Positions 1 through 64,000 of a DNA stretch of 64,000 nucleotides are shown one piece after another. How positions within the stretch are numbered: position 1 is the first letter of the stretch; the number at the start of each line of letters is the position of its first letter. Location of the stretch: assembly GCA_028824415.1 (NCBI GenBank), contig JAPPDX010000107.1, positions 522-64,521 on the forward strand. Direction: 5' to 3'. The translations under genes and the position numbers were made by a program. The notes beneath the pieces were generated by a model. It was given only the letters and a program-made list of their open reading frames with translations, did no database searches and was not told the origin of the DNA. The DNA is from a bacterium. GTDB lineage: Bacteria > Actinomycetota > Acidimicrobiia > Acidimicrobiales > CATQHL01.

Positions 1-1
1 T

Positions 2-64
2 GGCTCACAGCCAGACCATCGAAATGATGATCGACGCCCGCGAGTGGCTCGCCGAGGTCCTCTG
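2..64 (+). CDS. 3' end of an unidentified CDS entering from the left window edge (partial)
   Basis: The frame is open from base 2 to TGA at 62-64 (AHSQTIEMMIDAREWLAEVL*). 18 of 20 codons end in G/C, like the confident genes here. Too short to name. Confidence 0.3.
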
Positions 65-192
65 AACCCACCCGGCTAACCGGTCGGCTACGCCTCCAGC
101 AGGCATCGGGGTTCTGTTACTGAGGCCCTGCTCGGCAGTTGCGGCGCGGCCCAGGCCGCGGGACTGAGGTGCGGGGACGCGAAACCTGTCAA

Positions 193-1215
193 TCAGAGAG
201 CGAGCCGGACGAGGCTTCCGTCGGCCCGCCCGATCAGGAGGCTGTCCTCGTTGACCCACCGGAGTCGACTGGTCGCGGCATCGGACTCGATTGCAGTCAC
301 CGGCGACAGGTCCTCGCCAGCACGAGTCGGGGTAGGCCACACGATGGTGCGGCCATCTCCTCCCCCCGTTGCGACGGACCTGCCGGATGGGTCCCAGGCG
401 ACGTCCTCAATGTGGTTGTCGTGACCGGAGGCAACCGCCGGCGTGGTGCCGGCGGGTCCCCGTCCGCCGAAGTCCCAGACGGTGAGTTCTTCGAGGCACG
501 CAACCGCGAGCCATCGGCTGTCGTGGCGGAACCCGAGTCGCTCGATCTTGGACGGATAGCCGGACATCGCGAGGTCCCGACCGCTCCAGAGCCGCCACAG
601 ATGTACGCTCGCATCTTGGGCGCCGGCGCAGGCCCATGAGCCATTTGGGGACATCACCAGCGAGAGCAGCGACCCTTTCCAGTCAAAGCGACGTCGACGG
701 CCGGTCCGTGGTCCCACGACATCGTGCCAACCAATGCCGCCGTATGCGGTCGCACCGACGCGAGTGCCGTCGGTCGACCAGGCGACCGACGTCACCGTCG
801 AGGGTTGATCGTCGAAATCGTGGAGAAGCGCGCCGTCCTGGTCGGTGATGAGAAGGTGCCGGCCCGCCCCGATCGCAAGCACGGGCGCTGCCGACGACCA
901 GGCCAGTGCCGTCACCCAGGCCGACGCGGCAACGAAGCCCTGAGCGGCTCCGGTGTGGTCATAGATCCGTACGTACCCGTCCTGACCCCCGACCGCGAGG
1001 CGGCTGCCATCGGCTGACCAGGCAGCGCTCAAGACTCCCATCTCATGCCGGCCCAGCGCGATGGCCGAGCCGTCGTCGATGTCGATGAGGGCGGCGTCGC
1101 CACCCAGGGAGCCGACGACAGCCTGGCTGCGGTCCCGATTTACTTCAAGCACCTGCACGTAGTCTTCGACGTCCACCCGCCATTGACGGATGGGCGTCGT
1201 CCCGGTGCTGGTCAT
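193..1215 (-). CDS. WD40-repeat beta-propeller protein
   Basis: Repeats such as [43 protein letters not shown] and [22 protein letters not shown]. The start is set at ATG 1215 ([12 protein letters not shown]), which overlaps the upstream stop as ATGA. The ORF-track start at 1311 would overlap that gene by about 100 nt. Confidence 0.8.
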
Positions 1216-2195
1216 GCCAGGCAGGACTTGAAGCCGGCCTCCAGTGATGCTCGGTCGAGGTTGCGTCCGATGAACACGAGACGGTTGCGCCGTTCCTCGC
1301 GGTCTCCCCACGCCCCTTGGGCCCGGCCGTCGAGCAGCATGTGGACGCCCTGGAACACATAACGCTCATCCCAGCCGGCAATCGACAGGATGCCCTTCGA
1401 GCGGAAGATGTCGGTCCCCTTCGTGCGCAGGAGATCGCCCAGCCATTCATTCAGCCGGTCGAGATCGAGGTCGCCTTCGGTCTCGATCCCAACCGACGTC
1501 ACGCTGAGGTCGTGCTGATGCTCGGCGTCGGGGTCGAGGAACTCGGGGTCATCGGCCAGCACACGCTCGAGCGAGAACGCACCGACCTCGAGGATGGTGT
1601 CAAGGTCGACCTTGCCGTGCTGGGTCTGGATGATGGGCGCGAGTGGGTTGATCTGCCGGATGCGGGACTCCACGTCGTCTAGCTCGCTGGTGTCGGCGAG
1701 GTCGATCTTGTTGAGCACGATCCGATCGGCGAACGCCAGTTGCTCGACAGCCTCGTTCTCGACCCCTTCGGGCTTCTCTTCGTCCAGATGGGGAACCAGG
1801 TGCTTGGCATCAACCACCGTGACAATGGCGTCGAGCCGCAACTGGGCTGCCATCTCATCGTCGACGAAGAACGTCTGGGCCACCGGTGCAGGGTCAGCCA
1901 GCCCCGTCGTCTCGATGAGGATCTGGTCGAACCGGTCCTTGCGCCGCATCAGATTGCCGAGAATGCGGATCAGATCGCCTCGAACGGTGCAGCAGATGCA
2001 CCCGTTGTTCATCTCGAAGATCTCTTCCTCGGCATCGAGGACGATGGCATCGTCGATGCCAATCTCGCCGAACTCGTTTTCGATCACCGCAATCCGCTTG
2101 CCGTGCTGCTCGGTGAGGATGTGATTCAACAACGTCGTCTTGCCCGCACCGAGAAAGCCGGTGAGCACCGTCACAGGAACCCGCTCATCAACCAT
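1212..2195 (-). CDS. COG0523/CobW-family metal-chaperone GTPase
   Basis: Walker [17 protein letters not shown], CxCC motif [12 protein letters not shown], and a CobW_C-like C-terminus. The start is set at ATG 2195 ([11 protein letters not shown]). The 2300 start would overlap the divergent permease ATG. Confidence 0.9.
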
Positions 2196-2202
2196 GGCAT
2201 GA

Positions 2203-2225
2203 ATGGTACTGATTCTTATTCCTAT
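2203..2225. promoter_or_regulatory. AT-rich 23-bp box A (candidate Fur/Zur-family operator)
   Basis: ATGGTACTGATTCTTATTCCTAT, 17/23 identical to box B. It ends 8 nt from the COG0523 start codon. Confidence 0.45.
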
Positions 2226-2264
2226 TGCCACCGAGGTACTGGTTGGTAAAGCGCCGCTGAACTG

Positions 2265-2287
2265 ATAGGAATCATTCTCATTCCTAT
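2265..2287. promoter_or_regulatory. AT-rich 23-bp box B, perfect 8-7-8 inverted repeat (candidate Fur/Zur-family operator)
   Basis: ATAGGAATcattctcATTCCTAT. It ends 12 nt before the permease ATG at 2299 and stands out from the surrounding GC-rich sequence. Confidence 0.5.
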
Positions 2288-2298
2288 AGAGGTCGGTC

Positions 2299-3354
2299 AT
2301 GTCGCTTCCTGAGGCTCGGGATCAACAGCAGTGGAGTCGCCGCTCCACCCTCATTGGCCTCGCGCTGGTGAGCGTCGTGTCGATGATCGTCGCCATTGGG
2401 CTCGGCCCGGTCGGAGTGATACCTCCAACGGCCCTACGGATCATCGGTCACCACACGATCGGGGTGCCCGAGGTCATGAGCTGGGCGAGAACCGACGACG
2501 CAATCATCTGGGAGGTGCGCCTGCCGCGGGTGCTGCTCGGCGCGATCGTGGGCACCGCCCTCGGCGTCGCCGGCGTGACCCTCCAGGCTCTGGTTCGCAA
2601 CCCGCTGGCCGAGCCGTACATCCTCGGCGTGAGTTCGGGGGGTTCCACCGGCGCGGCCGCGGCGATCCTGTTCGGGGTTGGCTCCGGGTTGGGGCCGGAG
2701 TCGGTGTCTCTCATGGCATTCCTGGGTGCCCTCGGCGCCCTTGCTCTTGTGCTGGCGCTGGCCAGGTCTACCGGTCGGATCACGCCCTCGCGGATGATTG
2801 TGGCGGGGGTTGCCGTCGGCTACCTGCTGAGCGCCACCACCAGCTTGCTGATCCTCTTCGCCGACAGCGCCGAAGGGGCCCGAGCAGTCATGTTCTGGCT
2901 CCTCGGGTCGCTCGCGAACGCGGACTGGTCGACGCTGCCGATCGGCTACCTCGGCATGGGTGCCGGCATGGTCCTCGTGTACTGGTGGCGCCGCCGGCTC
3001 GACCTGCTCGCGCTCGGCGACGAGACCGCGATGGCGAGCGGCGTCGATCCCGGCCGCACCCGAATGGTGCTCGTGGTCGTGGTGGCACTGTGCGTCGGCT
3101 TCGCCGTATCGCTGTCGGGAGGCATCGGATTCGTCGGTCTCGCAGCCCCCCACATCGCACGCCGAATCGTCGGTCCGATCCACCGCCACCTGGTCCCGGC
3201 GTCCGCCGCCCTCGGCGCCATCATCCTCGTCTGGGCCGATGTCGCGGCCCGCATGGTCCTGCAGCCCCGCGAGCTCCCGATCGGCGTCGTCACCGGGGTG
3301 CTCGGTGCGCCGGTCCTCGTCGCGCTCGTCCGCAAGCTCCCGCACAACAACTGA
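2299..3354 (+). CDS. ABC importer permease, FecCD/BtuC family
   Basis: Polytopic membrane protein with FecCD-type motifs ([17 protein letters not shown]; [19 protein letters not shown]). It is followed by a class-III binding protein and an ATPase. Confidence 0.9.
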
Positions 3355-3445
3355 GAGCGACCGCGCCCGCGAAACGAACCACACGAACCACTCCCCAAGC
3401 CCCCCAACCACAAATGAGCGCGACCGCGCTCGCGAAAGGAAAACC

Positions 3446-4510
3446 ATGAAACCGTCACTGTTCAGGCTGCATGCAGTCGTATTGCTTGTTGTCGTTGGTC
3501 TTGTGGCCTCGTCGTGCGGAGGCAGCGACGACTCCTCCACCTCTGCCACCTCCGCTTCCGAGGGAGCAGACGGCGAGGCGACGGCAGTAAGTGAGCCTGC
3601 CGAAGGCGACCAGGCAGCCACCGACGACGGATTCCCCCTGACCTTCACCAATTGCGACGACGAGTTCACCCTCGACTCGGCTCCTGAGCGGGTGTTGTTG
3701 ATGGAGGCCGCCGCGCCATCGCTGCTGTTCGCTGCCGGTGCCATGGACCGTGTGGTCGCTCGCATCGAGGACTTCCCCGAGGAGTACTACACCGCCGACG
3801 AGATGGCCGTCCTCCGCGCCATCCCGGCGTTGCTGGCCGAGGCCACCGCGACCGGCGGTGTCGAAGTCTCGATCGAGGAGATCATCGCCCACGAACCCGA
3901 CATCGTCATCGGCTACGACACCGCAACGCTCACCCACGACACGCTCGGCGACGTCGGAATCCAGCTCTATGTGATGCCCCCGTTCTGCGACAACCCACCG
4001 ACACCGTCGTTCGAGAGCATCCTGGAAGAGGTCCGCCTCTACGGGGAGATCTTCGGCACGACGGAGATCGCCAATGCCAGCGCCGCCGCGCTGGAGGCCG
4101 CGGTGGCCACCGCAGCCGATGCGCCCGTCGCCGCGGGCAAGACCGCTGCTGCTCTCTATGTCAGCTCCGACGGCAGCGCCATCTACGCCTATTCCTCGCT
4201 CGGCATGGTGCATCCGCTGATGGAGGCCCTCGGCATGACCAACGTCTTCGCCGAACTCAGCGAGCGGGTGCCCGAGGTCTCGATCGAAGAGGTCATCGGT
4301 CGCAACCCCCAGATCCTGGTCCTGCTCTATGACGACACTGGTCTCACTCCCGAGGAGATAAGCGCGATGGTCACCGGACGCCCGGGCGCCGGCAGCATCA
4401 CCGCGGTGGCCGAAGGCGCTGTCTACCCGCTCCTGTTCAACTACGCCGAGCCGCCAACACCACTCGTGGTGGAGGGACTGTCAGTGCTCAGCACCCAGAT
4501 CGCCCGGTGA
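3446..4510 (+). CDS. ABC substrate-binding lipoprotein, FecB/BtuF-like (siderophore/cobalamin/metallophore class)
   Basis: Start at ATG 3446 (MKPSLFRLHAVVLLVVVGLVASSC|GG lipobox), in frame within ORF 2960..4510. The periplasmic-binding-protein domain includes EPDIVIGYD and NPQILVLLYDD. Confidence 0.85.
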   Translation: MKPSLFRLHAVVLLVVVGLVASSCGGSDDSSTSATSASEGADGEATAVSEPAEGDQAATDDGFPLTFTNCDDEFTLDSAPERVLLMEAAAPSLLFAAGAMDRVVARIEDFPEEYYTADEMAVLRAIPALLAEATATGGVEVSIEEIIAHEPDIVIGYDTATLTHDTLGDVGIQLYVMPPFCDNPPTPSFESILEEVRLYGEIFGTTEIANASAAALEAAVATAADAPVAAGKTAAALYVSSDGSAIYAYSSLGMVHPLMEALGMTNVFAELSERVPEVSIEEVIGRNPQILVLLYDDTGLTPEEISAMVTGRPGAGSITAVAEGAVYPLLFNYAEPPTPLVVEGLSVLSTQIAR

Positions 4511-4517
4511 CGATCCG

Positions 4518-5282
4518 ATGATCGCGGCCACCGGCATCGACCTGCGGCTCGGCGCGAGCGATGTCCTGTCCGGGGCGCGGCTCTGCACACGCCCCGGACA
4601 GGTCGTCGGTCTCATCGGGCCCAATGGCAGCGGCAAGTCATCGTTGCTGCGCTGCCTGTATGGGATGCTCCGCCCGAACCGAGGCGCCGTTCTCATCGAC
4701 GACAAGGCGATCGAGTCGATGTCACAACGCTCGATTGCACGTGCGATCGCGGTCGTGGCCCAGGACGCCTCTGCCGACGGGATCGACATCACGGTCGGCG
4801 AGTTCGTGCTGCTGGGTCGCCACGTTCATCGTGGCGACCATGAGGGATTCACCGACGACGACTGCAAGGTCGCTCTCGACGGACTGGAAATGGTGGACCT
4901 GTCGGGCTTCGCCGAGCGGCACCTCCACGAGATGTCAGGCGGAGAACGCCAGCGGGTGATGATCGCCCGGTGTATCGCTCAACAGAGCCCGGTCATCCTG
5001 CTCGACGAGCCCACCAATCATCTCGATGTCCGCTACCAGCATGAGGTGCTCACGCTGGTTCGGCAGCTCAAGAACGACACCATCGTGGTGCTCCACGACC
5101 TCAACCTCGCCGGCCGCTACTGCGATCATCTCGCCCTCCTCGACCGGGGCAGGGTCGTGCATCAGGGTCAGCCCGACGATGTTCTGCGAAGCGATGTGCT
5201 CGAACCCGTCTACGGCATCGAGGTGCGACGACTCGCCGATGGGCAGCATCCCCACCTCGCGTTCGGCCCCCTCACGCGGTGA
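4518..5282 (+). CDS. ABC transporter ATP-binding protein (FepC/FecE-like)
   Basis: Walker A GPNGSGKSSLL, signature LSGGERQRV, Walker B ILLDEPTNHLD. Confidence 0.9.
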   Translation: MIAATGIDLRLGASDVLSGARLCTRPGQVVGLIGPNGSGKSSLLRCLYGMLRPNRGAVLIDDKAIESMSQRSIARAIAVVAQDASADGIDITVGEFVLLGRHVHRGDHEGFTDDDCKVALDGLEMVDLSGFAERHLHEMSGGERQRVMIARCIAQQSPVILLDEPTNHLDVRYQHEVLTLVRQLKNDTIVVLHDLNLAGRYCDHLALLDRGRVVHQGQPDDVLRSDVLEPVYGIEVRRLADGQHPHLAFGPLTR

Positions 5283-5295
5283 CCGGCGGCGAGCC

Positions 5296-5664
5296 ATGAC
5301 CAAGGCGCCAAGCGCACTCGGCTCCGGGACCGGCACGCGGGTCCTGATCTGTCGCGGCTGCTGCTGTGGCACCGAGCGAAAGCACCCCGCGGTCGACCAC
5401 GACGGGCAGATCGTCGCGATCTCGGCGCTGGCGCGAGCTCGTGTTGTGGACTGCGTCGGCGAGTGCGCCCACTCCAATGTCGTGATCGTCCGCTCGGGCA
5501 ACGGGCCATCGGTGTGGCTCGGTGGCATCAACAACCCCGCGATCACCTCCGCCCTGTGCGACTGGCTCGTTGCCGGCGCCCCGCAGCCGCCCCCCCAGGT
5601 TCTTCAGTCGAGGGTCATCGTTCGGCGATCAGAGGCAGTCGGGGCAGGTGCCGAACACGTCTAG
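5296..5664 (+). CDS. Small Cys-rich protein, thioredoxin-fold [2Fe-2S] ferredoxin-like (tentative)
   Basis: ATG lies 14 nt after the ATPase stop. Cysteine pattern: RVLICRGCCCGTERKHP ... VDCVGECAHSNVVIV ... LCDWL. The 3' end overlaps the convergent Fur-family gene by 36 nt. Confidence 0.5.
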   Translation: MTKAPSALGSGTGTRVLICRGCCCGTERKHPAVDHDGQIVAISALARARVVDCVGECAHSNVVIVRSGNGPSVWLGGINNPAITSALCDWLVAGAPQPPPQVLQSRVIVRRSEAVGAGAEHV

Positions 5665-6072
5665 CCGGTGGGTGCTTGGCTGGAACCCGCTCGTGTCCAA
5701 CGCCGTGTCGAGTGATGTCTCGAGGTTCCGCTCGGCCGCGGCCGGCATGAAGAAATCGTCAACGGTGCCGCACACGGTGCAGATGGTGTGGTGGTGATGA
5801 CCGATGATGTCCTCGGAGAACTCGTAGCGGGTCGGGTCGTTCGCCCCGACGACTCGCTGCACGATGCCCACGCTCTCGAGATCGGTCATGTTGCGATAGA
5901 GCGAGCTCTGCGTCAGGCCAGGACGCATGTCGAGCATCTCCGGGACGCTCGCCGGTCGCCCGGCGCGAACGAGAAGATCCACCAGTTCCCGCCGGCCCTT
6001 GGTGTAATGCTGGCCGGCCTCACGGAGGCGAGCCGACACCAAGTCGTGCGTTTCGGCAGGTCGCAGGCCCAT
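5629..6072 (-). CDS. Fur-family metalloregulator (Zur/Fur-like)
   Basis: 147 aa with a winged-helix N-terminal half (LTQSSLYRNMTDLESVGIV), then HHHHTICTVCG and FGTCPDC (two CxxC pairs). Confidence 0.85.
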   Translation of the reverse strand: MGLRPAETHDLVSARLREAGQHYTKGRRELVDLLVRAGRPASVPEMLDMRPGLTQSSLYRNMTDLESVGIVQRVVGANDPTRYEFSEDIIGHHHHTICTVCGTVDDFFMPAAAERNLETSLDTALDTSGFQPSTHRLDVFGTCPDCL

Positions 6073-6176
6073 GACCAGATCCTAGTGAACGGCCTCGGAT
6101 TCATCGGCTCGACATGAGGTCGACACCGGGGTCCTCCCGGTCGCGCTCGCGGTCGACAGCACCCCGCCCCGGGGCC

Positions 6177-8312
6177 TCAAACCACCGTGACGTTGATGGT
6201 GTGCCAGCCGGTGGCGCCGTCGGGTGCGGGGGGCCGCACCTCGGAGGTCTGGGTGTAGCCCGTTCCGTCGGTGGCGCGGCAGCGGATCTGGTAGCTGCCG
6301 GGCCGGGCGTCCCAGGCGTATACCCACTGGCGCCAGGAGTTGACCGACATGTTGTTGCTCACCTCGGCTGCGACCCAGGGCCCGTTGCCGATCTGCACCT
6401 CGACCCCCTGGACGCTCTTCGTCGGTGCCCAGGCGACGCCTGCGACGGCTACCCTGCCCGCCCTCACGCGTGAGCCGCGGCGTGGCACGTCGATGCGGGA
6501 CTGCGTCTTGATGGGGCCGCGCTTGGCCCAGCCCCGCGGTACCCAGTAGGAGTCGAACCCCTCCCAGGTGGTGAGCCGGATCTCCTCCAACCACTTCGTG
6601 GCCGACACGTAGCCGTAGAGGCCCGCGATGACAAGCCGGACCGGGAACCCGTGCTCGCGGGGCAGCGGCTCGCCGTTCATCGCCACCGCCACCAGCGCCA
6701 CGCGCCCGTCGAAGGCGTACTCGGTGGGGAAGCCGGAGTTCCAGTTGTCGACCGAGCGCCCGACGATCTGGGTGGCGCCGCGCTGCACGCCGGCGCGGTT
6801 CAACACGTCGGACAGCGGCACGCCGCGCCAGACGGCGTTGTCGACGAGATTCCCCCCCACTTGGTTGGAGACGCAACTGAGCGTGACCGGGGTCTCCACC
6901 AGCCCCATGTCGATGAGTTCGGCGAAACTCAACGTGTACGGACGGTCGACCATCCCGGAGATGGACAGTTCCCAGCTGTTCACGTCCACCGATGGGACCA
7001 CGATGGCGGTGTCGATCCGGTAGAAGTCCGAGTTCGGCGTCACGATGGGCGAGATGCCGTTCACGGTGTTGTCGTAGTAGCCCGCCCGGTTCCGCTGCGG
7101 CGGCGGAGGCGGGGGTGGGGGCGGCGCCTGGGTCGTGGGAGGCGGCGCCTGGGTGGTGGTCGTTGTGGTCCGTTCGCCGGGGTCGCCCACGGGAGGAGCG
7201 TTCCCGCCTGCAGAGGGCTGTGTGGTGCCGGAAGCGGCCTGCTCAGCCGGTGCGGCCGGTGCCTGGGTCGTGGGAACGGCGGTGTCGCCGCTTTCGACCG
7301 GGGCCGGGCCGGGAGCCGGCGCCGGAGCGGCAACCTGGTCCCCGTCGGCTGCCACTGTCGTCGGGGTGGTCTCTCCGGGTGCGGTGGTCGTGGGGCTCGG
7401 GGCGGCGGTATCGACGGTCGATGCCTCGTCCACCCCTGTGTCGAGGGTCTCGCCCCCCGGGCCGCTGGTCGGTTTGGTCGTGCCGCTGTCCACCGGAGCG
7501 GGCGCCGAGCCGCCGCCCACCGTGGTGGGGGTGGTGCCACCCCCAACCGTCGTGGCGGGCGTTTCGGTTCCTGCGCCCCCGGCGTCGGTCCTCACCTCGG
7601 CGCTGCTCAGCAGGTCCGCCACGCTGGCCCGGCCGGCCGCCACGTCGCCACGACGCCCGCCCAGGAAACGACCCACGCCGCTCGCGGCCAGGGCGCCGAC
7701 CGCGGTGGCACCGGCGGCGGTGAGGAACCAGCGGCGCCCGGTCTCGTTCAGGTACGGGTGGGGTTGGCGGGGCTTGATCCCGGTGGCGGAGGCGGGCTGG
7801 ATCGGCGAGATCAGACGCAGCATCCCCCAGAGCGTCCCGCCCCCCACCACGACCGCCAGAGCGGCGGTCAGCACAGCCATGGATGTCGCGGCGGTCGGGC
7901 TGATGTTGACGGCCAAGCCGCCGAGGGTCCCGAAGGCGACGAAGACGACCGCGATCACCCAGCGGTGGCGCCGGGCCACGATGCCGGTGAGGGCTCCCAG
8001 CACGAGTGTCGCCGCCAGTACGCCGTAGAACAGCAGCGGCTTCTGGGCCGACCCGAAGGTGTCGATACTCCAGCGGATGACTGCTCCCGGGACGAAGCGG
8101 CTGTCCACGATGGCGTCGGAGACTCCCAGTATCAGCGACTGGCCGCGGTCGCTGATGCCCGAGATCAGCTCGCCGACCGAGATCGCCGCGCCGGCGCTCA
8201 GCAGGCCGGCCAGCGCGGCCCACGGCACCGTCGAGCCCGGCTGGGGCTTCAGGCGGAACCGGCGACTCCTGCCTGCGGCCGTTTCGTGATCGTCGGAGGG
8301 ACCCGAGGCCAT
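6177..8312 (-). CDS. Membrane-anchored molybdopterin-dependent oxidoreductase (sulfite-oxidase/YedY fold)
   Basis: N-terminal multi-TM region, a long Pro/Thr/Ala/Gly linker, then a Mo-pterin domain (VTLSCVSNQVGG; NGEPLPREHGFPVRLVIAGLYGYVSATKWL) and an Ig-like C-terminal domain. Confidence 0.85.
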   Translation of the reverse strand: MASGPSDDHETAAGRSRRFRLKPQPGSTVPWAALAGLLSAGAAISVGELISGISDRGQSLILGVSDAIVDSRFVPGAVIRWSIDTFGSAQKPLLFYGVLAATLVLGALTGIVARRHRWVIAVVFVAFGTLGGLAVNISPTAATSMAVLTAALAVVVGGGTLWGMLRLISPIQPASATGIKPRQPHPYLNETGRRWFLTAAGATAVGALAASGVGRFLGGRRGDVAAGRASVADLLSSAEVRTDAGGAGTETPATTVGGGTTPTTVGGGSAPAPVDSGTTKPTSGPGGETLDTGVDEASTVDTAAPSPTTTAPGETTPTTVAADGDQVAAPAPAPGPAPVESGDTAVPTTQAPAAPAEQAASGTTQPSAGGNAPPVGDPGERTTTTTTQAPPPTTQAPPPPPPPPPQRNRAGYYDNTVNGISPIVTPNSDFYRIDTAIVVPSVDVNSWELSISGMVDRPYTLSFAELIDMGLVETPVTLSCVSNQVGGNLVDNAVWRGVPLSDVLNRAGVQRGATQIVGRSVDNWNSGFPTEYAFDGRVALVAVAMNGEPLPREHGFPVRLVIAGLYGYVSATKWLEEIRLTTWEGFDSYWVPRGWAKRGPIKTQSRIDVPRRGSRVRAGRVAVAGVAWAPTKSVQGVEVQIGNGPWVAAEVSNNMSVNSWRQWVYAWDARPGSYQIRCRATDGTGYTQTSEVRPPAPDGATGWHTINVTVV

Positions 8313-8482
8313 TGCTCCGCCTCTCGCTGTTGGTCTGGTCGTCGCCTCCTAGTCTGGCAGGGAAGGGTCCGCGAAAGCGCGCAGACATCTTTGGATTTTC
8401 CGCGCCGAAAGGGACAAGACTCTTTGCTATTCCGCAGTTGGGACACTCCTGGCACCGTTGTGCGTGACGAGCGCGGGCGGCC

Positions 8483-9550
8483 GTGATCGGAGGCGGCCCG
8501 GCAGGCCTCGAGCGCTATGGCTGGGACAGCGAGTGGCAACAGGTGAGGGCCCAACTCGAACTCCCCGACTCCCGGACGGGTCGCGTGGGAACCGTCGGTC
8601 GGGGGCACTGCGTGGTGCTGGGCGGCGACGGCGAGGTGATCGCCGCCTCGGACTCGCAGCGGTCGCAGGCCGCGGTGTCACCGACGGTGGGGGACTGGGT
8701 GCTGTTCAGCGAGGATCCCAGCGGGTCGGTGGTCATCGACACGGTGCTGGAGCGCCGCACCGCCATCGAGCGACGCGACCCGGCAATCACCGTCACCAAG
8801 CAGACGCTGGCGGCAAACGTGGACGTCGTGGGGGTTCTGGTGGGATTGGATCTGCCGCCCAATGCGGCCCGGATCGAGCGGTTCCTCGTGCTCGCCGCCG
8901 ACAGCGGTGCCGAGCCAATGATCGTGTTGAGCAAGGGCGACCTGCTGGACGAGCCCGGCCGGCGGCAGGTGCGCCGCGAAGTGGCGGCGTTGGCGCCCGG
9001 AGCCGACATCATCGAGACCAGCGCCACCGCCGGCTGGGGGCTCGACGACCTGCGCCGGGCGGTGGCACCTCAGCGGACCCTCGTGGCCCTGGGGCCGTCG
9101 GGAGTGGGAAAGTCGACCCTGCTGAACGCCCTGGTGGGCGCGCCGGTCCTGGCTGTCGGCGAGGTGCGCGGCCCCGATCGGGCGGGTCGGCACACCACCG
9201 TGCGCCGCGAACTCGTGCTGCTGCCCGGTGGCGGGGTGCTCATCGACACGCCCGGCCTGCGGGCCGTGAGCCTCTGGGAGGCCGACCTGGCCCTCGATGA
9301 GGTGTTCTCCGAGATCGCCGGGCGCGCCGGCGACTGCCGCTTCCGGGACTGCACCCACCGCAGTGAGCCGGGATGTGCCGTGCAGCAGGCCGTGCAGGCC
9401 GGTGACGTGGACGCCGACCGGCTCGAGCGCTATCAGCGGTTGTGGGACGAGTTGGCGCAGCAGTCCGAGGCCCGTGCCGAACGCCTGCGGCTGCAGTCCC
9501 GGGGTCGGCGCGGCGTCAAGCGGCGCCGGAGAGTGCGGCGCCGCTCGTAG
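8483..9550 (+). CDS. rsgA: Ribosome small-subunit-dependent GTPase A
   Basis: Circularly permuted GTPase order: VLSKGDLL, then GPSGVGKSTLLNAL, GRHTT, LIDTPGLR, and a C-terminal zinc knuckle CRFRDCTHRSEPGCAV. GTG start. Confidence 0.9.
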   Translation: MIGGGPAGLERYGWDSEWQQVRAQLELPDSRTGRVGTVGRGHCVVLGGDGEVIAASDSQRSQAAVSPTVGDWVLFSEDPSGSVVIDTVLERRTAIERRDPAITVTKQTLAANVDVVGVLVGLDLPPNAARIERFLVLAADSGAEPMIVLSKGDLLDEPGRRQVRREVAALAPGADIIETSATAGWGLDDLRRAVAPQRTLVALGPSGVGKSTLLNALVGAPVLAVGEVRGPDRAGRHTTVRRELVLLPGGGVLIDTPGLRAVSLWEADLALDEVFSEIAGRAGDCRFRDCTHRSEPGCAVQQAVQAGDVDADRLERYQRLWDELAQQSEARAERLRLQSRGRRGVKRRRRVRRRS

Positions 9551-9589
9551 TGCCCGACCGCACGGTCGGTGGTGGCGATCCGTGTGGTC

Positions 9590-10132
9590 TCAGTTGGTCC
9601 GGAGGTCGTCGGGGTAGTTCTGGAACCACGACACCTCGTTGGGCTGGCGGGCCAGGACCGAGCGCCACAGTCCGTCGGGGTTGTCGCTGAGGACATCGGT
9701 GGGCTCGGGATCCACCACGAACCATGCCCCGGCGGCGATCTCACCGTCGAGTTGGGTGGCATCCCAGCCGGCGTAGCCGAAGAACAGGCGCAACCCGGGC
9801 TTGCCGGCGAGATCCTCGGCTCCCCGGGACAGGTCCACGCTGCCGACGTCGCCGAGGATGCGCGTCCAGCCCGACTCCGCGCAGCCGGGCCAGTGCCGCG
9901 ACAGTCCGATGAGGCTCTCCGGTGAGACCGGCCCGCCGGAGAACAGCACCCCCGGCACGTCCTCCCAGCCGGTGAGCAGCTCGGAGACAACCAGTGAGGA
10001 CGGCCGGTTGAGCACGATGCCGACGGCGCCCTCGGCAGTGTGCTCCAGGAGCAGTACCACGGTGTGATCGAAGTTGCCGTCGCCGATGAGCGGGGTGGCG
10101 ACCAGCAACTTGCGGGGGTGGAACTCGCTCAC
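9590..10132 (-). CDS. YqgE/AlgH-family protein (UPF0301)
   Basis: LLVATPLIGDGNFDHTVVLLLEHTAEGAVGIVLNRP and FFGYAGWDATQLDGEI. The start is set at GTG 10132 (VSEFHPRK). The ORF-track start at 10372 runs into serC. Confidence 0.8.
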   Translation of the reverse strand: MSEFHPRKLLVATPLIGDGNFDHTVVLLLEHTAEGAVGIVLNRPSSLVVSELLTGWEDVPGVLFSGGPVSPESLIGLSRHWPGCAESGWTRILGDVGSVDLSRGAEDLAGKPGLRLFFGYAGWDATQLDGEIAAGAWFVVDPEPTDVLSDNPDGLWRSVLARQPNEVSWFQNYPDDLRTN

Positions 10133-10199
10133 GGCACCACCCAGGGGTCGGCGCCGGCCGGCGGACTTCCTGAGATCCCGCCCGGGCCGGCGTCCGCGC

Positions 10200-11339
10200 C
10201 TACAGCCGGGCCACGATGTAGTCGATGCATGCGCACAGTGCGGCCACGTCCTCGGCCGGGATGGCGGGGAACAGCGCGATACGGAGCTGGTTGCGGCCCA
10301 GCGCCCGGTAGGACTCGGTGTCGACGATGCCGTTGGCCCGCAGCTTTGCGGCGATCTCTCCGGCATCGGCAACGCCGGCGTCGATGTCGATGGTGGCCAC
10401 CACGTGGCTGCGTTGGGTCACGTCGGTCACGAACGGTTCGGCGTAGTCCGATGCCTCGGCCCAGCTGTAGATGGTCTCGGCCGAAGCGTCGCAGCGGCTT
10501 GCGGCCCATTCCAGGCCGCCGTGTGCACAAATCCACTCCACGGTCTGCAGCGTGAGGAACACCGTGGCAAGTGCCGGGGTGTTGTAGGTCTGGTTGGCGG
10601 CGGAGTTCTTGACCGCCAGGGGCAGGCTCAGCGTGGGAGGGCACCAGCGCCCGCTGTCGCCGATCTCGGCGATGCGCTCCAGTGCCGCCGGGGAGCAGCA
10701 AGCCACCCACAGCCCGCCGTCGGAGGCGAAGCATTTCTGCGGTGAGAAGTAGTAGACGTCCACCTCGGTCGGGTCCCAGCGCAGGCCGCCCGCCCCCGAG
10801 GTCGCGTCCACCGCCACCAACCCGTCCTCGGGGCCTACCCCCGTCGGTCGTCGCAGCTCCATCTGCACGCCGGTGGAGGTCTCGTTGTGGGTCAGCGCGT
10901 AGACGTCCACGTCGGCGGAGACGGGGTCGGGATGGGTTCCGACCGGCGCCTCGATTATCTGTGGCGCCTCGAGGTACGGCACGTCCCGCACCGCCCGGGC
11001 GAACTTGGCCGAGAACTCCCCGAAGGCCAGATGCTGGCTTCGGCGACGGATCAACCCGAAGCCGAGGCAGTCCCAGAGGCCGGTGGCGCCGCCGTTGCCG
11101 AGCACCACCTCCCAGTCCTCCGGCAGCGAGAAGAGTTCGGCGAACCCTGCTTGCAGCCGCGCGACGACGCTGCGCACGCCCGTGCGCCTGTGGCTTGTGC
11201 CCAGGTAGCCGTCTGCTGCGTCCGCCAGGGCCACCACGGCCTCATGGGGGACCCGCGACGGTCCGCTGCCGAAGCGCCCGTCGCTCGGGCGTATCCCGTC
11301 GGGGAGGACGATGTTGTTCGATGCGCCGTCGCCGGTCAT
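10200..11339 (-). CDS. serC: Phosphoserine aminotransferase, actinobacterial type
   Basis: [19 protein letters not shown]-terminus typical of mycobacterial-type SerC, and [15 protein letters not shown] with the PLP lysine. Start at ATG 11339 (MTGDGASNN). Confidence 0.9.
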
Positions 11340-11370
11340 TTTTGCGTTGCCGGGCTGCCAGACTGCACCC

Positions 11371-12618
11371 GTGAGTTCCCCGTCATCATCCTCATCACCT
11401 CGGTCGTCACCCGATCCGTCTGCCTCATTTCTAGCGGTCTCGCGGGCGGTGGCGGCGATCACCCCGTCGGCCACCGTCGCCACCGACGCCAAGGCCAAGG
11501 CGCTGCGTGCCGCCGGGGAGCCGGTCATCGGCTTCGGGGCCGGAGAGCCCGACTTCCCGACGCCTCCGCACATCGTCGAGGCTGCGGTGCAGGCCTGCCA
11601 GGACCAGCGAAACCATCGTTACAGCCCCGCACCGGGGCTGCCCGAGTTGCGCGAGGCGGTCGCCGCCAAGACACTGCGGGACTCCGGCCTCGAAGTGTCG
11701 CCGCAGCAGGTGATCATCACCGCCGGCGGTAAGCACGCCGTCTACAACGGCCTGCTGACGCTGTTGGATCCCGGCGACGAGGTGATCCTTCCCGCCCCCT
11801 ACTGGACCACCTATCCCGAGCCGGTGACGATGGTCGGGGCGCGGCCGGTGGTCGTGCAGACCCACGTGGACAGCGGCTATCGCGTCACGGTCGAGCAGTT
11901 GGAGGCGGCGCGGACACCCCGCACGAAGCTGCTCATCTTCGTGTCGCCGTCGAACCCCACCGGGAGCGTGTATCCGCCCGACGAGATCGAGGCGATCGGC
12001 AACTGGGCGGCCGAACACGGCATCTGGGTCCTGACCGACGAGATCTACGAACACCTCACCTACGACGATCACCGGCACGCCTCGCTTCCGGTCGTGGCTC
12101 CGGCGGCGGCGGAGCGCTGTGTGGTGATCAACGGGGTCGCCAAGACCTACGCCATGACCGGTTGGCGTGTCGGCTGGATCATCGCGCCCCAGCAGGTGGC
12201 CTCCGCGGCGGCCGCCCTGCAGTCCCACCAGACCTCCAACGTGTCGAACGTTTCCCAGCGTGCGGCGCTGGCTGCTGTCTCGGGGCCGCTCGGTGCCGTG
12301 GTGGAGATGCGCTTGCAGTTCGACCGCCGTCGCCGCACCATGCACGGGATGCTCTCGCAGATCCCGGGGATCAACTGCCCGCTGCCCCAGGGCGCGTTCT
12401 ATGCGTTCCCGTCGCTGGAGCGGGTGTTGGAGCGACCGATCGCCGGGCGCAGGCTGGAGTCCAGCCTCGAGCTGGCCGATCTGCTGCTGTCGGAAGCGAA
12501 CGTGGCCGTGGTGGCGGGCGAGGCGTTCGGCGCGCCCGGATGCGTCCGTCTCTCCTTCGCCCTCGCCGACGACGACCTGGCGGAGGGCGTCGGCCGCATC
12601 GTGGACTTCCTGTCCTAG
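11371..12618 (+). CDS. Pyridoxal-phosphate aminotransferase, class I (aspartate aminotransferase-like)
   Basis: [62 protein letters not shown]. The start is uncertain: GTG 11371 is chosen, and ATG 11311 would overlap the divergent serC start. Confidence 0.85.
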
Positions 12619-12636
12619 CGGGCGGGGAGCGGGGTC

Positions 12637-14634
12637 GTGGCGGGAACGGGGGGCACGAGTCGCGCCGCGCCCTACGGGGCCTGGCCGTCGCCGCTCAGTC
12701 CTGCCTCCCTGGCCGCGGGGAGTGTGCGCATCACCACGCTGGTGGCCGACGGGGCCGACCTGTGGTGGTCCGAGACGCGGCCCGCGGCCAAGGGGCGGAC
12801 CGTGCTGATGCGCCGCAGCGCCGATGGGTCGGTGCGGGAGATCACCCCGCCGGAGGCCAACGTGCGCAGCCGCGTGCACTCCTACGGCGGTGCCGCCTGG
12901 TGGGCGGAGAACGGTGTCTGCGTGTACTCCGACGACGCCGACTTCCGGCTGCGCCGCCTCGGTCCCGGCGATGGCCGGCCCGTGGTGCTCACGCCCGACG
13001 GCCTCGAGCGGTCGAGCCTGTATGCCGATGGCCGCTTCAGTGGCGACGGTCGGTGGTTCGTGTGCGTGCGAGAGCGTCCCGCCACGCCGGAGCACATCAA
13101 CGAGCTCGTCTGCGTGGCACTGGACGGCAGCGGCCGGGTGGAGGTGATCGCCGCCGGCGCCGACTTCTATTCCGACCCCCGACCCTCGCCGTGCGGTCGC
13201 CGGCTGGCCTGGTTGCAGTGGAACCACCCGAACATGCCCTGGGACGGCTGCGAGTTGCACGTCGGGGGCCTGGACGGTCCCCGGGTGACCGAGTCGCAGC
13301 GCATCGCCGGTGGCGCCGAGGAGTGGATCTTCGGTCCTGCCTGGCGCCACGACGGGGCGCTGAGCTGGGTGAGCGACGGCTCGGGCTGGTCGACGCTGTG
13401 GCTGCTGGAGGGCGATCCGCTGGCGCCGGAGGCCACTCCCCGAAGCTGGGTCGACCTGCCCGATGGCGAGATCCAGACCGCTCCCTGGATCTTCGGCATG
13501 AGCCGCTACGCCACCTGGCCGGCCCCGGGCGATGGCAGGGGCTTGGCGTATGCGATCGCCCGTCGCGGTGGCCACGAGTTGTGCTTCACCGCTGAGCCGG
13601 CGAGCTCCTCGGATGGTCCGCTGTCGACCTACCGAGCCCACACCTCCTTCAGCGCCCTTCGGGCCTGGAAGTCCGGCGTGGTCGCCGTGGCCGCGTCGCC
13701 GTCGGTCGAGAACGAGATCCTGCATGTCGCACACGCGGGTACAAGGCCGGAGGCCCAGGTTGTATACGTCCCGCCGGCGCTGAGCCTGGATCCCGGATTC
13801 ACTCCCGAGCCCGAGCCGGTGACGTTCCCCACCACCGACGGTGCGGTGGCGCACGCCCTCCTCTACCGCCCGGCCAACCCGGCGTGCCGCCTCCCCGATG
13901 GGGCCGGGCCGCCGCCGCTGCTGGTGATGGCCCACGGCGGCCCCACCGGCGCGGCCCGCACCGCGCTGCACCTCGGGCTGCGCTACTGGACCAGCCGGGG
14001 CATCGCCGTGGTGGACGTGGACTATCGCGGCAGCACCGGTTACGGCCGGGCGTACCGCCGGGCTCTGGACGGTGGCTGGGGTGTCACGGACGTGGCCGAC
14101 TGCGTGGCTGCGGCACGCCACCTGGCCGGCTGCGGCGAGGCCGACGGCGATCGCCTGGCGATCATCGGCGCCAGCGCCGGCGGCTACGCGGTGCTGCAGG
14201 CGCTCGTCGACTACGACGTGTTTGCCGCGGGGCTCATCCGCTACGGGGTCACCGACCTGGAGGCGCTGGCCCGCGACACCCACAAGTTCGAGAAGCACTA
14301 CATGGACCGTCTCGTCGGCCCCTACCCGCAGGAGAAGGACCTCTACGTCGAGCGCTCGCCGATCCACCGGGTGGACCGCATCTCGTGTCCCATGCTGGTC
14401 CTGCAGGGCGACAGCGACCCGGTGGTGCCGCCGGAGCAGGCCGAGGCCCTGGTTGCGGCGCTGGAAGCCAACGGGTTGCCCTATGCCTACCTGCTCTTCG
14501 AGGGCGAGCAGCACGGCTTCCGGGGCACCGAGGCAATCGTGGCGGCCGCGGCGGCCGAGCTCTCGTTCCTCGGCCAGATCTTCGGCTTCGACCCGGCGGG
14601 CGGTATCACGCCGGTCATGGTGCGCAATCTCTGA
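12637..14634 (+). CDS. S9-family serine peptidase (prolyl oligopeptidase/acylaminoacyl-peptidase-like)
   Basis: N-terminal propeller-like region, then an alpha/beta hydrolase with IGASAGGY (nucleophile Ser), LVLQGDSDPVVP and FEGEQHGF. Confidence 0.85.
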   Translation: MAGTGGTSRAAPYGAWPSPLSPASLAAGSVRITTLVADGADLWWSETRPAAKGRTVLMRRSADGSVREITPPEANVRSRVHSYGGAAWWAENGVCVYSDDADFRLRRLGPGDGRPVVLTPDGLERSSLYADGRFSGDGRWFVCVRERPATPEHINELVCVALDGSGRVEVIAAGADFYSDPRPSPCGRRLAWLQWNHPNMPWDGCELHVGGLDGPRVTESQRIAGGAEEWIFGPAWRHDGALSWVSDGSGWSTLWLLEGDPLAPEATPRSWVDLPDGEIQTAPWIFGMSRYATWPAPGDGRGLAYAIARRGGHELCFTAEPASSSDGPLSTYRAHTSFSALRAWKSGVVAVAASPSVENEILHVAHAGTRPEAQVVYVPPALSLDPGFTPEPEPVTFPTTDGAVAHALLYRPANPACRLPDGAGPPPLLVMAHGGPTGAARTALHLGLRYWTSRGIAVVDVDYRGSTGYGRAYRRALDGGWGVTDVADCVAAARHLAGCGEADGDRLAIIGASAGGYAVLQALVDYDVFAAGLIRYGVTDLEALARDTHKFEKHYMDRLVGPYPQEKDLYVERSPIHRVDRISCPMLVLQGDSDPVVPPEQAEALVAALEANGLPYAYLLFEGEQHGFRGTEAIVAAAAAELSFLGQIFGFDPAGGITPVMVRNL

Positions 14635-14644
14635 GCCGGCGCGG

Positions 14645-14694
14645 ATCGGGGATTCCGGCCGCCGATGCGGCGGATGCACCGGAGAATCCCCGAT
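14645..14694 (+). terminator. Extended GC-rich stem-loop after the peptidase gene (no U-tract)
   Basis: ATCGGGGATTCCGG ... CCGGAGAATCCCCGAT arms with a 2-nt bulge enclose a second hairpin, CCGCCG-atg-CGGCGG. It starts 11 nt after the stop. Confidence 0.4.
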
Positions 14695-14837
14695 GGGTAG
14701 GAACGAACCCGAGACCCGCGCGGCGGAGTTGGGCGTGTGACAGGATTGACAGGGGTTCAATCCTCGCGGGAGGGCGCGATATCCGGCTCCGAGCGCGAAC
14801 GGCACGAACGATCCGGTGCAGAGGTACAGCGGTGAGC

Positions 14838-15896
14838 ATGAGACCGAACCTGCAGTCGTTTGCAGCGGCTCTGATCGCGCTGCTGCTCGTAGCCGCCGCG
14901 TGTGGCGACTCCGGCGGAGAGGACCTCGACGAGGGCGCCGTCAACGCCCTGGTGGAGTGCATGTCGGCGGCGCAGGCGGGCGTCACTTCCTCGCTGACGG
15001 AGATGTACGCCACGATGTCGATGTCGTTCCCCGGCGACGAACCGTACGCGGCGTATAACGACGTGCCCTTCGGGGTTGCGACCAAGGTGGGCGATCTCGT
15101 GCGTATCGAAGTGGACAGGGCGGCCGGGGCGGACGCAGCCGGCGAGGACGGCGATTCCGGGCCGGCGGACTACCCGCTGCTGATGGTGATCGAGGACGAC
15201 ACGCGCGTTTACTTCAATCTGGGTACATTCGAGGACCACGGCATGCCGGCCGATAGCCCGTGGCTGGCCGGCCTCGATGCGGAGACTCTCCACGACGGCG
15301 GGGATCTGTGGGGACTCGTGGACCTCGCCGAGGTGGATAACGCACCGGCGTATAGTTGGGTCCACTTCGCCCTACACGCGATTCCCGGCACAGATCCCCT
15401 GGGCGAGGACGTCAGTCGGCTTCTCGCTCTGGCGCTTGCCGACGGAGCCCTGCTTGAGGCCTGGAGCGGGGAGCGAACCCAGGTGATGGGCGTCGATACC
15501 ACGCCGTATTCCTTCGTCATCGACCTCGTGGCGTTGAGCGAGATACCCGAACTCGTCAAGAGCCAGGGCGGAGACCTGTGGGGGTTCGCGGCTTCCCTCA
15601 GCGGTTCCCCCGGTCCGTTGCCCATCCGGTACACCGTCCACCTGGACGACGATGACGTCGACCGGCGCACCGTTGTCGAGATGGACATGGGCGCGATCAC
15701 GATCGCTGCCTACGCGGCGGTCGACGACCCCGACCTGATGCTGTCCGAGGAAGAGATGCGCGAGCTCGCCCAGATCGAGTTCCACTACGCCGTCCGGCTC
15801 GACACACACTCCGTCGACGATCCTGCCCTCTCGGTGACATTGCCTGATCCGTCGCGGGTCATCGACCTCCTGCCGATACCCCTTTTCGAGTTCTAG
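14838..15896 (+). CDS. Lipoprotein, paralog 1 of a three-member family of unknown function
   Basis: ATG 14838 (MRPNLQSFAAALIALLLVAAAC|GD). Shares LDEGAVNALV..AAQAGVTSS, GGDLWGLVDL, TTPYSFVIDLVALSEIPE and DPALSVTLPDPSRVIDL with the next two genes. Confidence 0.7.
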   Translation: MRPNLQSFAAALIALLLVAAACGDSGGEDLDEGAVNALVECMSAAQAGVTSSLTEMYATMSMSFPGDEPYAAYNDVPFGVATKVGDLVRIEVDRAAGADAAGEDGDSGPADYPLLMVIEDDTRVYFNLGTFEDHGMPADSPWLAGLDAETLHDGGDLWGLVDLAEVDNAPAYSWVHFALHAIPGTDPLGEDVSRLLALALADGALLEAWSGERTQVMGVDTTPYSFVIDLVALSEIPELVKSQGGDLWGFAASLSGSPGPLPIRYTVHLDDDDVDRRTVVEMDMGAITIAAYAAVDDPDLMLSEEEMRELAQIEFHYAVRLDTHSVDDPALSVTLPDPSRVIDLLPIPLFEF

Positions 15897-15924
15897 AGGT
15901 CCATCCAACCTGACGGTGGTTGTC

Positions 15925-16065
15925 ATGGTCGCCGCGGCGTGCAGCGACTCCGGCGAGGATCAGGCGGCGATCCTGACCGAGGACAGGCCCCGGCAACCGA
16001 ACCGGCAGGCGGTCGGCTTTGAACAGGGCGGGGATGTCAGGCCGGTGACGGTGCACAACCTCTGA
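15925..16065 (+). pseudogene. Decayed N-terminal fragment of a fourth lipoprotein paralog
   Basis: The 46-codon frame (V)VVMVAAACSDSGEDQAAILTEDRPRQP mirrors the paralog-3 N-terminus VLMIAAACSDDGESQVATLTDTKPPPP. It lacks a charged n-region and stops after 46 aa. Confidence 0.35.
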
Positions 16066-16164
16066 GGGGTTGCGCGGGCGTTCGATAGGGACGAACGCGG
16101 GAACCTTGCGGCGCTCTCGGGCGTCGGAACAGGTAGACAGGAAGCACCGAGCGGTATCGGAGGG

Positions 16165-17598
16165 ATGGCGCTGAAGCTGAGGTTCCGAACGAGAACGCTT
16201 GTAGCGGTCCTGGCGGTGCTGCTGGTGACCGCAGCCTGCGGAGGGTCCGGCGGCGATGGTGTCGCGACACCGGCTGCCACCGAGACCCCGACACCCGCCG
16301 CCGAGTCGCCGTCGGCGACTCCCGAGCCACCGCTGCCGAACCCCGAGCCGGCAGCGGACAGTGAGCCTCCGGTGCCGCCCGAGGGGGTGGCTGCACCGGA
16401 GCCACCCCCGGCCGGCGAGGAGCCCGGGTCGGCGGCCGGTCCACCCGAGCCGCCAGAGCCCGCCGAGGAGTCGACGGAGGAGTCGGCCGAGGAGTCCGAG
16501 CCGCCGCAAGAGCCGATCGAGGAGTCCGAGCCGCCACGACCGGATGACGAGCCGCCACCGGAGCGGGCCGTTGAGGTCGAATCTCAGAAGGCGCCCGGAC
16601 TCGAACTCGACGAGGCGGCCGTCGCTGCTTTGGCGGCCCGCCTCGTCGCGGCGCAGTCGACCGTCACCTCCACGCAGATGCTCGTCTCCATGTCCTTTGA
16701 GGGGAGCTTCCCCGGCGAGCCCGCGATCGCTGTCGACAACCTGCCTCTGATGACCCTCACCGAGGTGGGCGAACTGGCGCACGTCGAGATGGACATGGCG
16801 GGACTAATGGGCGGCCTCATCGGCGCGGCCGGTGCCGGAGCGGATCTGGAGGAAGTTGACCTGCCGGCCCTGGAGATGATCCTGGAGGGTGAGACGGGGC
16901 TCTATCTGAGTCTGGAGCCGCTGGTGTCGCTCGATCCGATGGGCGACTCGCCGTGGCCGGCGGACCTGATCGACGGACACGGTGGCGACCTCGGCGACCT
17001 GTGGGGCTTCGTCGACCTGACCGCTGCAGGTGGGGCCGAGGCGCTGGCCTCACTGGGCGTGACTCCTCGAACCGGGCTGCAGGGCGACTTCGTGGGGCTC
17101 CTGGCTGGAGGTCTACCCGAAGGTGCACTCCTGGAGGTCCGCAGCAGCGGAGCCGGCGAAGTCATGGGAATCCCAACCCAGGAGTACTCGTTCGTCCTCG
17201 ACCTGGCGGCCCTCAGCGAGGTGCCCGAGGCTCTGGGATTGCTCTTTTCCCCGGACTCGGGTCCGGGCGATTTCGGGGCTCCACCGAGAGACTTCTTCGG
17301 TGGCCTGGGCGGCTCGAGGCCCTTCGAGTTCGTCATTCACGTCGACTCCGACGACATCATCCGGCGGAGCATCGTCGTGGTGGATATCGGAGCCATCCTG
17401 ACCCAGGTATTCAACGAACTCGCCCAAGCCGGCGAGCTCCCCGAGGGCGCAGAGTCCGAGATCCCGGAGATCGGTTACGTGCTGTCCATGCAGATGGACA
17501 TCGTCGCCCTGAACGATCCGTCGCTGACCGTGGAGTTGCCGGATCCGTCCCTGGTTCTGGAGTTGCCCGATCCGCTCAGCGGAGCCGACCCCTATTGA
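16165..17598 (+). CDS. Lipoprotein, paralog 2 (with ~110-aa Pro/Glu-rich tether)
   Basis: MALKLRFRTRTLVAVLAVLLVTAAC|GG, a P/E-rich linker, then LDEAAVAALAARLVAAQSTVTST, DLWGFVDL, PTQEYSFVLDLAALSEVPE and DPSLTVELPDPSLVLEL. Confidence 0.7.
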   Translation: MALKLRFRTRTLVAVLAVLLVTAACGGSGGDGVATPAATETPTPAAESPSATPEPPLPNPEPAADSEPPVPPEGVAAPEPPPAGEEPGSAAGPPEPPEPAEESTEESAEESEPPQEPIEESEPPRPDDEPPPERAVEVESQKAPGLELDEAAVAALAARLVAAQSTVTSTQMLVSMSFEGSFPGEPAIAVDNLPLMTLTEVGELAHVEMDMAGLMGGLIGAAGAGADLEEVDLPALEMILEGETGLYLSLEPLVSLDPMGDSPWPADLIDGHGGDLGDLWGFVDLTAAGGAEALASLGVTPRTGLQGDFVGLLAGGLPEGALLEVRSSGAGEVMGIPTQEYSFVLDLAALSEVPEALGLLFSPDSGPGDFGAPPRDFFGGLGGSRPFEFVIHVDSDDIIRRSIVVVDIGAILTQVFNELAQAGELPEGAESEIPEIGYVLSMQMDIVALNDPSLTVELPDPSLVLELPDPLSGADPY

Positions 17599-17732
17599 TT
17601 CCCGGCCCGGCCGCGCACCTCGAACGCCGGAGCGTCGAGGAACCGTCGCCCCGGTCACCGGGCCGGATCGGGCGAGCCGTTAGGGTCGGATCGATGGGCT
17701 CGCGGGAAGCGGACCACACACGAAGGAGCAGG

Positions 17733-18986
17733 ATGGTGAGCAGACGAGACCGAGCGCCGATCTTCGCCGGCTGCCTAGTGGCGGTGCTGATGATCGCCGC
17801 CGCGTGCAGCGACGATGGTGAGAGCCAGGTGGCGACGCTCACGGACACCAAGCCCCCGCCCCCGGTCGAGACGACCGAGACGGTGTCTCCCCCGGCTGCT
17901 GAGCCATCCCCGCCCGCCGAGCCGCCACCGTCCGCCGATGGGACGTCGCCCGACGAGTCCCCGGCGGAGGCGCCACCGCCCGCGGATGCCCCTCCGGCGG
18001 CCGAACCACAGCCGATGCCTGACGGTGACCTCGACGGGGCGGCCGTGGCCGCGCTGGTCGCGGCGGCCGATGCCGCGCAATCGGGTGTGACCTCCTCGCG
18101 GGAGCAGCTGTACCTCACGATGGAGTTGAGCTTCGGCGGCCAGTCCATGGCGAGCGTGAGCGACATTCCCTACGCGCTCTCCACCAACGTGGGCGGTTTG
18201 ACGCACATCCTGATCGACCAGTCGGCACTCGCCGCTCTCAGTGCCCTCGAGGACGGGATGGGTTCGGCCGGCCCCGCCCAACTGCCACCGATCGAGGCCA
18301 TCGTCGACGAGAACGCGCGGCAGATCTACGTCAAGCTCTCGTCTCTGGAGGCGTTGGGACCGGGAGAGCGGCCGCCCGTCCTCGACGAGCTGATCGCCCA
18401 AGGCAACGATGTCGCCACCCTGTGGGGGAGACCCGGCCTCGACGGTACGAGCGACGAGATCCTGCCCGGGTTGGGCCCCGGGGCGAGACCCGCTCTCGGA
18501 CAGTTCCTCGGCCTCTTGAAGGCGGCGTCGGACACCGGGAGCGTCCTGGCGGCCCAGAGCGTCGGACCGGCCGAGACGGCCGGTGTCGCCACCCGGGAGT
18601 ACACCTTCGAGGTCGATCTCGCAGCGCTCATCGGCCAGTGGCCGCCCTTCCTGGAGAGCTTCCTCGCCGGCCCCGGTGGCGGTGAGCCCCCGCCGCCGGA
18701 GCTCTTCAACTCGCTGACCTCGCCTCTCCTGTCCAATGTCACTGCCCACTTCGACAGTGGTGGCCTTGCACGGCAGGTGGGGTTCGACCTCGATCTCGGA
18801 GCGCTCCTGATGGCCGCATTCGCCGGCTTCGGCGAGATGGCGGACGCTCCCGAGGGCGCCGAAATCGATTTCCCCGAGATCGAGTACCGCCTGGCGATGC
18901 GTGTCGAGGCTCTCGCGATCAACGACCCGTCACTGGCCGTGTCGCTGCCCGACCCGTCACAGGTTGTCGACGTTCCCTTCCCCTAG
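17733..18986 (+). CDS. Lipoprotein, paralog 3 (with ~65-aa Pro/Ala/Glu-rich tether)
   Basis: ATG 17733 preceded by AAGGAG. FAGCLVAVLMIAAAC|SD, then LDGAAVAALVAAADAAQSGVTSS, ATREYTFEVDLAALIG and DPSLAVSLPDPSQVVDV. Confidence 0.7.
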   Translation: MVSRRDRAPIFAGCLVAVLMIAAACSDDGESQVATLTDTKPPPPVETTETVSPPAAEPSPPAEPPPSADGTSPDESPAEAPPPADAPPAAEPQPMPDGDLDGAAVAALVAAADAAQSGVTSSREQLYLTMELSFGGQSMASVSDIPYALSTNVGGLTHILIDQSALAALSALEDGMGSAGPAQLPPIEAIVDENARQIYVKLSSLEALGPGERPPVLDELIAQGNDVATLWGRPGLDGTSDEILPGLGPGARPALGQFLGLLKAASDTGSVLAAQSVGPAETAGVATREYTFEVDLAALIGQWPPFLESFLAGPGGGEPPPPELFNSLTSPLLSNVTAHFDSGGLARQVGFDLDLGALLMAAFAGFGEMADAPEGAEIDFPEIEYRLAMRVEALAINDPSLAVSLPDPSQVVDVPFP

Positions 18987-18994
18987 TCTCCTGT

Positions 18995-19015
18995 GCTCGC
19001 CCTCTCCGGGCGAGC
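18995..19015 (+). terminator. Hairpin after lipoprotein paralog 3
   Basis: GCTCGCCC-tctcc-GGGCGAGC, a perfect 8-bp stem 9 nt after the stop. No clear U-tract. Confidence 0.4.
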
Positions 19016-19093
19016 CGGGAGGCCTCGCCCTAGTGTGCGCCCGGGACAAGGCATCCCGACTCAATGCAGGCGGCACATAGTGAGGTGAGCCCT

Positions 19094-20695
19094 ATGGCAC
19101 GGGTTCTTGTCGCAGAACGCATCTCATCGGCGGGCCTCGATTTGCTCCGCGACGGGGGCCACGAGGTGGACGTGCGCCTCGGTATGAGTCCCGAGGAGCT
19201 TCTCGGAGCCGTGGCCGGCGCGCGGGCGCTGGTCATCCGCTCAGCCACACAGGTCACCGCCGATGTGTTGGAGGCCGGCAAGGATCTCGTCGTGGTGGGC
19301 CGCGCCGGCGTCGGTCTCGACAATGTCGACCTCGACGCCGCCACCCGCCTCGGCGTGACGGTGGTTAACGCACCGCTGTCGAACGTGTTGTCGGCGGCCG
19401 AGCACACCGTCGCGCTGATCCTGTCGCAGGCCCGCAACATCCCCCAGGCGCACGCCGCGTTGGTAGCGGGGCGCTGGGAGCGGGCGCAGTGGGAGGGCAT
19501 CGAACTGGCGGGCAAGACCCTCGGCATCGTCGGGCTCGGCCGGGTCGGCCGCCTCGTGGCCGAGCGCGTGGCCGGATTCGCCATGCTCACGCTGGGGCAC
19601 GATCCCTACGTGTCGGTCGAGCAGGCCCGTGAGTTGCGTATCGAACTGGTGAGTCTCCCCGAGCTGATGGCTCGCAGCGACTTCGTGACGCTGCACGTCG
19701 CCAGGACGCCCGAGACGATCGGCCTCATCGGGGCGGATCTCCTGGCGGAGGCCAAGCCCGGCATCCGGATCGTGAACGTCGCCCGCGGCGGACTCGTGGA
19801 CGAGGAGGCGCTGGCAGGGGCCCTGCGGTCAGGCCGGGTGGCAGGTGCCGCGCTGGACGTCTTCGACGGCGAGCCAATCGATTCGTCGCCGCTGTTCGGA
19901 CTTCCCGGAGTGGTGGTCACGCCACACCTGGGGGCGAGCACGGCAGAGGCCCAGCACCGGGCCGGGGTGAACATCGCCGAGCAGGTGCGAGATGCTTTGG
20001 CAGGTGGGTTCGTGCCGTTCGCCGTCAACATCGAGGCGCGTCAGGCGCCCGACATTCTGCGGCCCTACCTGCCGCTCTGCGAGCACATGGGCGGGATGCT
20101 GGCCGAGATCGTCGGCGGGCTGCCCGAGGCGGTGGAGTTGGAGTTCTGGGGTCACATCGGTGATCACGACCCCTCCATCGCACGTCTGGCCGTGCTTCGG
20201 GGCCTCCTGGCCACGGCTCGCCGGACCAACGTCACTTACGTGAACGCTCCCTTGATGGCCGCCGAGTCAGGTCTGCGAACCGTCACTCACAGCCACGTGG
20301 CCCCTCGCGACTTCCTCAACGAGGTGGTCGTGCGGGGCGGGGGGACCGAGTTGGTCGGCACGCTGCTGGGGGTGCGCGGCGATCCGTACGTCGTCAAGGT
20401 CAACGGCCTGGCGATCAACGTGCGCCCGTCGCGACACATGGTCATGATCACCAACGAGGACCGGCCCGGCGTCGTCGGGGTGGTCGGGACGATTCTCGGC
20501 GCCGCCGGCGTCAACATCGCGGACATGGTGCTGGACCGCACGGGCGGTGCCAGCTCCACCTCGCTGATCATGTTCTCGACGGACCGCCACGTCACCGAGG
20601 CCGTGGCGCAGCAATTGCGTGAGGCGCCCGGCGTCCTGACGGTGACGGTGATCCGCCTCGACACGATCGGTCAGGCAGGAGCGTCGGCACGCTGA
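19094..20695 (+). CDS. serA: D-3-phosphoglycerate dehydrogenase (long form with ASB + ACT domains)
   Basis: Start at ATG 19094 (MARVLVAERIS). NAD motif GIVGLGRVGRLVA, catalytic HLGAST, and a C-terminal ACT-like HMVMITNEDRPGVVGVVGTILG. Confidence 0.9.
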   Translation: MARVLVAERISSAGLDLLRDGGHEVDVRLGMSPEELLGAVAGARALVIRSATQVTADVLEAGKDLVVVGRAGVGLDNVDLDAATRLGVTVVNAPLSNVLSAAEHTVALILSQARNIPQAHAALVAGRWERAQWEGIELAGKTLGIVGLGRVGRLVAERVAGFAMLTLGHDPYVSVEQARELRIELVSLPELMARSDFVTLHVARTPETIGLIGADLLAEAKPGIRIVNVARGGLVDEEALAGALRSGRVAGAALDVFDGEPIDSSPLFGLPGVVVTPHLGASTAEAQHRAGVNIAEQVRDALAGGFVPFAVNIEARQAPDILRPYLPLCEHMGGMLAEIVGGLPEAVELEFWGHIGDHDPSIARLAVLRGLLATARRTNVTYVNAPLMAAESGLRTVTHSHVAPRDFLNEVVVRGGGTELVGTLLGVRGDPYVVKVNGLAINVRPSRHMVMITNEDRPGVVGVVGTILGAAGVNIADMVLDRTGGASSTSLIMFSTDRHVTEAVAQQLREAPGVLTVTVIRLDTIGQAGASAR

Positions 20696-20781
20696 GCGGC
20701 GCCGGAAAGCGAGGCGCGGACGCATTCAGCAGTTCCGCGAACAAAACCAGTGCGGTGCCGTCGCCCGGCACCAGCCCGGCC

Positions 20782-20973
20782 TCAGGCTCCGGACGACTCC
20801 TCGGTCGCGTCGCCGGCGGGCACGTCGCCCTCAAGCGGAGGCCACGGCTCGATCGAACCGGGATCCTGGTCCGCGTCGTCGCCCTCGCGCTTGTTCTTGA
20901 GCCACCGGACGGCGGCGGCCACGGCGGCGATGATCAACGCCCACTTGATCAGCCGCTTCAGGAATCGCCACAT
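20782..20973 (-). CDS. Small single-pass membrane protein with acidic tail (hypothetical)
   Basis: MWRFLKRLIKWALIIAAVAAAVRWLKNKREGDD... The start at M30 of ORF 20782..21060 was chosen by eye. No family recognised. Confidence 0.35.
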   Translation of the reverse strand: MWRFLKRLIKWALIIAAVAAAVRWLKNKREGDDADQDPGSIEPWPPLEGDVPAGDATEESSGA

Positions 20974-21071
20974 CGACGGGGAGTATAGCGAGCACATCGT
21001 CCGAGGTGGCCGGTGGACTGATCCGTCCCGAACGTTGACGAATTGCCCGCCTGCTGCCATGCTGTAGGTCG

Positions 21072-21107
21072 ATGCGCAGTCACGTTCACCTGCTGCTTCT
21101 TCTCTAG
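21072..21107 (+). CDS. leuA leader peptide (MRSHVHLLLLL*)
   Basis: An 11-codon ORF with five consecutive Leu codons (CTG CTG CTT CTT CTC) then TAG. It lies 90 nt upstream of leuA and is followed by two hairpins. Too short for the ORF track. Confidence 0.6.
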   Translation: MRSHVHLLLLL

Positions 21108-21139
21108 GGCGAGCGCCCGCATACCGGCGCTCGTCGACG

Positions 21140-21171
21140 AACCTCCTGCCTGAGGCAGGAGGTTTTTCTTT
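21140..21171 (+). terminator. Rho-independent terminator (attenuator) in the leuA leader
   Basis: AACCTCCTGCC-tga-GGCAGGAGGTT is a perfect 11-bp stem followed by TTTCTTT. It ends 25 nt before the leuA ATG. An upstream 10-bp hairpin sits at 21108-21117/21126-21135. Confidence 0.7.
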
Positions 21172-21196
21172 ACCTCGACAGAATCAGGAGAAGGCA

Positions 21197-22780
<1,584 letters not shown>

Positions 22781-22870
22781 CCGTCGCCGGGAGCCTCCTG
22801 CCCGGGGGTCCGCGCCTGTCCGGGCGGGGCCACCGGTGGCTGTCGGCGGCGCGTCTGGCGAAATCGCGCC

Positions 22871-22920
22871 GGCGCCACCCCCCGGCGTCCCCGCGCCTCA
22901 GTTGTCGGTGGCAACCCGGA
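22871..22920. repeat. Dispersed ~48-bp repeat, copy 1
   Basis: GGCGCCACC..GGCGTCCCCGCGCCTCAGTTGTCGGTGGCAACCCGG. The core CCTCAGTTGTCGGTGGC is identical to the copies at 43637 and 43729. Internal GCCACC/GGTGGC inverted pair. Confidence 0.7.
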
Positions 22921-22926
22921 TCGGGG

Positions 22927-24528
22927 CTAGGAGTGCTCGTCGCGCAGCCGGCGCTTGAGGATCTTGCCCTGGGTGTCCTTGGGCAGCGCGCCGATGATGT
23001 GGACCGCCTTGGGGACCTTGTAGCCCGCCAGTGAGGCGCGGCAGTGATCGATGATCTCGGAAGGTTCGGGCGATCGTCCGGCCTTGGGGACGACGAAGGC
23101 AGTCACGGCCTCGGACCAGTAGTCGTCGGGCAGTCCCACCACGGCGACCTCCATGAGCGCATCGTGGCCGTAGAGGGCCCGTTCCACCTCGACCGACGAC
23201 ACGTTCATGCCGCCGGTCTTGATCATGTCCTTCTTGCGGTCGACAAAGAAGAGGTTGCCGTCGGCGTCGATGCGGACGATGTCCTCGGTGTGCAGCCAGC
23301 CGTCGCGGAACGTCTCGGCGGTGCGCTCGGCGTCATCGAGGTAGCCGATCATCACCGACGGTGAGCGGCAGATCAGCTCGCCCACCTCGGCGTCGACGCC
23401 GTCGTCGTCCACGACGCGGATCTCCAACTGGGGGACAGGTTTGCCGATCCAGGAGGCGTCACCGCCGGGAATGTCCCCCAGTGACGAGAACCACCCGACC
23501 GTTCCCAACTGGCTCAACTCCGACTGGCCCCAGTAGGTCCCCCACGTAATCCCGGGCGAGGCCTCCTGCCAAGCGGTGATCATGTGGGAGGGGACGGTGC
23601 CTCCGTAGGTGATGCAACGCTGCAGCGCCGTCAGGTCGGCGTCACCGAACCCGGGCTGGGTCGTCATCGCAAGGAAGAACGTGGGTGTTTGCGCCATGTA
23701 GGTGACCTTCTCCGCGGCGATGATCCGTATCGCCGCGCCCGGGTCGACGGTGTGGGCCAGAACGATCTTGGCGCCGCAGTTGATGATCGAAGTCATGCTG
23801 CCGAGGCCGGCGATCGTGAAGAAGGGCATCACGAAGAGCCACACGACCCCCGGACCGAGATCGAGTGCGAGCGTCCAGGCCGGCGTTGTCGAGATCAGAT
23901 AGTTGCGGTGCGAGATCAGGACGCCTTTCGGGAACGCCGTCGTGCCGCTCGTGTAGACGAGCATGGCGACGTCGTCCTCCTGCACATCGCAGTCCGGTTC
24001 GGCGCCGTCGCCCTCCGAGACCAGCGACGAGAAGGCCAGCCAACCCGCCGGCGGCTCGGCAGCGTCGGCGCTGCTGTGCACGAGGTGCTCGACGCCTTGG
24101 AGCGCACCCGCCTCTCTGGTTGCTTCGATCCTGTCGCAAAAGACGTCCTCGGCCATCAGGATGCGGGGCCGGGCATGGTTCACCTGGTAGCTGATCTCCG
24201 TCGCGGTGAAGGTGAAGTTCAGTCCTGTGAGCGCCGCGCCCAGCTTCAGGGTGGCGAACCAGATGGTCATGTAGTCGACGCTGTTGCGGGACATCACGGC
24301 GACGACGTCACCTCGCCGGACACCCAGGGCCGCCAGCGAGTTGGCCACCCGGTTCACCCGGACATTGAGGTCGTCGTAGGTCATGACCGACCGTGAGCCG
24401 TCCGGGCCGTAGTAGACGATCGCCTCCCTGTCGGGGTTGTGTTGCGCGTGACGTCGCAGCTGATCGCCGATTGTCGCTCGTCCCAGCATTCGGTGGCGAG
24501 CGGTCGCGCCAACGGTGAGATCGGTCAT
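22927..24528 (-). CDS. Acyl-CoA synthetase / AMP-dependent ligase
   Basis: AMP-binding motif LVYTSGTTAFPKGV; also TGGMNVSSVEVE and GKILKRRLR. Start at ATG 24528 (MTDLTVG) preceded by GGTGGAG. Confidence 0.85.
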   Translation of the reverse strand: MTDLTVGATARHRMLGRATIGDQLRRHAQHNPDREAIVYYGPDGSRSVMTYDDLNVRVNRVANSLAALGVRRGDVVAVMSRNSVDYMTIWFATLKLGAALTGLNFTFTATEISYQVNHARPRILMAEDVFCDRIEATREAGALQGVEHLVHSSADAAEPPAGWLAFSSLVSEGDGAEPDCDVQEDDVAMLVYTSGTTAFPKGVLISHRNYLISTTPAWTLALDLGPGVVWLFVMPFFTIAGLGSMTSIINCGAKIVLAHTVDPGAAIRIIAAEKVTYMAQTPTFFLAMTTQPGFGDADLTALQRCITYGGTVPSHMITAWQEASPGITWGTYWGQSELSQLGTVGWFSSLGDIPGGDASWIGKPVPQLEIRVVDDDGVDAEVGELICRSPSVMIGYLDDAERTAETFRDGWLHTEDIVRIDADGNLFFVDRKKDMIKTGGMNVSSVEVERALYGHDALMEVAVVGLPDDYWSEAVTAFVVPKAGRSPEPSEIIDHCRASLAGYKVPKAVHIIGALPKDTQGKILKRRLRDEHS

Positions 24529-24539
24529 TGCTCCACCCT

Positions 24540-24965
24540 TCATCCGTCCTCGGTCGGCGGCGTCGCGGCGGGTCCAGCGGAGGCGGGTGGGCTGGGGCCG
24601 CGCGTCAGCCGTCTCGCCGCGGCGACGATCTCTTCGAGCTTCGAGCCCGGGGGGAAGACCTCGACGCCCCGGGCCTCGAGCCGGCGCCGCACCCATGGCG
24701 GCACCACGCCGCCGGCGAAGACGGGCACGCCGGGCGCAGCAACGGTCAGATCGTCAAGGATGCGCTCGACCACCTCGACCCGACCGCCCACGTTCAGGCC
24801 GACAAGGTCCGCGTCCTCGTCGACGGTCGCCGAAACGATGTCTTCGCCGCGGGCCATCCCGAGCATGATCACCTCGAACCCTGCGTCACGCAAGGCCCGC
24901 GAGACCAGCAGAGTGCCGCGCCAGTGACCGTCGAGGCCGGTCTTGGCGATGATGATTCTGCTCAC
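24540..24965 (-). CDS. Acyl-CoA mutase small subunit (B12-binding domain)
   Basis: IIIAKTGLDGHWRGTLLVSRALRDAGFEV contains the DxHxxG base-off/His-on motif. GTG 24965 overlaps the large-subunit stop (GTGA). This is only the last 141 codons of ORF 24540..26423. Confidence 0.85.
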   Translation of the reverse strand: MSRIIIAKTGLDGHWRGTLLVSRALRDAGFEVIMLGMARGEDIVSATVDEDADLVGLNVGGRVEVVERILDDLTVAAPGVPVFAGGVVPPWVRRRLEARGVEVFPPGSKLEEIVAAARRLTRGPSPPASAGPAATPPTEDG

Positions 24966-26578
24966 GGCCGGATCGGCGGTTCCCAGTCGCCCCAGACCTC
25001 GCGGAACACGCCGCCGATCTCGCCCAGCGTGACGTCGGCGTCCACGGCCTGCATTACCGGGCCCATGACGTTGCCGTCGGACCGGCAGACCCGCTCCAGT
25101 TCGTGCAGCGCGCGGCGCGCGGCGACACCGTCGCGGGAGGATCGCACCTCGGCGAGGCGCCCCATGGCTTGATCCCAGGCGTCGGTCGTGCCCTGGAAGC
25201 CGTCGATCTCGAAGGGGGTCTCGTCGATCTGGTGGCAGTTGACACCGACGATCAGCCGGTCGTCGTTCTCGACCTCGTCCCACTGCTCGGACTGACGCCG
25301 CGCCGCGCGCCTGTGCAACCAGCCCGAGTCGAGGGCCTCGATGAACCCTCCCTGTCCTTCGATCTCGGCGAAGGACTCCCAGGCGCGGGCCTCCAGTTCC
25401 GACGTGAGGGCCTCCAGGTAGTAGGAGCCGCCGAGCGGGTCCGCGACCGCGTCGATGCCGGTCTCGTGCTGCAGGATCTGCTGGATTCGCACCGACATCT
25501 GGTGGGCGTGTTCGGAGGGGATCGACAGGGCCTCGTCGTAGCAGGCCACTCCCAGGGATTGGACGCCCCCCAGGACCGAGGCCAGCGCCATGATCGTCCC
25601 GCGGGCGATGTTGTTGAGCGGCTGCTGGTAGGTGAGCGCCGATCCGGCCGTGACGACGTGGATGCGGAGTTGGCGGGCCTTCTCGTCCCCGATGCCGTAG
25701 CGCTGCTCGAGGAGGTCGGACCACATCTTGCGTGCCGCGCGCAGCTTGGCGATGTCCTCGAAGAAGTCCATGCCGACACGGAAGTTGACTCCTCCCACCT
25801 TGTGGGAGAGCTCCTCGGGCCTGTAGCGGCCCCGGTCTGCGAGAGCGTCGAGGTACTCCACGGCGGTGGCGAACACGGTCGCCAACTCGTCCGGCGCGGA
25901 GAGCCCGCTGTCGGCACCGTTGTACCCGGCGATGGACACCGGTACCCAGCGGGGAAGGTTCTCCAGGCAGAACTCGGTGATGTCGTTGTTGAGGCGGAGA
26001 CCGGCCCGCGGGGGGATCTGCTGCTTGGTGATGCAGCCCACGTAGGTCAGGAAGAAGTCGCTCTGACCGGTACCCGCCAGCTGTCGCAGGTCGATGCCAC
26101 GACGCTTCGCCACGGTCCAGTAGCAGGCCAGGGCGAACGGGGCGTGCTGCACGACCGCTCCGCCCGGGTGGGTGTAGATCTCTTCGATCGGGATGCCCTC
26201 GAGGATCGTCTCGTAGTCGCGCACGCCGATGATGACCGCCCCTGTCAGCCCGACGTCCTCGCGGCGCGCCACCACTTCGGGATGGTCCACGTCGTAGAGG
26301 TGATCCGCGGTGTTGCGGTCGTGCTCCATGATGATGCCGCCCTCGCCCTGCCGGAGCAGGAACAGGAGGCGCTCGCGTTCGTCGGCAGGGTTGCCGAAGC
26401 CGCTGAGTTGGAAGATGCGCCACGGCTTCGTGCGGTACATCCCCTCGTAGGCACCGCGTACGAACGGGGCGCGTCCCGGGCCGGCCTCCAGCGCACCATG
26501 AACGGACTTGGGCACGTCGTCGGGCCCGTAGCAGCCCTTGATGGGGATACCCGAGGCGGTGAGGCGATCGTCGGTCAC
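24962..26578 (-). CDS. Methylmalonyl-CoA-mutase-family large subunit, divergent (substrate unknown)
   Basis: FVRGAYEGMYRTKPWRIFQLSGFG, GTGQSD, VSIAGYNGADSG and NIARGTIMALASVLGG align by eye to the MCM TIM-barrel. Substrate-contact positions differ (see findings). Confidence 0.85.
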   Translation of the reverse strand: MTDDRLTASGIPIKGCYGPDDVPKSVHGALEAGPGRAPFVRGAYEGMYRTKPWRIFQLSGFGNPADERERLLFLLRQGEGGIIMEHDRNTADHLYDVDHPEVVARREDVGLTGAVIIGVRDYETILEGIPIEEIYTHPGGAVVQHAPFALACYWTVAKRRGIDLRQLAGTGQSDFFLTYVGCITKQQIPPRAGLRLNNDITEFCLENLPRWVPVSIAGYNGADSGLSAPDELATVFATAVEYLDALADRGRYRPEELSHKVGGVNFRVGMDFFEDIAKLRAARKMWSDLLEQRYGIGDEKARQLRIHVVTAGSALTYQQPLNNIARGTIMALASVLGGVQSLGVACYDEALSIPSEHAHQMSVRIQQILQHETGIDAVADPLGGSYYLEALTSELEARAWESFAEIEGQGGFIEALDSGWLHRRAARRQSEQWDEVENDDRLIVGVNCHQIDETPFEIDGFQGTTDAWDQAMGRLAEVRSSRDGVAARRALHELERVCRSDGNVMGPVMQAVDADVTLGEIGGVFREVWGDWEPPIRP

Positions 26579-26598
26579 GTCGTCGTCCCTCGCGGCTC

Positions 26599-27525
26599 TC
26601 AGGTGTTCGGCACCGCTATTTCACCGGACGGGAAGGCAACCACCGACCCGAAGTCACCCGGACCGATCATCGTGGGCGACGTGTTGGCCAGCATGAGCAG
26701 GCCTCCGGTGCGCTCGATGGCGAAGTCCTCAAGCCTCTCGCCGGTGGCGGGACAGTCCAGCCGTGCCACCCATCCTGCCTCGATCGGCTGCCCTACCTCG
26801 GCGGTCGGGTAGCGGGACGTCAATACGCCGACCTGCGACGGCATGTAGAGGCTCACGTCCCCGTCGATGAGCGGGACGGTGCGCGGCCCAGTCGACCTTC
26901 CATCCAGTTGACCTCGGTAGCGCAGCACGTTGAGGCAGCCTTCCACACCGACGCTCGGGTCGCCCAGAGCACCCCCACCAAACTCCACGAGAGCGGCGGT
27001 GCCCCCGGCGTCCGCGATCGCCTTGCAGAGTTGGCCGGGCTGGGCGAAGTTGCAGACCACGGGCGTGTAGCCGAAGGATGCCGTGAACTCGGGGTTCCCG
27101 TAGTCGTAGGAGTACCAGAGGGCCATCGTGGGCGTTCCCGAGTGCAGGTCCACCACGCAGTCGGTCAGATCGGTGAGTGTGCCGATGAGGGTAGCGGCGA
27201 CCTGGTTGGTCAGGAATCCCCCCGGCGCGCCGGGAAACACCCTGTTGAGGTAGAGGTGGTCGGGGCTGACCCGGGTGCCCACCTCGAGTGCCGGCGGGTT
27301 GGCGGCGGGACAGAGCACGACGGTGCCGGCGAGATCCTCCGATGCCTCGATCCGCCGGAGCAGGCCCCAGAGGGCCATGACGCCAAGCGGCTTGTCGCCG
27401 AAGATCCCCGACACGAAGGCCGTCGTCGGCCCCGGGCGCGAGCCTTTGACCTCGATGAAGCGGAGGTGCCAGGGCTGACCGTCAGCTCGGCGGCCGACTT
27501 CCACAGTCCAGGTGCGAACGCTCAT
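26599..27525 (-). CDS. Succinylglutamate desuccinylase/aspartoacylase (AstE/AspA)-family protein, atypical
   Basis: Start at ATG 27525 (MSVRTWTVEV) overlaps the upstream stop (ATGA). Family-like TAFVSGIFGDKPLG and CVVDLHSGT. The usual HGxE reads FGDK here. Confidence 0.7.
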   Translation of the reverse strand: MSVRTWTVEVGRRADGQPWHLRFIEVKGSRPGPTTAFVSGIFGDKPLGVMALWGLLRRIEASEDLAGTVVLCPAANPPALEVGTRVSPDHLYLNRVFPGAPGGFLTNQVAATLIGTLTDLTDCVVDLHSGTPTMALWYSYDYGNPEFTASFGYTPVVCNFAQPGQLCKAIADAGGTAALVEFGGGALGDPSVGVEGCLNVLRYRGQLDGRSTGPRTVPLIDGDVSLYMPSQVGVLTSRYPTAEVGQPIEAGWVARLDCPATGERLEDFAIERTGGLLMLANTSPTMIGPGDFGSVVAFPSGEIAVPNT

Positions 27526-28547
27526 CGCCCGCTCTGCAGCCGCGGGATCACCGAGTCGCCGATGGCCCCGATGGCATCGAGGGTGGCCTCGAGCGACGGT
27601 CCCTGGAAGTGGCGCAGGCGCAGCAGCATCTCCTCGGGGTTGAGAGTGTCCTGCCACTCCTGCAACTGCTCCAGCCACGTCTCGGTCGATCCGCACAGCA
27701 CGCGGTCGGGCAGCACGTGGCCGAGTTGCAGATCGGCGGCGCTTCCCACCTCGGCCAGCCACGGATCGAAACGCTCGTCGTAGGCGTTGCCGCGCTCGAA
27801 GTACACCCGGGAGTAGCCCAGCACATGGGGGCCGTACGTGGCGCGGGCCGCCTCGTCGGTCTCGTCCAGCCAGGCCTCCCGGAAGAGCACGATCCGCGGC
27901 TCCTTGCCGGCGGCGGCGCACTCGGCGCGGTAGACGTCGGCGAGGTGGCTGACCCAGCGCCCGCTGCGTATGGGATCGGTGATCCATCCGTCGGCCATGC
28001 GTGCGGCGCGGCGCACGCCGGGCACGCTCCAGGCCCCGATGAAAACCTCCAGATTGTCCGGACCGAGTGCGGGATCCCTGCGGGGCACAGTGCCCTGCCA
28101 GGGTTCGGGGACTTCGATGAGGCGGCCCGACCGGAAGGCCTCGATGACCTCCATCCCCACGTCCATTCGCCGCTTCCGCTCGTCGAGCCCCACACCGAAC
28201 GGTTCGAAATCACCGCTGAAGTAGCCGACTCCGGTGGTGAGGCGGAAGCGCCCCGGGTACAGGGCATCCAGCACGGAGGCGTCCTCGGCCACCGTCACCG
28301 GATGGTGAACGGGCAGGACGGTGACGCAGGTGCCGAACATCATCCGGTTCGTCGCGGCGAGCCCGCGTGCGCAGAGCAGCATCGGGCTGGTCGTGTAGGT
28401 GGTGTCGCCGGAGTGTTTCTCGCCCGTGTAGGCGCCGTACCAGCCGGCGGTCTCCGCGGTGCGGCACTCGCTCAGGAATCCGTCGATATCGAGGCGGCGT
28501 TCGCCGCCTTCGAGCTTCTGGACGGCGGGGGCGATGCTGAACCTCAT
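27522..28547 (-). CDS. Luciferase-like (LLM-class) flavin-dependent oxidoreductase
   Basis: Start at ATG 28547 (MRFSIAPAVQ). Also GWYGAYTGEKHS, FGTCVTVLPVHHPVTVAEDASVLDALYPGRFRLTTGVGY. Confidence 0.8.
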   Translation of the reverse strand: MRFSIAPAVQKLEGGERRLDIDGFLSECRTAETAGWYGAYTGEKHSGDTTYTTSPMLLCARGLAATNRMMFGTCVTVLPVHHPVTVAEDASVLDALYPGRFRLTTGVGYFSGDFEPFGVGLDERKRRMDVGMEVIEAFRSGRLIEVPEPWQGTVPRRDPALGPDNLEVFIGAWSVPGVRRAARMADGWITDPIRSGRWVSHLADVYRAECAAAGKEPRIVLFREAWLDETDEAARATYGPHVLGYSRVYFERGNAYDERFDPWLAEVGSAADLQLGHVLPDRVLCGSTETWLEQLQEWQDTLNPEEMLLRLRHFQGPSLEATLDAIGAIGDSVIPRLQSGR

Positions 28548-28573
28548 TGTCGGTGCCTGTTGTCTGGAGGCTC

Positions 28574-29281
28574 TCAGACGGTCCAGTTCGTGGCGTTGAG
28601 CAGCGTGGCGCTTAGCGAGGCGATGTTGTAGGTGAGGTTCGAGACGTCCGAGCCGAGCGCCTCGCGGTAGCGGTCGGCGACGGCATCGGGTGCACCGTCT
28701 TCGATCGCCTCGTCCACGGTCGCCCACTCGGTGAGGACGATCCAGTCCGGCTGGGACGACGGGAAGAGCGGGTGCTTGCCGTTCTGGCGCCCGACGCGTC
28801 CGGCGATGAACCCGGGGCGGTCGGTCTGGCGCAACCCCTCCGAAGCGCGGTACCAGGACAGGAACCGGTCCTCGGCGACTCCGGCTACGTCGAGGCGCAG
28901 CGTGGACACGACCGGCGAGGTGACCGCCCCGCGCCGCGACGGGCGGTCACCGGGGGAGAGGGCGGCCTCGGGAACACCGACGGTCTGTACCTGCGCATAG
29001 GTCGTGTTCGAGTGGTTGCTGATCTTGTGAAGCACTTCGTTCACCAATTGCGTGTCCCTGCGGCGCACGTCGACGTACGGCTCGGAGGAGAAGATCTGCA
29101 GGTCGGGAACCTCGTAGACGTTGCAGATGAGCGGTCCGCCGACGACGGAGTGGTAGGCGTTGCAGCTGTGGAATCCGGTGTCAATGAGGTCCGGGCCGTG
29201 ACGCGTGTCGTACCACTTGACGAACTCGCCGAGGTAGTCGTCCTCGACGTCCATCCGTACGACATAGAGCAGGGGAAGCAC
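28574..29281 (-). CDS. Hypothetical protein with internal duplication (two ABM/Dabb-like ferredoxin-fold halves, tentative)
   Basis: YVVRMDVEDDYLGEFVKWYDTRHGPDLIDTGF resembles STLRLDVAGVAEDRFLSWYRASEGLRQTDRPGF. It is the first gene of the minus-strand operon. Confidence 0.5.
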   Translation of the reverse strand: MLPLLYVVRMDVEDDYLGEFVKWYDTRHGPDLIDTGFHSCNAYHSVVGGPLICNVYEVPDLQIFSSEPYVDVRRRDTQLVNEVLHKISNHSNTTYAQVQTVGVPEAALSPGDRPSRRGAVTSPVVSTLRLDVAGVAEDRFLSWYRASEGLRQTDRPGFIAGRVGRQNGKHPLFPSSQPDWIVLTEWATVDEAIEDGAPDAVADRYREALGSDVSNLTYNIASLSATLLNATNWTV

Positions 29282-29407
29282 CGCTCGGTGACGCTAGCAG
29301 CGGCTTCTGGCGATCCTGCGCCTCGTGGTAGGGTCCGTCTTCTGTGTGCCGGGCGTGCCCACCTCGGGCGGCGCCGGCCAGTCTGACTATCGCACAAGGG
29401 GAAGATC

Positions 29408-30916
29408 ATGCGAATCATGCGGCGCCAACACTGGTTCAAGGTGCTCGGAGTCTCGCTGGCGGTCGCGCTCGCGGCGGCGGCCTGCGGAGGCACCGACGAC
29501 GACACGACTGCGGCGATCGACGCGGCGAGCAGCGCCGCGTCCGGTGCCAGCGCCACCGCCGGCTCCGCACTGGCCGCGGCCGGCGATGCATCGGCATCGG
29601 CGGACGTGGCGTTGGCGGCGGCCCAGGAGGCGCAGGCCGCAGCCGAGTTGGCGCAGGCCACGGCATCGGGCAACCAGGCGGCGGTGGCCGCGGCGGAGGA
29701 GGCACTCGCCGAGGCCCAGGCGACGGCTGAGGCGGCACGCGCGGACGCTGCTGCCGCACAGGAGGAGGCCGACGAGGCGCGCGCCGCAGCCGCCGAGGCG
29801 GCCGAGGCGGCCGAGGCGGTCCAGTCCCAGCCGACCGAGGACCCGATCGTGGGCGAAGCCCGGCGGATCACCGAGGCGGCGCTCGCCGGCATGGTCACGT
29901 CGCTGAAGGAGACGGGCAACACTCCCTCTGACGTCATGGGGCTGACGACCTGGGGCGGTCCCTCTTCCACCCCGACACCGCCGAGCGGGGTCAGCATCGT
30001 CACCATCCCGTGCGCACCCGTGCCGCCGTGCTCCACCGTCAGCGACTTCGTGGACATGGTTGCTGCCGAGTTGGGTTGGGAGCACGAGATGATTGCCGGC
30101 CTGGGGACGCCGGAGAGCTACGTCGAGGCGTTCGACAACGCCATCGCCAAGGGCCCCGACGTGATCCTGGGTGCGGCCGCTCCGGGCGCACTCGTCGGCG
30201 ACCGGCTCGATCTAGCCGCCGACGCCGGGATCATCACGATCTCACTGGCCGACCTCCCCGAGCCCGATCCCGACGCCCTCGCGGCCTACGACGCCTACGT
30301 GTCGCTGCGGAGTCCCCTGCTCGGCGCGCTGCAGGCGTTCGCGGTGATTGCCGACTCGGGCGGCACCGCCAACGTGAGCATGATCCGGGATGCCACGTTC
30401 CCGACCCTGGCCGCCACCGCCGACGAGGTGGAGCAGATCATGGCGCAGTGTGCCGGCTGCTCGCTGCACATCCAGGACTGGCTGATCACCGATGCATTCG
30501 ATCCCGCCGCCGTGGACGGCATCATCAGCGGCATCCTCGCCCAGAACCCCGATGTCGAGTACCTGATCATGCCGTACTCGCTCGGTGACACAGCCGTCAT
30601 CGAGTCGCTGCGCACAGCGGGGCGCTCCGACGTGAAGGTCCTGCACAAGGATCCCAATGACGAGGGTCTCACGAACGTGATCAACGGCGGCGCCTGGCTG
30701 ACAGCAGCCTCGTCACTGGAGTGGCTGGCCTGGGCCGGCATCGACCAGGCCATCCGCGGCCTGGTCGGCGCGCCGTACCTCGGTGCCCTGGATCTCGGTA
30801 TTGGTGTGCTGCTGTTCGACGCCGACAACGCGCCGAGCGACCTCGACCAGGATCAGCGATTCGCCGACGCCGTCGACTTCCGTGCCGAGTACCGGGCGCT
30901 CTGGGGCATCGGCTAG
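29408..30916 (+). CDS. ABC substrate-binding lipoprotein (sugar/PBP-type-1-like) with Ala-rich N-terminal extension
   Basis: VSLAVALAAAAC|GG lipobox, a ~105-aa Ala/Glu/Gln-rich segment, then a binding-protein domain. Paralogous to 36367..38037 (both end ..YRALWGIG / ..FLARWGLG). Confidence 0.75.
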   Translation: MRIMRRQHWFKVLGVSLAVALAAAACGGTDDDTTAAIDAASSAASGASATAGSALAAAGDASASADVALAAAQEAQAAAELAQATASGNQAAVAAAEEALAEAQATAEAARADAAAAQEEADEARAAAAEAAEAAEAVQSQPTEDPIVGEARRITEAALAGMVTSLKETGNTPSDVMGLTTWGGPSSTPTPPSGVSIVTIPCAPVPPCSTVSDFVDMVAAELGWEHEMIAGLGTPESYVEAFDNAIAKGPDVILGAAAPGALVGDRLDLAADAGIITISLADLPEPDPDALAAYDAYVSLRSPLLGALQAFAVIADSGGTANVSMIRDATFPTLAATADEVEQIMAQCAGCSLHIQDWLITDAFDPAAVDGIISGILAQNPDVEYLIMPYSLGDTAVIESLRTAGRSDVKVLHKDPNDEGLTNVINGGAWLTAASSLEWLAWAGIDQAIRGLVGAPYLGALDLGIGVLLFDADNAPSDLDQDQRFADAVDFRAEYRALWGIG

Positions 30917-30935
30917 TTCCCGACGGACCGCAGAG

Positions 30936-32450
30936 GTGACCGCGACAGGACGGGGCTCGGAGGAGAACCGGCCTGTCGCGGCCCGCTTCAGCGGCGTCAC
31001 CAAGGTGTACGGCGGCACCGTCGCGCTCGCCGAGGTGGACTTCGAGGTCTGCGCCGGCGAGATCCACGGGCTTCTCGGCGAGAACGGCGCCGGGAAGTCC
31101 ACGCTGGTCAAGATCGCCGCCGGCGTGGAGACTCCCGATACCGGGACTGTGGAACTGTTCGGCGAGGTTCTCCCAACGGGTTTCGGTCCCGAGGCGGTTG
31201 CGAGGCGCGGCTGCGCCTTCATCCACCAGCAGCACGGCCTCGTGGGTGCACTGACCGTCGCGGAGAATGTGGCGCTCACAGCCGGCTTCCCTCGCCGCGG
31301 TGGCCGCATCGACCGCGCCGAGCTCCGGGCCCGGGCCGCCAGCGCGCTGGCGCGTATGGGTGTCGAGCTCGACGTAGACACCGAGGTCGCCGATCTGCCG
31401 ATCGCCCTGCGGGCACAGGTGGCGATCGCCAGGGCGGTCGCCATGGACGCCAGGCTGCTGGTGCTGGACGAGCCGACCGCGAGCCTGCACGTCGGCGCTG
31501 TACGCGAGCTGTTCTCGATCCTGCGGCGGCTGCGGTCCGAGGGCGTCGCCATCGTGTTGATCACCCACCGCATCGACGAGGTGATGGGTATCTGCGACAG
31601 GGTCAGTGTCATCCGCGACGGCAGGGCGGTGGCCACGAGAGACATCGCCGGCATCTCGGAGTCCGAGCTGGTGACCCTGATCGTCGGTCGCGAGGTGGCA
31701 CCTGTGGCGGTCGAGACGCTCGCAGCGGCGCGTACCGACCGCTTGACGCTGCGTGACCTGGAGGGCGCCGGGTTCGGACCGCTGTCGCTCTCGGTACGGG
31801 AAGGCGAGATGGTGGCGATCACGGGTCTGGCCGACTCGGGGCACCACGCACTGGGACGCACGCTCTTCGGTCTGGAGCCCGTCACCGGCGGGTCGATGGA
31901 GGTTGCCGGACGAACGATCGAGCCGAGCGATCCTGTGGAGGCGATGGCCGCCGGCATCGCCTACGTACCCGCTGACCGCGTCGAGGAGGGAGCGGCCACA
32001 GAGTTGACGCTTCGGGAGAACATCTTCATGAATCCCGACGGGCCGTCGCTGAGGCGGATACGCGGCCGAGCCGAGAGAGGTCGTTCGCAGTCGCTGCTCG
32101 AGCGCTTCGACGTCCGCCCGGCCGAGCCCGAAGCCGAGCTCTCGACACTCTCGGGCGGTAACGCGCAGAAGGTCGTCATCGCAAAGTGGCTGCGGATCCA
32201 GCCCCGCCTGCTGATCCTCGTGGAACCGACGGGTGCGGTGGACGTGGGGGCCCGCGCCGAGATCTACACCAAGATCCGGGCAGTGCTGCGCGAGGGAACG
32301 AGCGTCCTCCTGATCAGCTCGGACTTCGAGGAGATCGCGCAGGTCGCCGATCGTGTGGTGGTGCTGCACCGCGGCCGCCTGATCGAGTCGATTTCCCGCC
32401 AGGACCTCACCGAGGACGCAATCAGCAGCGCGGTCTACCGGGCCGCATGA
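30936..32450 (+). CDS. Sugar-type ABC ATP-binding protein, duplicated ATPase (RbsA/MglA-like)
   Basis: Two ABC halves: GENGAGKSTL ... LVLDEPTASL, and a second half LSGGNAQKVVIAKWL ... LILVEPTGAVDVGA. GTG 30936 chosen as start. Confidence 0.9.
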   Translation: MTATGRGSEENRPVAARFSGVTKVYGGTVALAEVDFEVCAGEIHGLLGENGAGKSTLVKIAAGVETPDTGTVELFGEVLPTGFGPEAVARRGCAFIHQQHGLVGALTVAENVALTAGFPRRGGRIDRAELRARAASALARMGVELDVDTEVADLPIALRAQVAIARAVAMDARLLVLDEPTASLHVGAVRELFSILRRLRSEGVAIVLITHRIDEVMGICDRVSVIRDGRAVATRDIAGISESELVTLIVGREVAPVAVETLAAARTDRLTLRDLEGAGFGPLSLSVREGEMVAITGLADSGHHALGRTLFGLEPVTGGSMEVAGRTIEPSDPVEAMAAGIAYVPADRVEEGAATELTLRENIFMNPDGPSLRRIRGRAERGRSQSLLERFDVRPAEPEAELSTLSGGNAQKVVIAKWLRIQPRLLILVEPTGAVDVGARAEIYTKIRAVLREGTSVLLISSDFEEIAQVADRVVVLHRGRLIESISRQDLTEDAISSAVYRAA

Positions 32451-32495
32451 GGGATGAGCACGCTGTGAGACCCGGTCGGCCCCAGTACTCGAGGC

Positions 32496-33587
32496 ATGAG
32501 TTCGTCCCGCGCTGAGGGTGGCGCCCCGCAGGCGGCGGAGAGCCGCAGCGCCGAGCTGGCGTCGCTGCTGTCGGGCTACGTGGGACGGTACGGCATACCC
32601 CTGCTGCTCGTCGCCGAGCTGATCCTGTTCTCGCTGCTGCGCCCCGAGAGCTTCGCCACCATCAACAACTTCAGGGCGATCCTGGACCGCGAGACGGTGC
32701 TGGTTCTGCTGGCGTTCGCGGCGATGATGCCCCTGATCGTGGGCGAGTTCGACCTGTCGGTGGCATCGAACCTGTCGATCGCGCAACTCCTTGTGGTCGG
32801 CTTCGCCGTGAACCAGACGCTCCCGGCGTGGGCGGCGCTGGTCTGCACGCTCGGTGTCGGCATGTTCATCGGCCTCGTCAACGGCGTCGCCGTCGTGAAG
32901 CTGCGAGTGCCGAGCATCGTCGCCACCCTGGCCACCGGCACGATCCTGGAGGGACTCTCGCTGCGCTATTCCTCGCGGACGATCCTCGGCGCGCCCGATC
33001 CGTTGACGACGGTGTTCCGCAAGCGGATCTTCGAGGGCGTCTCCGGCGGGCTGCCCCTGACGGTCGTCTACGCCCTCGTGATCGCCCTCGTCGTGTGGTT
33101 CGTACTCGGCGGCATGCCCACCGGTCGGCGCATGTACGCCGTCGGCGGGAACCGGCGGGCCGCCGAACTCAGCGGGATCCGCTCCGACCGCATGGTGATG
33201 GGGACGTTCGTGGTGGCCGGACTGCTGGCCGCCGCGGGTGGCGCAATGCTGGGCGGGCGCATCGGCACGGGGACGCCGAGCACGGGTCTGACCCTGCTCA
33301 TCCCGGCCTTTGCCGCCGTCTTCCTGGGTGCCACCACGATCCGCCCCGGGCGCTACAACGTCTGGGGGGCGGTGCTGGCGGTCTACACCATCGAGGTGGC
33401 CATCTCGGGCCTGCAGCAGGTGGGTGTCGGCAAGTGGATCGAGAAGGTGGTGGAGGGCGGTGCGCTCCTGGGCGCCATCGCCCTGTCGGGATGGGCGCTG
33501 CGGCTGCGCGCCCGCAAGGCGCGCGAGCGGGAGTTGGCGATCCTCGCCCGAACCGAGGAGAAGGAGACCGGAACCGATGGAGTGTGA
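32496..33587 (+). CDS. Sugar-type ABC permease (RbsC/branched-chain-type BPD_transp_2)
   Basis: About 9 hydrophobic segments, YAVGGNRRAAELSGI motif, and position within the ABC operon. Confidence 0.9.
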   Translation: MSSSRAEGGAPQAAESRSAELASLLSGYVGRYGIPLLLVAELILFSLLRPESFATINNFRAILDRETVLVLLAFAAMMPLIVGEFDLSVASNLSIAQLLVVGFAVNQTLPAWAALVCTLGVGMFIGLVNGVAVVKLRVPSIVATLATGTILEGLSLRYSSRTILGAPDPLTTVFRKRIFEGVSGGLPLTVVYALVIALVVWFVLGGMPTGRRMYAVGGNRRAAELSGIRSDRMVMGTFVVAGLLAAAGGAMLGGRIGTGTPSTGLTLLIPAFAAVFLGATTIRPGRYNVWGAVLAVYTIEVAISGLQQVGVGKWIEKVVEGGALLGAIALSGWALRLRARKARERELAILARTEEKETGTDGV

Positions 33588-35157
33588 CTACCTGATCGTC
33601 GGTGCCGGCGCCGCCGGGTGCGTGCTGGCCAATCGCCTGTCAGCCGATCCGTCCAACCGGGTCCTGCTGGTGGAGGCGGGCGGCAGTGACTTGGTCGACG
33701 ACGTGCAGATGCCGTTCGGCCAGCGCAACGTGGTCGGCAATCCGGCGACCGATTGGTGCTTCATGGCCGAACCCGACGCCACCCGCGACGGCCGGGTCGA
33801 TATGTGGCCGGTCGGCAAGGTCCTGGGCGGGGGGACGTCCATCAACGGCCTCGTCTGGATTCGCGGCCAGCGCCGGGACTACGACGGGTGGGCCGAGTTG
33901 GGGGCGACCGGCTGGGACTACGAGTCGCTCCTGCCGTACTTCCGGCGCAGCGAGTCCTTCGAGGGGGGAGCCGACGGGTACCGGGGCGGCGACGGGCCTG
34001 TCAGCGTGTCGCGCCTGCGCACCCCGCACGAACTCGTGGATGTGTTCGTGGACGCAGGCGTCGAGGCGGGCTTTCGGGCCAATGCCGATCCCAACGGGGC
34101 AGACCCGGAGGGCTTCGCGCCGGTGCAGACCAACCAGCGGGAGGGCCGGCGGGAGACCATGGCCCGGGCGTACCTGGCGCCGGTGCTGGATCGCCCCAAC
34201 CTCGATGTCCGCACCGGCATCGAGGTCGAACGTCTGCTCCTGGAGGGGGAGCGCTGCGCAGGTGTGGTGACCTCCGGTGGCGAATTGCGGGCGTCGCGGG
34301 AGGTCGTGTTGTCGGCCGGGGCGATCATGTCGCCGAAGCTGCTGATGCTGTCGGGCATCGGGCCCCGATCCGAGATCGCGGGGTTGGGCATCGACGTGGT
34401 CGTGGATGCCGAGGGGGTCGGCCGGGACCTCCAGGAGCATCCGATCACCTTCGTGAGCTTCTTCGTCAACGTACCGACGCTCAACACGATGCTGCTGGGC
34501 GATCCGGACGGCTGCACCGAGGAGTGGCGCCGCGCGGGCACAGGCGCCATGACCTCCCCGGTGGCGCAGGGGTACGCCTTCTTCCGCAGCGACCCATCGC
34601 TGGACCGGCCGGACCTCCAGTTCCACTTCACGCCCATCGGCTTCGATTTCGGGCCGGACGGCTTGGCGCTGCACGAGCGGCCGGCCTGCATGATCGCCGC
34701 CAACCTGTGCCGGCCGAACGCTCGCGGCAGCGTCACCCTGCGCTCGGCCGATCCCGGCGACCCACCCCGGATCTCGCATGAACTGATGGGTGATGCCGAC
34801 GATGTGGCGCGCCTGGCGAAGGGGTGCGAGATCGCCCAGCGCGTCTTCGAGGCCGAGGCGTTCGCCCCCTACCTCACCGAGCAGCAATTGCCGCCCGCCC
34901 CACCCGATTCTGCCGAGGAGTGGGCGGCGTACGCGCGGGCCACCGCCGGCCTCGCCTATCACCCCAGCGGCACCTGCCGGATGGGCGGCGACGACGGCGC
35001 CGTCGTGGATCCGTCGCTACGCGTCCGCGGTGTCGACGGTCTCCGGGTGGTCGATGCCTCGGTCATGCCCCGTATCGTGAGCGCCAACACCAACGCCACG
35101 GTGGTAGCCATCGGCGAGAGGGCTGCGGACCTGATCCTCGCCGGCGACGACACGTAG
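33577..35157 (+). CDS. GMC-family FAD oxidoreductase (choline-dehydrogenase-like; possible MftG-type)
   Basis: CDYLIVGAGAAGCVLANRLSADPSNRVLLVEAGG, GKVLGGGTSINGLVWIRG, and C-terminal YHPSGTCRMG ... VVDASVMP. The ATG overlaps the permease 3' end by 11 nt. Confidence 0.9.
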   Translation: MECDYLIVGAGAAGCVLANRLSADPSNRVLLVEAGGSDLVDDVQMPFGQRNVVGNPATDWCFMAEPDATRDGRVDMWPVGKVLGGGTSINGLVWIRGQRRDYDGWAELGATGWDYESLLPYFRRSESFEGGADGYRGGDGPVSVSRLRTPHELVDVFVDAGVEAGFRANADPNGADPEGFAPVQTNQREGRRETMARAYLAPVLDRPNLDVRTGIEVERLLLEGERCAGVVTSGGELRASREVVLSAGAIMSPKLLMLSGIGPRSEIAGLGIDVVVDAEGVGRDLQEHPITFVSFFVNVPTLNTMLLGDPDGCTEEWRRAGTGAMTSPVAQGYAFFRSDPSLDRPDLQFHFTPIGFDFGPDGLALHERPACMIAANLCRPNARGSVTLRSADPGDPPRISHELMGDADDVARLAKGCEIAQRVFEAEAFAPYLTEQQLPPAPPDSAEEWAAYARATAGLAYHPSGTCRMGGDDGAVVDPSLRVRGVDGLRVVDASVMPRIVSANTNATVVAIGERAADLILAGDDT

Positions 35158-35165
35158 GAGGAACG

Positions 35166-36293
35166 ATGCAGACACGTGCCGCGGTTCTCGAGGAGTTCAA
35201 GGCCCCGATGGTCGTGCAGGACCTGGAGTTGGATCCGCCGAAGGCGAACGAGGTGCTGGTCGCCGTGCGGGCCTGCGGGTTGTGCCACTCCGACTACACC
35301 GTTCTGGTGGGCGACGTCCCGGTGGCGCTGCCGGTGGTGTGCGGCCACGAGGCGTCCGGTGACGTCCTCGAGGTCGGCCCGGGCGTCACGAAGGTATCGG
35401 TCGGCGATCGGGTGGCTCTCATCTGGATCCCCGCCTGCGGCCACTGCCGCTACTGCGCCCGCGGTTGGGAATATCTCTGCAACCAGGGCGCCGGGGTGCT
35501 CGAGGGGGTGCAGCTCGACGGCACGCACCGTTTCCACAAGTCTGACGGCACCGACGTCTACCAACTCACCATCCTGGGTGGCTTCTCGCGTCACACCGTC
35601 GTGCCGGAGGACTCGGTCGTGCCGATCCCCGATGATGTGCCGTACGAGGTGGCGGGGACGATCGCCTGCCGTGCGGCCACCGGCTGGGGTGCGGTGGTCA
35701 ACAGGGGTCGCGCGCAGCCCGGCGACACCGTGGCGGTGTTCGGGATCGGTGGCGTGGGCGTAGCCGCCATCCAGGGGGCGCGCATCGCGGGCGCCTCCTA
35801 CATCTACGCCATCGACATTCTCGACTCCAAGCTCGAGAGGGCCGTCGAGTTCGGCGCCACGCACACGCTCAACATCGGCCGTCTCAGCCGCGAGGAGGTC
35901 GCCGAGGCCATCGGCGAGGTCACCAACGGGCAGGGGGCCGACGTGGCCGTCTCCTGTGTGGACATCCAGACCACCGAGACGATCGCCAACGCCTACGCAG
36001 CCATCGCCAAGGGAGGGCGCTGCGTGCTGGTGGCGCCCGCCAACATCACCCTCGACGAGGTGCGGGTACCGGTGACCGACCTCGTGTTCTCCAACAAGGC
36101 CATTCAGGGCTGCCTCTACGGCTCAGCCAACTTCCACGACGACATGCCGCGGATCATCGACCTCTACCGCCAGGGCCAGTTCCAGATCGAGGAGATGATC
36201 ACCGCCCGCTACACCATCGACGAGATCAACGAGGGCTACGACGACATGGTGGCCGGCAAGAACATCTGCGGGATGCTCATCCACGACCACTAG
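35166..36293 (+). CDS. Zn-dependent alcohol dehydrogenase (medium-chain, NDMA-dependent/nicotinoprotein-like)
   Basis: ACGLCHSD, VVCGHEASG, structural-Zn CGHCRYCARGWEYLC, and Rossmann VAVFGIGGVGVAAIQGA. Confidence 0.9.
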   Translation: MQTRAAVLEEFKAPMVVQDLELDPPKANEVLVAVRACGLCHSDYTVLVGDVPVALPVVCGHEASGDVLEVGPGVTKVSVGDRVALIWIPACGHCRYCARGWEYLCNQGAGVLEGVQLDGTHRFHKSDGTDVYQLTILGGFSRHTVVPEDSVVPIPDDVPYEVAGTIACRAATGWGAVVNRGRAQPGDTVAVFGIGGVGVAAIQGARIAGASYIYAIDILDSKLERAVEFGATHTLNIGRLSREEVAEAIGEVTNGQGADVAVSCVDIQTTETIANAYAAIAKGGRCVLVAPANITLDEVRVPVTDLVFSNKAIQGCLYGSANFHDDMPRIIDLYRQGQFQIEEMITARYTIDEINEGYDDMVAGKNICGMLIHDH

Positions 36294-36318
36294 GGCCGCA
36301 ACGCATCCCCCGGTGGTC

Positions 36319-36351
36319 GGCCCCGACCCCGCACTTGGCGGGGCCGGGGCC
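36319..36351. terminator. Bidirectional GC-rich hairpin between convergent genes
   Basis: GGCCCCGACCCCGC-acttg-GCGGGGCCGGGGCC, a 14-bp stem with one mismatch, between the ADH stop (36293) and the binding-protein stop (36367). Confidence 0.5.
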
Positions 36352-36366
36352 GGAGGTCGTGTCGGG

Positions 36367-38037
36367 TTAGCCGAGACCCCAGCGGGCCAGGAACTGCGCC
36401 TCGTAGTCGGCGACGCCGATGTAGTTGCCGGCGCCGTCGCGCACGATGCCGGTGGTCTCCGGCGTGATGACCTGCATGGGCAACAGGGCGGTCTGCGCCT
36501 CGCCGAGATCGTCGCCGGCGAAGAAGGCGGCCAGGATGTCCACCTTGCGCCAGCCGATCATGTACTCCGGAGCGGCCACGAAGGCGGCTTCCTCACCTGC
36601 GGCGATGGCGCCGAAGTTGCCCGCGTTCGGCAGCGCGCCGGTGAGCTTCACCCGATCGGCGAGGCCCGCTTCCGCGATCGCCCCGGTCACGCCGATGCAG
36701 AGGTCGCCGAAGCCGCACGCCACGTAGCCGGCGTCGGGGTTGGCTTGCAGCGCCGAGACCACGAGACCCGGCACGTTGCCGCCCAGCAGGTCGGCGAAGG
36801 ACACGTCCACGATCTCCACGGTGCAGTTGGCGCAGGTCTCGGCTATTACCTCGCCGATGCCTGCGCTGAAGCCGGTCAGCACGGGCACGTCGGGCACGTT
36901 GAAGACCAACACGCTGGCATTGCCGCCGGAGTCGGCGACGATCCAGCTGGCCAGGATCTGGCCGTAGGCGGTGGTCTGGGGAATGCCCTGCACCATGCCG
37001 TAGATGCCGTTGTCGGCACCACCCACCTCGTTCACCGAGGAGGAGTCGATGACCGGCACGCCGCGCTCGTTCAGTTCGGCCAGCGAGTCCTCGTAGAAGG
37101 CGTTCACCGAGCCCGAGATCAGTACCGCGTCGGGGTTCTGCGCCACCGCCTGGGCCATGGCGCCGGCGGTTCCCTCCGGCGTCAGGTCGTGGCCGATGCG
37201 GTCGACTGTCCAGCCGAGGTGTGCGGCGGCGTCGGTGATGCCGTTGCCGACCAGCACGCAGCCGGGCGTGGGGCACTCGATCCAGATGAGCGTCTTGCCG
37301 GCCTCCGGTGTCGCCGACAGAGGCGTTCGGGGTCCGATGCTGGTGGGCGAATCGAGCAGGTCTGACACGCTGACGGTGGCTTCGGCCGCGTCGGCCCGGG
37401 ACTGCGCCGCGCCGGCTTGGGCCTGGGCGGCGTCGGCTTGGGACTGCGCGAGATCGGCTGAGGCTTGGGCGGCGTCGGCTTGGGATTGGGCTGCGTGGGC
37501 CTGGGCTTGGGCAACTTCGGCCTCTCGCTGGGCCTCCGCGGCCGCAGACCGGGCCTCGTCGGCTTCGCTCTGGGCCTCGGCCGCCAGCGCTCGCGCCGTC
37601 TCGGCTTCCGACTGCGCCTCGGCAAGGGCGGCCTCGGCGGACGCGATCGCCTCTTCGCTGCCCTCGGCGGTTGCCAGGGCAAGATCGGCGGCCGCGGCCG
37701 CGGCCGCGGCATCGGCGCCTGCGGCATCGGCGTCGGCCCCTGCGGCGGCGGCGTCGGCGCCTGCGGCATCGGCTGCCGCCTGCGCCGCAGCGGCGTCGGC
37801 GCTGGCGGACTGAGCCTGCGCCGCGGCGGCGCCGGCCTCGGCACGGCCTGCATCGGCGGCCGCTGTGGCGTCGCCGATGGCCTGCGAGTTTGCCGAAGCG
37901 GTCGCGGACGCCGCCCGCGCCTCGTCGAGGGCCTGTTGAGCGAGGTCGCTTGCGGCGGAGTCCTCGGTGCTGCAGGAGGCTGCGAGTACCGCCAGGACCG
38001 CAATGACCAGCGGCAGCAGGAATCGTCTCTTCTTCAT
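36367..38037 (-). CDS. ABC substrate-binding lipoprotein with ~210-aa Ala-rich N-terminal extension
   Basis: LAVLAASC|ST lipobox, a very long Ala/Gln/Asp/Glu-rich repeat region (e.g. AQSQADAAQASADLAQSQADAAQAQAGAAQSRADAAEA), then a PBP domain paralogous to 29408..30916. Confidence 0.75.
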   Translation of the reverse strand: MKKRRFLLPLVIAVLAVLAASCSTEDSAASDLAQQALDEARAASATASANSQAIGDATAAADAGRAEAGAAAAQAQSASADAAAAQAAADAAGADAAAAGADADAAGADAAAAAAAADLALATAEGSEEAIASAEAALAEAQSEAETARALAAEAQSEADEARSAAAEAQREAEVAQAQAHAAQSQADAAQASADLAQSQADAAQAQAGAAQSRADAAEATVSVSDLLDSPTSIGPRTPLSATPEAGKTLIWIECPTPGCVLVGNGITDAAAHLGWTVDRIGHDLTPEGTAGAMAQAVAQNPDAVLISGSVNAFYEDSLAELNERGVPVIDSSSVNEVGGADNGIYGMVQGIPQTTAYGQILASWIVADSGGNASVLVFNVPDVPVLTGFSAGIGEVIAETCANCTVEIVDVSFADLLGGNVPGLVVSALQANPDAGYVACGFGDLCIGVTGAIAEAGLADRVKLTGALPNAGNFGAIAAGEEAAFVAAPEYMIGWRKVDILAAFFAGDDLGEAQTALLPMQVITPETTGIVRDGAGNYIGVADYEAQFLARWGLG

Positions 38038-38132
38038 TTTCTGACCTTCCCGTTGGGAGAACTTGAGGGATGGTACTTGGTTCGCCGACCCACCGGTCGG
38101 TCGGAATCCCTACACTGCGCCGAGGGGTGGCA

Positions 38133-39125
38133 GTGAACGCAGAGACGACAACCCGGGCCCGTCGCCGATTCCGCTTCGCGGTGGACCGCTTCAGCGGGAT
38201 CTACATCTGGGGCCTCATCATCCTCATCTTCGCCCTGTGGGTTCCCGAGACGTTCCTGACGACGACGACGCTGCGGGTTTTGGCCTCGGATCAGGCGGTG
38301 ACAGGCATGGTCGCGGTCGGCTTGGTGGTGCCTCTGGCCTGCGGAGTCTTCGATCTCTCGATCGGGCACGTTCTGGGGTTCACCCTCGTGGCCACCACGT
38401 GGATGAACGTGAACACCGACATCAACATGGCCGTGGTGACCCTGATGATGGTCGCCATCGGCGTGGCGGTCGGGCTGGCCAACGCCGCCATGGTGGTGAA
38501 GGTGGGGGTCAACTCGTTCATCGCCACGCTGGCCATGAGCTCGATCCTGCAGGCGTTCATCCTCTTCGTATCCAACAACCGCCAGATCGCCGGTGAATTC
38601 TCCGACGAGTTCAAGAGCTTCGGCCGCAACGTGGTGCTCGGGTTGCCGCAGCCGTTCTTCTATCTGCTCGGCCTGACGCTGATCATCTGGTTCGTTCTCG
38701 AGTACACACGCAGCGGGCGCTACGCCTACGCCACGGGAGGCAATCCGGCGGCCGCTCGCCTCGCCGGCGTCAGAACGGACCGCTTCATCACCGTGTCGCT
38801 CATCGTCTCCGCCGCGGTCGCCGCCTTCGCGGGAGTCGTCCTGGCCGCGAAGCTGGGCTCGGCATCGCTCACCGCCGGCCCGCCGAAGCTCATCCCTGCC
38901 TACACGGCCGCCTTCCTGGGCTCCACGCAGATCAAGCGGGGGAGGATCAACGCCTGGGGCACGCTCATCGCCGTCTACCTGCTGGCGACCGGGGTCAAGG
39001 GTCTGCAACTCTCGGGCACCGAGGTGTGGGTCGACGACCTGTTCAACGGTGTCACGCTGGCGCTTGCCGTGGGGATCGCCGTCTACCGGCGCCGGGGAGA
39101 CGCGCCGGGGGGGTTGGCGCCGTGA
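38133..39125 (+). CDS. Sugar-type ABC permease
   Basis: Polytopic, with YATGGNPAAARLAGV motif. Start ambiguous: in-frame ATG 38070, GTG 38127 and GTG 38133. 38133 was chosen for the GAGGGG upstream. Confidence 0.85.
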   Translation: MNAETTTRARRRFRFAVDRFSGIYIWGLIILIFALWVPETFLTTTTLRVLASDQAVTGMVAVGLVVPLACGVFDLSIGHVLGFTLVATTWMNVNTDINMAVVTLMMVAIGVAVGLANAAMVVKVGVNSFIATLAMSSILQAFILFVSNNRQIAGEFSDEFKSFGRNVVLGLPQPFFYLLGLTLIIWFVLEYTRSGRYAYATGGNPAAARLAGVRTDRFITVSLIVSAAVAAFAGVVLAAKLGSASLTAGPPKLIPAYTAAFLGSTQIKRGRINAWGTLIAVYLLATGVKGLQLSGTEVWVDDLFNGVTLALAVGIAVYRRRGDAPGGLAP

Positions 39126-40687
39126 CGGACACCGGCGGAAGCGCTGCGGGCACCATGGTCGCTGCGACCGAGTGCCTTCTCGAGGTTCGGGGGATGTCCA
39201 AGGCGTTCGGCCCCACCGAAGCGCTCATCGATGTGGACTTCGACCTGCACGCCGGCGAGATCCACGCCCTCGTCGGCCAGAACGGATCCGGCAAGTCCAC
39301 CCTCGTCAAGATCCTCGCCGGCGTCCACGACTCCGACGGCGGGTCCATCGCAATGGACGGCGAGGAGTTCGACCCGCGCCGTCCCGGGGAGGCCCGCCTG
39401 CGGGGACTGCGCTTCGTCCACCAGGACCTCGGCCTTGTCGACAGCCTCGATGTCGTGGAGAACCTCGCCCTCGGACGCGGCTACGACGTCCGTTTTCCCC
39501 GACGGATCTCCTGGCGGCACGAGCGACGCCAGGCGCACGCCGCCCTCACCGATTTGGGTTACGACCTCGACGTTCGATCCCTTGTCGGCTCCCTGCGGGC
39601 ATCCGAGCGGACCGGCATCGCCATCGCCCGGGCTCTGGACGGCTGGGAGTCGGCGGCCCGCCTGCTGGTGCTCGACGAGCCGACGGCATCCCTGCCCGAG
39701 GCCGAGGTTGCGCGCCTGTTCGACGTCGTGCGGACGATCCGGGCGCGCGGTGTCGGTGTGATCTACGTGTCGCATCACCTCGATGAGGTTCTGGCAATCG
39801 CCGACCGGGTCACGATCCTGCGCGACGGTGCCCGTGTGGGCACGTTCGCCGCCGAGGATCTCGATCACGACCGCATGGTCGAGCTGATCGTCGGGCGGGG
39901 CGCCGCCGGGTCCGGCGAGCAGTCGGTGTCGCCCGCCAGGGATCCGGCGTCGCCCGGCGCGCCGTCGGAGTACGAGCCGTCGCTCATCGTGGAGGATCTG
40001 TCCGGAGTGGTCCTGCGCGGTGTGAGCCTGCGCGTCGGCGCCGGCGAGATCGTCGGCGTGGCCGGCCTGACGGGCTCGGGTCGGGAGGAACTCGGTCCCG
40101 CCCTCTTCGGCGCCGCAGGGCGCAGCGGCTCGGTGTCGGTGGCGGGGCGGGTCGTGCCTGCAGATCGCCCGGACCTCGCCATCGAGGCCGGCCTGGGATT
40201 CGTGCCCGCCGACCGGAAGTCGGTGGGCCTCGTTGCGTCGATGGTCGTGCGCGAGAACGTGACGCTCGCCGACCTGCGCCCCTACGTGCGCGGCGGTCTG
40301 TTGCGGCACCGTGCCGAGCGCTCGGATGTGGATACGTGGTTGGGGTTGCTGGACGTCCGGCCCCGCGATCAGACGCTGGGGACCATGCGGCTCAGCGGCG
40401 GCAATCAGCAGAAGGTTCTGCTGGCCCGCTGGCTGCGCATCCGACCCCGCATGCTGGTGCTGGACGAACCCACCCAAGGCGTGGACGTGGGGGCGAAGGC
40501 CGAGATCCATCGCAGGATCGTCGCCGCCGCGCACGACGGCGCCGGGGTGCTGGTCTGCTCCACCGACACGGCTGAACTCGTCAGGGTGTGCGACCGCGTG
40601 CTGGTCATGCAGCGCGGCGGGATCGGCGCGGAACTCGTGGGCCGTGATATATCAGAGGAGCGCATCGACAGACTCTGCCTGTCCTAG
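39122..40687 (+). CDS. Sugar-type ABC ATP-binding protein, duplicated ATPase
   Basis: GQNGSGKSTL ... LVLDEPTASLP, and a second half LSGGNQQKVLLARWL ... LVLDEPTQGVDVGA. GTG 39122 overlaps the permease stop (GTGA). ATG 39155 is an alternative start. Confidence 0.9.
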   Translation: MTDTGGSAAGTMVAATECLLEVRGMSKAFGPTEALIDVDFDLHAGEIHALVGQNGSGKSTLVKILAGVHDSDGGSIAMDGEEFDPRRPGEARLRGLRFVHQDLGLVDSLDVVENLALGRGYDVRFPRRISWRHERRQAHAALTDLGYDLDVRSLVGSLRASERTGIAIARALDGWESAARLLVLDEPTASLPEAEVARLFDVVRTIRARGVGVIYVSHHLDEVLAIADRVTILRDGARVGTFAAEDLDHDRMVELIVGRGAAGSGEQSVSPARDPASPGAPSEYEPSLIVEDLSGVVLRGVSLRVGAGEIVGVAGLTGSGREELGPALFGAAGRSGSVSVAGRVVPADRPDLAIEAGLGFVPADRKSVGLVASMVVRENVTLADLRPYVRGGLLRHRAERSDVDTWLGLLDVRPRDQTLGTMRLSGGNQQKVLLARWLRIRPRMLVLDEPTQGVDVGAKAEIHRRIVAAAHDGAGVLVCSTDTAELVRVCDRVLVMQRGGIGAELVGRDISEERIDRLCLS

Positions 40688-40752
40688 TGCCTTGACCTTG
40701 GTCCCGACAGCGGCATACGCGCGGGCGGGACCCGAGAAGAATGGAGTGCCTG

Positions 40753-42168
40753 ATGCAGGAGTTCTCGCGGCTGTACATCGGAGGCGAGTGGGTCAACCCG
40801 GCGAGCGATGAGCGCATCGACATCGTCAACGCCGCCACCGAGGGAGTCATGGGTCGCGTGCCGGCGGGTGGCGCCGCTGACGTCGACCGTGCGGTCGCCG
40901 CGGCCCGCGCCGCGTTCGCGGGTTGGTCGTCAGCGCCTCTCGACGAGCGGCTCGGCGCCCTCGGACGTATAGCCGAGGGGATCATGGGCCGCAACGACCA
41001 GTTGGCGCAGGCCGTCGTCGGCGAGGTGGGCACGCCGTCGATGATCGCTCCGATGCTGCAGACCGGGCTGGCCGCCGTCGTTTTCGGCGACAACACCACG
41101 CTCGCCCCCACCATCGAGATGGAGGCCACCATCGGCGGCACATTGACCGTGAAGGAGCCGATCGGTGTGGTCGCCGCCATCACGCCCTGGAACTTCCCCC
41201 TCGTCCAGATCGCTGTGAAGGTCGCGCCCGCCCTGGCGATGGGGTGCACCGTGATCGTAAAGCCGAGCGAGTTCGCGCCCCTCACGGCCTTCATGCTCGC
41301 CGAGATCATTCACGAGGCCGGCCTGCCCCCAGGCGTCTTCAACCTCGTCTCGGGCGACGGACCCGCAGCCGGCGAGGCGCTGGTGGCGCACCCCGACGTG
41401 GACATGGTCTCCTTCACGGGATCCACCGCCACCGGCCGGCGGATCTCCGCGGTTGCCGCCGCCACGGTGAAGAAGGTGACGCTGGAACTCGGCGGCAAGT
41501 CGCCGCTGATCGTGCTGGAAGGAGCGCCGCTGGCCGACGCCGTGGCAGCGGCCGTGCAGGGCTGTTACATCAACTGCGGCCAGATGTGCACGGCCTCGAC
41601 GCGGCTGCTGGTGCCCGAGGCGCGGCGTGATGAAGCCGTGGCGACCGCGGCGGCAATCGCAGAGTCGCTGGCGGTGGGCGATCCCGCGGCGCCCGACACC
41701 GTGGTGGGTCCGCTCGTCAACGCCCGCCAGCGCGATCGCGTGCGCGACTACATCCAATCGGGGATCGATGAGGGGGCGACGCTCGTGACAGGCGGGGTCG
41801 AGCCCCCCGACGGCCTCGAGCGGGGCTACTTCATCCGCCCGACGGTGTTCGCCGACGTGACGATGGACATGCGCATCGCGCGCGAGGAGATCTTCGGGCC
41901 GGTCCTGTCGATTCTCACCTACACCGACACCGACGACGCCGTGCGCATCGCCAACGACACCGACTACGGCCTCGCCGCCATGGTGTTCGGCGAGCACGAC
42001 GAGGCCATGGCGGTGGCGCGCCGCCTGCGGGCCGGCTGGTTGGTGGTCAACGGCGCCGATCAGAGTTTCACCGCCCCGTACGGCGGCTACAAGCAGTCGG
42101 GGCTCGGCAAGGAGTTGGGGGTTGCCGGGCTGGAGGAATACCTGGAGCAGAAGGCGATCCACGTCTGA
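40753..42168 (+). CDS. NAD(P)-dependent aldehyde dehydrogenase
   Basis: FPLVQIAVKVAPALAMGCTVIVKPSE, ELGGKSP, and catalytic Cys in GQMCTASTRLLV. ATG 40753 follows GGAG. ATG 40741 is an alternative start. Confidence 0.9.
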   Translation: MQEFSRLYIGGEWVNPASDERIDIVNAATEGVMGRVPAGGAADVDRAVAAARAAFAGWSSAPLDERLGALGRIAEGIMGRNDQLAQAVVGEVGTPSMIAPMLQTGLAAVVFGDNTTLAPTIEMEATIGGTLTVKEPIGVVAAITPWNFPLVQIAVKVAPALAMGCTVIVKPSEFAPLTAFMLAEIIHEAGLPPGVFNLVSGDGPAAGEALVAHPDVDMVSFTGSTATGRRISAVAAATVKKVTLELGGKSPLIVLEGAPLADAVAAAVQGCYINCGQMCTASTRLLVPEARRDEAVATAAAIAESLAVGDPAAPDTVVGPLVNARQRDRVRDYIQSGIDEGATLVTGGVEPPDGLERGYFIRPTVFADVTMDMRIAREEIFGPVLSILTYTDTDDAVRIANDTDYGLAAMVFGEHDEAMAVARRLRAGWLVVNGADQSFTAPYGGYKQSGLGKELGVAGLEEYLEQKAIHV

Positions 42169-42193
42169 GCCGAGGGCGACCGGGAGGCAACCC

Positions 42194-43606
42194 ATGGATA
42201 ACTACCGCGACCACGACGCGCTCGGGCTGGCGGAGTTGGTTCGATCGGGGCAGGCGTCGGCGGGGGAGTTGCTGGACGACGCCATCGCCGCCGTCGCCGA
42301 GCGCAACGGTGCCCTGAACGCCGTCGTGACCGAGATGTACGACGAGGCCCGCGCCGAGATCGCCGCCGGAGTGCCGGCCGGACCGTTCGCCGGCGTGCCG
42401 TTCCTGCTGAAGGACCTCCGCGCCGCCTACGCCGGTGTGCCGACGACATCCGGTAGCCGCTACTGGGTCGACAACGTGCCCGAGGACGACTCCGAGACCG
42501 TGCGACGCTTCCGCCGCGCCGGGTTCGTGATCTTCGGCAAGACCAACACGCCGGAGTTCGGCTGCTGCCCCAGCACCGAGGGTGCCCTGTTCGGCGCCAC
42601 GCAGAATCCGTGGCAGGCAGGGTTCAGCGCCGGGGGCTCCTCCGGGGGATCGGGCGCGGCGGTCGCCTCGGGAATGGTTCCGGCGGCGCACGGCTCCGAC
42701 GGGGGTGGCTCGCTGCGCATCCCCGCGTCGTGCTGCGGTGCCTTCTCGCTGAAGCCGACCCGGGGCCGGGTGCCCGCCGGCCCAACCTACGGCGAGTCCT
42801 GGAACGGTCTCAGCACCGAGGGGGTCATCACGAGGACCGTCCGGGACAGCGCAGCCGTGCTGGATGCGATCAGCGGTCCTGCCCCCGGCGATCCCTACTG
42901 GGCACCGCCGCCGCCCAGGTCGTATGCCGAGGAAGTGGTGACCCCGCCCGGTCAACTGCGCGTCGCCGTCCAGCGGGAGGCGCTCAGCGGGGCGGCTGTG
43001 CACGCGGACTGCGTCGCAGCGGTGGATCGTGCCGCGGATGCTCTTGCCGACCTCGGCCACGACGTCGTCGACGCGGTGCCGTCCTACGACGTGAAGGGAA
43101 CCGGTGACGCGTTCACGCTGTTGATCGCCGCCAACGTGCAGGCCGGCATCGACCGGTACGCGGACGAGACCGGACGGTCGCCCGGGCCGGGTGACCTCGA
43201 GCACGTGGTGGGCGTGCTGAGGAACATCGGTCACGACCGCACGGCAGCGGACTTGGTCCGCGCCATCTGGGCGATGCACGGCGCGGGCCGGGACATCGCG
43301 CCATTCTTCGAGACCTACGACGTCCTGCTCTCACCCGTGGTTGCCACGCCGCCGCCGCCGCTGGGCGTCCTGGATCCCACGACTGAGGATCTGAACGGCT
43401 ACCTGACCGCCGTCTTCGACTTCATCCCGTTCACGTCGCTCGCCAATATCGCCGGCGTGCCGGCCATGTCGGTCCCGTGGGACCGGAACGCCGACAACCT
43501 GCCGGTGGGCATCCACTTCACCGCCGGGTACGGGCGCGAGGACGTCTTGTTGCGTCTGGCCGGACAGCTCGAGCAGGTGCACCCCTGGCCTCTCCGCGCT
43601 CCGTAG
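42194..43606 (+). CDS. Amidase (amidase-signature family)
   Basis: The [12 protein letters not shown] signature with nearby [22 protein letters not shown] before ATG 42194. Confidence 0.9.
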
Positions 43607-43636
43607 CCGGATCCCGGCCGCCTGTTCACGGTCTAG

Positions 43637-43684
43637 GGCGCCACCGGAGCATCCCCGGCCTCAGTTGTCGGTGGCAGCCCGGGC
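43637..43684. repeat. Dispersed ~48-bp repeat, copy 2
   Basis: GGCGCCACCGGAGCATCCCCGGCCTCAGTTGTCGGTGGCAGCCCGGG. It lies between GCGCCACCGG (43638-47) and its complement CCGGTGGCGC (43692-701). Confidence 0.7.
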
Positions 43685-43728
43685 GGCGCTGCCGGTGGCG
43701 CTCCGGCGGCCTCGGAATGGCCGCCTAC

Positions 43729-43775
43729 GGCGTCCACCGGCATCCCCGCCCTCAGTTGTCGGTGGCGGACCGGCC
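43729..43775. repeat. Dispersed ~48-bp repeat, copy 3 (overlaps the mftF stop)
   Basis: GGCGTCCACCGGCATCCCCGCCCTCAGTTGTCGGTGGCGGACCGG. On the minus strand it encodes the last residues ..GRSATDN* of mftF. Confidence 0.7.
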
Positions 43776-45188
43776 GATTAGACGCGGTCGCAGGGCGGCG
43801 GCCGAGCGCCCGGCCGCGGCACCGCGCCAGACGCCGGCGCAGTAGGCCGCGTCGGAGAACAGCGTCGCCGCCGTCCAGCGAAGTGGTCCAAGAGCCGGAC
43901 GGCGCGTGAGCCACGAGGCCAGCGGTTCCACGACTAGAGCCGCCAACGCCAGGCGTCGACCCCAGGGCCATGCTGTGGCGGCCAGCAACAGCGGGAGCCA
44001 CGTGCGGCGCAGGGCAACGGCAGCGCGCTGTCCGGATGCCAACTGTGTCGCCAGTACGAGGCGGGCGGTGCCGGCCGGCGTTGCGCCGCCGCGCTCCGCG
44101 AGGGTTCCGTGGAGCCTCCGGAGCGCGGCCGAGACGACCATTGCCGCCGGCGGGACGCCCTTGCGGCCCCGAACCACCAACGCCGCCCATGCTGCAAGGC
44201 TCCAGGAGGGGATCTCCAGAGGCGTCACCGCCGCGGGATGGCGCGCGGCCAAGGGGGCGGTGGAAGTGCCGTAGGAGTAGCGCTGGCGACCCAACCCGAC
44301 CCAGGTGGAGCGGTTGCGGTGGTGCACCACGATCGATGGCTCGTAGCGGACCGTCCATCCCGCCGCGCCGGTCCGCCACACGAGGTCCACGTCCTCGCCC
44401 ACACGCAGATCCTCATCGAAGCCGCCGAGCGCCTCCAGAACGTCGCGGCGGACCAGCAGAGCCGCCGAGGGGACGTACCGCACACGCCGGCGCGGGCCGG
44501 CGATGCTCGGCAGGGGGCCCATGTCCAGCGGCGAGCAGTGGCGCTCGAAGCGGTCCAGCGTGCTGCCGGCGACCGCCGGGGCGCGCACCCGGGGCGCCAC
44601 CGCCGCCACCGTCGGATCGGCGAAGTGCGCCAGCAGGGGCTCCAGCCAGCCGGGCCCTACCTCCACGTCGGCGTCCAGAAAGGCCACGATCGGTGTGCCC
44701 GCCGCCCGCCATCCCTCGTTGCGCGCCGCAGCCGGTCCTCGGGCTTGGGTGTGCCTGATGAGTTGAGCACCTGCTCGCTGCGCCAGATCGGCGATCGCGT
44801 CGGGACGGCGCGATCCGTCCTCGGCGATTACCAACCTGCCGGGTGCGGGCGGCGACGCCACCAGCGACTCCAGCAGTGCGGCGAGACCATCGGGATCGTC
44901 GCGCACCGGCACGACGCATGTCACCTCGGCAGGTTCGGGGCCGCCCGGTGGCGGCACCGGGTGTGCCATCCCCGCCTCGCACAACCTCCGGCCCAGCTGT
45001 CGCGCCGGCCGGTTGGTGGCGGGTTCCCCGGCGCGCAGGCTGGCGAGTAGGTTTGCCGCCGGAACCGACAGCCGCAGGCGGCGCATCGGCGATCCGCCGG
45101 TCAGCGTCCGCCCGTCGGCGCTGCAGCGGGTCCTGGCGTCGAGACGGATGCCGAACCCCGCCGGCAGCAACTCGGCTGCGGCGCTCAC
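43752..45188 (-). CDS. mftF: Mycofactocin-system glycosyltransferase (GT2)
   Basis: N-terminus LPAGFGIRLDARTRCSADGRTLTGGSPMRRLRLS, GT2 core VTCVVPVRDD, GPAAARNEGW, AFLDADVEVGPGWLEPLLAHFADPTVAAVAPRV, GEDVDLVWR, and a C-terminal membrane region. All parallel mycobacterial MftF as I recall it. GTG 45188 start; the ORF-track start at 45548 would cover mftA. Confidence 0.85.
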   Translation of the reverse strand: MSAAAELLPAGFGIRLDARTRCSADGRTLTGGSPMRRLRLSVPAANLLASLRAGEPATNRPARQLGRRLCEAGMAHPVPPPGGPEPAEVTCVVPVRDDPDGLAALLESLVASPPAPGRLVIAEDGSRRPDAIADLAQRAGAQLIRHTQARGPAAARNEGWRAAGTPIVAFLDADVEVGPGWLEPLLAHFADPTVAAVAPRVRAPAVAGSTLDRFERHCSPLDMGPLPSIAGPRRRVRYVPSAALLVRRDVLEALGGFDEDLRVGEDVDLVWRTGAAGWTVRYEPSIVVHHRNRSTWVGLGRQRYSYGTSTAPLAARHPAAVTPLEIPSWSLAAWAALVVRGRKGVPPAAMVVSAALRRLHGTLAERGGATPAGTARLVLATQLASGQRAAVALRRTWLPLLLAATAWPWGRRLALAALVVEPLASWLTRRPALGPLRWTAATLFSDAAYCAGVWRGAAAGRSAAALRPRLIGRSATDN

Positions 45189-45236
45189 AGCGCTGTCGCC
45201 GGGCTGCGGAGCCGGAGGGCACACGAGGGAGGAACC

Positions 45237-45395
45237 ATGAGTCGAACGACGGAACTCGATCCGAAGGCCGCCCCGGCTGCCGGCAGTCTCGATCCCTCGG
45301 GGGAGGCGGCGGCCGATCCGGGCGACGAGTCCGGCGTCGAGGAGGAGCTGCTGATCGAGGAGATCTCGATCGACGGCATGTGCGGAGTGTATTGA
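45237..45395 (+). CDS. mftA: Mycofactocin precursor peptide
   Basis: 52-aa ORF not in the ORF track: MSRTTELDPKAAPAAGSLDPSGEAAADPGDESGVEEELLIEEISIDGMCGVY*. It has the hallmark C-terminal IDGMCGVY. RBS GAGGGAGG 5 nt upstream. Confidence 0.85.
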   Translation: MSRTTELDPKAAPAAGSLDPSGEAAADPGDESGVEEELLIEEISIDGMCGVY

Positions 45396-45450
45396 TCCCG
45401 CTCGCACGGGTCCGGTCGAACGCCCCGTCGGGCCGGGTTCCGGGGGAGTT

Positions 45451-46227
45451 GTGCCGGTCGCTCTGATCACCGGCGCGGCCCGTGGCATCGGGGCGGCGGC
45501 TGCCGGCGCCCTGGCCGCGCAGGGCTGGGATCTCGTGCTCACCGACATTTGCGGCGACGATCCGGCGGTCGGCTACCCCCTGGCTGGCACCGGCGACCTG
45601 ACGGCGACCGCCGAGCGTTGCGGCGGTGAGGCACTCGTCGGCGACGTGCGCTCGGCGGCGGACCTGCAGCGGGCTGTGGAGGTGGCCATGGAGCGATTCG
45701 GACGTCTCGACGCGGCCGTGGCCGTGGCCGGGGTGTTGGTGCCCGCGCCCCACGCCTGGGAGATGCCCGAGGACCGCTGGCACGCCCAACTCGACACGAA
45801 CCTCACCGGAGTCTTCAACCTGGCCCGCGCCGCCGTTCCGGCGCTGCTCGCCGCGCCACAACCCCGTTCGGGTCGATTCGTGGCGGTCTCCTCGGCGGCG
45901 GCGCTGAAGGCCACGCCCCGCCTCGCCGCCTACAGCGCCTCCAAGGCGGGAGTCATCGGTCTCGTGCGCGGGCTGGCCGCCGACCTGGCCGGCACGGGAA
46001 TCACCGCCAACACGGTCCTGCCGGGCTCCACGGATACGACCGTCCTCGACTACAGCGCCGAGGTCTACGGCCTAAATGACCCCGACCGGTTCGCCGACCA
46101 CCACGTGGACCGTCGCATCGTCGATCCCGGGGAGGTCGCCGCCGTCGTGGCGTGGCTCTGCTCGCCGGCCTCCAGCGCCCTGACCGGTGCCGTCGTTCCT
46201 GCCGATGCGGGAATGACCGCCCGCTAG
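45451..46227 (+). CDS. Mycofactocin-coupled SDR-family oxidoreductase (short-chain dehydrogenase)
   Basis: ITGAARGIGAA, the insert DICGDDPAVGYPLAGTGDL typical of the mycofactocin-associated SDR subgroup, and YSASKAGV catalytic YxxxK. It lies directly after mftA. GTG start. Confidence 0.85.
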   Translation: MPVALITGAARGIGAAAAGALAAQGWDLVLTDICGDDPAVGYPLAGTGDLTATAERCGGEALVGDVRSAADLQRAVEVAMERFGRLDAAVAVAGVLVPAPHAWEMPEDRWHAQLDTNLTGVFNLARAAVPALLAAPQPRSGRFVAVSSAAALKATPRLAAYSASKAGVIGLVRGLAADLAGTGITANTVLPGSTDTTVLDYSAEVYGLNDPDRFADHHVDRRIVDPGEVAAVVAWLCSPASSALTGAVVPADAGMTAR

Positions 46228-46276
46228 CGGCGGCGCCCGAGCATCCGCACGCCTCGGCGGACCGATCCGGCGCGGG

Positions 46277-49200
46277 TCAATCGTTCAGAGCGACCGCTGT
46301 CCTGCGCTCCAGCGTGTCCAGGTCGTAGCTCTGCAGCAGCCAGTTCGCCCCCCGATCGGCACGGGAGTACGAAGCCGACAGCGTCCAGAGATCCCCGCCG
46401 ACCGTCAATGAGCGGAAGACCTCGTTCCCACCGTCCTCACGCCGCCGGTCGTGGGGTCCGATGTGGCCGACGTAGCTCAGGTCGCCGGCCGGAGTCACGC
46501 TGAAGACCGCGGCGCCGCGGGTCTGGGCGCGGGCGAATCTTCCCGCGACGGGTACGACCAGCAGGCGTGCCCGATCCGACCACAGGAGGCTCTCGGGATC
46601 TGTTGCCGCCCTGCTGCTGATGCCGGTTCGTGTCCAAGTCCCGGTCTCGTGGAACTCGCCGTCGACGACTGTGTACGAGGCGACCTTGGTGGACGGTGCC
46701 CGTCTCGATTGGACGATCTCGACCGTGGCGAGCTGGTCGGTCCCGATCGGTCGTAGGACGATTCCGTAGTCGCGGTGGGAGAGTCCCGACAGCGCGCCTG
46801 CAGGCGACGGCTTGGCGGGGTCGTGCAGATCGACGACCTGGATCGGTTCCCAATAGGGTCCCCCGAACGTGAACGCCCGGTCACCGGCGTAGCGCACCAC
46901 CGCGATGGGATCGACGCCGCCCAGGTCATCGGACCGTCCAACCGTCACGAGGCTGTCCCCGTCCCCCTCGAGAGTGACGATGCGCGATCCGCCGCGGTCG
47001 TCCCCCGAGCGGGCGGCGCCCTCCTCAACGGCGACGAAGAGGTGCCCATCGAACTCGTGGAGCGGCGATGACCCGATCAGGCTCCCGCCGACCGCGCCGG
47101 ACGCCGCGTAGGCCGCCCGCCACCAGTGCGAGAGGGTGAATCGGTGGATCGACGTGGAGGTCGGGGTCGAGGAGTAACCGGTATCCTCGCCGCGCTTCGA
47201 TGCCGGCCAGGGCTCGGTGGCGACGTACAGGCTCTCGCCCGTGGCGAGGGTGGCCGCGTCCTCACCGAAGATCGCCGCCGCGGTGCCGCTCGTTATCGAC
47301 CGATTCAGATCGATCGTCAGCGCCGAGACGAAACCGACGCCGGAGAACCTGTCGGGCACGACCACGCCGTCGCAGGAGAGGAGTTGTCCCTCGCCGAGAC
47401 GGAGGCCGTTGCCGGCGACGAGGGCATAGCTGGGCAGCCAGTTCTTGAGCGTCGACCGTTCGATGCTCTGCCTGTTTCCGGCGGCTGCGACGCGTTCCGC
47501 GGCCTCCGTGGGCGCGTAGACGAGACCCAGACCCTTGGGAGCCGACCGCACGACGATCCGAGCCCTCCCCGCGTTCGGCCGAGCGTCCAGGAGACGTCCC
47601 TCGACATAGAGGCTGCGGCCCCGCCGGAGCTGGTCGCCCACCAGGAACTCACGCACGACGACGGCATTGCCGAGGGAACTGATCCCCGAGACCCGGCCCG
47701 ACCTGCCGGCCCTGATCTCGCCGACGACGAGCACCCGGTTGCCGAGCGTCATCAGGCGGACGGTTCGATCCAGGTCCAGGGGCAGACGGCCCACGAGGTT
47801 CGGCTCGGCGCCGGAGACATCGACGACGGTCAAGCTGTCCCCAACCGCCGTCACGATGCGGCGTCCGTCACTGTCGATGAAGTCGCGCAGACTGTCATCG
47901 CCCGCCGCCAGCACCCGCCACGAGACGTCGTCGCCCACGACGTCGGAGCGGTCCGGGTGACGGCCGAAGCGACCGCGCTCGAAGCCATAGGCGCCCACGT
48001 GGTCCGCCACTTCGGCCCGGATGTGTGCCAGCAGGCCGGGGCAGTCCGGGAATCGCGTCACCGTCGCCAGGGGTTCCGCTTCGTCGGCCACCGGGCGATC
48101 GACCGGGTCCGCCGTTGCGCTCCCGGTCGCAGCCGCTGGGGGATCCGGTGCGATCTCGGCGGTCGCGGGGAGCGGGACGCGGGCGCCTCGATCGAGCGTC
48201 CCGAGGTCGTTGCGCTGCAGCAGCGAGGCCGACATCGTCCAGAGATCCTCGCCGATCACGAGCGACCGGCGCACGGGCTCCGCTCCACGCCCATCCCGGC
48301 TGTGGTCGACACGGCCGAACTCCTCGAGGCCGTCCGAACGCGTCACCTTGAAGACATAGCCCCCACTGGGTGCTTCTCGCCAATAGGCAACGGTCAGCGG
48401 CAGAACCATCAACTGGTCGCGCGCCCACCACAGGAATGAGCGGTGGTCGGTTCCGATATCGGTGTGGGCATCCCGGAGCGTCCAAGTGTCAATCTCACGA
48501 GGATCCGAGGCGTCGGCGACGTCGAAGAGCGAGATCTTCAGGCCGCGGTCGCGCCCCCATTCGGTGACGTCGCGCCCGACACCGACGAGGAGCCCGTCTC
48601 CGATGGGGTGCAGGTAGCTGGAGAAGCCGGGGATCTTCAGTTCTCCGAGGACGGCGAGGCGGGCGGGATCGCTCAGGTCCACGACGTAGAGAGGGTCGAC
48701 CCTCCGGAAGGTCACGACATAGGCCCGGTCACCGATGTAGCGGACCGCGAAGATGCGTTCACCGCGTCCCAGGTCTCCGACCTCACCGACCTCGACGAGC
48801 CGGTCGCCCCGCTGCCCGAGGGCGACGATCCGGCTCACGGTGCCCCCGAACCGACCCGGCGGCCCTTCGGTGGCCGCCACGAACAGGTGCCCGGCGCGTT
48901 CGTGGAGGGCGAACTGGTTGAGAAGGTGGCCCGCCACCGAGCCGGAGGCCTCGTATGCGGCGGACCCGCCCGTGCCGAACGAGAACTTGTGGATCGATGT
49001 GGCGTACCGCGCGGCTGCACGACCGGAGATCTCCGAACCGGCGAGGTCCGACGCCGACACCCAGGCGCTCGTGGCCACGTAGAGGCTCCGGAGGGTGGCG
49101 TAGACCGTCTCCGCGACGGCGAAGGTGGCCGCACCGTCATGGGGAGCCAACGGCTCGGTGAGGTCGATGGTCATCACCGACGCCGTTCCGAATCCGCCGA

Positions 49201-50449
49201 AATCGCCCGGCACGTGCACCTGGTCACAGGCGAGGAACGGCTCGGCCGCCTCGAGCACCGAACCCTCCGCATCGACCAGCGAGTAGTCGGGCAGCCAGTC
49301 GCTGAGCGTGGTCTGCTCGACGACCTGCCGGTTGAGTTCAGCGGCGAGGGAGATCCCGTCCCGATTGAGCGGGCGGACGAACCCCGGCTCGTCGGGGAAT
49401 GAGTTGATGACGATTCGCGCCGTGCCACCGACGGAGCGTGAGGAGACATAGCGCCCCTCGATCCGCATCGTGCGTCCCCGGCGGGGCACGCCGTCGAGGA
49501 GCACCTCGTCGATCACGACGATCTCGGGCTGCGTCCGGCTTCGCTCGCCGACCTCAGCCTCCGGCCGGATGCCTCCGGCGTCGTTCCGGATGGCGAGAAC
49601 CCGGTCGCCGTGCAGCAGCAACTCGCTGGTCGGCGCGGAGTTGCCGGCACCCATGTCGACGCCCATGTCGCCGTCCATGTTGCTGTCCATGTTGCTGTCC
49701 ATGTCGCGGCCCGCGCCGTCCGTGGAAGCGACGTAGGAACCCGAGAGGGCCACGTGACCCATGATCACGGGTTCCGGGCCGGTGACGTCCACGACGGTCA
49801 GCACGCTCCCCGAGACCGCGATGATGCGGCGGCCGTCGGTCTTGACGATGTCGGGCTCGTCGACACCGGTCACCTGCACGTTCGTCCCCGAGAACTCCAC
49901 CCCTGCCGCGCCGCCCCCATCGTCGGTGGCGATGTCCATCTGTGGACCCATGTCGCCCATGTCGTCGGCGCCCATGTCGTCGGCGCCCATGTCGTCGGCG
50001 CCCATGTCGTCGGCCATTTCGAATTCATCGTCGCCCACGCCCATGTCCTCCACGACGTCATCCGTGACGATGTCCTCGAGGAACTCATCCTCCATGTCCT
50101 CGCCGAAGTCCTCCATGAACCCGTCATCGCTGAGTCGTTCGAACGAGTCGCCGTCGTCGAACGACCGCCGGTATTGGCCGTGGTCGAGTCCGTTCGCCCC
50201 GACGCGGCTCAGCGCCTCGGATTGGATGTGATCGAGCAGGCGGTGGCAGTCGTCGAAGTTTGCGAGAGCCCAATCGGGCCAGGTCTGGTAGGCGAGTGTC
50301 GCAGGGGCTCGGCTACCAGACCCCGGAACCTCGTTCGAGGCTTCGGCTTGCCCGATGTCCACCGTGCGAATGGCCGAGGTGTCGACTGCGCTCGAGCAGG
50401 CGGTGGCGGCGAGGATCAGAACCAGCGTGCTCGTGACGATTCGGCGCAT
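46277..50449 (-). CDS. Secreted lipoprotein made of two tandem 'Beta_propel'-type beta-propeller modules
   Basis: ATG 50449 (MRRIVTSTLVLILAATAC|SS). Module 1 has FSGTNVQVTGVDEPDIVKTDGRRII ... DHRSFLWWARDQLMVLPL. Module 2 starts near RFPDCPGLLAHIRAEV and ends LLQSYDLDTLERR. Both are homologous to 52269..54503. One uninterrupted ORF. Confidence 0.75.
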   Translation of the reverse strand: MRRIVTSTLVLILAATACSSAVDTSAIRTVDIGQAEASNEVPGSGSRAPATLAYQTWPDWALANFDDCHRLLDHIQSEALSRVGANGLDHGQYRRSFDDGDSFERLSDDGFMEDFGEDMEDEFLEDIVTDDVVEDMGVGDDEFEMADDMGADDMGADDMGADDMGDMGPQMDIATDDGGGAAGVEFSGTNVQVTGVDEPDIVKTDGRRIIAVSGSVLTVVDVTGPEPVIMGHVALSGSYVASTDGAGRDMDSNMDSNMDGDMGVDMGAGNSAPTSELLLHGDRVLAIRNDAGGIRPEAEVGERSRTQPEIVVIDEVLLDGVPRRGRTMRIEGRYVSSRSVGGTARIVINSFPDEPGFVRPLNRDGISLAAELNRQVVEQTTLSDWLPDYSLVDAEGSVLEAAEPFLACDQVHVPGDFGGFGTASVMTIDLTEPLAPHDGAATFAVAETVYATLRSLYVATSAWVSASDLAGSEISGRAAARYATSIHKFSFGTGGSAAYEASGSVAGHLLNQFALHERAGHLFVAATEGPPGRFGGTVSRIVALGQRGDRLVEVGEVGDLGRGERIFAVRYIGDRAYVVTFRRVDPLYVVDLSDPARLAVLGELKIPGFSSYLHPIGDGLLVGVGRDVTEWGRDRGLKISLFDVADASDPREIDTWTLRDAHTDIGTDHRSFLWWARDQLMVLPLTVAYWREAPSGGYVFKVTRSDGLEEFGRVDHSRDGRGAEPVRRSLVIGEDLWTMSASLLQRNDLGTLDRGARVPLPATAEIAPDPPAAATGSATADPVDRPVADEAEPLATVTRFPDCPGLLAHIRAEVADHVGAYGFERGRFGRHPDRSDVVGDDVSWRVLAAGDDSLRDFIDSDGRRIVTAVGDSLTVVDVSGAEPNLVGRLPLDLDRTVRLMTLGNRVLVVGEIRAGRSGRVSGISSLGNAVVVREFLVGDQLRRGRSLYVEGRLLDARPNAGRARIVVRSAPKGLGLVYAPTEAAERVAAAGNRQSIERSTLKNWLPSYALVAGNGLRLGEGQLLSCDGVVVPDRFSGVGFVSALTIDLNRSITSGTAAAIFGEDAATLATGESLYVATEPWPASKRGEDTGYSSTPTSTSIHRFTLSHWWRAAYAASGAVGGSLIGSSPLHEFDGHLFVAVEEGAARSGDDRGGSRIVTLEGDGDSLVTVGRSDDLGGVDPIAVVRYAGDRAFTFGGPYWEPIQVVDLHDPAKPSPAGALSGLSHRDYGIVLRPIGTDQLATVEIVQSRRAPSTKVASYTVVDGEFHETGTWTRTGISSRAATDPESLLWSDRARLLVVPVAGRFARAQTRGAAVFSVTPAGDLSYVGHIGPHDRRREDGGNEVFRSLTVGGDLWTLSASYSRADRGANWLLQSYDLDTLERRTAVALND
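49651..49710. repeat. Degenerate 12-nt tandem repeat x5 (CCATGTnGnnGn) inside the propeller gene
   Basis: Units start at 49651, 49663, 49675, 49687 and 49699. On the minus strand it encodes DMDSNMDSNMDGDMGVDMG. Confidence 0.8.
49956..50015. repeat. 15-nt tandem repeat x4 (CCCATGTCGTCGGCG) inside the propeller gene
   Basis: Three perfect units plus a fourth with one change. On the minus strand it encodes (ADDMG)n: DDMGADDMGADDMGADDMG. Confidence 0.85.
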
Positions 50450-50531
50450 TCCGAATTCCCTTCTGTGCCACCGAGATCGACTCGTCGGTTCCCGAACGGG
50501 CAAGGTTGCCTTCATTGCTTATCATCTGGTC

Positions 50532-51230
50532 GTGAGCACGGTCGTCTCGCGCCTCTCGCGACCGGCTGCCGTGGTATGGGCGCGGCGGCTGAACCGATTG
50601 ACCATCACCTGGAACGCCGTCGAGGGCGTGGCGGTGATCATCGTGGGGATCCGGGCCAGCTCGATCAGCCTCATCGGTTGGGGGTTCGACTCGTTCGTCG
50701 AGTTGGTGGCGGGGCTCGTTCTGGCGTGGCGTCTGAGGCTGGAGGCCGGTGACGCCGACACCCGGCACGCGGCGGATCGGCGCGCTCAGCGCCTCATCGC
50801 GGCCTGCTTCGCCGTGCTCGCCGCCTACGTGCTGGCCGAGGCGCTGCGCGATCTCATCTCCGGCGACCCGCCGGACGGTTCGATCCTGGGCATCGCCCTG
50901 GCGGCCCTGTCGCTGGTGGTGATGCCGGTCCTGGCGCGCCTGAAGCTGCAGTTGGCGGTGGCGCTCGGATCCCAGGCGGTGCAGGCCGAGGCGGCCCAGA
51001 CGACCCTGTGTGCGCTGCTCTCGGGCGCGGTGCTGATCGGGCTGGGAGCGAACCTGCTCTTCGGTTGGTGGTGGGCCGACCCCTCCGCAGGTCTCTTCAT
51101 CGCCGTCGCCGCCGCCTACACCGCGGTCCGCATGTGGCGAGCCGACTCGCTCGCCGACACCTGCTGCGACGTGCCCCTGACCGACCTGACCGATGACGGA
51201 CGCGACGCGCCGGACCGTGGGCCCGGGTAG
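50532..51230 (+). CDS. Cation-efflux (CDF-like) membrane protein, short form without cytoplasmic domain
   Basis: GTG 50532. WNAVEGVAVIIVGIRASSISLIGWGFDSFVELVAG and later QAVQAEAAQTTLCALLSGAVLIG resemble CDF TM2/TM5 metal-site helices. Tentative. Confidence 0.6.
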   Translation: MSTVVSRLSRPAAVVWARRLNRLTITWNAVEGVAVIIVGIRASSISLIGWGFDSFVELVAGLVLAWRLRLEAGDADTRHAADRRAQRLIAACFAVLAAYVLAEALRDLISGDPPDGSILGIALAALSLVVMPVLARLKLQLAVALGSQAVQAEAAQTTLCALLSGAVLIGLGANLLFGWWWADPSAGLFIAVAAAYTAVRMWRADSLADTCCDVPLTDLTDDGRDAPDRGPG

Positions 51231-51278
51231 CTCCGAACGATCCTGAGCATCCCACCCACGCCGCCCTAGAGTGCCCGG

Positions 51279-52256
51279 GTGAGCGAATCTCCGGCTGCCG
51301 CGCCGGGCGGCCGAACCCTCGCCGGCCGTAGCGAACTCTCTCTGGGCATCGCCGGCACGACTCTGGCGGTCACCGCCTGGGGCGCCTCCAGTGTGGTTGC
51401 CAAGATCATCGACATGGGTGCGCTGGCGCTCATCTCCTACCGCTTTCTGCTGTTCGCGATCGTGACGACCGCCGTGCTGGCGGCGCGGCGAATGCCGATC
51501 ACACGCGCTCACATGCGCCACTCGGTCTGGGGCGGCGTGACTCTCGGGATCGACGCGGGCCTCTTCTTCACCGCCGTGAAGTTCACGACCGTCGCCAACG
51601 CCACCATTATCAACGCCCTGCAGGTCGTCATCGTGTCCTTCGTGTCGGCCCGCCTGTACGGCGAGCGCATGCCGCGTCGAGACATCGGATACGCGGCGCT
51701 GGCCATGGTCGGTGTTGCCGTCGTTGCATTCGAGTCGGCGAGCAGCGACAGCTGGTCCCTCGGGGGCGATCTGGCCGCCATCGGCGCCCTGTTCGGGTGG
51801 TCGGCCTACTTCATCGCCACCCGGCACGCTCGGGACAAGGTGGACGCACAGCAATACACCGTGTGTGTCGCCATCTACGTCGGCCTGATGAATCTCCCTT
51901 TCGCGGCCATCTTCGGCCAGGACCTCTCCTGGCCCAGCGGCGAGAGTTGGATGTGGCTGGTCGTGATGGCGTTCGGCTCGGGTGTTCTCGGCCACACCGT
52001 CATGAACTGGTCGCTGCGGCACGTCCCCCTGTGGTTGGCGTCGACACTGACTCTGATGATCCCGGTGGTGGCGTCGGGGCTGGCCTGGGTGATCTTCGAT
52101 GAGGCCCTGTCGGTCCTGCAGATGGTGGCGATGGCGGTGGTCGTGGCGGCATTGGCCAAGATCGTGCGCCAGCAGTCGCGGCCCCGGATCGGCGGAGTCC
52201 CCGCCGCCGAGTCCGGCCCGGCCGCCGCCGCTGGGCCCCTCGAGGAAGGGCGCTAG
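51279..52256 (+). CDS. EamA/DMT-superfamily transporter
   Basis: Ten hydrophobic segments in two EamA-like halves (WGASSVVAKI...; FGWSAYFIATRHA...). Confidence 0.8.
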   Translation: MSESPAAAPGGRTLAGRSELSLGIAGTTLAVTAWGASSVVAKIIDMGALALISYRFLLFAIVTTAVLAARRMPITRAHMRHSVWGGVTLGIDAGLFFTAVKFTTVANATIINALQVVIVSFVSARLYGERMPRRDIGYAALAMVGVAVVAFESASSDSWSLGGDLAAIGALFGWSAYFIATRHARDKVDAQQYTVCVAIYVGLMNLPFAAIFGQDLSWPSGESWMWLVVMAFGSGVLGHTVMNWSLRHVPLWLASTLTLMIPVVASGLAWVIFDEALSVLQMVAMAVVVAALAKIVRQQSRPRIGGVPAAESGPAAAAGPLEEGR

Positions 52257-52268
52257 CGAGACTGCTGC

Positions 52269-54503
52269 TCAGCCCGGCAGCACAAGGCGGGCCCGGCGAT
52301 CCAACGTCTCGAGGTCGTTGCTCTGCAACAGTGAGCGAGACAGCGTCCAGAGGTCGTCGCCGATGACCAGCGAGCGGCCGATGCGCTCCGCGTCGCCCCG
52401 GTCCTGTGGCCAGCAGAGTTGGATGCGATCCTCGTCGCCCACCTCGATGCTCAGAGCGTCGGTGTCGATGTCCCAGTTGCGGGCCGCCGCGGCCGGCACC
52501 GTCTCGCAGCCGTAGCCGACGGGGTTGCCGATCTGGCCGGGGGTGCAGACCAGCAGCAGCGGGATCTCCCAGCCCTCCGCCACAGCCTCACTGTCGAACT
52601 CGTGGTAGCAGTCGGTGGAGAAGACGAAGTCCTCGGTGCTGTGCGTGATTAGCCCCTGGTAGTCGAGTCCTCTCTCCCTGGTGACCTTGAAGACGGCGGC
52701 GCCGCCGGGTACCTCGTTGCGCCAGGACCACACCGGCACGATCATGAGACTCTCGGGCGCCCACCACAGGAAGGCCCGGTGATCCCATTCCACGCCGCTC
52801 TGGGCGTCGGCCAGGGTCCACGTGTCGATCTCGGCGGGCTCGGCGGGGTCGGACACGTCGAACAGCGACGCCTTGAAGCCCACGATGCGACCGTCCTCGT
52901 CGGCGTCTCGGCCGATGCCGACGAGGAGACCGTCGCCCACGGGGTGCAGGTAGGCGGAGTAGCCGAGGATCTTCAATTCGCCCAACACGGCCGGCGCCGT
53001 TGGGTCGGCGAGGTCCACGACATAGAGGGGATCCACCTGGCGGAACGTGACGACGTAGGCCCGGTCGCCGATGTAGCGGACCGAGTAGATGCGCTCGCCC
53101 CGCCCCATGTCGCCGACGCTGCCGACGACCGCCAGGACGTCGTCCTTCTGGGCGAGGGCGAAGATCAGGCTCTCGCTCTGGCGGTTGGCGCTCCACGGCG
53201 AGCCGTTCGTCACGGCCGCGAACAGGTGACCGCCATGCTCGTGCAGGGAGAACTGGTTGAGCAGGTGGCCCTTCACCGACCCGGACGCCTCGTAGACGGC
53301 AGGCCCGCCGGGGGTGAGCGAGAACTTGTGGATCGAGGTGCGGTAGCGGTTGTCGACGTCACGCAACCAGTCGTCGTCGTCGAAGAACGGCTGCGGCAAC
53401 CAGGTGTTCGTCGCCACGTACAAGTTCTGGTGGCTGGCGTAGATCGTCTCGCCGGCCGCGAACGTGGCGGCGCCGTCGCCGAGGGTCAGCGACTCGTCGA
53501 GGTCGAAGGTCAGCACGGCCAGCGACCCGAAGCCGGAGAACAGCGACGGCACGTACACTCGGTCGCACGCCAGGATCTGGCCCTCCTCGGTGACCGTGCC
53601 CTCCGAGGAGACCACCCGGTAGTCGGGCAGCCAGTCCTCGAGCGTGCTCTCCGCCACCACCTTGCGGTTGGCGTATTCGGCGAGCGGTTCGCCCTTGGGG
53701 TTCCGCGGGTACACGAACCCCAAGTCGCTGGGGTACGAGACGAGGACGACCCGGGCCGTGCCGTCGATGGACCTCGAGCTGACGTAGCGGCCCTCGGTGT
53801 GCAGGCTGCGGCCCCGGCGGGGGGTGCCGTCCAGGAGGATCTCGTCGATGATCACGATGTCGCGGCTGTAGCCGCCGATGCGGGCGTCGGCGACCAGCGG
53901 CTGGATGGTGCCGTAATGGTTGTTTATGACCAGCACCCGGTCGCCGTGGAGCAGCAGTTCGCCGCCCCAGCGCTCGCCGAGCAGCACCCGCCCCGTGATG
54001 GTCGGCTCGTCGCCGGTGACGTCGATCACGGTGAGGGTGCCGTTGCGCACCGTGATGATGCGGCGCCCGTCGGTCTTGACGATGTCGGGTTCGTCGACGC
54101 CGGTCACCTGCACGTTCGTGCCGGAGAAGTCAGGGCCGCCGGCGCCGTCGTCGCTCCCCGAGACGGCGGCGGGCGTGGCGGCTTGACTCTCTGCCGCCGC
54201 GAAGTCAGCCTCGACGGCCGCCTCCTCGGCGGCGGCGCGGGCCCCGAAGACGGGCCCGAACCGGTCGCCGTCCAGCCCGTAGGGCCCCACCCGGCTCATG
54301 GCCTCGCTCCGGATATAGCCCAGCAGGGCGTCGCAGTCGTCGAAGTTCTCGAGTGTCGAGGCGAACTCCACGTCGGCCGGGGCTCCATCGGTCGGCTGCG
54401 TGGTCGTCGCGGCCTCGGTCGGGGGATCCCCCGACTCCTCGATACCGGCGCATTCGGTCAGCGGGAGGATCAGGGCCAGGATGCCGGCGATCAGTGAGCG
54501 CAT
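52269..54503 (-). CDS. Secreted 'Beta_propel'-type beta-propeller protein (single module)
   Basis: Signal peptide MRSLIAGILALILPLTEC, FSGTNVQVTGVDEPDIVKTDGRRII, YVVTFRQVDPLYVVDL, DHRAFLWWAPESLMIVPV. Confidence 0.8.
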   Translation of the reverse strand: MRSLIAGILALILPLTECAGIEESGDPPTEAATTTQPTDGAPADVEFASTLENFDDCDALLGYIRSEAMSRVGPYGLDGDRFGPVFGARAAAEEAAVEADFAAAESQAATPAAVSGSDDGAGGPDFSGTNVQVTGVDEPDIVKTDGRRIITVRNGTLTVIDVTGDEPTITGRVLLGERWGGELLLHGDRVLVINNHYGTIQPLVADARIGGYSRDIVIIDEILLDGTPRRGRSLHTEGRYVSSRSIDGTARVVLVSYPSDLGFVYPRNPKGEPLAEYANRKVVAESTLEDWLPDYRVVSSEGTVTEEGQILACDRVYVPSLFSGFGSLAVLTFDLDESLTLGDGAATFAAGETIYASHQNLYVATNTWLPQPFFDDDDWLRDVDNRYRTSIHKFSLTPGGPAVYEASGSVKGHLLNQFSLHEHGGHLFAAVTNGSPWSANRQSESLIFALAQKDDVLAVVGSVGDMGRGERIYSVRYIGDRAYVVTFRQVDPLYVVDLADPTAPAVLGELKILGYSAYLHPVGDGLLVGIGRDADEDGRIVGFKASLFDVSDPAEPAEIDTWTLADAQSGVEWDHRAFLWWAPESLMIVPVWSWRNEVPGGAAVFKVTRERGLDYQGLITHSTEDFVFSTDCYHEFDSEAVAEGWEIPLLLVCTPGQIGNPVGYGCETVPAAAARNWDIDTDALSIEVGDEDRIQLCWPQDRGDAERIGRSLVIGDDLWTLSRSLLQSNDLETLDRRARLVLPG

Positions 54504-54727
54504 TGCGGGTTCTCCTTGTCATTCCGACGGTACTCCGTCGGTCAGGCCTCAAGGCCCACGCGGAAGGTTGCGCCGGAGTTCGGTTGTGGCCGCATCGGTT
54601 GGGGCCTGCCACAGAGTTGGACGCTCCGGAGTTCCGAGAAGTTCCCGGCCTGACGTCCGACAGCAGCGACGTCGATCTCGGTCCTCGATGGTCCGGTTCG
54701 GGTCGTCCGTGTCCAGAAGGCACCGGG

Positions 54728-54756
54728 TTGCCGGCGCGCAGCGCGTCGCGTATCCT
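54728..54756 (+). promoter_or_regulatory. Candidate sigma-70-type promoter for the tRNA
   Basis: TTGCCG, a 17-nt spacer, then TATCCT. The -10 element ends 11 nt before the tRNA 5' end. Confidence 0.35.
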
Positions 54757-54767
54757 CAGGAATCCGC

Positions 54768-54841
<74 letters not shown>

Positions 54842-55023
54842 CTGAGAAATCCCAGGTCAGAGCGTTACTCTGGTCCGGGGTTTGTTGTTCTGAGGGCAAG
54901 CCTCCAACGGACGGTGTGTGTTGTTCCGGGTGATGCTTGACGGGTTGGCTCCGGTAGCTGTGTTACAGCCTTGGGCAGGTTTCAGGCTGCGTTGGTACGT
55001 GAGGGTCGCCGGCCGGAGATGAC

Positions 55024-55680
55024 CTACGGGTCGGTTGCGGGCGTGGCCGCTGGCCCCGCCGTCACGGCGGCAACCAGTCGGGCGATCAGGTCGTTCCACT
55101 CATCGACGGTTGGTTTCTCCGAAAGCGGCGATTCCGACAGCCCCACCAGGTGAGCACCGAGTTCCATGCAAAGGCACAGGGCCACGATTGCCTCGGTGCT
55201 CAAGGACTGGTCGATATCGCCGGCTTGCTTGCCTTGACCGATCATCGTCGCGAGATTGCTCGATTCGACCGCGAAGAACTGCGAAACCTTCTCTCCCAGC
55301 GAGAAGTCGCGCCGGGCGCTCACGAACGCCTCGAGCCTCAGATCCTCATGCTTGCCGAGGCTGACCTCTCTGAGACGCGTGCCGAGAGCGACGAGATTCT
55401 CCACAGCCGACCTATCGGCGTGGTCGGTGAAGTACGTCAGTCTGTAGGCCGTGGTGTAGTCCATCGCTGCGAGGAACACTTCGCGCTTGGATCTCCAGCG
55501 CGCGTAGATGGCGCCAGTTGTCACGCGGGCCCGGTCAGCAATGTTGTGGATTCTCGCCCCTTCGTAGCCCCTCTCGCCGAACACCTCGACAGCGGCCTCC
55601 AGCAGACGTTCGGTTACATCCGGCGGAGATCCCGCCTGATCGCCAACGCCACTCACCGTGATCTTCGCTCTAGCGGCCAA
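55024..55680 (-). CDS. TetR-family transcriptional regulator (paralog of 57153..57815)
   Basis: HTH region LLEAAVEVFGERGYEGARIHNIADRARVTTGAIYARWRSKREVF. Confidence 0.8.
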   Translation of the reverse strand: MAARAKITVSGVGDQAGSPPDVTERLLEAAVEVFGERGYEGARIHNIADRARVTTGAIYARWRSKREVFLAAMDYTTAYRLTYFTDHADRSAVENLVALGTRLREVSLGKHEDLRLEAFVSARRDFSLGEKVSQFFAVESSNLATMIGQGKQAGDIDQSLSTEAIVALCLCMELGAHLVGLSESPLSEKPTVDEWNDLIARLVAAVTAGPAATPATDP

Positions 55681-56046
55681 CCCTGCTTCCCGTCAGCAGG
55701 GCTAGCCGTGTCATCGATTCTCCAGCCCGTTGTCTCGGTCAGGCATAGAGCGGATGAACTCACATCCCCGTCCTTGGCATGTGCAGACAAATCGGCGCAG
55801 CGCGCGACATGGGACTTGGGGTGACCTCATCCCGTACCGAGATCCAATCCCAGGCCAAATGCAACACAGCTTGTTCCAGCTGCGACCTGAACAGAGTTTA
55901 GCACGCTTGGGGCAGCGTGTTCCTCGTCATTGGCCTTGTCCTGCGTCGCGACTTCCGCTCGCTCTCTCTCCGTCTCGGTTTGAGGGAGGCGGCCGAACCG
56001 GTGTATGGCTGCTGGTACGGTATTGCGGAGCGGCGAGGCGGCGTGC

Positions 56047-56724
56047 ATGGCCCAACAAAGCAATCTTGCGCGGCACCGCGCCGAGCGTGAGGGCCGGTCC
56101 TCGAATCGCAGATCCGAGATCATCGACGCGGCCGAGGCGTTGTTCCTCGAGCGCGGCATCGCTGCGACGACCATGACCGATATCGCCGAACGGGTCGGCG
56201 TGAGCCGGATCACCCTCTATCGCTACTTCGCGGATTGCGACGCTCTGGCCTTCGAGGTCGCCGGGTGGATGCTCGAAAGGCTGGTCACCAAGGCCCGAGA
56301 GGTGTTGCCCGCCGGGGCGGGACCGGTCGAGGCCGCGAGGGCCGGACTCGGGTCGCTGATCACGAACTTCGAGCACAACCGCGATGTCCACTGGTACCTC
56401 ACAGTGTTGGACAGTCACAGACCGTTCCGCGACATCAGCGAGGAACTCGCGCAGTGGTATGCGTCGCGCACACGTCAGGCGCTCCTGTTCGACGAGGCCG
56501 TCGCCTCCTACGTCTTCGACGATGCGACCGCCGAGCGGCTCGTGAGTCTCGCCAACGTCGTGATGGGCGTGCTGGGTCGGTTCGCGATCAAGGGCGAGAA
56601 CCTTTCTCGCGGGGGGATCACATTGGAGACGCAGCTCGGCTACTTCAGGGAACTCGTGTTCAACTACTTCGACACGATCGTCGCGCCGCAAGCCGAGGCA
56701 CCGGAGCGCCACTCGGACTGTTGA
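56047..56724 (+). CDS. TetR-family transcriptional regulator
   Basis: IIDAAEALFLERGIAATTMTDIAERVGVSRITLYRYF. ATG 56047 is preferred over 56005 on spacing from a purine-rich stretch. Confidence 0.8.
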   Translation: MAQQSNLARHRAEREGRSSNRRSEIIDAAEALFLERGIAATTMTDIAERVGVSRITLYRYFADCDALAFEVAGWMLERLVTKAREVLPAGAGPVEAARAGLGSLITNFEHNRDVHWYLTVLDSHRPFRDISEELAQWYASRTRQALLFDEAVASYVFDDATAERLVSLANVVMGVLGRFAIKGENLSRGGITLETQLGYFRELVFNYFDTIVAPQAEAPERHSDC

Positions 56725-57152
56725 TCTGCCGCGATGCGCCCGGAGACTTTGCCCGACCTCGCCATCCCTACAACCCGCGCCTGACATCTATGGAATCGAC
56801 CCCGGAGGCTCTCCGAGGACTGTGCAAGAATCGACAACACAAGGCACGGCAAGTCAAGAATGAACTCATCTAGCTAGCTGGATCACGACGAACGCGTAAT
56901 TGTGACATAGTGTTACTGGACCACCGGACGAATTGGAGCCGGGGCCGGAACATGATTCAAACGAACGTTAGATTAGCGAACAGCTGTTACGCGAACATCG
57001 CGGTCACGCACGCGGTGCACCACTCGATGCTGGAGATGCACGACCCTGCGCGATGGCAGCCGCCGATGGCGCGGCATTGCACGTACGACTCTTCCGGTAG
57101 GCAATGTGATCCCCCTCAACGACGAGTTGGGAAGTCGTGGAGGTGAGGGAAC

Positions 57153-57815
57153 TTGTCCGGACCTGACCGAGACAGATTCGGAGCGGTCTATCGGCCGCGC
57201 CGCCGAAGCGAGTCGGAGGAGAGAACCGAAGAACTCCTGGAGAGCGCCGTCGAGGAGTTTTTGGAACGCGGCTATGAGGGGGCGCGCATAAGCGAAATCG
57301 CCCGCCGCGGCGGCGTGACCACCGGTGCCATCTACGCGAGGTGGCGAAGCAAGAACGACCTCTTGACCGCGGCCGTCGGCCACGTCCTTGCTCAGGACCT
57401 GACCGAACAGCGGCTACAGGTTCTGGGTGCCGCCGAGATGCAGCCGCACGAGATGTTCCTGGCTCTGGGGGAGAGCCTGATGGCCCCGTTCGACCTGCGC
57501 GATGTCATGGTGCAGGTGTTCGGCAGCGCCAGGAACAACGAATCCATCCGTGCGTGCTTGGACCGGTTCCTCAACGAGGATGCCGGCCAGTTGGGCCGCC
57601 TCATCGACGTGGCCAAGGAACAGGGGTTCTGCGACCCCCAACTCAGCACGGCCGCCTTGTCGCTGTTCTGCCAGGCAATTGGAATCGGTATCGACCTACT
57701 CCTCACTTCCGGACTCGACGACCACTACAGGCCCGCCGCAAACGATTGGAGCGCGCTCATTGCCCGGGTGATCGATGCGGTGCAGCCACCGAAGTCGGTG
57801 GCGCCTGCAGTTTGA
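57153..57815 (+). CDS. TetR-family transcriptional regulator (paralog of 55024..55680)
   Basis: TTG start preceded by GGAGGTGAGGGA. LLESAVEEFLERGYEGARISEIARRGGVTTGAIYARWRSKNDLL. Confidence 0.8.
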   Translation: MSGPDRDRFGAVYRPRRRSESEERTEELLESAVEEFLERGYEGARISEIARRGGVTTGAIYARWRSKNDLLTAAVGHVLAQDLTEQRLQVLGAAEMQPHEMFLALGESLMAPFDLRDVMVQVFGSARNNESIRACLDRFLNEDAGQLGRLIDVAKEQGFCDPQLSTAALSLFCQAIGIGIDLLLTSGLDDHYRPAANDWSALIARVIDAVQPPKSVAPAV

Positions 57816-57830
57816 GATCCCACTGATTGC

Positions 57831-57874
57831 GTCGAACCTGTCCTCAACCGGATCCGGTTGAGGACAGGTTCGAC
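57831..57874. repeat. Perfect 44-bp palindrome
   Basis: GTCGAACCTGTCCTCAACCGGA|TCCGGTTGAGGACAGGTTCGAC equals its own reverse complement and is centred on GGATCC. It starts 16 nt after the TetR stop. Confidence 0.9.
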
Positions 57875-58351
57875 TGCTCTTCCTGCCCCGCGTCCCGGCA
57901 TCGGTGAGGTCGTCGAGCGCCGGGAACACGCGGAACAGCCCGACCGCAAGGTGGTCCACATGATCCGTGTGGGCAGCGTGGCGCGGACGTCGACGACTGC
58001 GAGTCACGTCGCGGCCCTCGCCACGCTTCCAGTGCGAGAAGTACGGCTCACCGACGCCTGCGACGCCGACAATTCGGAGGGATTCCCTGTGCCGGATCCA
58101 GGTGGCTTGCAAAGCCGTGAGGTGATGATAACATCTACTCAAATATTTGTCATAGCGACGATCCTTGATTGTCTATTTCTGCAATAGGGCCGCCGCGGGG
58201 CGCTGAATCATCGCCTCGCGACGGCCCTTGCAGAACCGTCGCGAGGGATTGATGTCCGACGCTGCGTCCCCACGAGCATCGAGTCCGGTAGCGCAGAGCG
58301 ACGCGACGCCCACCGGGCTGACGGCCGGCATAGCCAACAGCGCTGTCTGAG

Positions 58352-60613
58352 GTGAGAATGCGGCCCCGTGGCGTTCACCGACGTGACCGTCGGGGCTCGT
58401 TGATCCGGGCTCGACGGCGCAAGCGGGGGCTGATCCGCCTCCTGTCGATCCCCGTTCTGGCGGTCGGAGGGGTGCTGGCTCCGATCGAGAGTCTTCGCCT
58501 TCCGGTTCCCCTGGACGACGTGCTGGTCCTCGGACGGGCTTCGGCGCAGACGGTGGGAGTTGTGAATGGGACGGATGGCGCCTGCCCCTCGACCCCCGTC
58601 CAGTGGATGCCCAGCGAGGCCGGATCCGAGTGCGAACTGGAGATGGAACCCTGTCCCGCCGGACGGGTGGGCACGCTGCCTCTGCAGTACCTCCTGCGGT
58701 ACTCGGTTGGCTATCCCGACACGGACGGGCTCACGCTCGAGGAGTATCCGGCAATGTGTGAGTTGCGCATCCTCCAGGTGAACGATCCCGCTGTCTACAA
58801 CGACTGCCAGAACCAGACGGGATTCGTCACGATGGTCGTCAATGTGGATCGGATCGTCGACGGTGTGCTGCAGACCGAGGACCTGTGCAGGCTCCTGCAA
58901 CCGGCCGAATGTCCGGCAGGGGTACAGATCAGGGTCGACACGTGCAGAGCCGTCGAGCGGCGCCCGTGGACGTGTCCTGCCGGCTACAGGCCGAAGAACG
59001 AGTATTTGGAGTGCTACCGGTTGCACCCGACAGGGCCTCTGAATCCGCATCCCGCCTGTGGCGCCGGCGCTCCCGCATTCGTCGCGCAGAGTTGCGCCGA
59101 CTATGCGGGCAACGACTACGCCGACGCCCCGGCGGCTGTGGACTGCACGGCCGACTTCCCGACTGCGAACCCACCGAGTCCGACCACGGCCCTCTCGGGC
59201 AATTCGACGCCGGGAATGTCCAGCGACTACTGGTGCGAGTTCGACGCAGCGCTCCTGAGCGCCTCCTGCCATCCGGCTCCTCAGAGCACTCCCGAGTGCA
59301 CGCCCTCGCTCTCGATGTGCTTGAAGCGTGCGAGCCGGACCGGCGGCTGCAGTGCCATCGCGAGCACGATTCGTTGCCGCGACTTGCAGCAGACGTTCCG
59401 TGCCGGTACCGCAACCGCCGAGGAGGTCAGGAACGAAGGCTGCGAACCGTGCGTCGTTCTCCCGTTCAGCCCGGTACCACCCGGCTGTCCCGCAGATGTC
59501 TCAGCCGAGCCGCAAATATCTCTGAACCAGGCAATGCACCACCTCCTCCGGCTACGCGAGGACTTCAACGCGGTTTCCGACGCGTGCGTGGACAGCCTTG
59601 GAAACATCAGTGCGGTGTGTCAAGCCCAACCAACATGTACAGATCCTCCAACAGGAGCGTTGACATGGTCGTCGTCCCACCACTCGCGGCTCGCGATCGT
59701 CAACTCCCAGGTGACACTGAACGTCGCAGACGTTCCGGTGGAAGAACGTAGAGTACTCACCAGGCTCTCGAGTAGTGGACTCGGGGGAAGCAGACTCACC
59801 TTCCCCTACCCGTCGAGCCGCGCGGGGGCCATCGGGGACTCAATCCTGACGTACGGCAGAATAGATCCCACCGCGAGTTCGCTGACCACCGTCACAGACA
59901 TGAACGGAGCGTACGGCGAGTGCGTATACAGGCGAGGCCCTCTGTTCCAGTTGACCATCAGGCAACTCTGGCCCGACGATCCGGCGGATGAGTCGGAGAT
60001 TGCCGGGCTGTTCGGATCGGCGGCCCTCGACTGGTGGAACGCCCTCACGACGCCGGCCGAGCGGCAGGAGGCAATCGAATCACGAGGCCTCGGATACTGG
60101 CCGAACCTCTCCGCAGCGGACCGGGCACTTCGCACGGAGGAACTCACCGAGCACGTGTTGTGCAACTACGACCGGGTCTACCGTGCACCGGTTTGGTGCA
60201 GATGGATACCCACGGCCCCCGGGTATTACAGGATCACGGCCGGCGGGGCGTGGGTCGGGGCTCGTTGGGACAGAGGGAGCAGACACGCCATCAGCGGCTC
60301 GGAGCGCGGGGCCATCAATCGGGCCCTCCAAGCCCCCGCGGTCCGGGACACGGTCGCGGCTCAACTGACCGCGGCGGGCCTGACTCCCGCGGACGTGGGT
60401 CTGAACGCCACCCTCACCGCCGTCCTGCCGGCCGGCGGTCTCACCGGCGATTCGAGGTTCTCGGGAGTCGCGACCGAACGCTCCTGTGGCGGCAGAGATC
60501 TCCGCATCCGGTGTGGCGTCACAAATATCGGCACGGGCAACTACACCGAGACGCGCCCGATCGGCGTCGCCGTCCACGAGGTGCGCCTCGCCACCCGGCA
60601 GCCGGCTTCCTGA
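58352..60613 (+). CDS. Large Cys-rich exported/anchored protein, no family recognised
   Basis: Arg-rich N-terminus plus one hydrophobic segment (LIRLLSIPVLAVGGVLAPI), about 40 Cys, and a recurring CPAG motif (EPCPAGRVG, AECPAGVQI, WTCPAGYRP, PGCPADVS). Long clean ORF. GTG 58352 or ATG 58358. Confidence 0.6.
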   Translation: MRMRPRGVHRRDRRGSLIRARRRKRGLIRLLSIPVLAVGGVLAPIESLRLPVPLDDVLVLGRASAQTVGVVNGTDGACPSTPVQWMPSEAGSECELEMEPCPAGRVGTLPLQYLLRYSVGYPDTDGLTLEEYPAMCELRILQVNDPAVYNDCQNQTGFVTMVVNVDRIVDGVLQTEDLCRLLQPAECPAGVQIRVDTCRAVERRPWTCPAGYRPKNEYLECYRLHPTGPLNPHPACGAGAPAFVAQSCADYAGNDYADAPAAVDCTADFPTANPPSPTTALSGNSTPGMSSDYWCEFDAALLSASCHPAPQSTPECTPSLSMCLKRASRTGGCSAIASTIRCRDLQQTFRAGTATAEEVRNEGCEPCVVLPFSPVPPGCPADVSAEPQISLNQAMHHLLRLREDFNAVSDACVDSLGNISAVCQAQPTCTDPPTGALTWSSSHHSRLAIVNSQVTLNVADVPVEERRVLTRLSSSGLGGSRLTFPYPSSRAGAIGDSILTYGRIDPTASSLTTVTDMNGAYGECVYRRGPLFQLTIRQLWPDDPADESEIAGLFGSAALDWWNALTTPAERQEAIESRGLGYWPNLSAADRALRTEELTEHVLCNYDRVYRAPVWCRWIPTAPGYYRITAGGAWVGARWDRGSRHAISGSERGAINRALQAPAVRDTVAAQLTAAGLTPADVGLNATLTAVLPAGGLTGDSRFSGVATERSCGGRDLRIRCGVTNIGTGNYTETRPIGVAVHEVRLATRQPAS

Positions 60614-60652
60614 CGCGGCGCCGCGCATCAGGCTCGTCGCTGCAGCGGCCGG

Positions 60653-61444
60653 TCAGACCACCAGCGAGGATCTCAGGAGTGAGCGGGTGTAGGGGTGGCG
60701 AGGTGCGGTGAACAGAGCCGCCGCCGGTTGCTGCTCGACGATCCGGCCGTGGCGCATCACCGCGATGCGGTCAGCCAGATGCAACGCGACGCCGAGATCG
60801 TGAGTGATGAACAGGTACGTCAGTTCATTGTCAGCCTTCAGGCGCCGCAGCAGGTTCAGAACGCCGGCCTGAACCGACACATCCAACGCGGAGGTGGGCT
60901 CGTCGAACAGGATCAGGGACGGCTCCAGGATCAACGCGCGGGCCAGCACCGCGAGTTGGGCCTCGCCGACGCTGATTTCGTGGGGGAGCCGGTCGAGGAC
61001 TTCGGCGCGTAGGCCGACGGCGGCGATCATCGCCGCCACCAACTCGGTCCGGCGCGCCCGGTTGAGCCGGGTGTGGACCTGCAATGGCTCGGAGATCTGG
61101 GCGACGATCCGCCGGCGCGGGCTCAGCGCAAGCAGCGGGTTCTGCGCCACGAGCTGGATCCGGCGCCTGACGGCACGCCACTCCCGCCCTTGCAGGCCGA
61201 CGAGTTCGGCGCCGTCGAAGCGGACGCTGCCCGCGTCGGGCCGGGTCAGCCCGACCATCGCTTGGGCGAGGGTCGACTTGCCGGCGCCGGACTCGCCCAC
61301 CACTGCCAGCGTCTCTCCCCCCAACACGTCGAGGTTCACACCGTCGATGGCGGTGATCCGCGCCGTAGCGGCGCCACGGGCACCCCTGGCAGAGCGGTTC
61401 GGATAGGTCACCCGCAGGTCACGGACTGAAAGGATCGGCCTCAG
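60653..61444 (-). CDS. Peptide/nickel-type ABC ATP-binding protein (OppF/DppF-like)
   Basis: GESGAGKSTL, ISVGEAQLAVLARAL, LILFDEPTSALD. Start unclear: the only ATG (61561) overlaps the upstream gene by ~120 nt. An in-frame CTG at 61444 overlaps the upstream stop (CTGA) and precedes LRPILSVRDLRVTY. Confidence 0.8.
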   Translation of the reverse strand: MRPILSVRDLRVTYPNRSARGARGAATARITAIDGVNLDVLGGETLAVVGESGAGKSTLAQAMVGLTRPDAGSVRFDGAELVGLQGREWRAVRRRIQLVAQNPLLALSPRRRIVAQISEPLQVHTRLNRARRTELVAAMIAAVGLRAEVLDRLPHEISVGEAQLAVLARALILEPSLILFDEPTSALDVSVQAGVLNLLRRLKADNELTYLFITHDLGVALHLADRIAVMRHGRIVEQQPAAALFTAPRHPYTRSLLRSSLVV

Positions 61445-62415
61445 GGCGGTGGCTCCATCAGGACGCAGGCCACGGTGTGACCGGGGTGCAGCGGGCGCGG
61501 TTCGGGTTGGCCGCTGCGGCAGTCCTCCCGGACGTGGGGGCAGCGCGGCGCGAAGGCGCAACCGGCGATCGGTCGGCGGCCGTCGGGGATGAGCCCGGGG
61601 ATCGACGCCAACTCACGACCTGCGACCGCCGGACGCGGGATGGACTCCAGAAGTGCCTGCGTGTAGGGATGGCCCGGCGCATCGAGCACGTCGGCGGTGG
61701 CGCCCGCCTCGGCAACCCGACCGGCATAGAGCACGACGACCCGGTCGCACAACCGCCGGATCACAGCCAGGTCGTGACTGATGAGAATCACGGTGAGCCC
61801 GTGTCGTGCGCGCAGTTCCCCGAGGAGGTCGAGCACCTGCGCCTGCGTCGTGGCGTCGAGAGCGGTCGTGGGTTCGTCCGCGATCAGCAGGCGCGGCCGG
61901 CGGGCCAGCGCGAGGGCAATCACGGACCGCTGCAGCATCCCGCCGGAGAGTTCGTGCGGGTAGGCGTCCAGCAGGCGCGGCGCGTCGGCCAGCCCGGCCT
62001 GGGCGAGTAGATCCGCCAGCACGGCCGGGTCGTCGGTTCGAGCCACCAGGTGCAGTTGACGGCCGATGGTGAAGACGGGGTTCAGGGCGGCGCCCGGGTT
62101 CTGCTGGATCAGTGCGGCCACCGCCTGCAGCGAGCCGTCCATGCCCAGCGACGCACCGTCGAGGCGAAGGCTGCCGGTCACGGTGGCCGACGGGGGAACC
62201 ATGCCGAGCAAGGCCCGGAACAACACGGACTTGCCACACCCGGACTCTCCGGCCACGCCAAGGATCTCGCCGTGGCGCACATCCAGCGACACTCCCCGCA
62301 CGGCCCGCACGGGTCCCGCCGGCGGATTGAACGTGATACGCAGGTCGTCGACGCTCAGCAGGTCGGTCATGGTCCACCCGCTGCTGGGTCCGGGCGTGGC
62401 CGGCTCCGGGGTCAT
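61441..62415 (-). CDS. Peptide/nickel-type ABC ATP-binding protein (OppD/DppD-like)
   Basis: GESGCGKSVL, LSGGMLQRSVIALAL, LLIADEPTTALD, and a C-terminal Cys-rich oligopeptide-ABC tail. ATG 62415 overlaps the permease stop (ATGA). Confidence 0.9.
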   Translation of the reverse strand: MTPEPATPGPSSGWTMTDLLSVDDLRITFNPPAGPVRAVRGVSLDVRHGEILGVAGESGCGKSVLFRALLGMVPPSATVTGSLRLDGASLGMDGSLQAVAALIQQNPGAALNPVFTIGRQLHLVARTDDPAVLADLLAQAGLADAPRLLDAYPHELSGGMLQRSVIALALARRPRLLIADEPTTALDATTQAQVLDLLGELRARHGLTVILISHDLAVIRRLCDRVVVLYAGRVAEAGATADVLDAPGHPYTQALLESIPRPAVAGRELASIPGLIPDGRRPIAGCAFAPRCPHVREDCRSGQPEPRPLHPGHTVACVLMEPPP

Positions 62416-63359
62416 CGCAGTTGACCGCGCGTGCGGGGATCGGCCACATCACGCATCACGTCACCGATCAGGTTGAAGGCCATGGCCACGACGACGACAG
62501 CCAACCCGGCGAAGCCGGCGATCCACCACTGCCCCGACAGCACGTAGTGGCGACCATCGGCGATCATCACCCCCCAGTCCGCGGTGGGCGGGCGGGGCCC
62601 GAGCCCGACAAAGCTCAGACCGGCCGCGGTCAACACGACTGCACCGATGTCAGCGGTCGCCTGCACCCACACCGGTGCCATGACGTTCGGGACGATGTGC
62701 ACCGCGATGGTGCGCCGGCTCGGCGCGCCGATCGCCTGCGCGGCCTGGATGAAGGGCCGAGTGCGCAGGCTCAGAACCTGCGCGCGCACCTGGCGGGCAT
62801 ACCAGGGCCACCAGGACACGCTGATGGCGATCACGGTGTTGCGCAGGCTCGCACCCAGGGAAGCAGCGACCAGAACGGCCAGCAACAGCGGCGGAAAGGC
62901 GAGAAACGCGTCGGTGATCCGCATCAGGACTTCGTCGATCCAGCGCCCGAAATAGCCTGACAGCGCACCGACGACGACACCGACGAGCACCGACAGGGCC
63001 ACCACACCGACCGCCACGACCAGCGAGGCGCGGGCGCCGAACAGCAGGCGCGCCAGCACGTCGCGGCCGAGTTCGTCGGTTCCCAGCCAGTGGATCGCGC
63101 CCGGGGGCCGCAGACGATTCGACAAGTCGGGCACACCTCGACCGGCAGCGGCGAACGGAGTCAGCCACGGAGCGAAGACCGCCCCCACGACGAACGTCAA
63201 GGCCACAGCGGCGGTGACCATCCCGAGACGGCTGCGCCGGTAGTGCCAGATCGCATCGCCGTGCGTTCCTAGCAGCCCGGACCAGCGCTGTATTGCGGAG
63301 CGCTTCCCACCGCGCACAGCGTCACATCCGAAGTGGCGAACTCGCCCCCGCGCAGCCAT
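62412..63359 (-). CDS. Peptide-type ABC permease (DppC/OppC-like)
   Basis: HWLGTDELGRDVLARLLFGAR and the EAA-like loop IQAAQAIGAPSRRTIAVHIVPN. ATG 63359 shares one base with the upstream stop (TGATG). Confidence 0.9.
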   Translation of the reverse strand: MAARGRVRHFGCDAVRGGKRSAIQRWSGLLGTHGDAIWHYRRSRLGMVTAAVALTFVVGAVFAPWLTPFAAAGRGVPDLSNRLRPPGAIHWLGTDELGRDVLARLLFGARASLVVAVGVVALSVLVGVVVGALSGYFGRWIDEVLMRITDAFLAFPPLLLAVLVAASLGASLRNTVIAISVSWWPWYARQVRAQVLSLRTRPFIQAAQAIGAPSRRTIAVHIVPNVMAPVWVQATADIGAVVLTAAGLSFVGLGPRPPTADWGVMIADGRHYVLSGQWWIAGFAGLAVVVVAMAFNLIGDVMRDVADPRTRGQLR

Positions 63360-64000
63360 CAACTCAGGACCACGCGCGGATCGAGCCGGATCTGCAACAG
63401 GTCCAGCACCAGGTTCACACTGACGTAGACGACCGTCACCGTCAGCACGGCTGCCGAGATCACGGGCAGGTCGACCCGCAGGATGGCGTCAGCGAAGTAT
63501 TTCCCGAGGCCGGGCCATGCGAACAGGGCCTCCACGAGAAAGGCGCTCGACACCGAGTAGGCGAACGTGAGCCCGAGCACCGTCAGGGCCGGCAACAGCG
63601 CGTTCTTGAGAGCCAGGCGCCACAGCACGGTGCGCCAGGGGACTTGCGCCACCCTGGCGGCCTCGATGTGATCGCTGGCGAGGACCTCGAGCATCGCGCT
63701 GCGGACGAGTCGGATCGTCAGACCCAGCGGATAGGCGGCCATGACCAGAACCGGCAGGATGAGGTGCGAGACGACGTCCAAGAAGTTCGACGGACTTCCC
63801 GACAGCACCGAATCGATGAGGAAGAAGCCGGTCGGCGTTGCGAAGTGCGTACCGGGATCGATCCGGCCTGCCAGCGGCAGCCACTCCAGCTTCGAGGCAA
63901 CGAACAGTTGCAGGAACAGCGCCGACCAGAACACCGGCATCGACACGCTGGTCACTGCAAGCAGGCGAATGCCGACGGCACGCAGTCGGTGGGCACGATC
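63359..64000 (-). CDS. Peptide-type ABC permease (DppB/OppB-like), 5' end outside the window
   Basis: SMPVFWSALFLQLF ... EAARVAQVPWRTVLWRLALKNALLPALTVLG. The frame stays open to base 64000 (..DRAHRLRAVGIRLLAVTSVS..). Confidence 0.85.
   Translation of the reverse strand, partial: DRAHRLRAVGIRLLAVTSVSMPVFWSALFLQLFVASKLEWLPLAGRIDPGTHFATPTGFFLIDSVLSGSPSNFLDVVSHLILPVLVMAAYPLGLTIRLVRSAMLEVLASDHIEAARVAQVPWRTVLWRLALKNALLPALTVLGLTFAYSVSSAFLVEALFAWPGLGKYFADAILRVDLPVISAAVLTVTVVYVSVNLVLDLLQIRLDPRVVLS

Follow-up and report, generated by a model that had tools for sequence, protein, structure and literature searches.

What does an operon built around a divergent B12-dependent acyl-CoA mutase do in a sponge-type actinobacterial genome? 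The window, the whole stretch of 64,000 nucleotides that was analysed, contains such an operon, and we think it reasonably probable that it is part of a larger island (approximately 22.9–43.6 kb) for the catabolism of a polar, amide-containing compound, the acid part of which can enter beta-oxidation only after a 1,2 carbon shift. The mutase belongs to a branch that is widespread yet unstudied and has active-site residues of its own.

Organization of the six-gene operon

The operon (22927–29281) consists of the following genes.

28574–29281, minus strand: tandem ABM-fold (dimeric alpha+beta barrel) protein, ABM2, 235 aa (AF2 and Foldseek)
27522–28547, minus strand: luciferase-like (LLM) flavin/deazaflavin oxidoreductase, 341 aa (PF00296)
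26599–27525, minus strand: AstE/AspA-like protein, 308 aa (PF24827)
24962–26578, minus strand: mutL, mutase large subunit, 538 aa (PF01642 full length, E = 2e-140)
24540–24965, minus strand: mutS, B12-binding small subunit, 141 aa (PF02310; TIGR00640 above cutoff)
22927–24528, minus strand: acyl-CoA ligase (AMP-forming), 533 aa (PF00501 and PF13193)

The junctions, read from the sequence, are 4-nt overlaps or gaps of 11–26 nt. A 26-nt gap separates the ABM2 and LLM genes, the LLM and AstE-like genes overlap in an ATGA (27522–27525), and 20 nt lie between the AstE-like gene and mutL. The GTG start codon of mutS is placed over the stop codon of mutL in a GTGA overlap (24962–24965). Depending on the choice of the ligase start, the last junction is an 11-nt gap or, with a second possible start at 24543, an ATGA overlap with the stop codon of mutS. 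This spacing suggests that the six genes are co-transcribed. The identical gene order is found in ten related Acidimicrobiales MAGs, with protein identities of 83–96%. Gene calls and sequence agree with an earlier, sequence-only reading of this DNA on the six minus-strand genes, their positions and their tight junctions, and the gene identities proposed there were right according to domain searches or the structure model. That reading had also claimed that a MeaB-type chaperone was absent; a MeaB/ArgK Pfam domain was detected neither in the 42 window genes scanned nor in the loci of 12 relatives with Pfam-annotated gene calls. Genes for leuA and a serA-like protein adjoin the operon.

ABM2 has no sequence match in Pfam, NCBIfam or PDB. 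In its AF2 model (pLDDT 93.6), a ferredoxin-like/ABM fold occurs twice in tandem, and Foldseek matched the model to 2pgc, 5f9p (anthrone-oxidase-like), PenE and SOR. Residues H28, C40, H44, C53, K169 and H170 are invariant among 78 homologues, and H90 is present in at least 90% of them. The LLM protein belongs to a small family (~65 clusters at 47% identity or more). The top Foldseek matches of its AF2 model (pLDDT 93) are luciferase-type monooxygenases and RutA, closely followed by F420-G6PD; the model comparison favors the FMN luciferase-type monooxygenases, but in one proteobacterial locus two genes for F420/FO biosynthesis show translational coupling to the cassette described below, and the cofactor may be FMN or F420. 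The initial oxygenation suggested in the sequence-only reading is no more than a possibility.

The label "atypical" given earlier to the AstE/AspA-like protein proved apt. Two of the three canonical zinc ligands are missing, with F..K (G-I-F-G-D-K-P) at the H-x-x-E positions, and in alignments with 3na6 and DoeB (6twl) FGDK stands for HGDE. The ligands are lost in the window protein and in all 23 homologues examined, which keep the DLHSG His, the LNR Arg and the EFGGG Glu. Judging from these residues, the protein is probably unable to act as a canonical zinc deacylase, and it may be catalytically inert.

The mutase and its ligase

The best PDB match of mutL is HcmA (292 bits, against 256 bits for MCM). 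The identity of mutL to both is 33–37%, which bears out the divergence noted earlier, and HcmA and human MCM share 46%. The signature residues of mutL are L58, E85-H86, Q172, C182 and Y219-N220. Compared with MCM and HCM, its clade has Leu at Tyr89 of MCM, Glu-His at Asp117-Phe of HCM, Cys at Arg207/Gln208 and Asn at His244. Among 120 homologues (63–93% overall identity), L58, E85-H86, C182 and N220 are each conserved at ~95% or more; four are invariant, and position 58 is Leu in 115 homologues and Ile in 5. The clade also departs from MCM and HCM at 29 positions on which those two agree, with a residue of its own that is at least 95% conserved. By contrast, it keeps the MCM/HCM residue invariantly at 63 positions, among them the counterparts of Gln197 and Tyr243. 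Together with the full-length PF01642 domain and the DxHxxG motif of mutS (DGHWRG), these positions argue for a competent mutase. With Asn instead of His244 and GVA instead of the HTN motif, the chemistry may differ from that of classical acyl-CoA mutases.

The clade (59–95% identity) spans several phyla, consists entirely of metagenome-assembled genomes (75 of 75 genome matches; neither the clade mutase nor the cassette described below is carried by an isolate) and is discrete within a library of 1.8 billion representatives. No mutase match above 38% identity was found in 72,556 plasmids. The mutase clade is thus discrete and conserved, its specificity residues being those of neither MCM nor HCM, and the large subunit falls inside neither of these two characterized clades, which were the ones compared.

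Could it nevertheless be an ordinary split methylmalonyl-CoA mutase of propionate or branched-chain amino-acid metabolism, flanked by chance neighbors? Databases name it "methylmalonyl-CoA mutase N-terminal domain/subunit", TIGR00641 scores above its cutoff, and the adjoining leuA and serA-like genes would fit. However, the carboxylate-binding Tyr89 and Arg207 are replaced by Leu and Cys in ~95% or more of the 120 homologues, with Cys182 invariant, and the NCBIfam MCM equivalog, with a cutoff of 876 bits, scores 348. Moreover, sequences with MCM-type (YARH) signatures group apart in the census, and the linkage to the genes described below repeats in seven lineages. We regard this explanation as highly improbable.

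A closer candidate is a 2-hydroxyisobutyryl-CoA mutase of a third type, or an enzyme acting on a near analogue (2-hydroxy-2-methylbutyryl-, lactyl- or 2-aminoisobutyryl-CoA), which would yield 3-hydroxy- or 3-amino-acyl-CoA in the manner of HcmAB or RcmAB. HcmA is the best solved relative of mutL, both HCM-defining positions are conservatively replaced (Ile90 by Leu, Asp117 by Glu), and the mutase-ligase arrangement agrees. On the other hand, mutL and HcmA share 36.5% identity, less than HcmA and human MCM; Gln208 is replaced by Cys, the His by Asn and HTN by GVA; the ligase is not HCL-like; and neither meaH nor a GntR regulator, both usual in hcm/rcm clusters (PMC7176365), is present. MCM and HcmA were the references of this comparison. 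We consider this alternative unlikely, and the gene neighborhoods below bear on it further.

The best PDB match of the ligase is FadD5 (229 bits), and 2-HIBA-CoA ligase is absent among its PDB matches at E ≤ 1e-40; it is a FadD5-like generic acyl-CoA ligase. In roughly half of the loci of the clade, an orthologue (43–69% identity) is the gene immediately after mutS. The comparison with hcmAB and hcl drawn in the sequence-only reading therefore stands for the layout, a mutase with a dedicated ligase, and fails for membership of the HCM system. The latter was rejected on the Leu, Glu and Cys found for Ile90, Asp117 and Gln208, the FadD5-like ligase and the lack of meaH.

The wider island and its recurrence in other lineages

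The genes divergent from and beyond the operon are as follows.

29408–30916, plus strand, divergent from the operon: lipoprotein (lipobox LAAAAC, then an Ala/Glu-rich linker)
30936–32450, plus strand: ABC ATPase with two ABC domains (domain search)
32496–33587, plus strand: BPD_transp_2 permease (domain search)
33577–35157, plus strand: GMC oxidoreductase, choline-dehydrogenase/MftG-like (PF00732 and PF05199; NCBIfam below cutoffs)
35166–36293, plus strand: NDMA-dependent (mycofactocin-type) Zn alcohol dehydrogenase (TIGR03989, 441.6 bits; cutoff 440)
36367–40687, mixed strands: second ABC system, CUT2-type (domain search), comprising the next three genes
36367–37368, minus strand: CUT2-type binding protein
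38181–39125, plus strand: CUT2-type permease
39155–40687, plus strand: CUT2-type ATPase
40741–42168, plus strand: aldehyde dehydrogenase, ALDH (PF00171)
42194–43606, plus strand: NylA-like amidase-signature enzyme (PF01425, GGSSGG motif)

The lipoprotein has no Pfam match and is probably the solute-binding protein of the ABC importer downstream; a 42% homologue, together with an ABC ATPase, is located upstream of a clade mutase in locus L037. The GMC protein is 43% identical to the product of a gene directly before an ABM2 homologue in L083. The window ALDH shares 46–51% identity with ALDHs adjacent to the cassette (the amidase, LLM, AstE-like, ABM2 and ALDH homologues) in L039, L069, L082, L084 and L085, and the amidase shares 61–66% with cassette or operon amidases in L006, L020, L030, L075, L084, L085 and L086. 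The six-gene unit delimited earlier was therefore too small: the ALDH gene and the amidase gene (40741–43606), the latter an orthologue of those within the operons of relatives, belong with the operon, and two ABC importers, the GMC oxidoreductase and the NDMA-type dehydrogenase lie between. The best PDB match of the amidase is 6-aminohexanoate-cyclic-dimer hydrolase (311 bits, E = 1e-91), and this likeness to a cyclic-amide hydrolase favors an amide compound as the putative substrate.

Clade mutases have the cassette, sometimes together with a P450 or M20 gene, no more than 10 kb away in at least seven lineages, and the genes are arranged in at least five different orders. The lineage groups are listed below.

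Window lineage; Thermoleophilia (L005); L006
L020/L030/L075; Ilumatobacteraceae (L039/L069/L082)
Spongiisocius-type (L059/L064/L066); L086

The cassette and the mutase thus co-occur repeatedly. They may still be independent modules that often share islands and serve different compounds, which we think quite improbable. Three proteobacterial loci (L084, L085 and L087) carry the cassette with P450, PQQ-ADH and ALDH genes and have no mutase within 10 kb. The cassette families (~70 clusters) are far smaller than the mutase clade, and about two thirds of the clade loci lack the cassette; in these, the mutase pair stands by itself or is accompanied by TetR, ligase and nitroreductase genes or by genes for a TPP enzyme and a class-III aminotransferase. 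Yet translational coupling joins the two modules in the window (20 nt from the AstE stop to the mutL start), in L005 and in L006, and the association survives at least five rearrangements across phyla. It also holds in L086, the ligase of which is non-orthologous (28% identity) and of another family, with the same mutase clade. Because most clade loci lack the cassette, the mutase substrate may be a common small acid fed via several routes.

SDR, ECH, ACAD, FadB and thiolase genes of beta-oxidation recur beside the mutase. Several neighborhoods would suit a 2-hydroxyisobutyryl-type substrate: the commonest neighbors (23 loci) are genes for SDR and 3-hydroxyacyl-CoA dehydrogenase; in L002, a nitrile hydratase and an amidase near the mutase are compatible with conversion of cyanohydrin to 2-hydroxyisobutyramide and 2-HIBA; and in a 16-locus Acidimicrobiia sub-branch, mutL, mutS and an ALS-like TPP enzyme are consecutive with SDR genes recurring nearby, which recalls the TDP-enzyme/mutase/SDR acetone cluster of Desulfococcus (PMC7888143). 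Against that substrate, the recurring ACAD genes suggest a saturated product.

Proposed pathway and comparison with known systems

In the catabolic island that we favor, the CUT2-type ABC importers would take up the compound, and the GMC, NDMA-type ADH and ALDH enzymes would produce a carboxylate by oxidizing an alcohol or methyl group; in relatives, P450 and PQQ-ADH would take their place. The NylA-like amidase would then cleave the amide, with LLM, AstE-like and ABM2 proteins participating in roles yet to be assigned. The dedicated ligase would convert the freed acid to a thioester, and the adenosylcobalamin mutase would shift a thioester carbon 1,2, turning a branched acyl-CoA, with a tertiary or quaternary alpha-carbon and probably a polar substituent, into a linear one for ordinary beta-oxidation. 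That the pathway is catabolic, how its steps are ordered and what kind of substrate it takes are our inferences. The carbon-skeleton-rearranging pathway suggested earlier is thus supported in its genes, its divergent mutase and its ligase layout, and not in HCM membership or the six-gene limit. Literature searches found no described pathway that combines LLM, AstE-like, ABM2, mutase and ligase, in agreement with the earlier remark.

HcmAB, Hcl and MeaH of Aquincola tertiaricarbonis (PDB 4R3U) resemble the window system in that split AdoCbl subunits are linked directly to a dedicated ligase. Both mutases are aliphatic at the Tyr89 position and acidic at the Asp117 position, which suggests a non-carboxylated, polar-substituted branched acyl-CoA. 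They differ in the Leu/Glu/Cys of mutL for Ile90/Asp117/Gln208 and in Asn for the conserved His after Tyr243; the window lacks the MeaH chaperone, GntR regulator and HCL-like ligase, whereas hcm clusters lack the LLM, AstE-like, ABM2 and amidase genes (PMC7176365). MCM (P. shermanii 1REQ, human 2XIJ) is alike in fold and domain organization, and the Gln197 and Tyr243 equivalents and the DxHxxG His-on cobalamin-binding motif are retained. In contrast, MCM is fused and the window mutase is split, with Leu, Cys and Asn for Tyr89, Arg207 and His244 and an NCBIfam equivalog score far under the cutoff.

Like DoeB, AstE and aspartoacylase (6TWL, 3NA6), the AstE-like protein has the PF24827 catalytic-domain fold and retains the third His, substrate Arg and general-base Glu, but its subfamily has F/L/I/W and K for H-x-x-E throughout. 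NylA (PDB 3A2P) is the closest solved relative of the island amidase, which carries the GGSSGG amidase-signature motif, while the context of mutase, LLM and ABM2 is unrelated to that of nyl genes. The 16-locus sub-branch is similar to the acetone-activation cluster of Desulfococcus biacutus and Desulfosarcina cetonica (TDP enzyme, B12 mutase and SDR; PMC7888143), the mutase of which has been called RcmAB-like (PMC7176365) and is compared with the window mutase by that description. The window itself has no TPP enzyme, and the present organisms are aerobic actinobacteria, in contrast to those sulfate reducers.

The mutase operon and its accessory proteins

The window has a G+C content of about 69%, and GC3-based gene calling combined with an ORF list gave six consecutive minus-strand genes between 22927 and 29281. 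Five of them (B, C, D, E and F) were identified by Pfam and NCBIfam.

Genes of the operon (coordinates, strand, assignment)
28574-29281, minus: gene A, tandem ABM; no family match in Pfam, NCBIfam and PDB sequence searches
27522-28547, minus: gene B, LLM; PF00296
26599-27525, minus: gene C, AstE-like protein with an AstE/AspA catalytic domain; PF24827
24962-26578, minus: gene D, mutL (mutase large subunit); full-length MM_CoA_mutase PF01642 (profile positions 2-512 of 512, E 2.4e-140)
24540-24965, minus: gene E, mutS (mutase small subunit); B12-binding, with DGHWRG (residues 12-17) as the DxHxxG His-on motif
22927-24528, minus: gene F, ligase; AMP-binding

Two junctions overlap (ATGA at 27522-27525 and GTGA at 24962-24965, read from the sequence), and the remaining junctions leave 26, 20 and at most 11 nt. 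Gene calls, Pfam/NCBIfam and sequence reading thus reproduced the gene content, coordinates and junctions of the sequence-only reading. Its statement that a MeaB-type chaperone is missing also held, because the ArgK/MeaB Pfam domain was found in none of the 42 scanned window genes and in none of the annotated relatives. No cobalamin riboswitch reached the Rfam gathering threshold, no promoter-like sites were seen, and terminator-like sites were not in excess over shuffled sequence.

The same reading had described gene A as duplicated and ABM-like, and the predicted structure agrees with this description. The AlphaFold (AF2) model (31 homologues, pLDDT 93.6) shows a tandem ferredoxin-like barrel in which the pattern E-H-E-E is repeated, and Foldseek matched it at probability 1.0 to 2pgc, 5f9p (anthrone-oxidase-like), 3mcs and PenE; sulfur oxygenase reductase is also among the matches. 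On this model, the product is a pseudo-dimeric tandem ABM, or dimeric alpha+beta barrel, made of two ferredoxin-like beta-alpha-beta repeats. The family comprises 78 clusters of rigidly constrained length (233-237 aa). Its invariant residues are His28, Cys40, His44, Cys53, Lys169 and His170, and His90 reaches at least 90% conservation.

The AstE-like protein has the AstE/AspA catalytic-domain fold (PF24827, E 2e-16, 60.6 bits, cutoff 25) and aligns over its full length to DoeB and 3NA6. It was rightly called atypical: HGDE is changed to FGDK in 23 of 23 homologues, which removes two of the three zinc ligands, and the H-x-x-E ... H triad of AstE/AspA is not formed. The protein retains the third His (DLHSG), the arginine of LNR and the glutamate of EFGGG. 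The LLM (PF00296, 138 bits) is a TIM barrel also by its AF2 model and Foldseek. None of the NCBIfam subfamilies reached its cutoff (best, F420_Rv2161c, 90 bits versus 167); the top Foldseek matches are FMN luciferases, and structure prediction with fold search did not separate FMN from F420. The LLM family is small, similar to that of the tandem ABM.

Family and specificity residues of the mutase

MutL scored 392.7 bits against TIGR00641 (cutoff 303.8), and MutS lies above the cutoffs for PF02310 and TIGR00640. On these profile matches, the pair is a member of the AdoCbl-dependent acyl-CoA mutase superfamily. The best PDB match of MutL is HcmA of 2-hydroxyisobutyryl-CoA mutase (HCM; 4R3U, 292 bits), with methylmalonyl-CoA mutases (MCMs) at 228-256 bits and chains of the isobutyryl-CoA mutase (ICM) IcmF at 112 bits. 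MutL is 36.5% identical to HcmA, 34.5% to human MCM and 33.2% to P. shermanii MCM, while the identity between HcmA and human MCM in these columns is 45.8%. An ordinary MCM, which the family-level matches would allow, is the least likely alternative; MutL reached 348.1 bits against the MCM equivalog NF006944 (cutoff 876), and 119.8 bits against the IcmF equivalog NF045497 (cutoff 1500).

A tblastn search of plasmids found no close relative of MutL (best match, 38% identity). When 1.84 billion representatives were searched exhaustively with HMMER, the clade of MutL and its homologues formed one 50%-identity cluster (P0276, 773 bits). Its sister clusters are P0277 (50%, Desulfobacterales) and P0278 (43%), beyond which scores do not exceed 380 bits or identities 40%. 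Cluster look-ups of the nearest representatives returned generic names only.

Residues were mapped via HMMER alignments, whose register was checked with the numbering offsets already established for 5REQ (the Y89F entry) and for tagged HcmA.

Signature positions (MCM; HcmA; window MutL)
Tyr89; Ile90; Leu58
Ala116-Phe117; Asp117-Phe; Glu85-His86
Arg207; Gln208; Cys182
Tyr243-His244; Tyr-His; Tyr219-Asn220
Gln330; Gln; Val309

Among 120 homologues of 63-93% overall identity, Glu85, His86, Cys182 and Asn220 are invariant, and position 58 is Leu in 115 and Ile in 5. The carboxylate-binding Tyr89 and Arg207 of MCM (P. shermanii numbering) are replaced by Leu58 and Cys182, a combination that also differs from the Phe/Gln pair presumably carried by ICM and IcmF at these positions. 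The His following Tyr243 in MCM assists the rearrangement; all 120 homologues have Tyr219-Asn220 there. The clade departs from a residue common to MCM and HCM at 29 positions, its own residue being at least 95% conserved, and the loss of the 'HTN' motif is among these changes; 63 further positions are invariants common to the clade, MCM and HCM.

Ile90 and Asp117 are reportedly the specificity residues of HcmA (Kurteva-Yaneva et al. 2015), Asp117 holding the substrate hydroxyl. Leu58 and Glu85 align with them, and Cys182 aligns with Gln208 in a register that is gap-free from the QxD motif. The first-ranked alternative is an HCM-like enzyme whose substrate would be 2-hydroxyisobutyryl-CoA or one of its analogues: Leu58 and Glu85 are conservative replacements, with which a chemistry similar to that of HCM is conceivable. 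Every testable HCM feature failed, as did those of MCM and ICM, and the earlier description of the mutase as divergent is thereby upheld.

The aliphatic residue at the Tyr89 position, the lack of the carboxylate-binding Arg and the invariant Glu-His at the Asp117 site argue for a polar-substituted, non-dicarboxylic substrate. We infer that an ethylmalonyl-CoA mutase (ECM) is unlikely because the carboxylate of its substrate should need the Arg. Signature residues, identity, clade isolation and sub-cutoff equivalog scores together place MutL-MutS, predicted to be a competent-looking AdoCbl acyl-CoA mutase, in an uncharacterised specificity class, in a comparison that covers MCM, HcmA and IcmF.

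In a signature census of the best 150 representatives, the MCM type (Y-A-R-H) occurred in 45, and the L-E-C-N type (Leu58, Glu85, Cys182, Asn220) in this clade only. Many other unnamed types were seen, such as I-V-C-N, L-V-L-N and V-D-M-H. The census points to a large untapped diversity of acyl-CoA mutases, and the present clade is one of many unnamed subfamilies.

Distribution and genomic context

The genome scan, with one genome per GTDB species, gave 75 loci with the clade mutase, all in MAGs. The hosts are Acidimicrobiales/Acidimicrobiia, many of them sponge-derived (SB, APA and RHO bins; Candidatus Spongiisocius), as well as Ilumatobacteraceae, Thermoleophilia, Nitriliruptorales, Pseudonocardiaceae, Chloroflexota, and Alpha-, Beta-, Gamma- and 'Delta'-proteobacteria. 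Identities range from 59 to 95% across the Actinomycetota, Chloroflexota and Pseudomonadota MAGs. The window corresponds to a lineage of Acidimicrobiales of the sponge type (95% identity in locus L036), and full synteny including the flanks is kept in ten loci.

The mutL-mutS pair is universal in the clade, and in about half the loci an orthologous ligase (43-69% identity) comes directly after mutS. Genes A, B and C repeatedly have homologues beside the clade mutase, in varying order.

Gene orders beside the clade mutase (L numbers are loci from other genomes; ABM2, tandem ABM; lig, ligase)
L005 (Thermoleophilia), L006: LLM - AstE - mutL - mutS - lig - amidase - ABM2
L020, L030, L075: mutL - mutS - lig - P450 - LLM - AstE - SBP - amidase - LLM
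L039, L069, L082 (Ilumatobacteraceae): ABM2 / ALDH on the opposite strand, then amidase - AstE - mutL - mutS - lig
L059, L064, L066: AstE, LLM, ABM2, ACAD, then M20 - mutL - mutS - lig

These orders led us to search the window beyond the operon, outside the coordinates of the sequence-only reading, for the rest of the cassette (LLM, AstE-like protein, ABM2, amidase and ALDH).

Cassette genes outside the operon (coordinates, strand, assignment)
40741-42168, plus: ALDH
42194-43606, plus: amidase; PF01425, 327.7 bits, GGSSGG at residue 147

By sequence, the latter is an amidase signature family member; it is 61-66% identical to amidases inside the relatives' operons, and among solved structures it is nearest to NylA, a cyclic-amide hydrolase (311 bits). 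The stretch that separates the operon from these two genes holds a lipoprotein binding protein, an ABC ATPase and a permease, followed by a GMC oxidoreductase, an NDMA-type alcohol dehydrogenase and a second CUT2-type ABC system.

The second-ranked alternative is that the mutase-ligase pair and the cassette are independent modules. Starting from gene A and the LLM, we found three proteobacterial loci (L084, L085, L087) with the order TonB receptor - amidase - LLM - AstE - ABM2 - ALDH - MFS - P450 - PQQ-ADH and no mutase within 10 kb. The minimal clade context, in turn, is mutL - mutS - TetR - ligase, with or without nitroreductase, FadB, thiolase or ACAD (L001, L022, L031, L070, L071). On the other side stands L086, where amidase - LLM - LLM - AstE and then P450 - PQQ-ADH - ligase - TetR lie beside a clade mutase of 65% identity. 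Its ligase is 28% identical to that of the window and 63% to that of L084, as if a non-orthologous ligase had been swapped into a conserved system. In L085 (3437-7975), the amidase - LLM - AstE - ABM2 - ALDH cassette is immediately preceded by cofC and a fused fbiC (FO synthase), which overlap it; this translational coupling suggests a deazaflavin-dependent step, and the TonB-dependent receptor genes suggest a Gram-negative, proteobacterial host.

A 16-locus Acidimicrobiia sub-branch (L041-L055, L061, L078-L081; about 10001-19400 in each) carries mutL, mutS, a TPP enzyme, an aminotransferase (class-III), a distant ligase, LLM, DUF35 and SCP2-thiolase in this order, with an amino-acid permease, GltB-like and GATase proteins and a methyltransferase upstream. 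PDB comparison gave an ALS/BbmA-like enzyme and an omega-transaminase; neither 2-hydroxyacyl-CoA lyase nor dialkylglycine decarboxylase was clear. In the gammaproteobacterial L002 (13450-19380), nitrile hydratase subunits, an enoyl-CoA hydratase and an amidase only 29% identical to that of the window adjoin the clade mutase.

Other features of the window (coordinates, strand where noted)
1212-2174: CobW/COG0523 GTPase
2368-5282: FecCD permease, Peripla_BP_2 binding protein, ABC ATPase
5629-6072: Fur-family regulator
14832-18986, plus: three consecutive genes (354, 408, 323 aa) without Pfam match, upstream of a serA-like gene
33577-36293: Zn-ADH reaching the TIGR03989 cutoff (NDMA-dependent ADH); MftG-like GMC enzyme, below cutoff
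43752-45548, minus: 598-aa ORF outside the gene calls, GT2 glycosyltransferase-like by eye, possibly mftF
45451-46227: SDR, TIGR04504 'mycofactocin-coupled SDR', 335 bits versus cutoff 250
46277-50449 and 52269-54503, minus: large Beta_propel (PF09826) paralogues (1390 and 744 aa), with a cation-efflux and an EamA transporter gene between them
54768-54841: tRNA gene
56023-56724: TetR
57315-57815: unknown

By gene content, 1212-6072 is a metal or corrinoid uptake cluster, in which no cobalamin riboswitch was detected. The entries at 33577-36293, 43752-45548 and 45451-46227 are signs of a mycofactocin redox system. The 54000-60000 region, with few confident genes and a G+C of 0.63-0.65 right after the tRNA gene, may be an integrated element or a degraded region.

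Proposed pathway and comparison with known systems

In the best-supported model, the island would serve the catabolism of an amide-containing, alcohol- or methyl-bearing compound. The compound would be imported, oxidized to a carboxylate and de-amidated, and the acid would be activated with CoA; the mutase would then shift the thioester carbon and open a branched acyl-CoA (tertiary or quaternary alpha-carbon) to beta-oxidation. The recurrent P450, ADH and ALDH together with ligase and mutase would make chemical sense if a methyl group borne by a quaternary carbon were turned into a thioester, which would then require a mutase. Pantothenate/pantoate, 2-aminoisobutyrate peptides, N-epsilon-2-hydroxyisobutyryl-lysine, lactams or cyclic dipeptides, N-acylethanolamines, macrocyclic hydroxamate siderophores, camphor-like terpenoids and methylerythritol were not adopted as substrates, since each fits part of the gene set only.

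With slightly less than even confidence, we consider a B12-dependent rearrangement not yet described, on an acyl-CoA whose alpha-carbon is tertiary or quaternary and which bears a hydroxy, amino or carboxy substituent (hydroxypivalyl-, dimethylmalyl- or 2-aminoisobutyryl-type). Cys would stand for the Arg/Gln specificity residue and Asn for the catalytic His. A rare pathway with a wide phylogenetic spread, acting on an amide-linked natural compound, would have this reaction as its key step, and in it the zinc-ligand-free AstE-like protein, the His/Cys tandem ABM and the LLM may also perform new chemistry.

To our knowledge, acyl-CoA mutase specificities are only a handful: methylmalonyl, isobutyryl, ethylmalonyl, 2-hydroxyisobutyryl, pivalyl and arylsuccinyl. 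With each new one came a catabolic pathway and a biocatalytic means of making branched or linear acids. With its non-canonical signature, a cysteine in the radical active site and the loss of the rearrangement-assisting His, the clade is a conserved, experimentally tractable candidate for a new specificity. The recurring cassette, which holds three proteins without assignable reaction, suggests that sponge symbionts and bacteria of freshwater, soil and groundwater use an environmental substrate that has so far escaped notice.

The gene combination had earlier not been recognised as a described pathway, and our full-text literature search agrees, having found no publication describing the clade or the cassette. 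The pattern of TPP enzyme and mutase (plus SDR) in the 16-locus sub-branch recalls the anaerobic acetone-activation cluster (PMC7888143). In the hcm operon, the partners of the mutase are hcl (2-HIBA-CoA ligase) and meaH (PMC7176365). Unlike it, the present operon is without a meaH-type domain and its ligase is not matched to hcl, the best PDB match being FadD5, with no 2-HIBA-CoA ligase at E<=1e-40. The proposed hcmAB+hcl likeness fails at every testable feature of HCM membership (Ile90/Asp117, Gln208, hcl, meaH), but it stands for the layout, in which the mutase subunits and the ligase are arranged as in hcmAB+hcl.

Follow-up and report, generated by a model that had tools for sequence, protein, structure and literature searches.

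A conserved clade of the adenosylcobalamin-dependent acyl-CoA mutase superfamily with a remodelled substrate pocket

A pair of mutase genes lies in a six-gene operon on the minus strand of the 64,000-nt stretch of DNA that was analysed here (the window). The first gene of the operon (28574..29281, minus strand) encodes a 235-residue protein for which no Pfam or NCBIfam match was found and which consists of two halves, each a ferredoxin-like alpha+beta barrel (ABM-type); Foldseek matched its AF2 model (pLDDT 80) to 2pgc, the anthrone-oxidase-like 5f9p and the monooxygenase PenE. It is followed by the gene for a luciferase-like (LLM) oxidoreductase (27522..28547, minus strand; PF00296, 6.5e-40), which is possibly F420- or FMN-dependent and whose nearest NCBIfam model, TIGR03619, scored under its cut-off. 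The LLM gene likely starts at the ATG at 28547, and its stop codon overlaps the start of a gene for an AstE/AspA (DoeB-like) family protein (26599..27528, minus strand; 309 aa; PF24827), which ends 20 nt ahead of the mutase start. In the AstE-like protein the usual HGDE is changed to FGDK, with both His and Glu replaced ('sgifGDkplG' against 'anhGDeyeG' in the comparison with 3na6 and 6twl). All three genes have counterparts in related loci, the first in 16-17 of them, the LLM gene in 18 and the AstE-like gene, directly upstream of the mutase gene, in 19-20. The large subunit of the mutase, a substrate-binding TIM barrel, is encoded in full length at 24962..26578 (minus strand; 538 aa) from a GTG start codon with a Shine-Dalgarno-like GAGGGA upstream, and the B12-binding small subunit at 24540..24965 (minus strand; 141 aa), which also has a GTG start codon, in overlap with the stop codon of the large-subunit gene (GTGA). 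The last gene, which starts 11 nt past the small subunit, encodes an AMP-forming acyl-CoA ligase (22927..24528, minus strand; 533 aa; PF00501 and PF13193). The best PDB relatives of the ligase are FadD5 and putative long-chain and feruloyl-/anthranilate-CoA ligases, and no 2-HIBA ligase was present among the best 60 that were listed.

Residues 7-530 of the large subunit matched profile positions 2-512 of 512 in PF01642 (2.4e-140, 468.9 bits); TIGR00641 scored 392.7 bits, above its cut-off of 303.8, and the small subunit scored 83.7 bits against TIGR00640 (cut-off 57.45). By these matches the product of 24962-26578 is a member of the AdoCbl-dependent acyl-CoA mutase superfamily. The models for individual classes fell below their cut-offs, with 348 bits for the MCM equivalog NF006944 (cut-off 876) and 119.8 bits for the IcmF equivalog (cut-off 1500), and TIGR00642 (MutA) gave a partial match. 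The AF2 model of the large subunit (pLDDT 81, pTM 0.86) was matched by Foldseek to HCM (4r3u_A, TM 0.87), which was also the closest solved relative in a HMMER search against solved structures (5e-86); the three segments modelled with least confidence (residues 41-60, 220-222 and 345-352) all lie beside the pocket. The source genome (GCA_028824415.1) also carries a canonical MutB/MutA pair, with Y/R/H in MutB, and a partial sequence of an ICM-type subunit with F/Q/H. Given these MCM and ICM-type mutases in its genome, the 24962-26578 product is a third paralogue and not the housekeeping enzyme; it shares 32% identity with the MutB of this genome and 38% with the partial ICM sequence.

The substrate pocket was compared in HMMER alignments to solved structures and in MAFFT L-INS-i alignments with real MCM, ICM, HCM and PCM sequences. 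The four strings quoted in the first-pass annotation, PWRIFQLSGF, IMEHDRNTADHLYDVDH, GTGQSDFFLTYVGCITKQQIPP and IAGYNGADSG, are all present in the minus-strand translation of 24962-26578, and both methods reproduced its hand alignment, with the specificity columns where it had placed them. Tyr89 of MCM, the corresponding Phe of ICM, Ile90 of HCM and Leu of PCM all aligned to Leu57, and MCM His244, the general acid in that enzyme, aligned to Asn220, so that the Leu and Asn that had been read at these positions were correct. The further claim that no Arg is found in the Arg207 region stood in part: Cys182 occupies the column of MCM Arg207, ICM and HCM Gln and PCM Asn, but three residues downstream, at position 185, all the listed family variants have Lys or Arg, and K185 is at least 90% conserved. 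VAFDLPTH-RGYDSD aligned to IMEHDRNTADHLYDVDH with a one-residue insertion, and because the loop is one residue longer, Thr184 rather than Cys182 was placed at the Gln208 column in the HMMER alignment to HCM. A Tyr and Arg pair binds the carboxylate in mutases of carboxylated substrates (ethylmalonyl-, hexylmalonyl-, benzylmalonyl- and alkylsuccinyl-CoA). Because Lys/Arg185 is conserved so close to the Arg207 position, the substrate may be anionic despite the loss of this pair.

The remodelling is wider than three residues, and all eight barrel-strand ends differ from those of MCM, ICM, HCM and PCM. Further changes are Gln330Val, His364Gly and Asn366Ala/Ser, and several of the small polar residues lining the channel of the barrel in the yardstick enzymes are also replaced (Ser114Ile, Ser164His and Thr166Gly); these three and Arg87, likewise changed here, are conserved in all CoA-utilising yardsticks. 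The Tyr75/Met78 and Thr195/Gln197 regions are retained. The conserved residues of the pocket are either polar (Glu85, His86, Arg88, Lys/Arg185 and Asn220) or small (Val309, Gly343 and Ala/Ser345), and the family signature reads FLEHDR/YN/HVV/GVA. The pocket substitutions result from neither chance nor decay, being invariant or >90% conserved in 56-120 homologues of 60-95% identity.

More than 120 homologues were found, mostly in Acidimicrobiia, many of them from sponges, and also in Proteobacteria and Chloroflexota; nearly all come from MAGs. Identity is at least 59% among family members and 32-38% to the known classes. In both FastTree and IQ-TREE trees the family formed a 100%-supported clade with long stems (0.46 and 0.47), and PCM, HCM, ICM and MCM were placed outside it; in the IQ-TREE tree PCM paired with another representative, P0160 (99%). 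No member from a cultured isolate was present among the 75 loci examined and none was found on 72,556 plasmids, where the top match was 38% identical. Full-text literature searches returned no description of the clade, an absence that applies to the literature searched and is not proof. Based on the sequence comparisons, we conclude that this is a distinct, conserved mutase clade, known almost solely from uncultured bacteria. The first-pass annotation had proposed a substrate other than methylmalonyl-CoA and a combination of residues outside the known classes, and this held against the MCM, ICM, HCM and PCM sequences and the RCM residues. The combination is unmatched, although its elements are not all unique, as Leu at the Tyr89 position is common to PCM and Asn at the His244 position occurs in neighbouring uncharacterised clades, for which a look-up of cluster members returned generic names only. 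The mutase of this clade therefore probably rearranges an acid outside those of the studied mutases.

The small subunit carries DGHWRG, which corresponds to DxHxxG, GLNVGG in place of the SxL element, and GG. DGHWRG and GG are invariant in 63/63 family small subunits, and where SxL would stand the family has a conserved G[LI]NVGG, with NVG in its place, so that two of the three elements of the B12 motif are canonical. In the signature columns of the alignments, the equivalents of Gln197, Tyr243, His328 and Glu370 are retained in all family large subunits. The source genome has two MeaB genes, both outside the operon, which itself lacks one; MeaB adjoins the mutase in 5/75 family loci. A CobA/CobO-type adenosyltransferase is encoded in the source genome; a PduO-type enzyme was not found in the source MAG, and no cobalamin riboswitch was detected in the window with Rfam. 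The replacement of His244 by Asn, the altered SxL element and the absence of MeaB from the operon speak against activity. Together with the many changed channel residues, the partial TIGR00642 match and the neighbouring AstE-like protein, which has likewise lost metal ligands, the loss of His244 would fit an inactive or regulatory paralogue resembling the MutA beta-subunit, or a B12-binding sensor or scaffold. We consider such a role highly improbable. The mutase has its own B12 subunit in which DxHxxG is invariant, and MutA-type subunits lack this motif; the invariance of the changed residues across phyla points to a specific pocket under selection; Glu370, Tyr243 and Gln197 persist, MeaB adjoins the mutase in five loci, and a ligase is linked to the mutase in most loci (about 58/75).

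The small-subunit gene is beside the mutase gene in 71/71 eligible loci, and in 53/75 loci the ligase gene is downstream on the same strand. The gammaproteobacterial members are without an adjacent ligase and have a nitrile hydratase and an amidase alongside. The other partners vary and include different amide hydrolases and beta-oxidation genes, of which ACAD, ECH, SDR and an SCPx-type thiolase with DUF35 recur nearby; some loci carry a TetR regulator. In 16/75 loci, all from one lineage (Acidimicrobiia, many sponge-associated), xsc and an omega-transaminase gene are located between the mutase and ligase genes. One could envisage a B12 radical enzyme that acts on a substrate other than a CoA thioester, or that carries out chemistry besides the carbonyl 1,2-shift, given that Arg87, Ser114, Ser164 and Thr166 of the CoA-utilising yardsticks are replaced and that some members have no ligase. 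This is nevertheless very unlikely, as the ligase belongs to the same-strand array in most loci, the recurring beta-oxidation enzymes act on CoA esters, and the Tyr75/Met78 and Thr195/Gln197 regions are kept. Because the channel residues Ser114, Ser164 and Thr166 are replaced, we infer CoA binding from the ligase linkage.

Taken together, our view, to which we assign a probability of about 0.7, is that the locus encodes a two-subunit AdoCbl mutase of a distinct clade that rearranges a ligase-made CoA ester for beta-oxidation. The overlapping genes 24962-26578 and 24540-24965 would produce a functional two-subunit adenosylcobalamin-dependent acyl-CoA mutase. The downstream ligase would convert a free carboxylic acid to its CoA thioester, and in the mutase the usual radical 1,2-shift would then transfer the carbonyl of this thioester to the adjacent carbon, so that a carbon skeleton that blocks beta-oxidation would become a degradable one. 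The polar and small residues of the pocket and the recurring amide hydrolases suggest a polar-substituted, possibly bulkier acid that is released from an amide; this is the weakest step of the proposal. A more specific reading is an amino- or sulfonate-bearing CoA ester (e.g. 2-aminoisobutyryl-CoA/3-aminobutyryl-CoA or a sulfonated succinyl-CoA analogue such as 3-sulfopropanoyl-CoA) that undergoes a rearrangement new to B12 mutases and feeds the omega-transaminase/Xsc module, in which case the conserved cluster of Glu85-His86-Asp87-Arg88 and Lys/Arg185 would bind that group. We regard this as doubtful, and to claim that the Xsc and transaminase neighbours prove a sulfonate substrate would be over-interpretation, as they are confined to the minority of loci in the single lineage described above.

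To our knowledge, the specificities of acyl-CoA mutases are few, namely MCM, ECM, ICM/IcmF, HCM, RCM, PCM and some carboxylated variants. Each addition to this list has made a catabolic pathway or a biotechnological route accessible, as with 2-HIBA production, pivalate chemistry and the engineered lactyl-CoA mutase. The clade described here is sharply delimited, strongly conserved and abundant in uncultured Acidimicrobiia, many of which are sponge symbionts, and the constant B12 subunit and usual cognate ligase offer an experimental handle on the substrate acid. In addition, as all four tested classes keep His244, Gln330 and His364, the loss of these residues here would probe what radical catalysis needs of the pocket.

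MutB and IcmA share superfamily, fold and B12-binding mode with the clade mutase. Identity with MCM was rejected on the basis of Leu/Cys/Asn in place of Tyr89/Arg207/His244, the NF006944 score and separation in the trees, and identity with ICM or IcmF on the basis of Leu/Cys in place of Phe/Gln, the IcmF equivalog score and, again, the trees. HcmAB (Aquincola tertiaricarbonis, 4R3U; Xanthobacter autotrophicus Py2, Xaut_5021/5018) likewise consists of split subunits with an acid-CoA ligase, and the two enzymes resemble each other in their acidic residue at the position of HCM Asp117, here Glu85, and their aliphatic one at that of Ile90, here Leu57. An HCM assignment was not accepted, however, with Leu/Glu/Cys or Thr against Ile90/Asp117/Gln208, 33% identity, a different type of ligase and no MeaH. 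From HCM to the clade mutase, Gln208 is changed to Cys or Thr in the longer loop, His244 to Asn, Arg87 to Phe, Phe117 to His, Met119 to Arg, Gln330 to Val and His364 to Gly. MeaH and GntR of the HCM cluster are missing from the operon here, and the ligase is FadD5/feruloyl-like, whereas the Xanthobacter HCM and PCM clusters are annotated with a PaaK-type ligase. PCM (Xanthobacter autotrophicus Py2, Xaut_5043/5044) is also split, has Leu at the Tyr89 position and has a ligase and TetR in its cluster. Unlike the clade mutase, it has Asn at Arg207 and Gln-His at 243-244 and keeps Gln330 and His364, and its A116-L119 segment reads SLLPCC, compared with IMEHDR in the clade mutase. PCM was rejected as well, since of Leu/Asn/Gln-His the Leu alone is common, identity is 32% and PCM lies in a separate clade.

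These likenesses leave room for a known reaction carried out in a convergently rebuilt pocket, e.g. 2-hydroxyisobutyryl-CoA/3-hydroxybutyryl-CoA or pivalyl-CoA/isovaleryl-CoA. HCM is the closest solved structure, Glu85 stands at the HCM Asp117 position, Leu57 is the PCM residue, and the mutase-ligase layout resembles the hcm-hcl and PCM-ligase clusters; moreover, the gammaproteobacterial nitrile hydratase and amidase could in principle yield alpha-substituted acids such as 2-HIBA. We consider this explanation unlikely, given the low identity to HCM and PCM, the position of the family apart from both in the trees and a ligase that is not PaaK-type. At least 10 conserved pocket positions differ, including Arg87, Gln330 and His364, which are common to HCM, PCM, ICM and MCM, and His244 is lost too, with Tyr243 (Gln in PCM) alone retained. 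The distinct two-subunit mutase that we favour is comparable in organization to RcmAB (Kyrpidia tusciae, Bacillus massiliosenegalensis), an (R)-specific 2-hydroxyisobutyryl-CoA mutase that is also a divergent split mutase with a ligase. The first-shell residues of RCM are I95, V122, V172, H174, Y252 and F296 (PMC11599936 SI Fig. 6B), and RCM identity was rejected by Leu57/Glu85 against Ile95/Val122, a comparison made by the published RCM residue numbers. The reaction common to RCM and HCM is carried out with first-shell residues that differ between them, which lends the known-reaction explanation its precedent for a rebuilt pocket.

The large subunit of the mutase (P0001, 538 aa; 24962-26578, minus strand) matched the Pfam domain MM_CoA_mutase end to end (2.4e-140) and exceeded the cut-off of TIGR00641, the acyl-CoA mutase N-terminal domain; its scores were far under the equivalog cut-offs for methylmalonyl-CoA mutase (MCM; 348 versus 876 bits) and, likewise, IcmF. 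We aligned it by HMMER with solved structures and by L-INS-i with the genome's own MutB and isobutyryl-CoA mutase (ICM)-type subunit, the 2-hydroxyisobutyryl-CoA mutases (HCM) 4R3U and Xaut_5021, and the pivalyl-CoA mutase (PCM) Xaut_5043, the last two encoded by Xanthobacter autotrophicus Py2 plasmid CP000782. Both alignments reproduced the hand alignment of the first-pass annotation, and every sequence string quoted there is present in the translation of 24962-26578. In both, as had been claimed, Leu57 occupies MCM position 89 (Tyr in MCM, Phe in ICM, Ile in HCM, Leu in PCM) and Asn220 occupies position 244, which is His in all four classes. Position 207 (Arg in MCM, Gln in ICM and HCM, Asn in PCM) is taken by Cys182 (or Thr184), the loop here being longer by one residue. 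The assertion that Arg is missing from this region needs a caveat: three residues downstream, at position 185, all listed family variants have Lys or Arg (conservation at least 90%), a basic side chain that could still contact an anionic group.

The divergence is wider than three residues, as all eight barrel-strand ends of P0001 differ from those of the yardstick sequences: WRIFQL (Thr85Arg, Arg87Phe, Tyr89Leu), IMEHDRNT (Ser114Ile, Ala116Glu, Phe117His, Leu119Arg), YTHPGGAVVQH (Ser164His, Thr166Gly and a two-residue insertion), GTGQSDFFLTYVGC (Arg207Cys), AGYN (His244Asn), KVGGVNFR (a one-residue insertion), HVVT (Gln330Val) and LGVA (His364Gly, Asn366Ala/Ser). Gln197, Tyr243, His328 and Glu370 are retained in the alignment. 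The pocket gains polar or charged residues (Glu85, His86, Arg88, Lys/Arg185 and Asn220 of P0001) and smaller ones (Val309, Gly343 and Ala/Ser345), a combination that would fit an acyl group with a polar substituent, perhaps bulkier than those of ICM or PCM.

When 5.8 billion proteins were searched, more than 120 homologues with 63-93% identity came up, all with generic annotations. In these, the divergent pocket motifs are either invariant or conserved at over 90%; E85, H86, D87, R88, C182, Y219, N220 and H307 are invariant and K185 is nearly so. To judge from these sequences, the family is conserved rather than a gene copy in decay. A scan of species-representative genomes yielded 75 loci, nearly all in MAGs; an Acidimicrobiales MAG shows 95% identity to the window. 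The hosts include many Acidimicrobiia (several come from sponge metagenomes or bear the name Candidatus Spongiisocius), together with Gamma-, Alpha- and Betaproteobacteria, Chloroflexota, Thermoleophilia, Pseudonocardiaceae and Candidatus Microthrix. No family member was found among 72,556 plasmids (best match, 38% identity).

Trees built with FastTree (154 rows) and IQ-TREE (LG+C20, 55 rows) both recovered the family as a clade with 100% support and a long stem, apart from the MCM, ICM, HCM and PCM clades. Among 1.84 billion representatives at 50% identity, it comprises one full-length representative (62% identical) and fragments. Next come two sister lineages (50% and 43% identity), with all others at or below about 40%. 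The full MCM signature is present in only 17 of the 150 nearest superfamily representatives, and the positions of Tyr89, Arg207, His244, Gln330 and His364 hold other residue sets in dozens of clades. Uncharacterized mutase specificities therefore appear, by sequence, to be numerous, and since several neighboring clades also have Asn at the His244 position, the P0001 pocket is less surprising.

The B12 domain is absent from the large-subunit ORF and is encoded by the separate small subunit (141 aa; 24540-24965, minus strand), a mutase C-terminal B12-binding domain with DGHWRG (the DxHxxG motif), whose GTG start overlaps the large-subunit stop (GTGA). Each of the 63 family small subunits inspected carried DGHWRG and GG, with a conserved G[LI]NVGG standing in place of SxL. 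MeaB chaperone genes adjoin the mutase in five family loci; the window's own genome carries two MeaB genes elsewhere along with a CobA/CobO-type adenosyltransferase, and since a canonical MCM and a mutase of ICM type are encoded as well, AdoCbl enzymes are in use there. The canonical MutB/MutA pair lies on contig C125, and the ICM-type large subunit (Phe/Gln signature) is split over two contig ends (C112:50597-51655 and C77:15-248), with a MeaB-type GTPase after it (C77:853-1608). The AF2 model of the mutase is confident overall (pLDDT 81, pTM 0.86) and superposes best on HCM 4r3u (TM 0.87), MCMs coming next. The small-subunit motifs, MeaB, the AdoCbl genes and the model support activity as a B12 enzyme and make it unlikely that P0001 is an inactive MutA-like protein.

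The mutase belongs to a six-gene array on the minus strand (22927-29281), bounded by a divergent ABC-transporter gene. An AMP-forming acyl-CoA ligase (22927-24528) starts 11 nt past the small subunit, and three genes lie upstream of the mutase with small gaps or overlaps. The first operon gene (28574-29281) encodes a 235-aa protein with no match in Pfam or NCBIfam; its predicted structure (pLDDT 80) consists of two ferredoxin-like alpha+beta barrel (ABM-type) halves in tandem, nearest to 2pgc (a marine-metagenome protein), the anthrone-oxidase-like 5f9p and the monooxygenase PenE, and it accompanies the mutase in three synteny types. A luciferase-like oxidoreductase (LLM; 27522-28547) follows, and then an AstE/AspA-family (DoeB-like) protein (26599-27528). 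The latter retains DLHSG, and the HGDE of its solved relatives (3na6, 6twl) reads FGDK in it. Because the His and Glu are replaced and the protein is held directly upstream of the mutase in 19-20 related loci, it may be a non-hydrolytic partner rather than a deacylase. Housekeeping genes flank the operon on the plus strand: serA (19064-20695; TIGR01327, 534 bits) and leuA (21197-22780; NF002086, 720 bits). The Rfam search of the window gave one tRNA (54768-54841, plus strand) as its sole hit and no cobalamin riboswitch.

ORFs were clustered over 76 loci, with tblastn of the window's proteins. The small subunit was found in all 71 loci with enough flank and a ligase orthologue in 58 of 75, of which 34 lie within 1 kb and 19 at 1-5 kb, these 53 all downstream on the same strand; the remaining neighbors differ by lineage. 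The window's gene set is reshuffled in Thermoleophilia and other Acidimicrobiia, sometimes with a P450. Another type, in 16 Acidimicrobiia genomes, has the mutase subunits, Xsc, omega-transaminase, ligase, LLM, DUF35 and SCPx-type thiolase. Xsc (sulfoacetaldehyde acetyltransferase; TIGR03457, 795 bits against an equivalog cut-off of 676) and the transaminase lie on the same strand between small subunit and ligase, at about 12,080-15,170 per locus (L044-L058, L064, L081, L082, L084), forming a taurine-type module within the mutase operon. A third type combines SDR, M20 amidohydrolase, both subunits and ligase, and ACAD and ECH lie close by; a fourth has amidase, AstE-like protein, both subunits, ligase, glyoxalase-like protein, two LLM, a second ligase and a SnoaL-like protein. 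The Gammaproteobacteria type, without an adjacent ligase, has nitrile hydratase, amidase and ECH nearby, as in MAG JACREI010000020.1 (L002, 12,344-19,380), where nitrile hydratase alpha and beta, amidase and enoyl-CoA hydratase genes stand beside the mutase. The recurring theme is amide/nitrile hydrolase, CoA activation, mutase and beta-oxidation-type enzymes. In the most probable pathway, the ligase activates an acid, possibly set free from an amide, and the mutase then moves the thioester carbonyl to the adjacent carbon, making the carbon skeleton degradable.

Among the papers available in full text, none described this clade. P0001 belongs to the acyl-CoA mutase superfamily, and it failed the defining-residue tests for MCM, ICM, HCM and PCM against real sequences and for (R)-specific 2-hydroxyisobutyryl-CoA mutase (RCM) against published first-shell residues (PMC11599936 SI Fig. 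6B); the HCM Asp117 position, for instance, is Glu85. The residue set lies, as first proposed, outside the classes compared here, RCM being judged by published residues. The ligase is similar to FadD5 and to feruloyl- and anthranilate-type enzymes, and differs from the PaaK-type ligases found in the HCM and PCM clusters of Xanthobacter.
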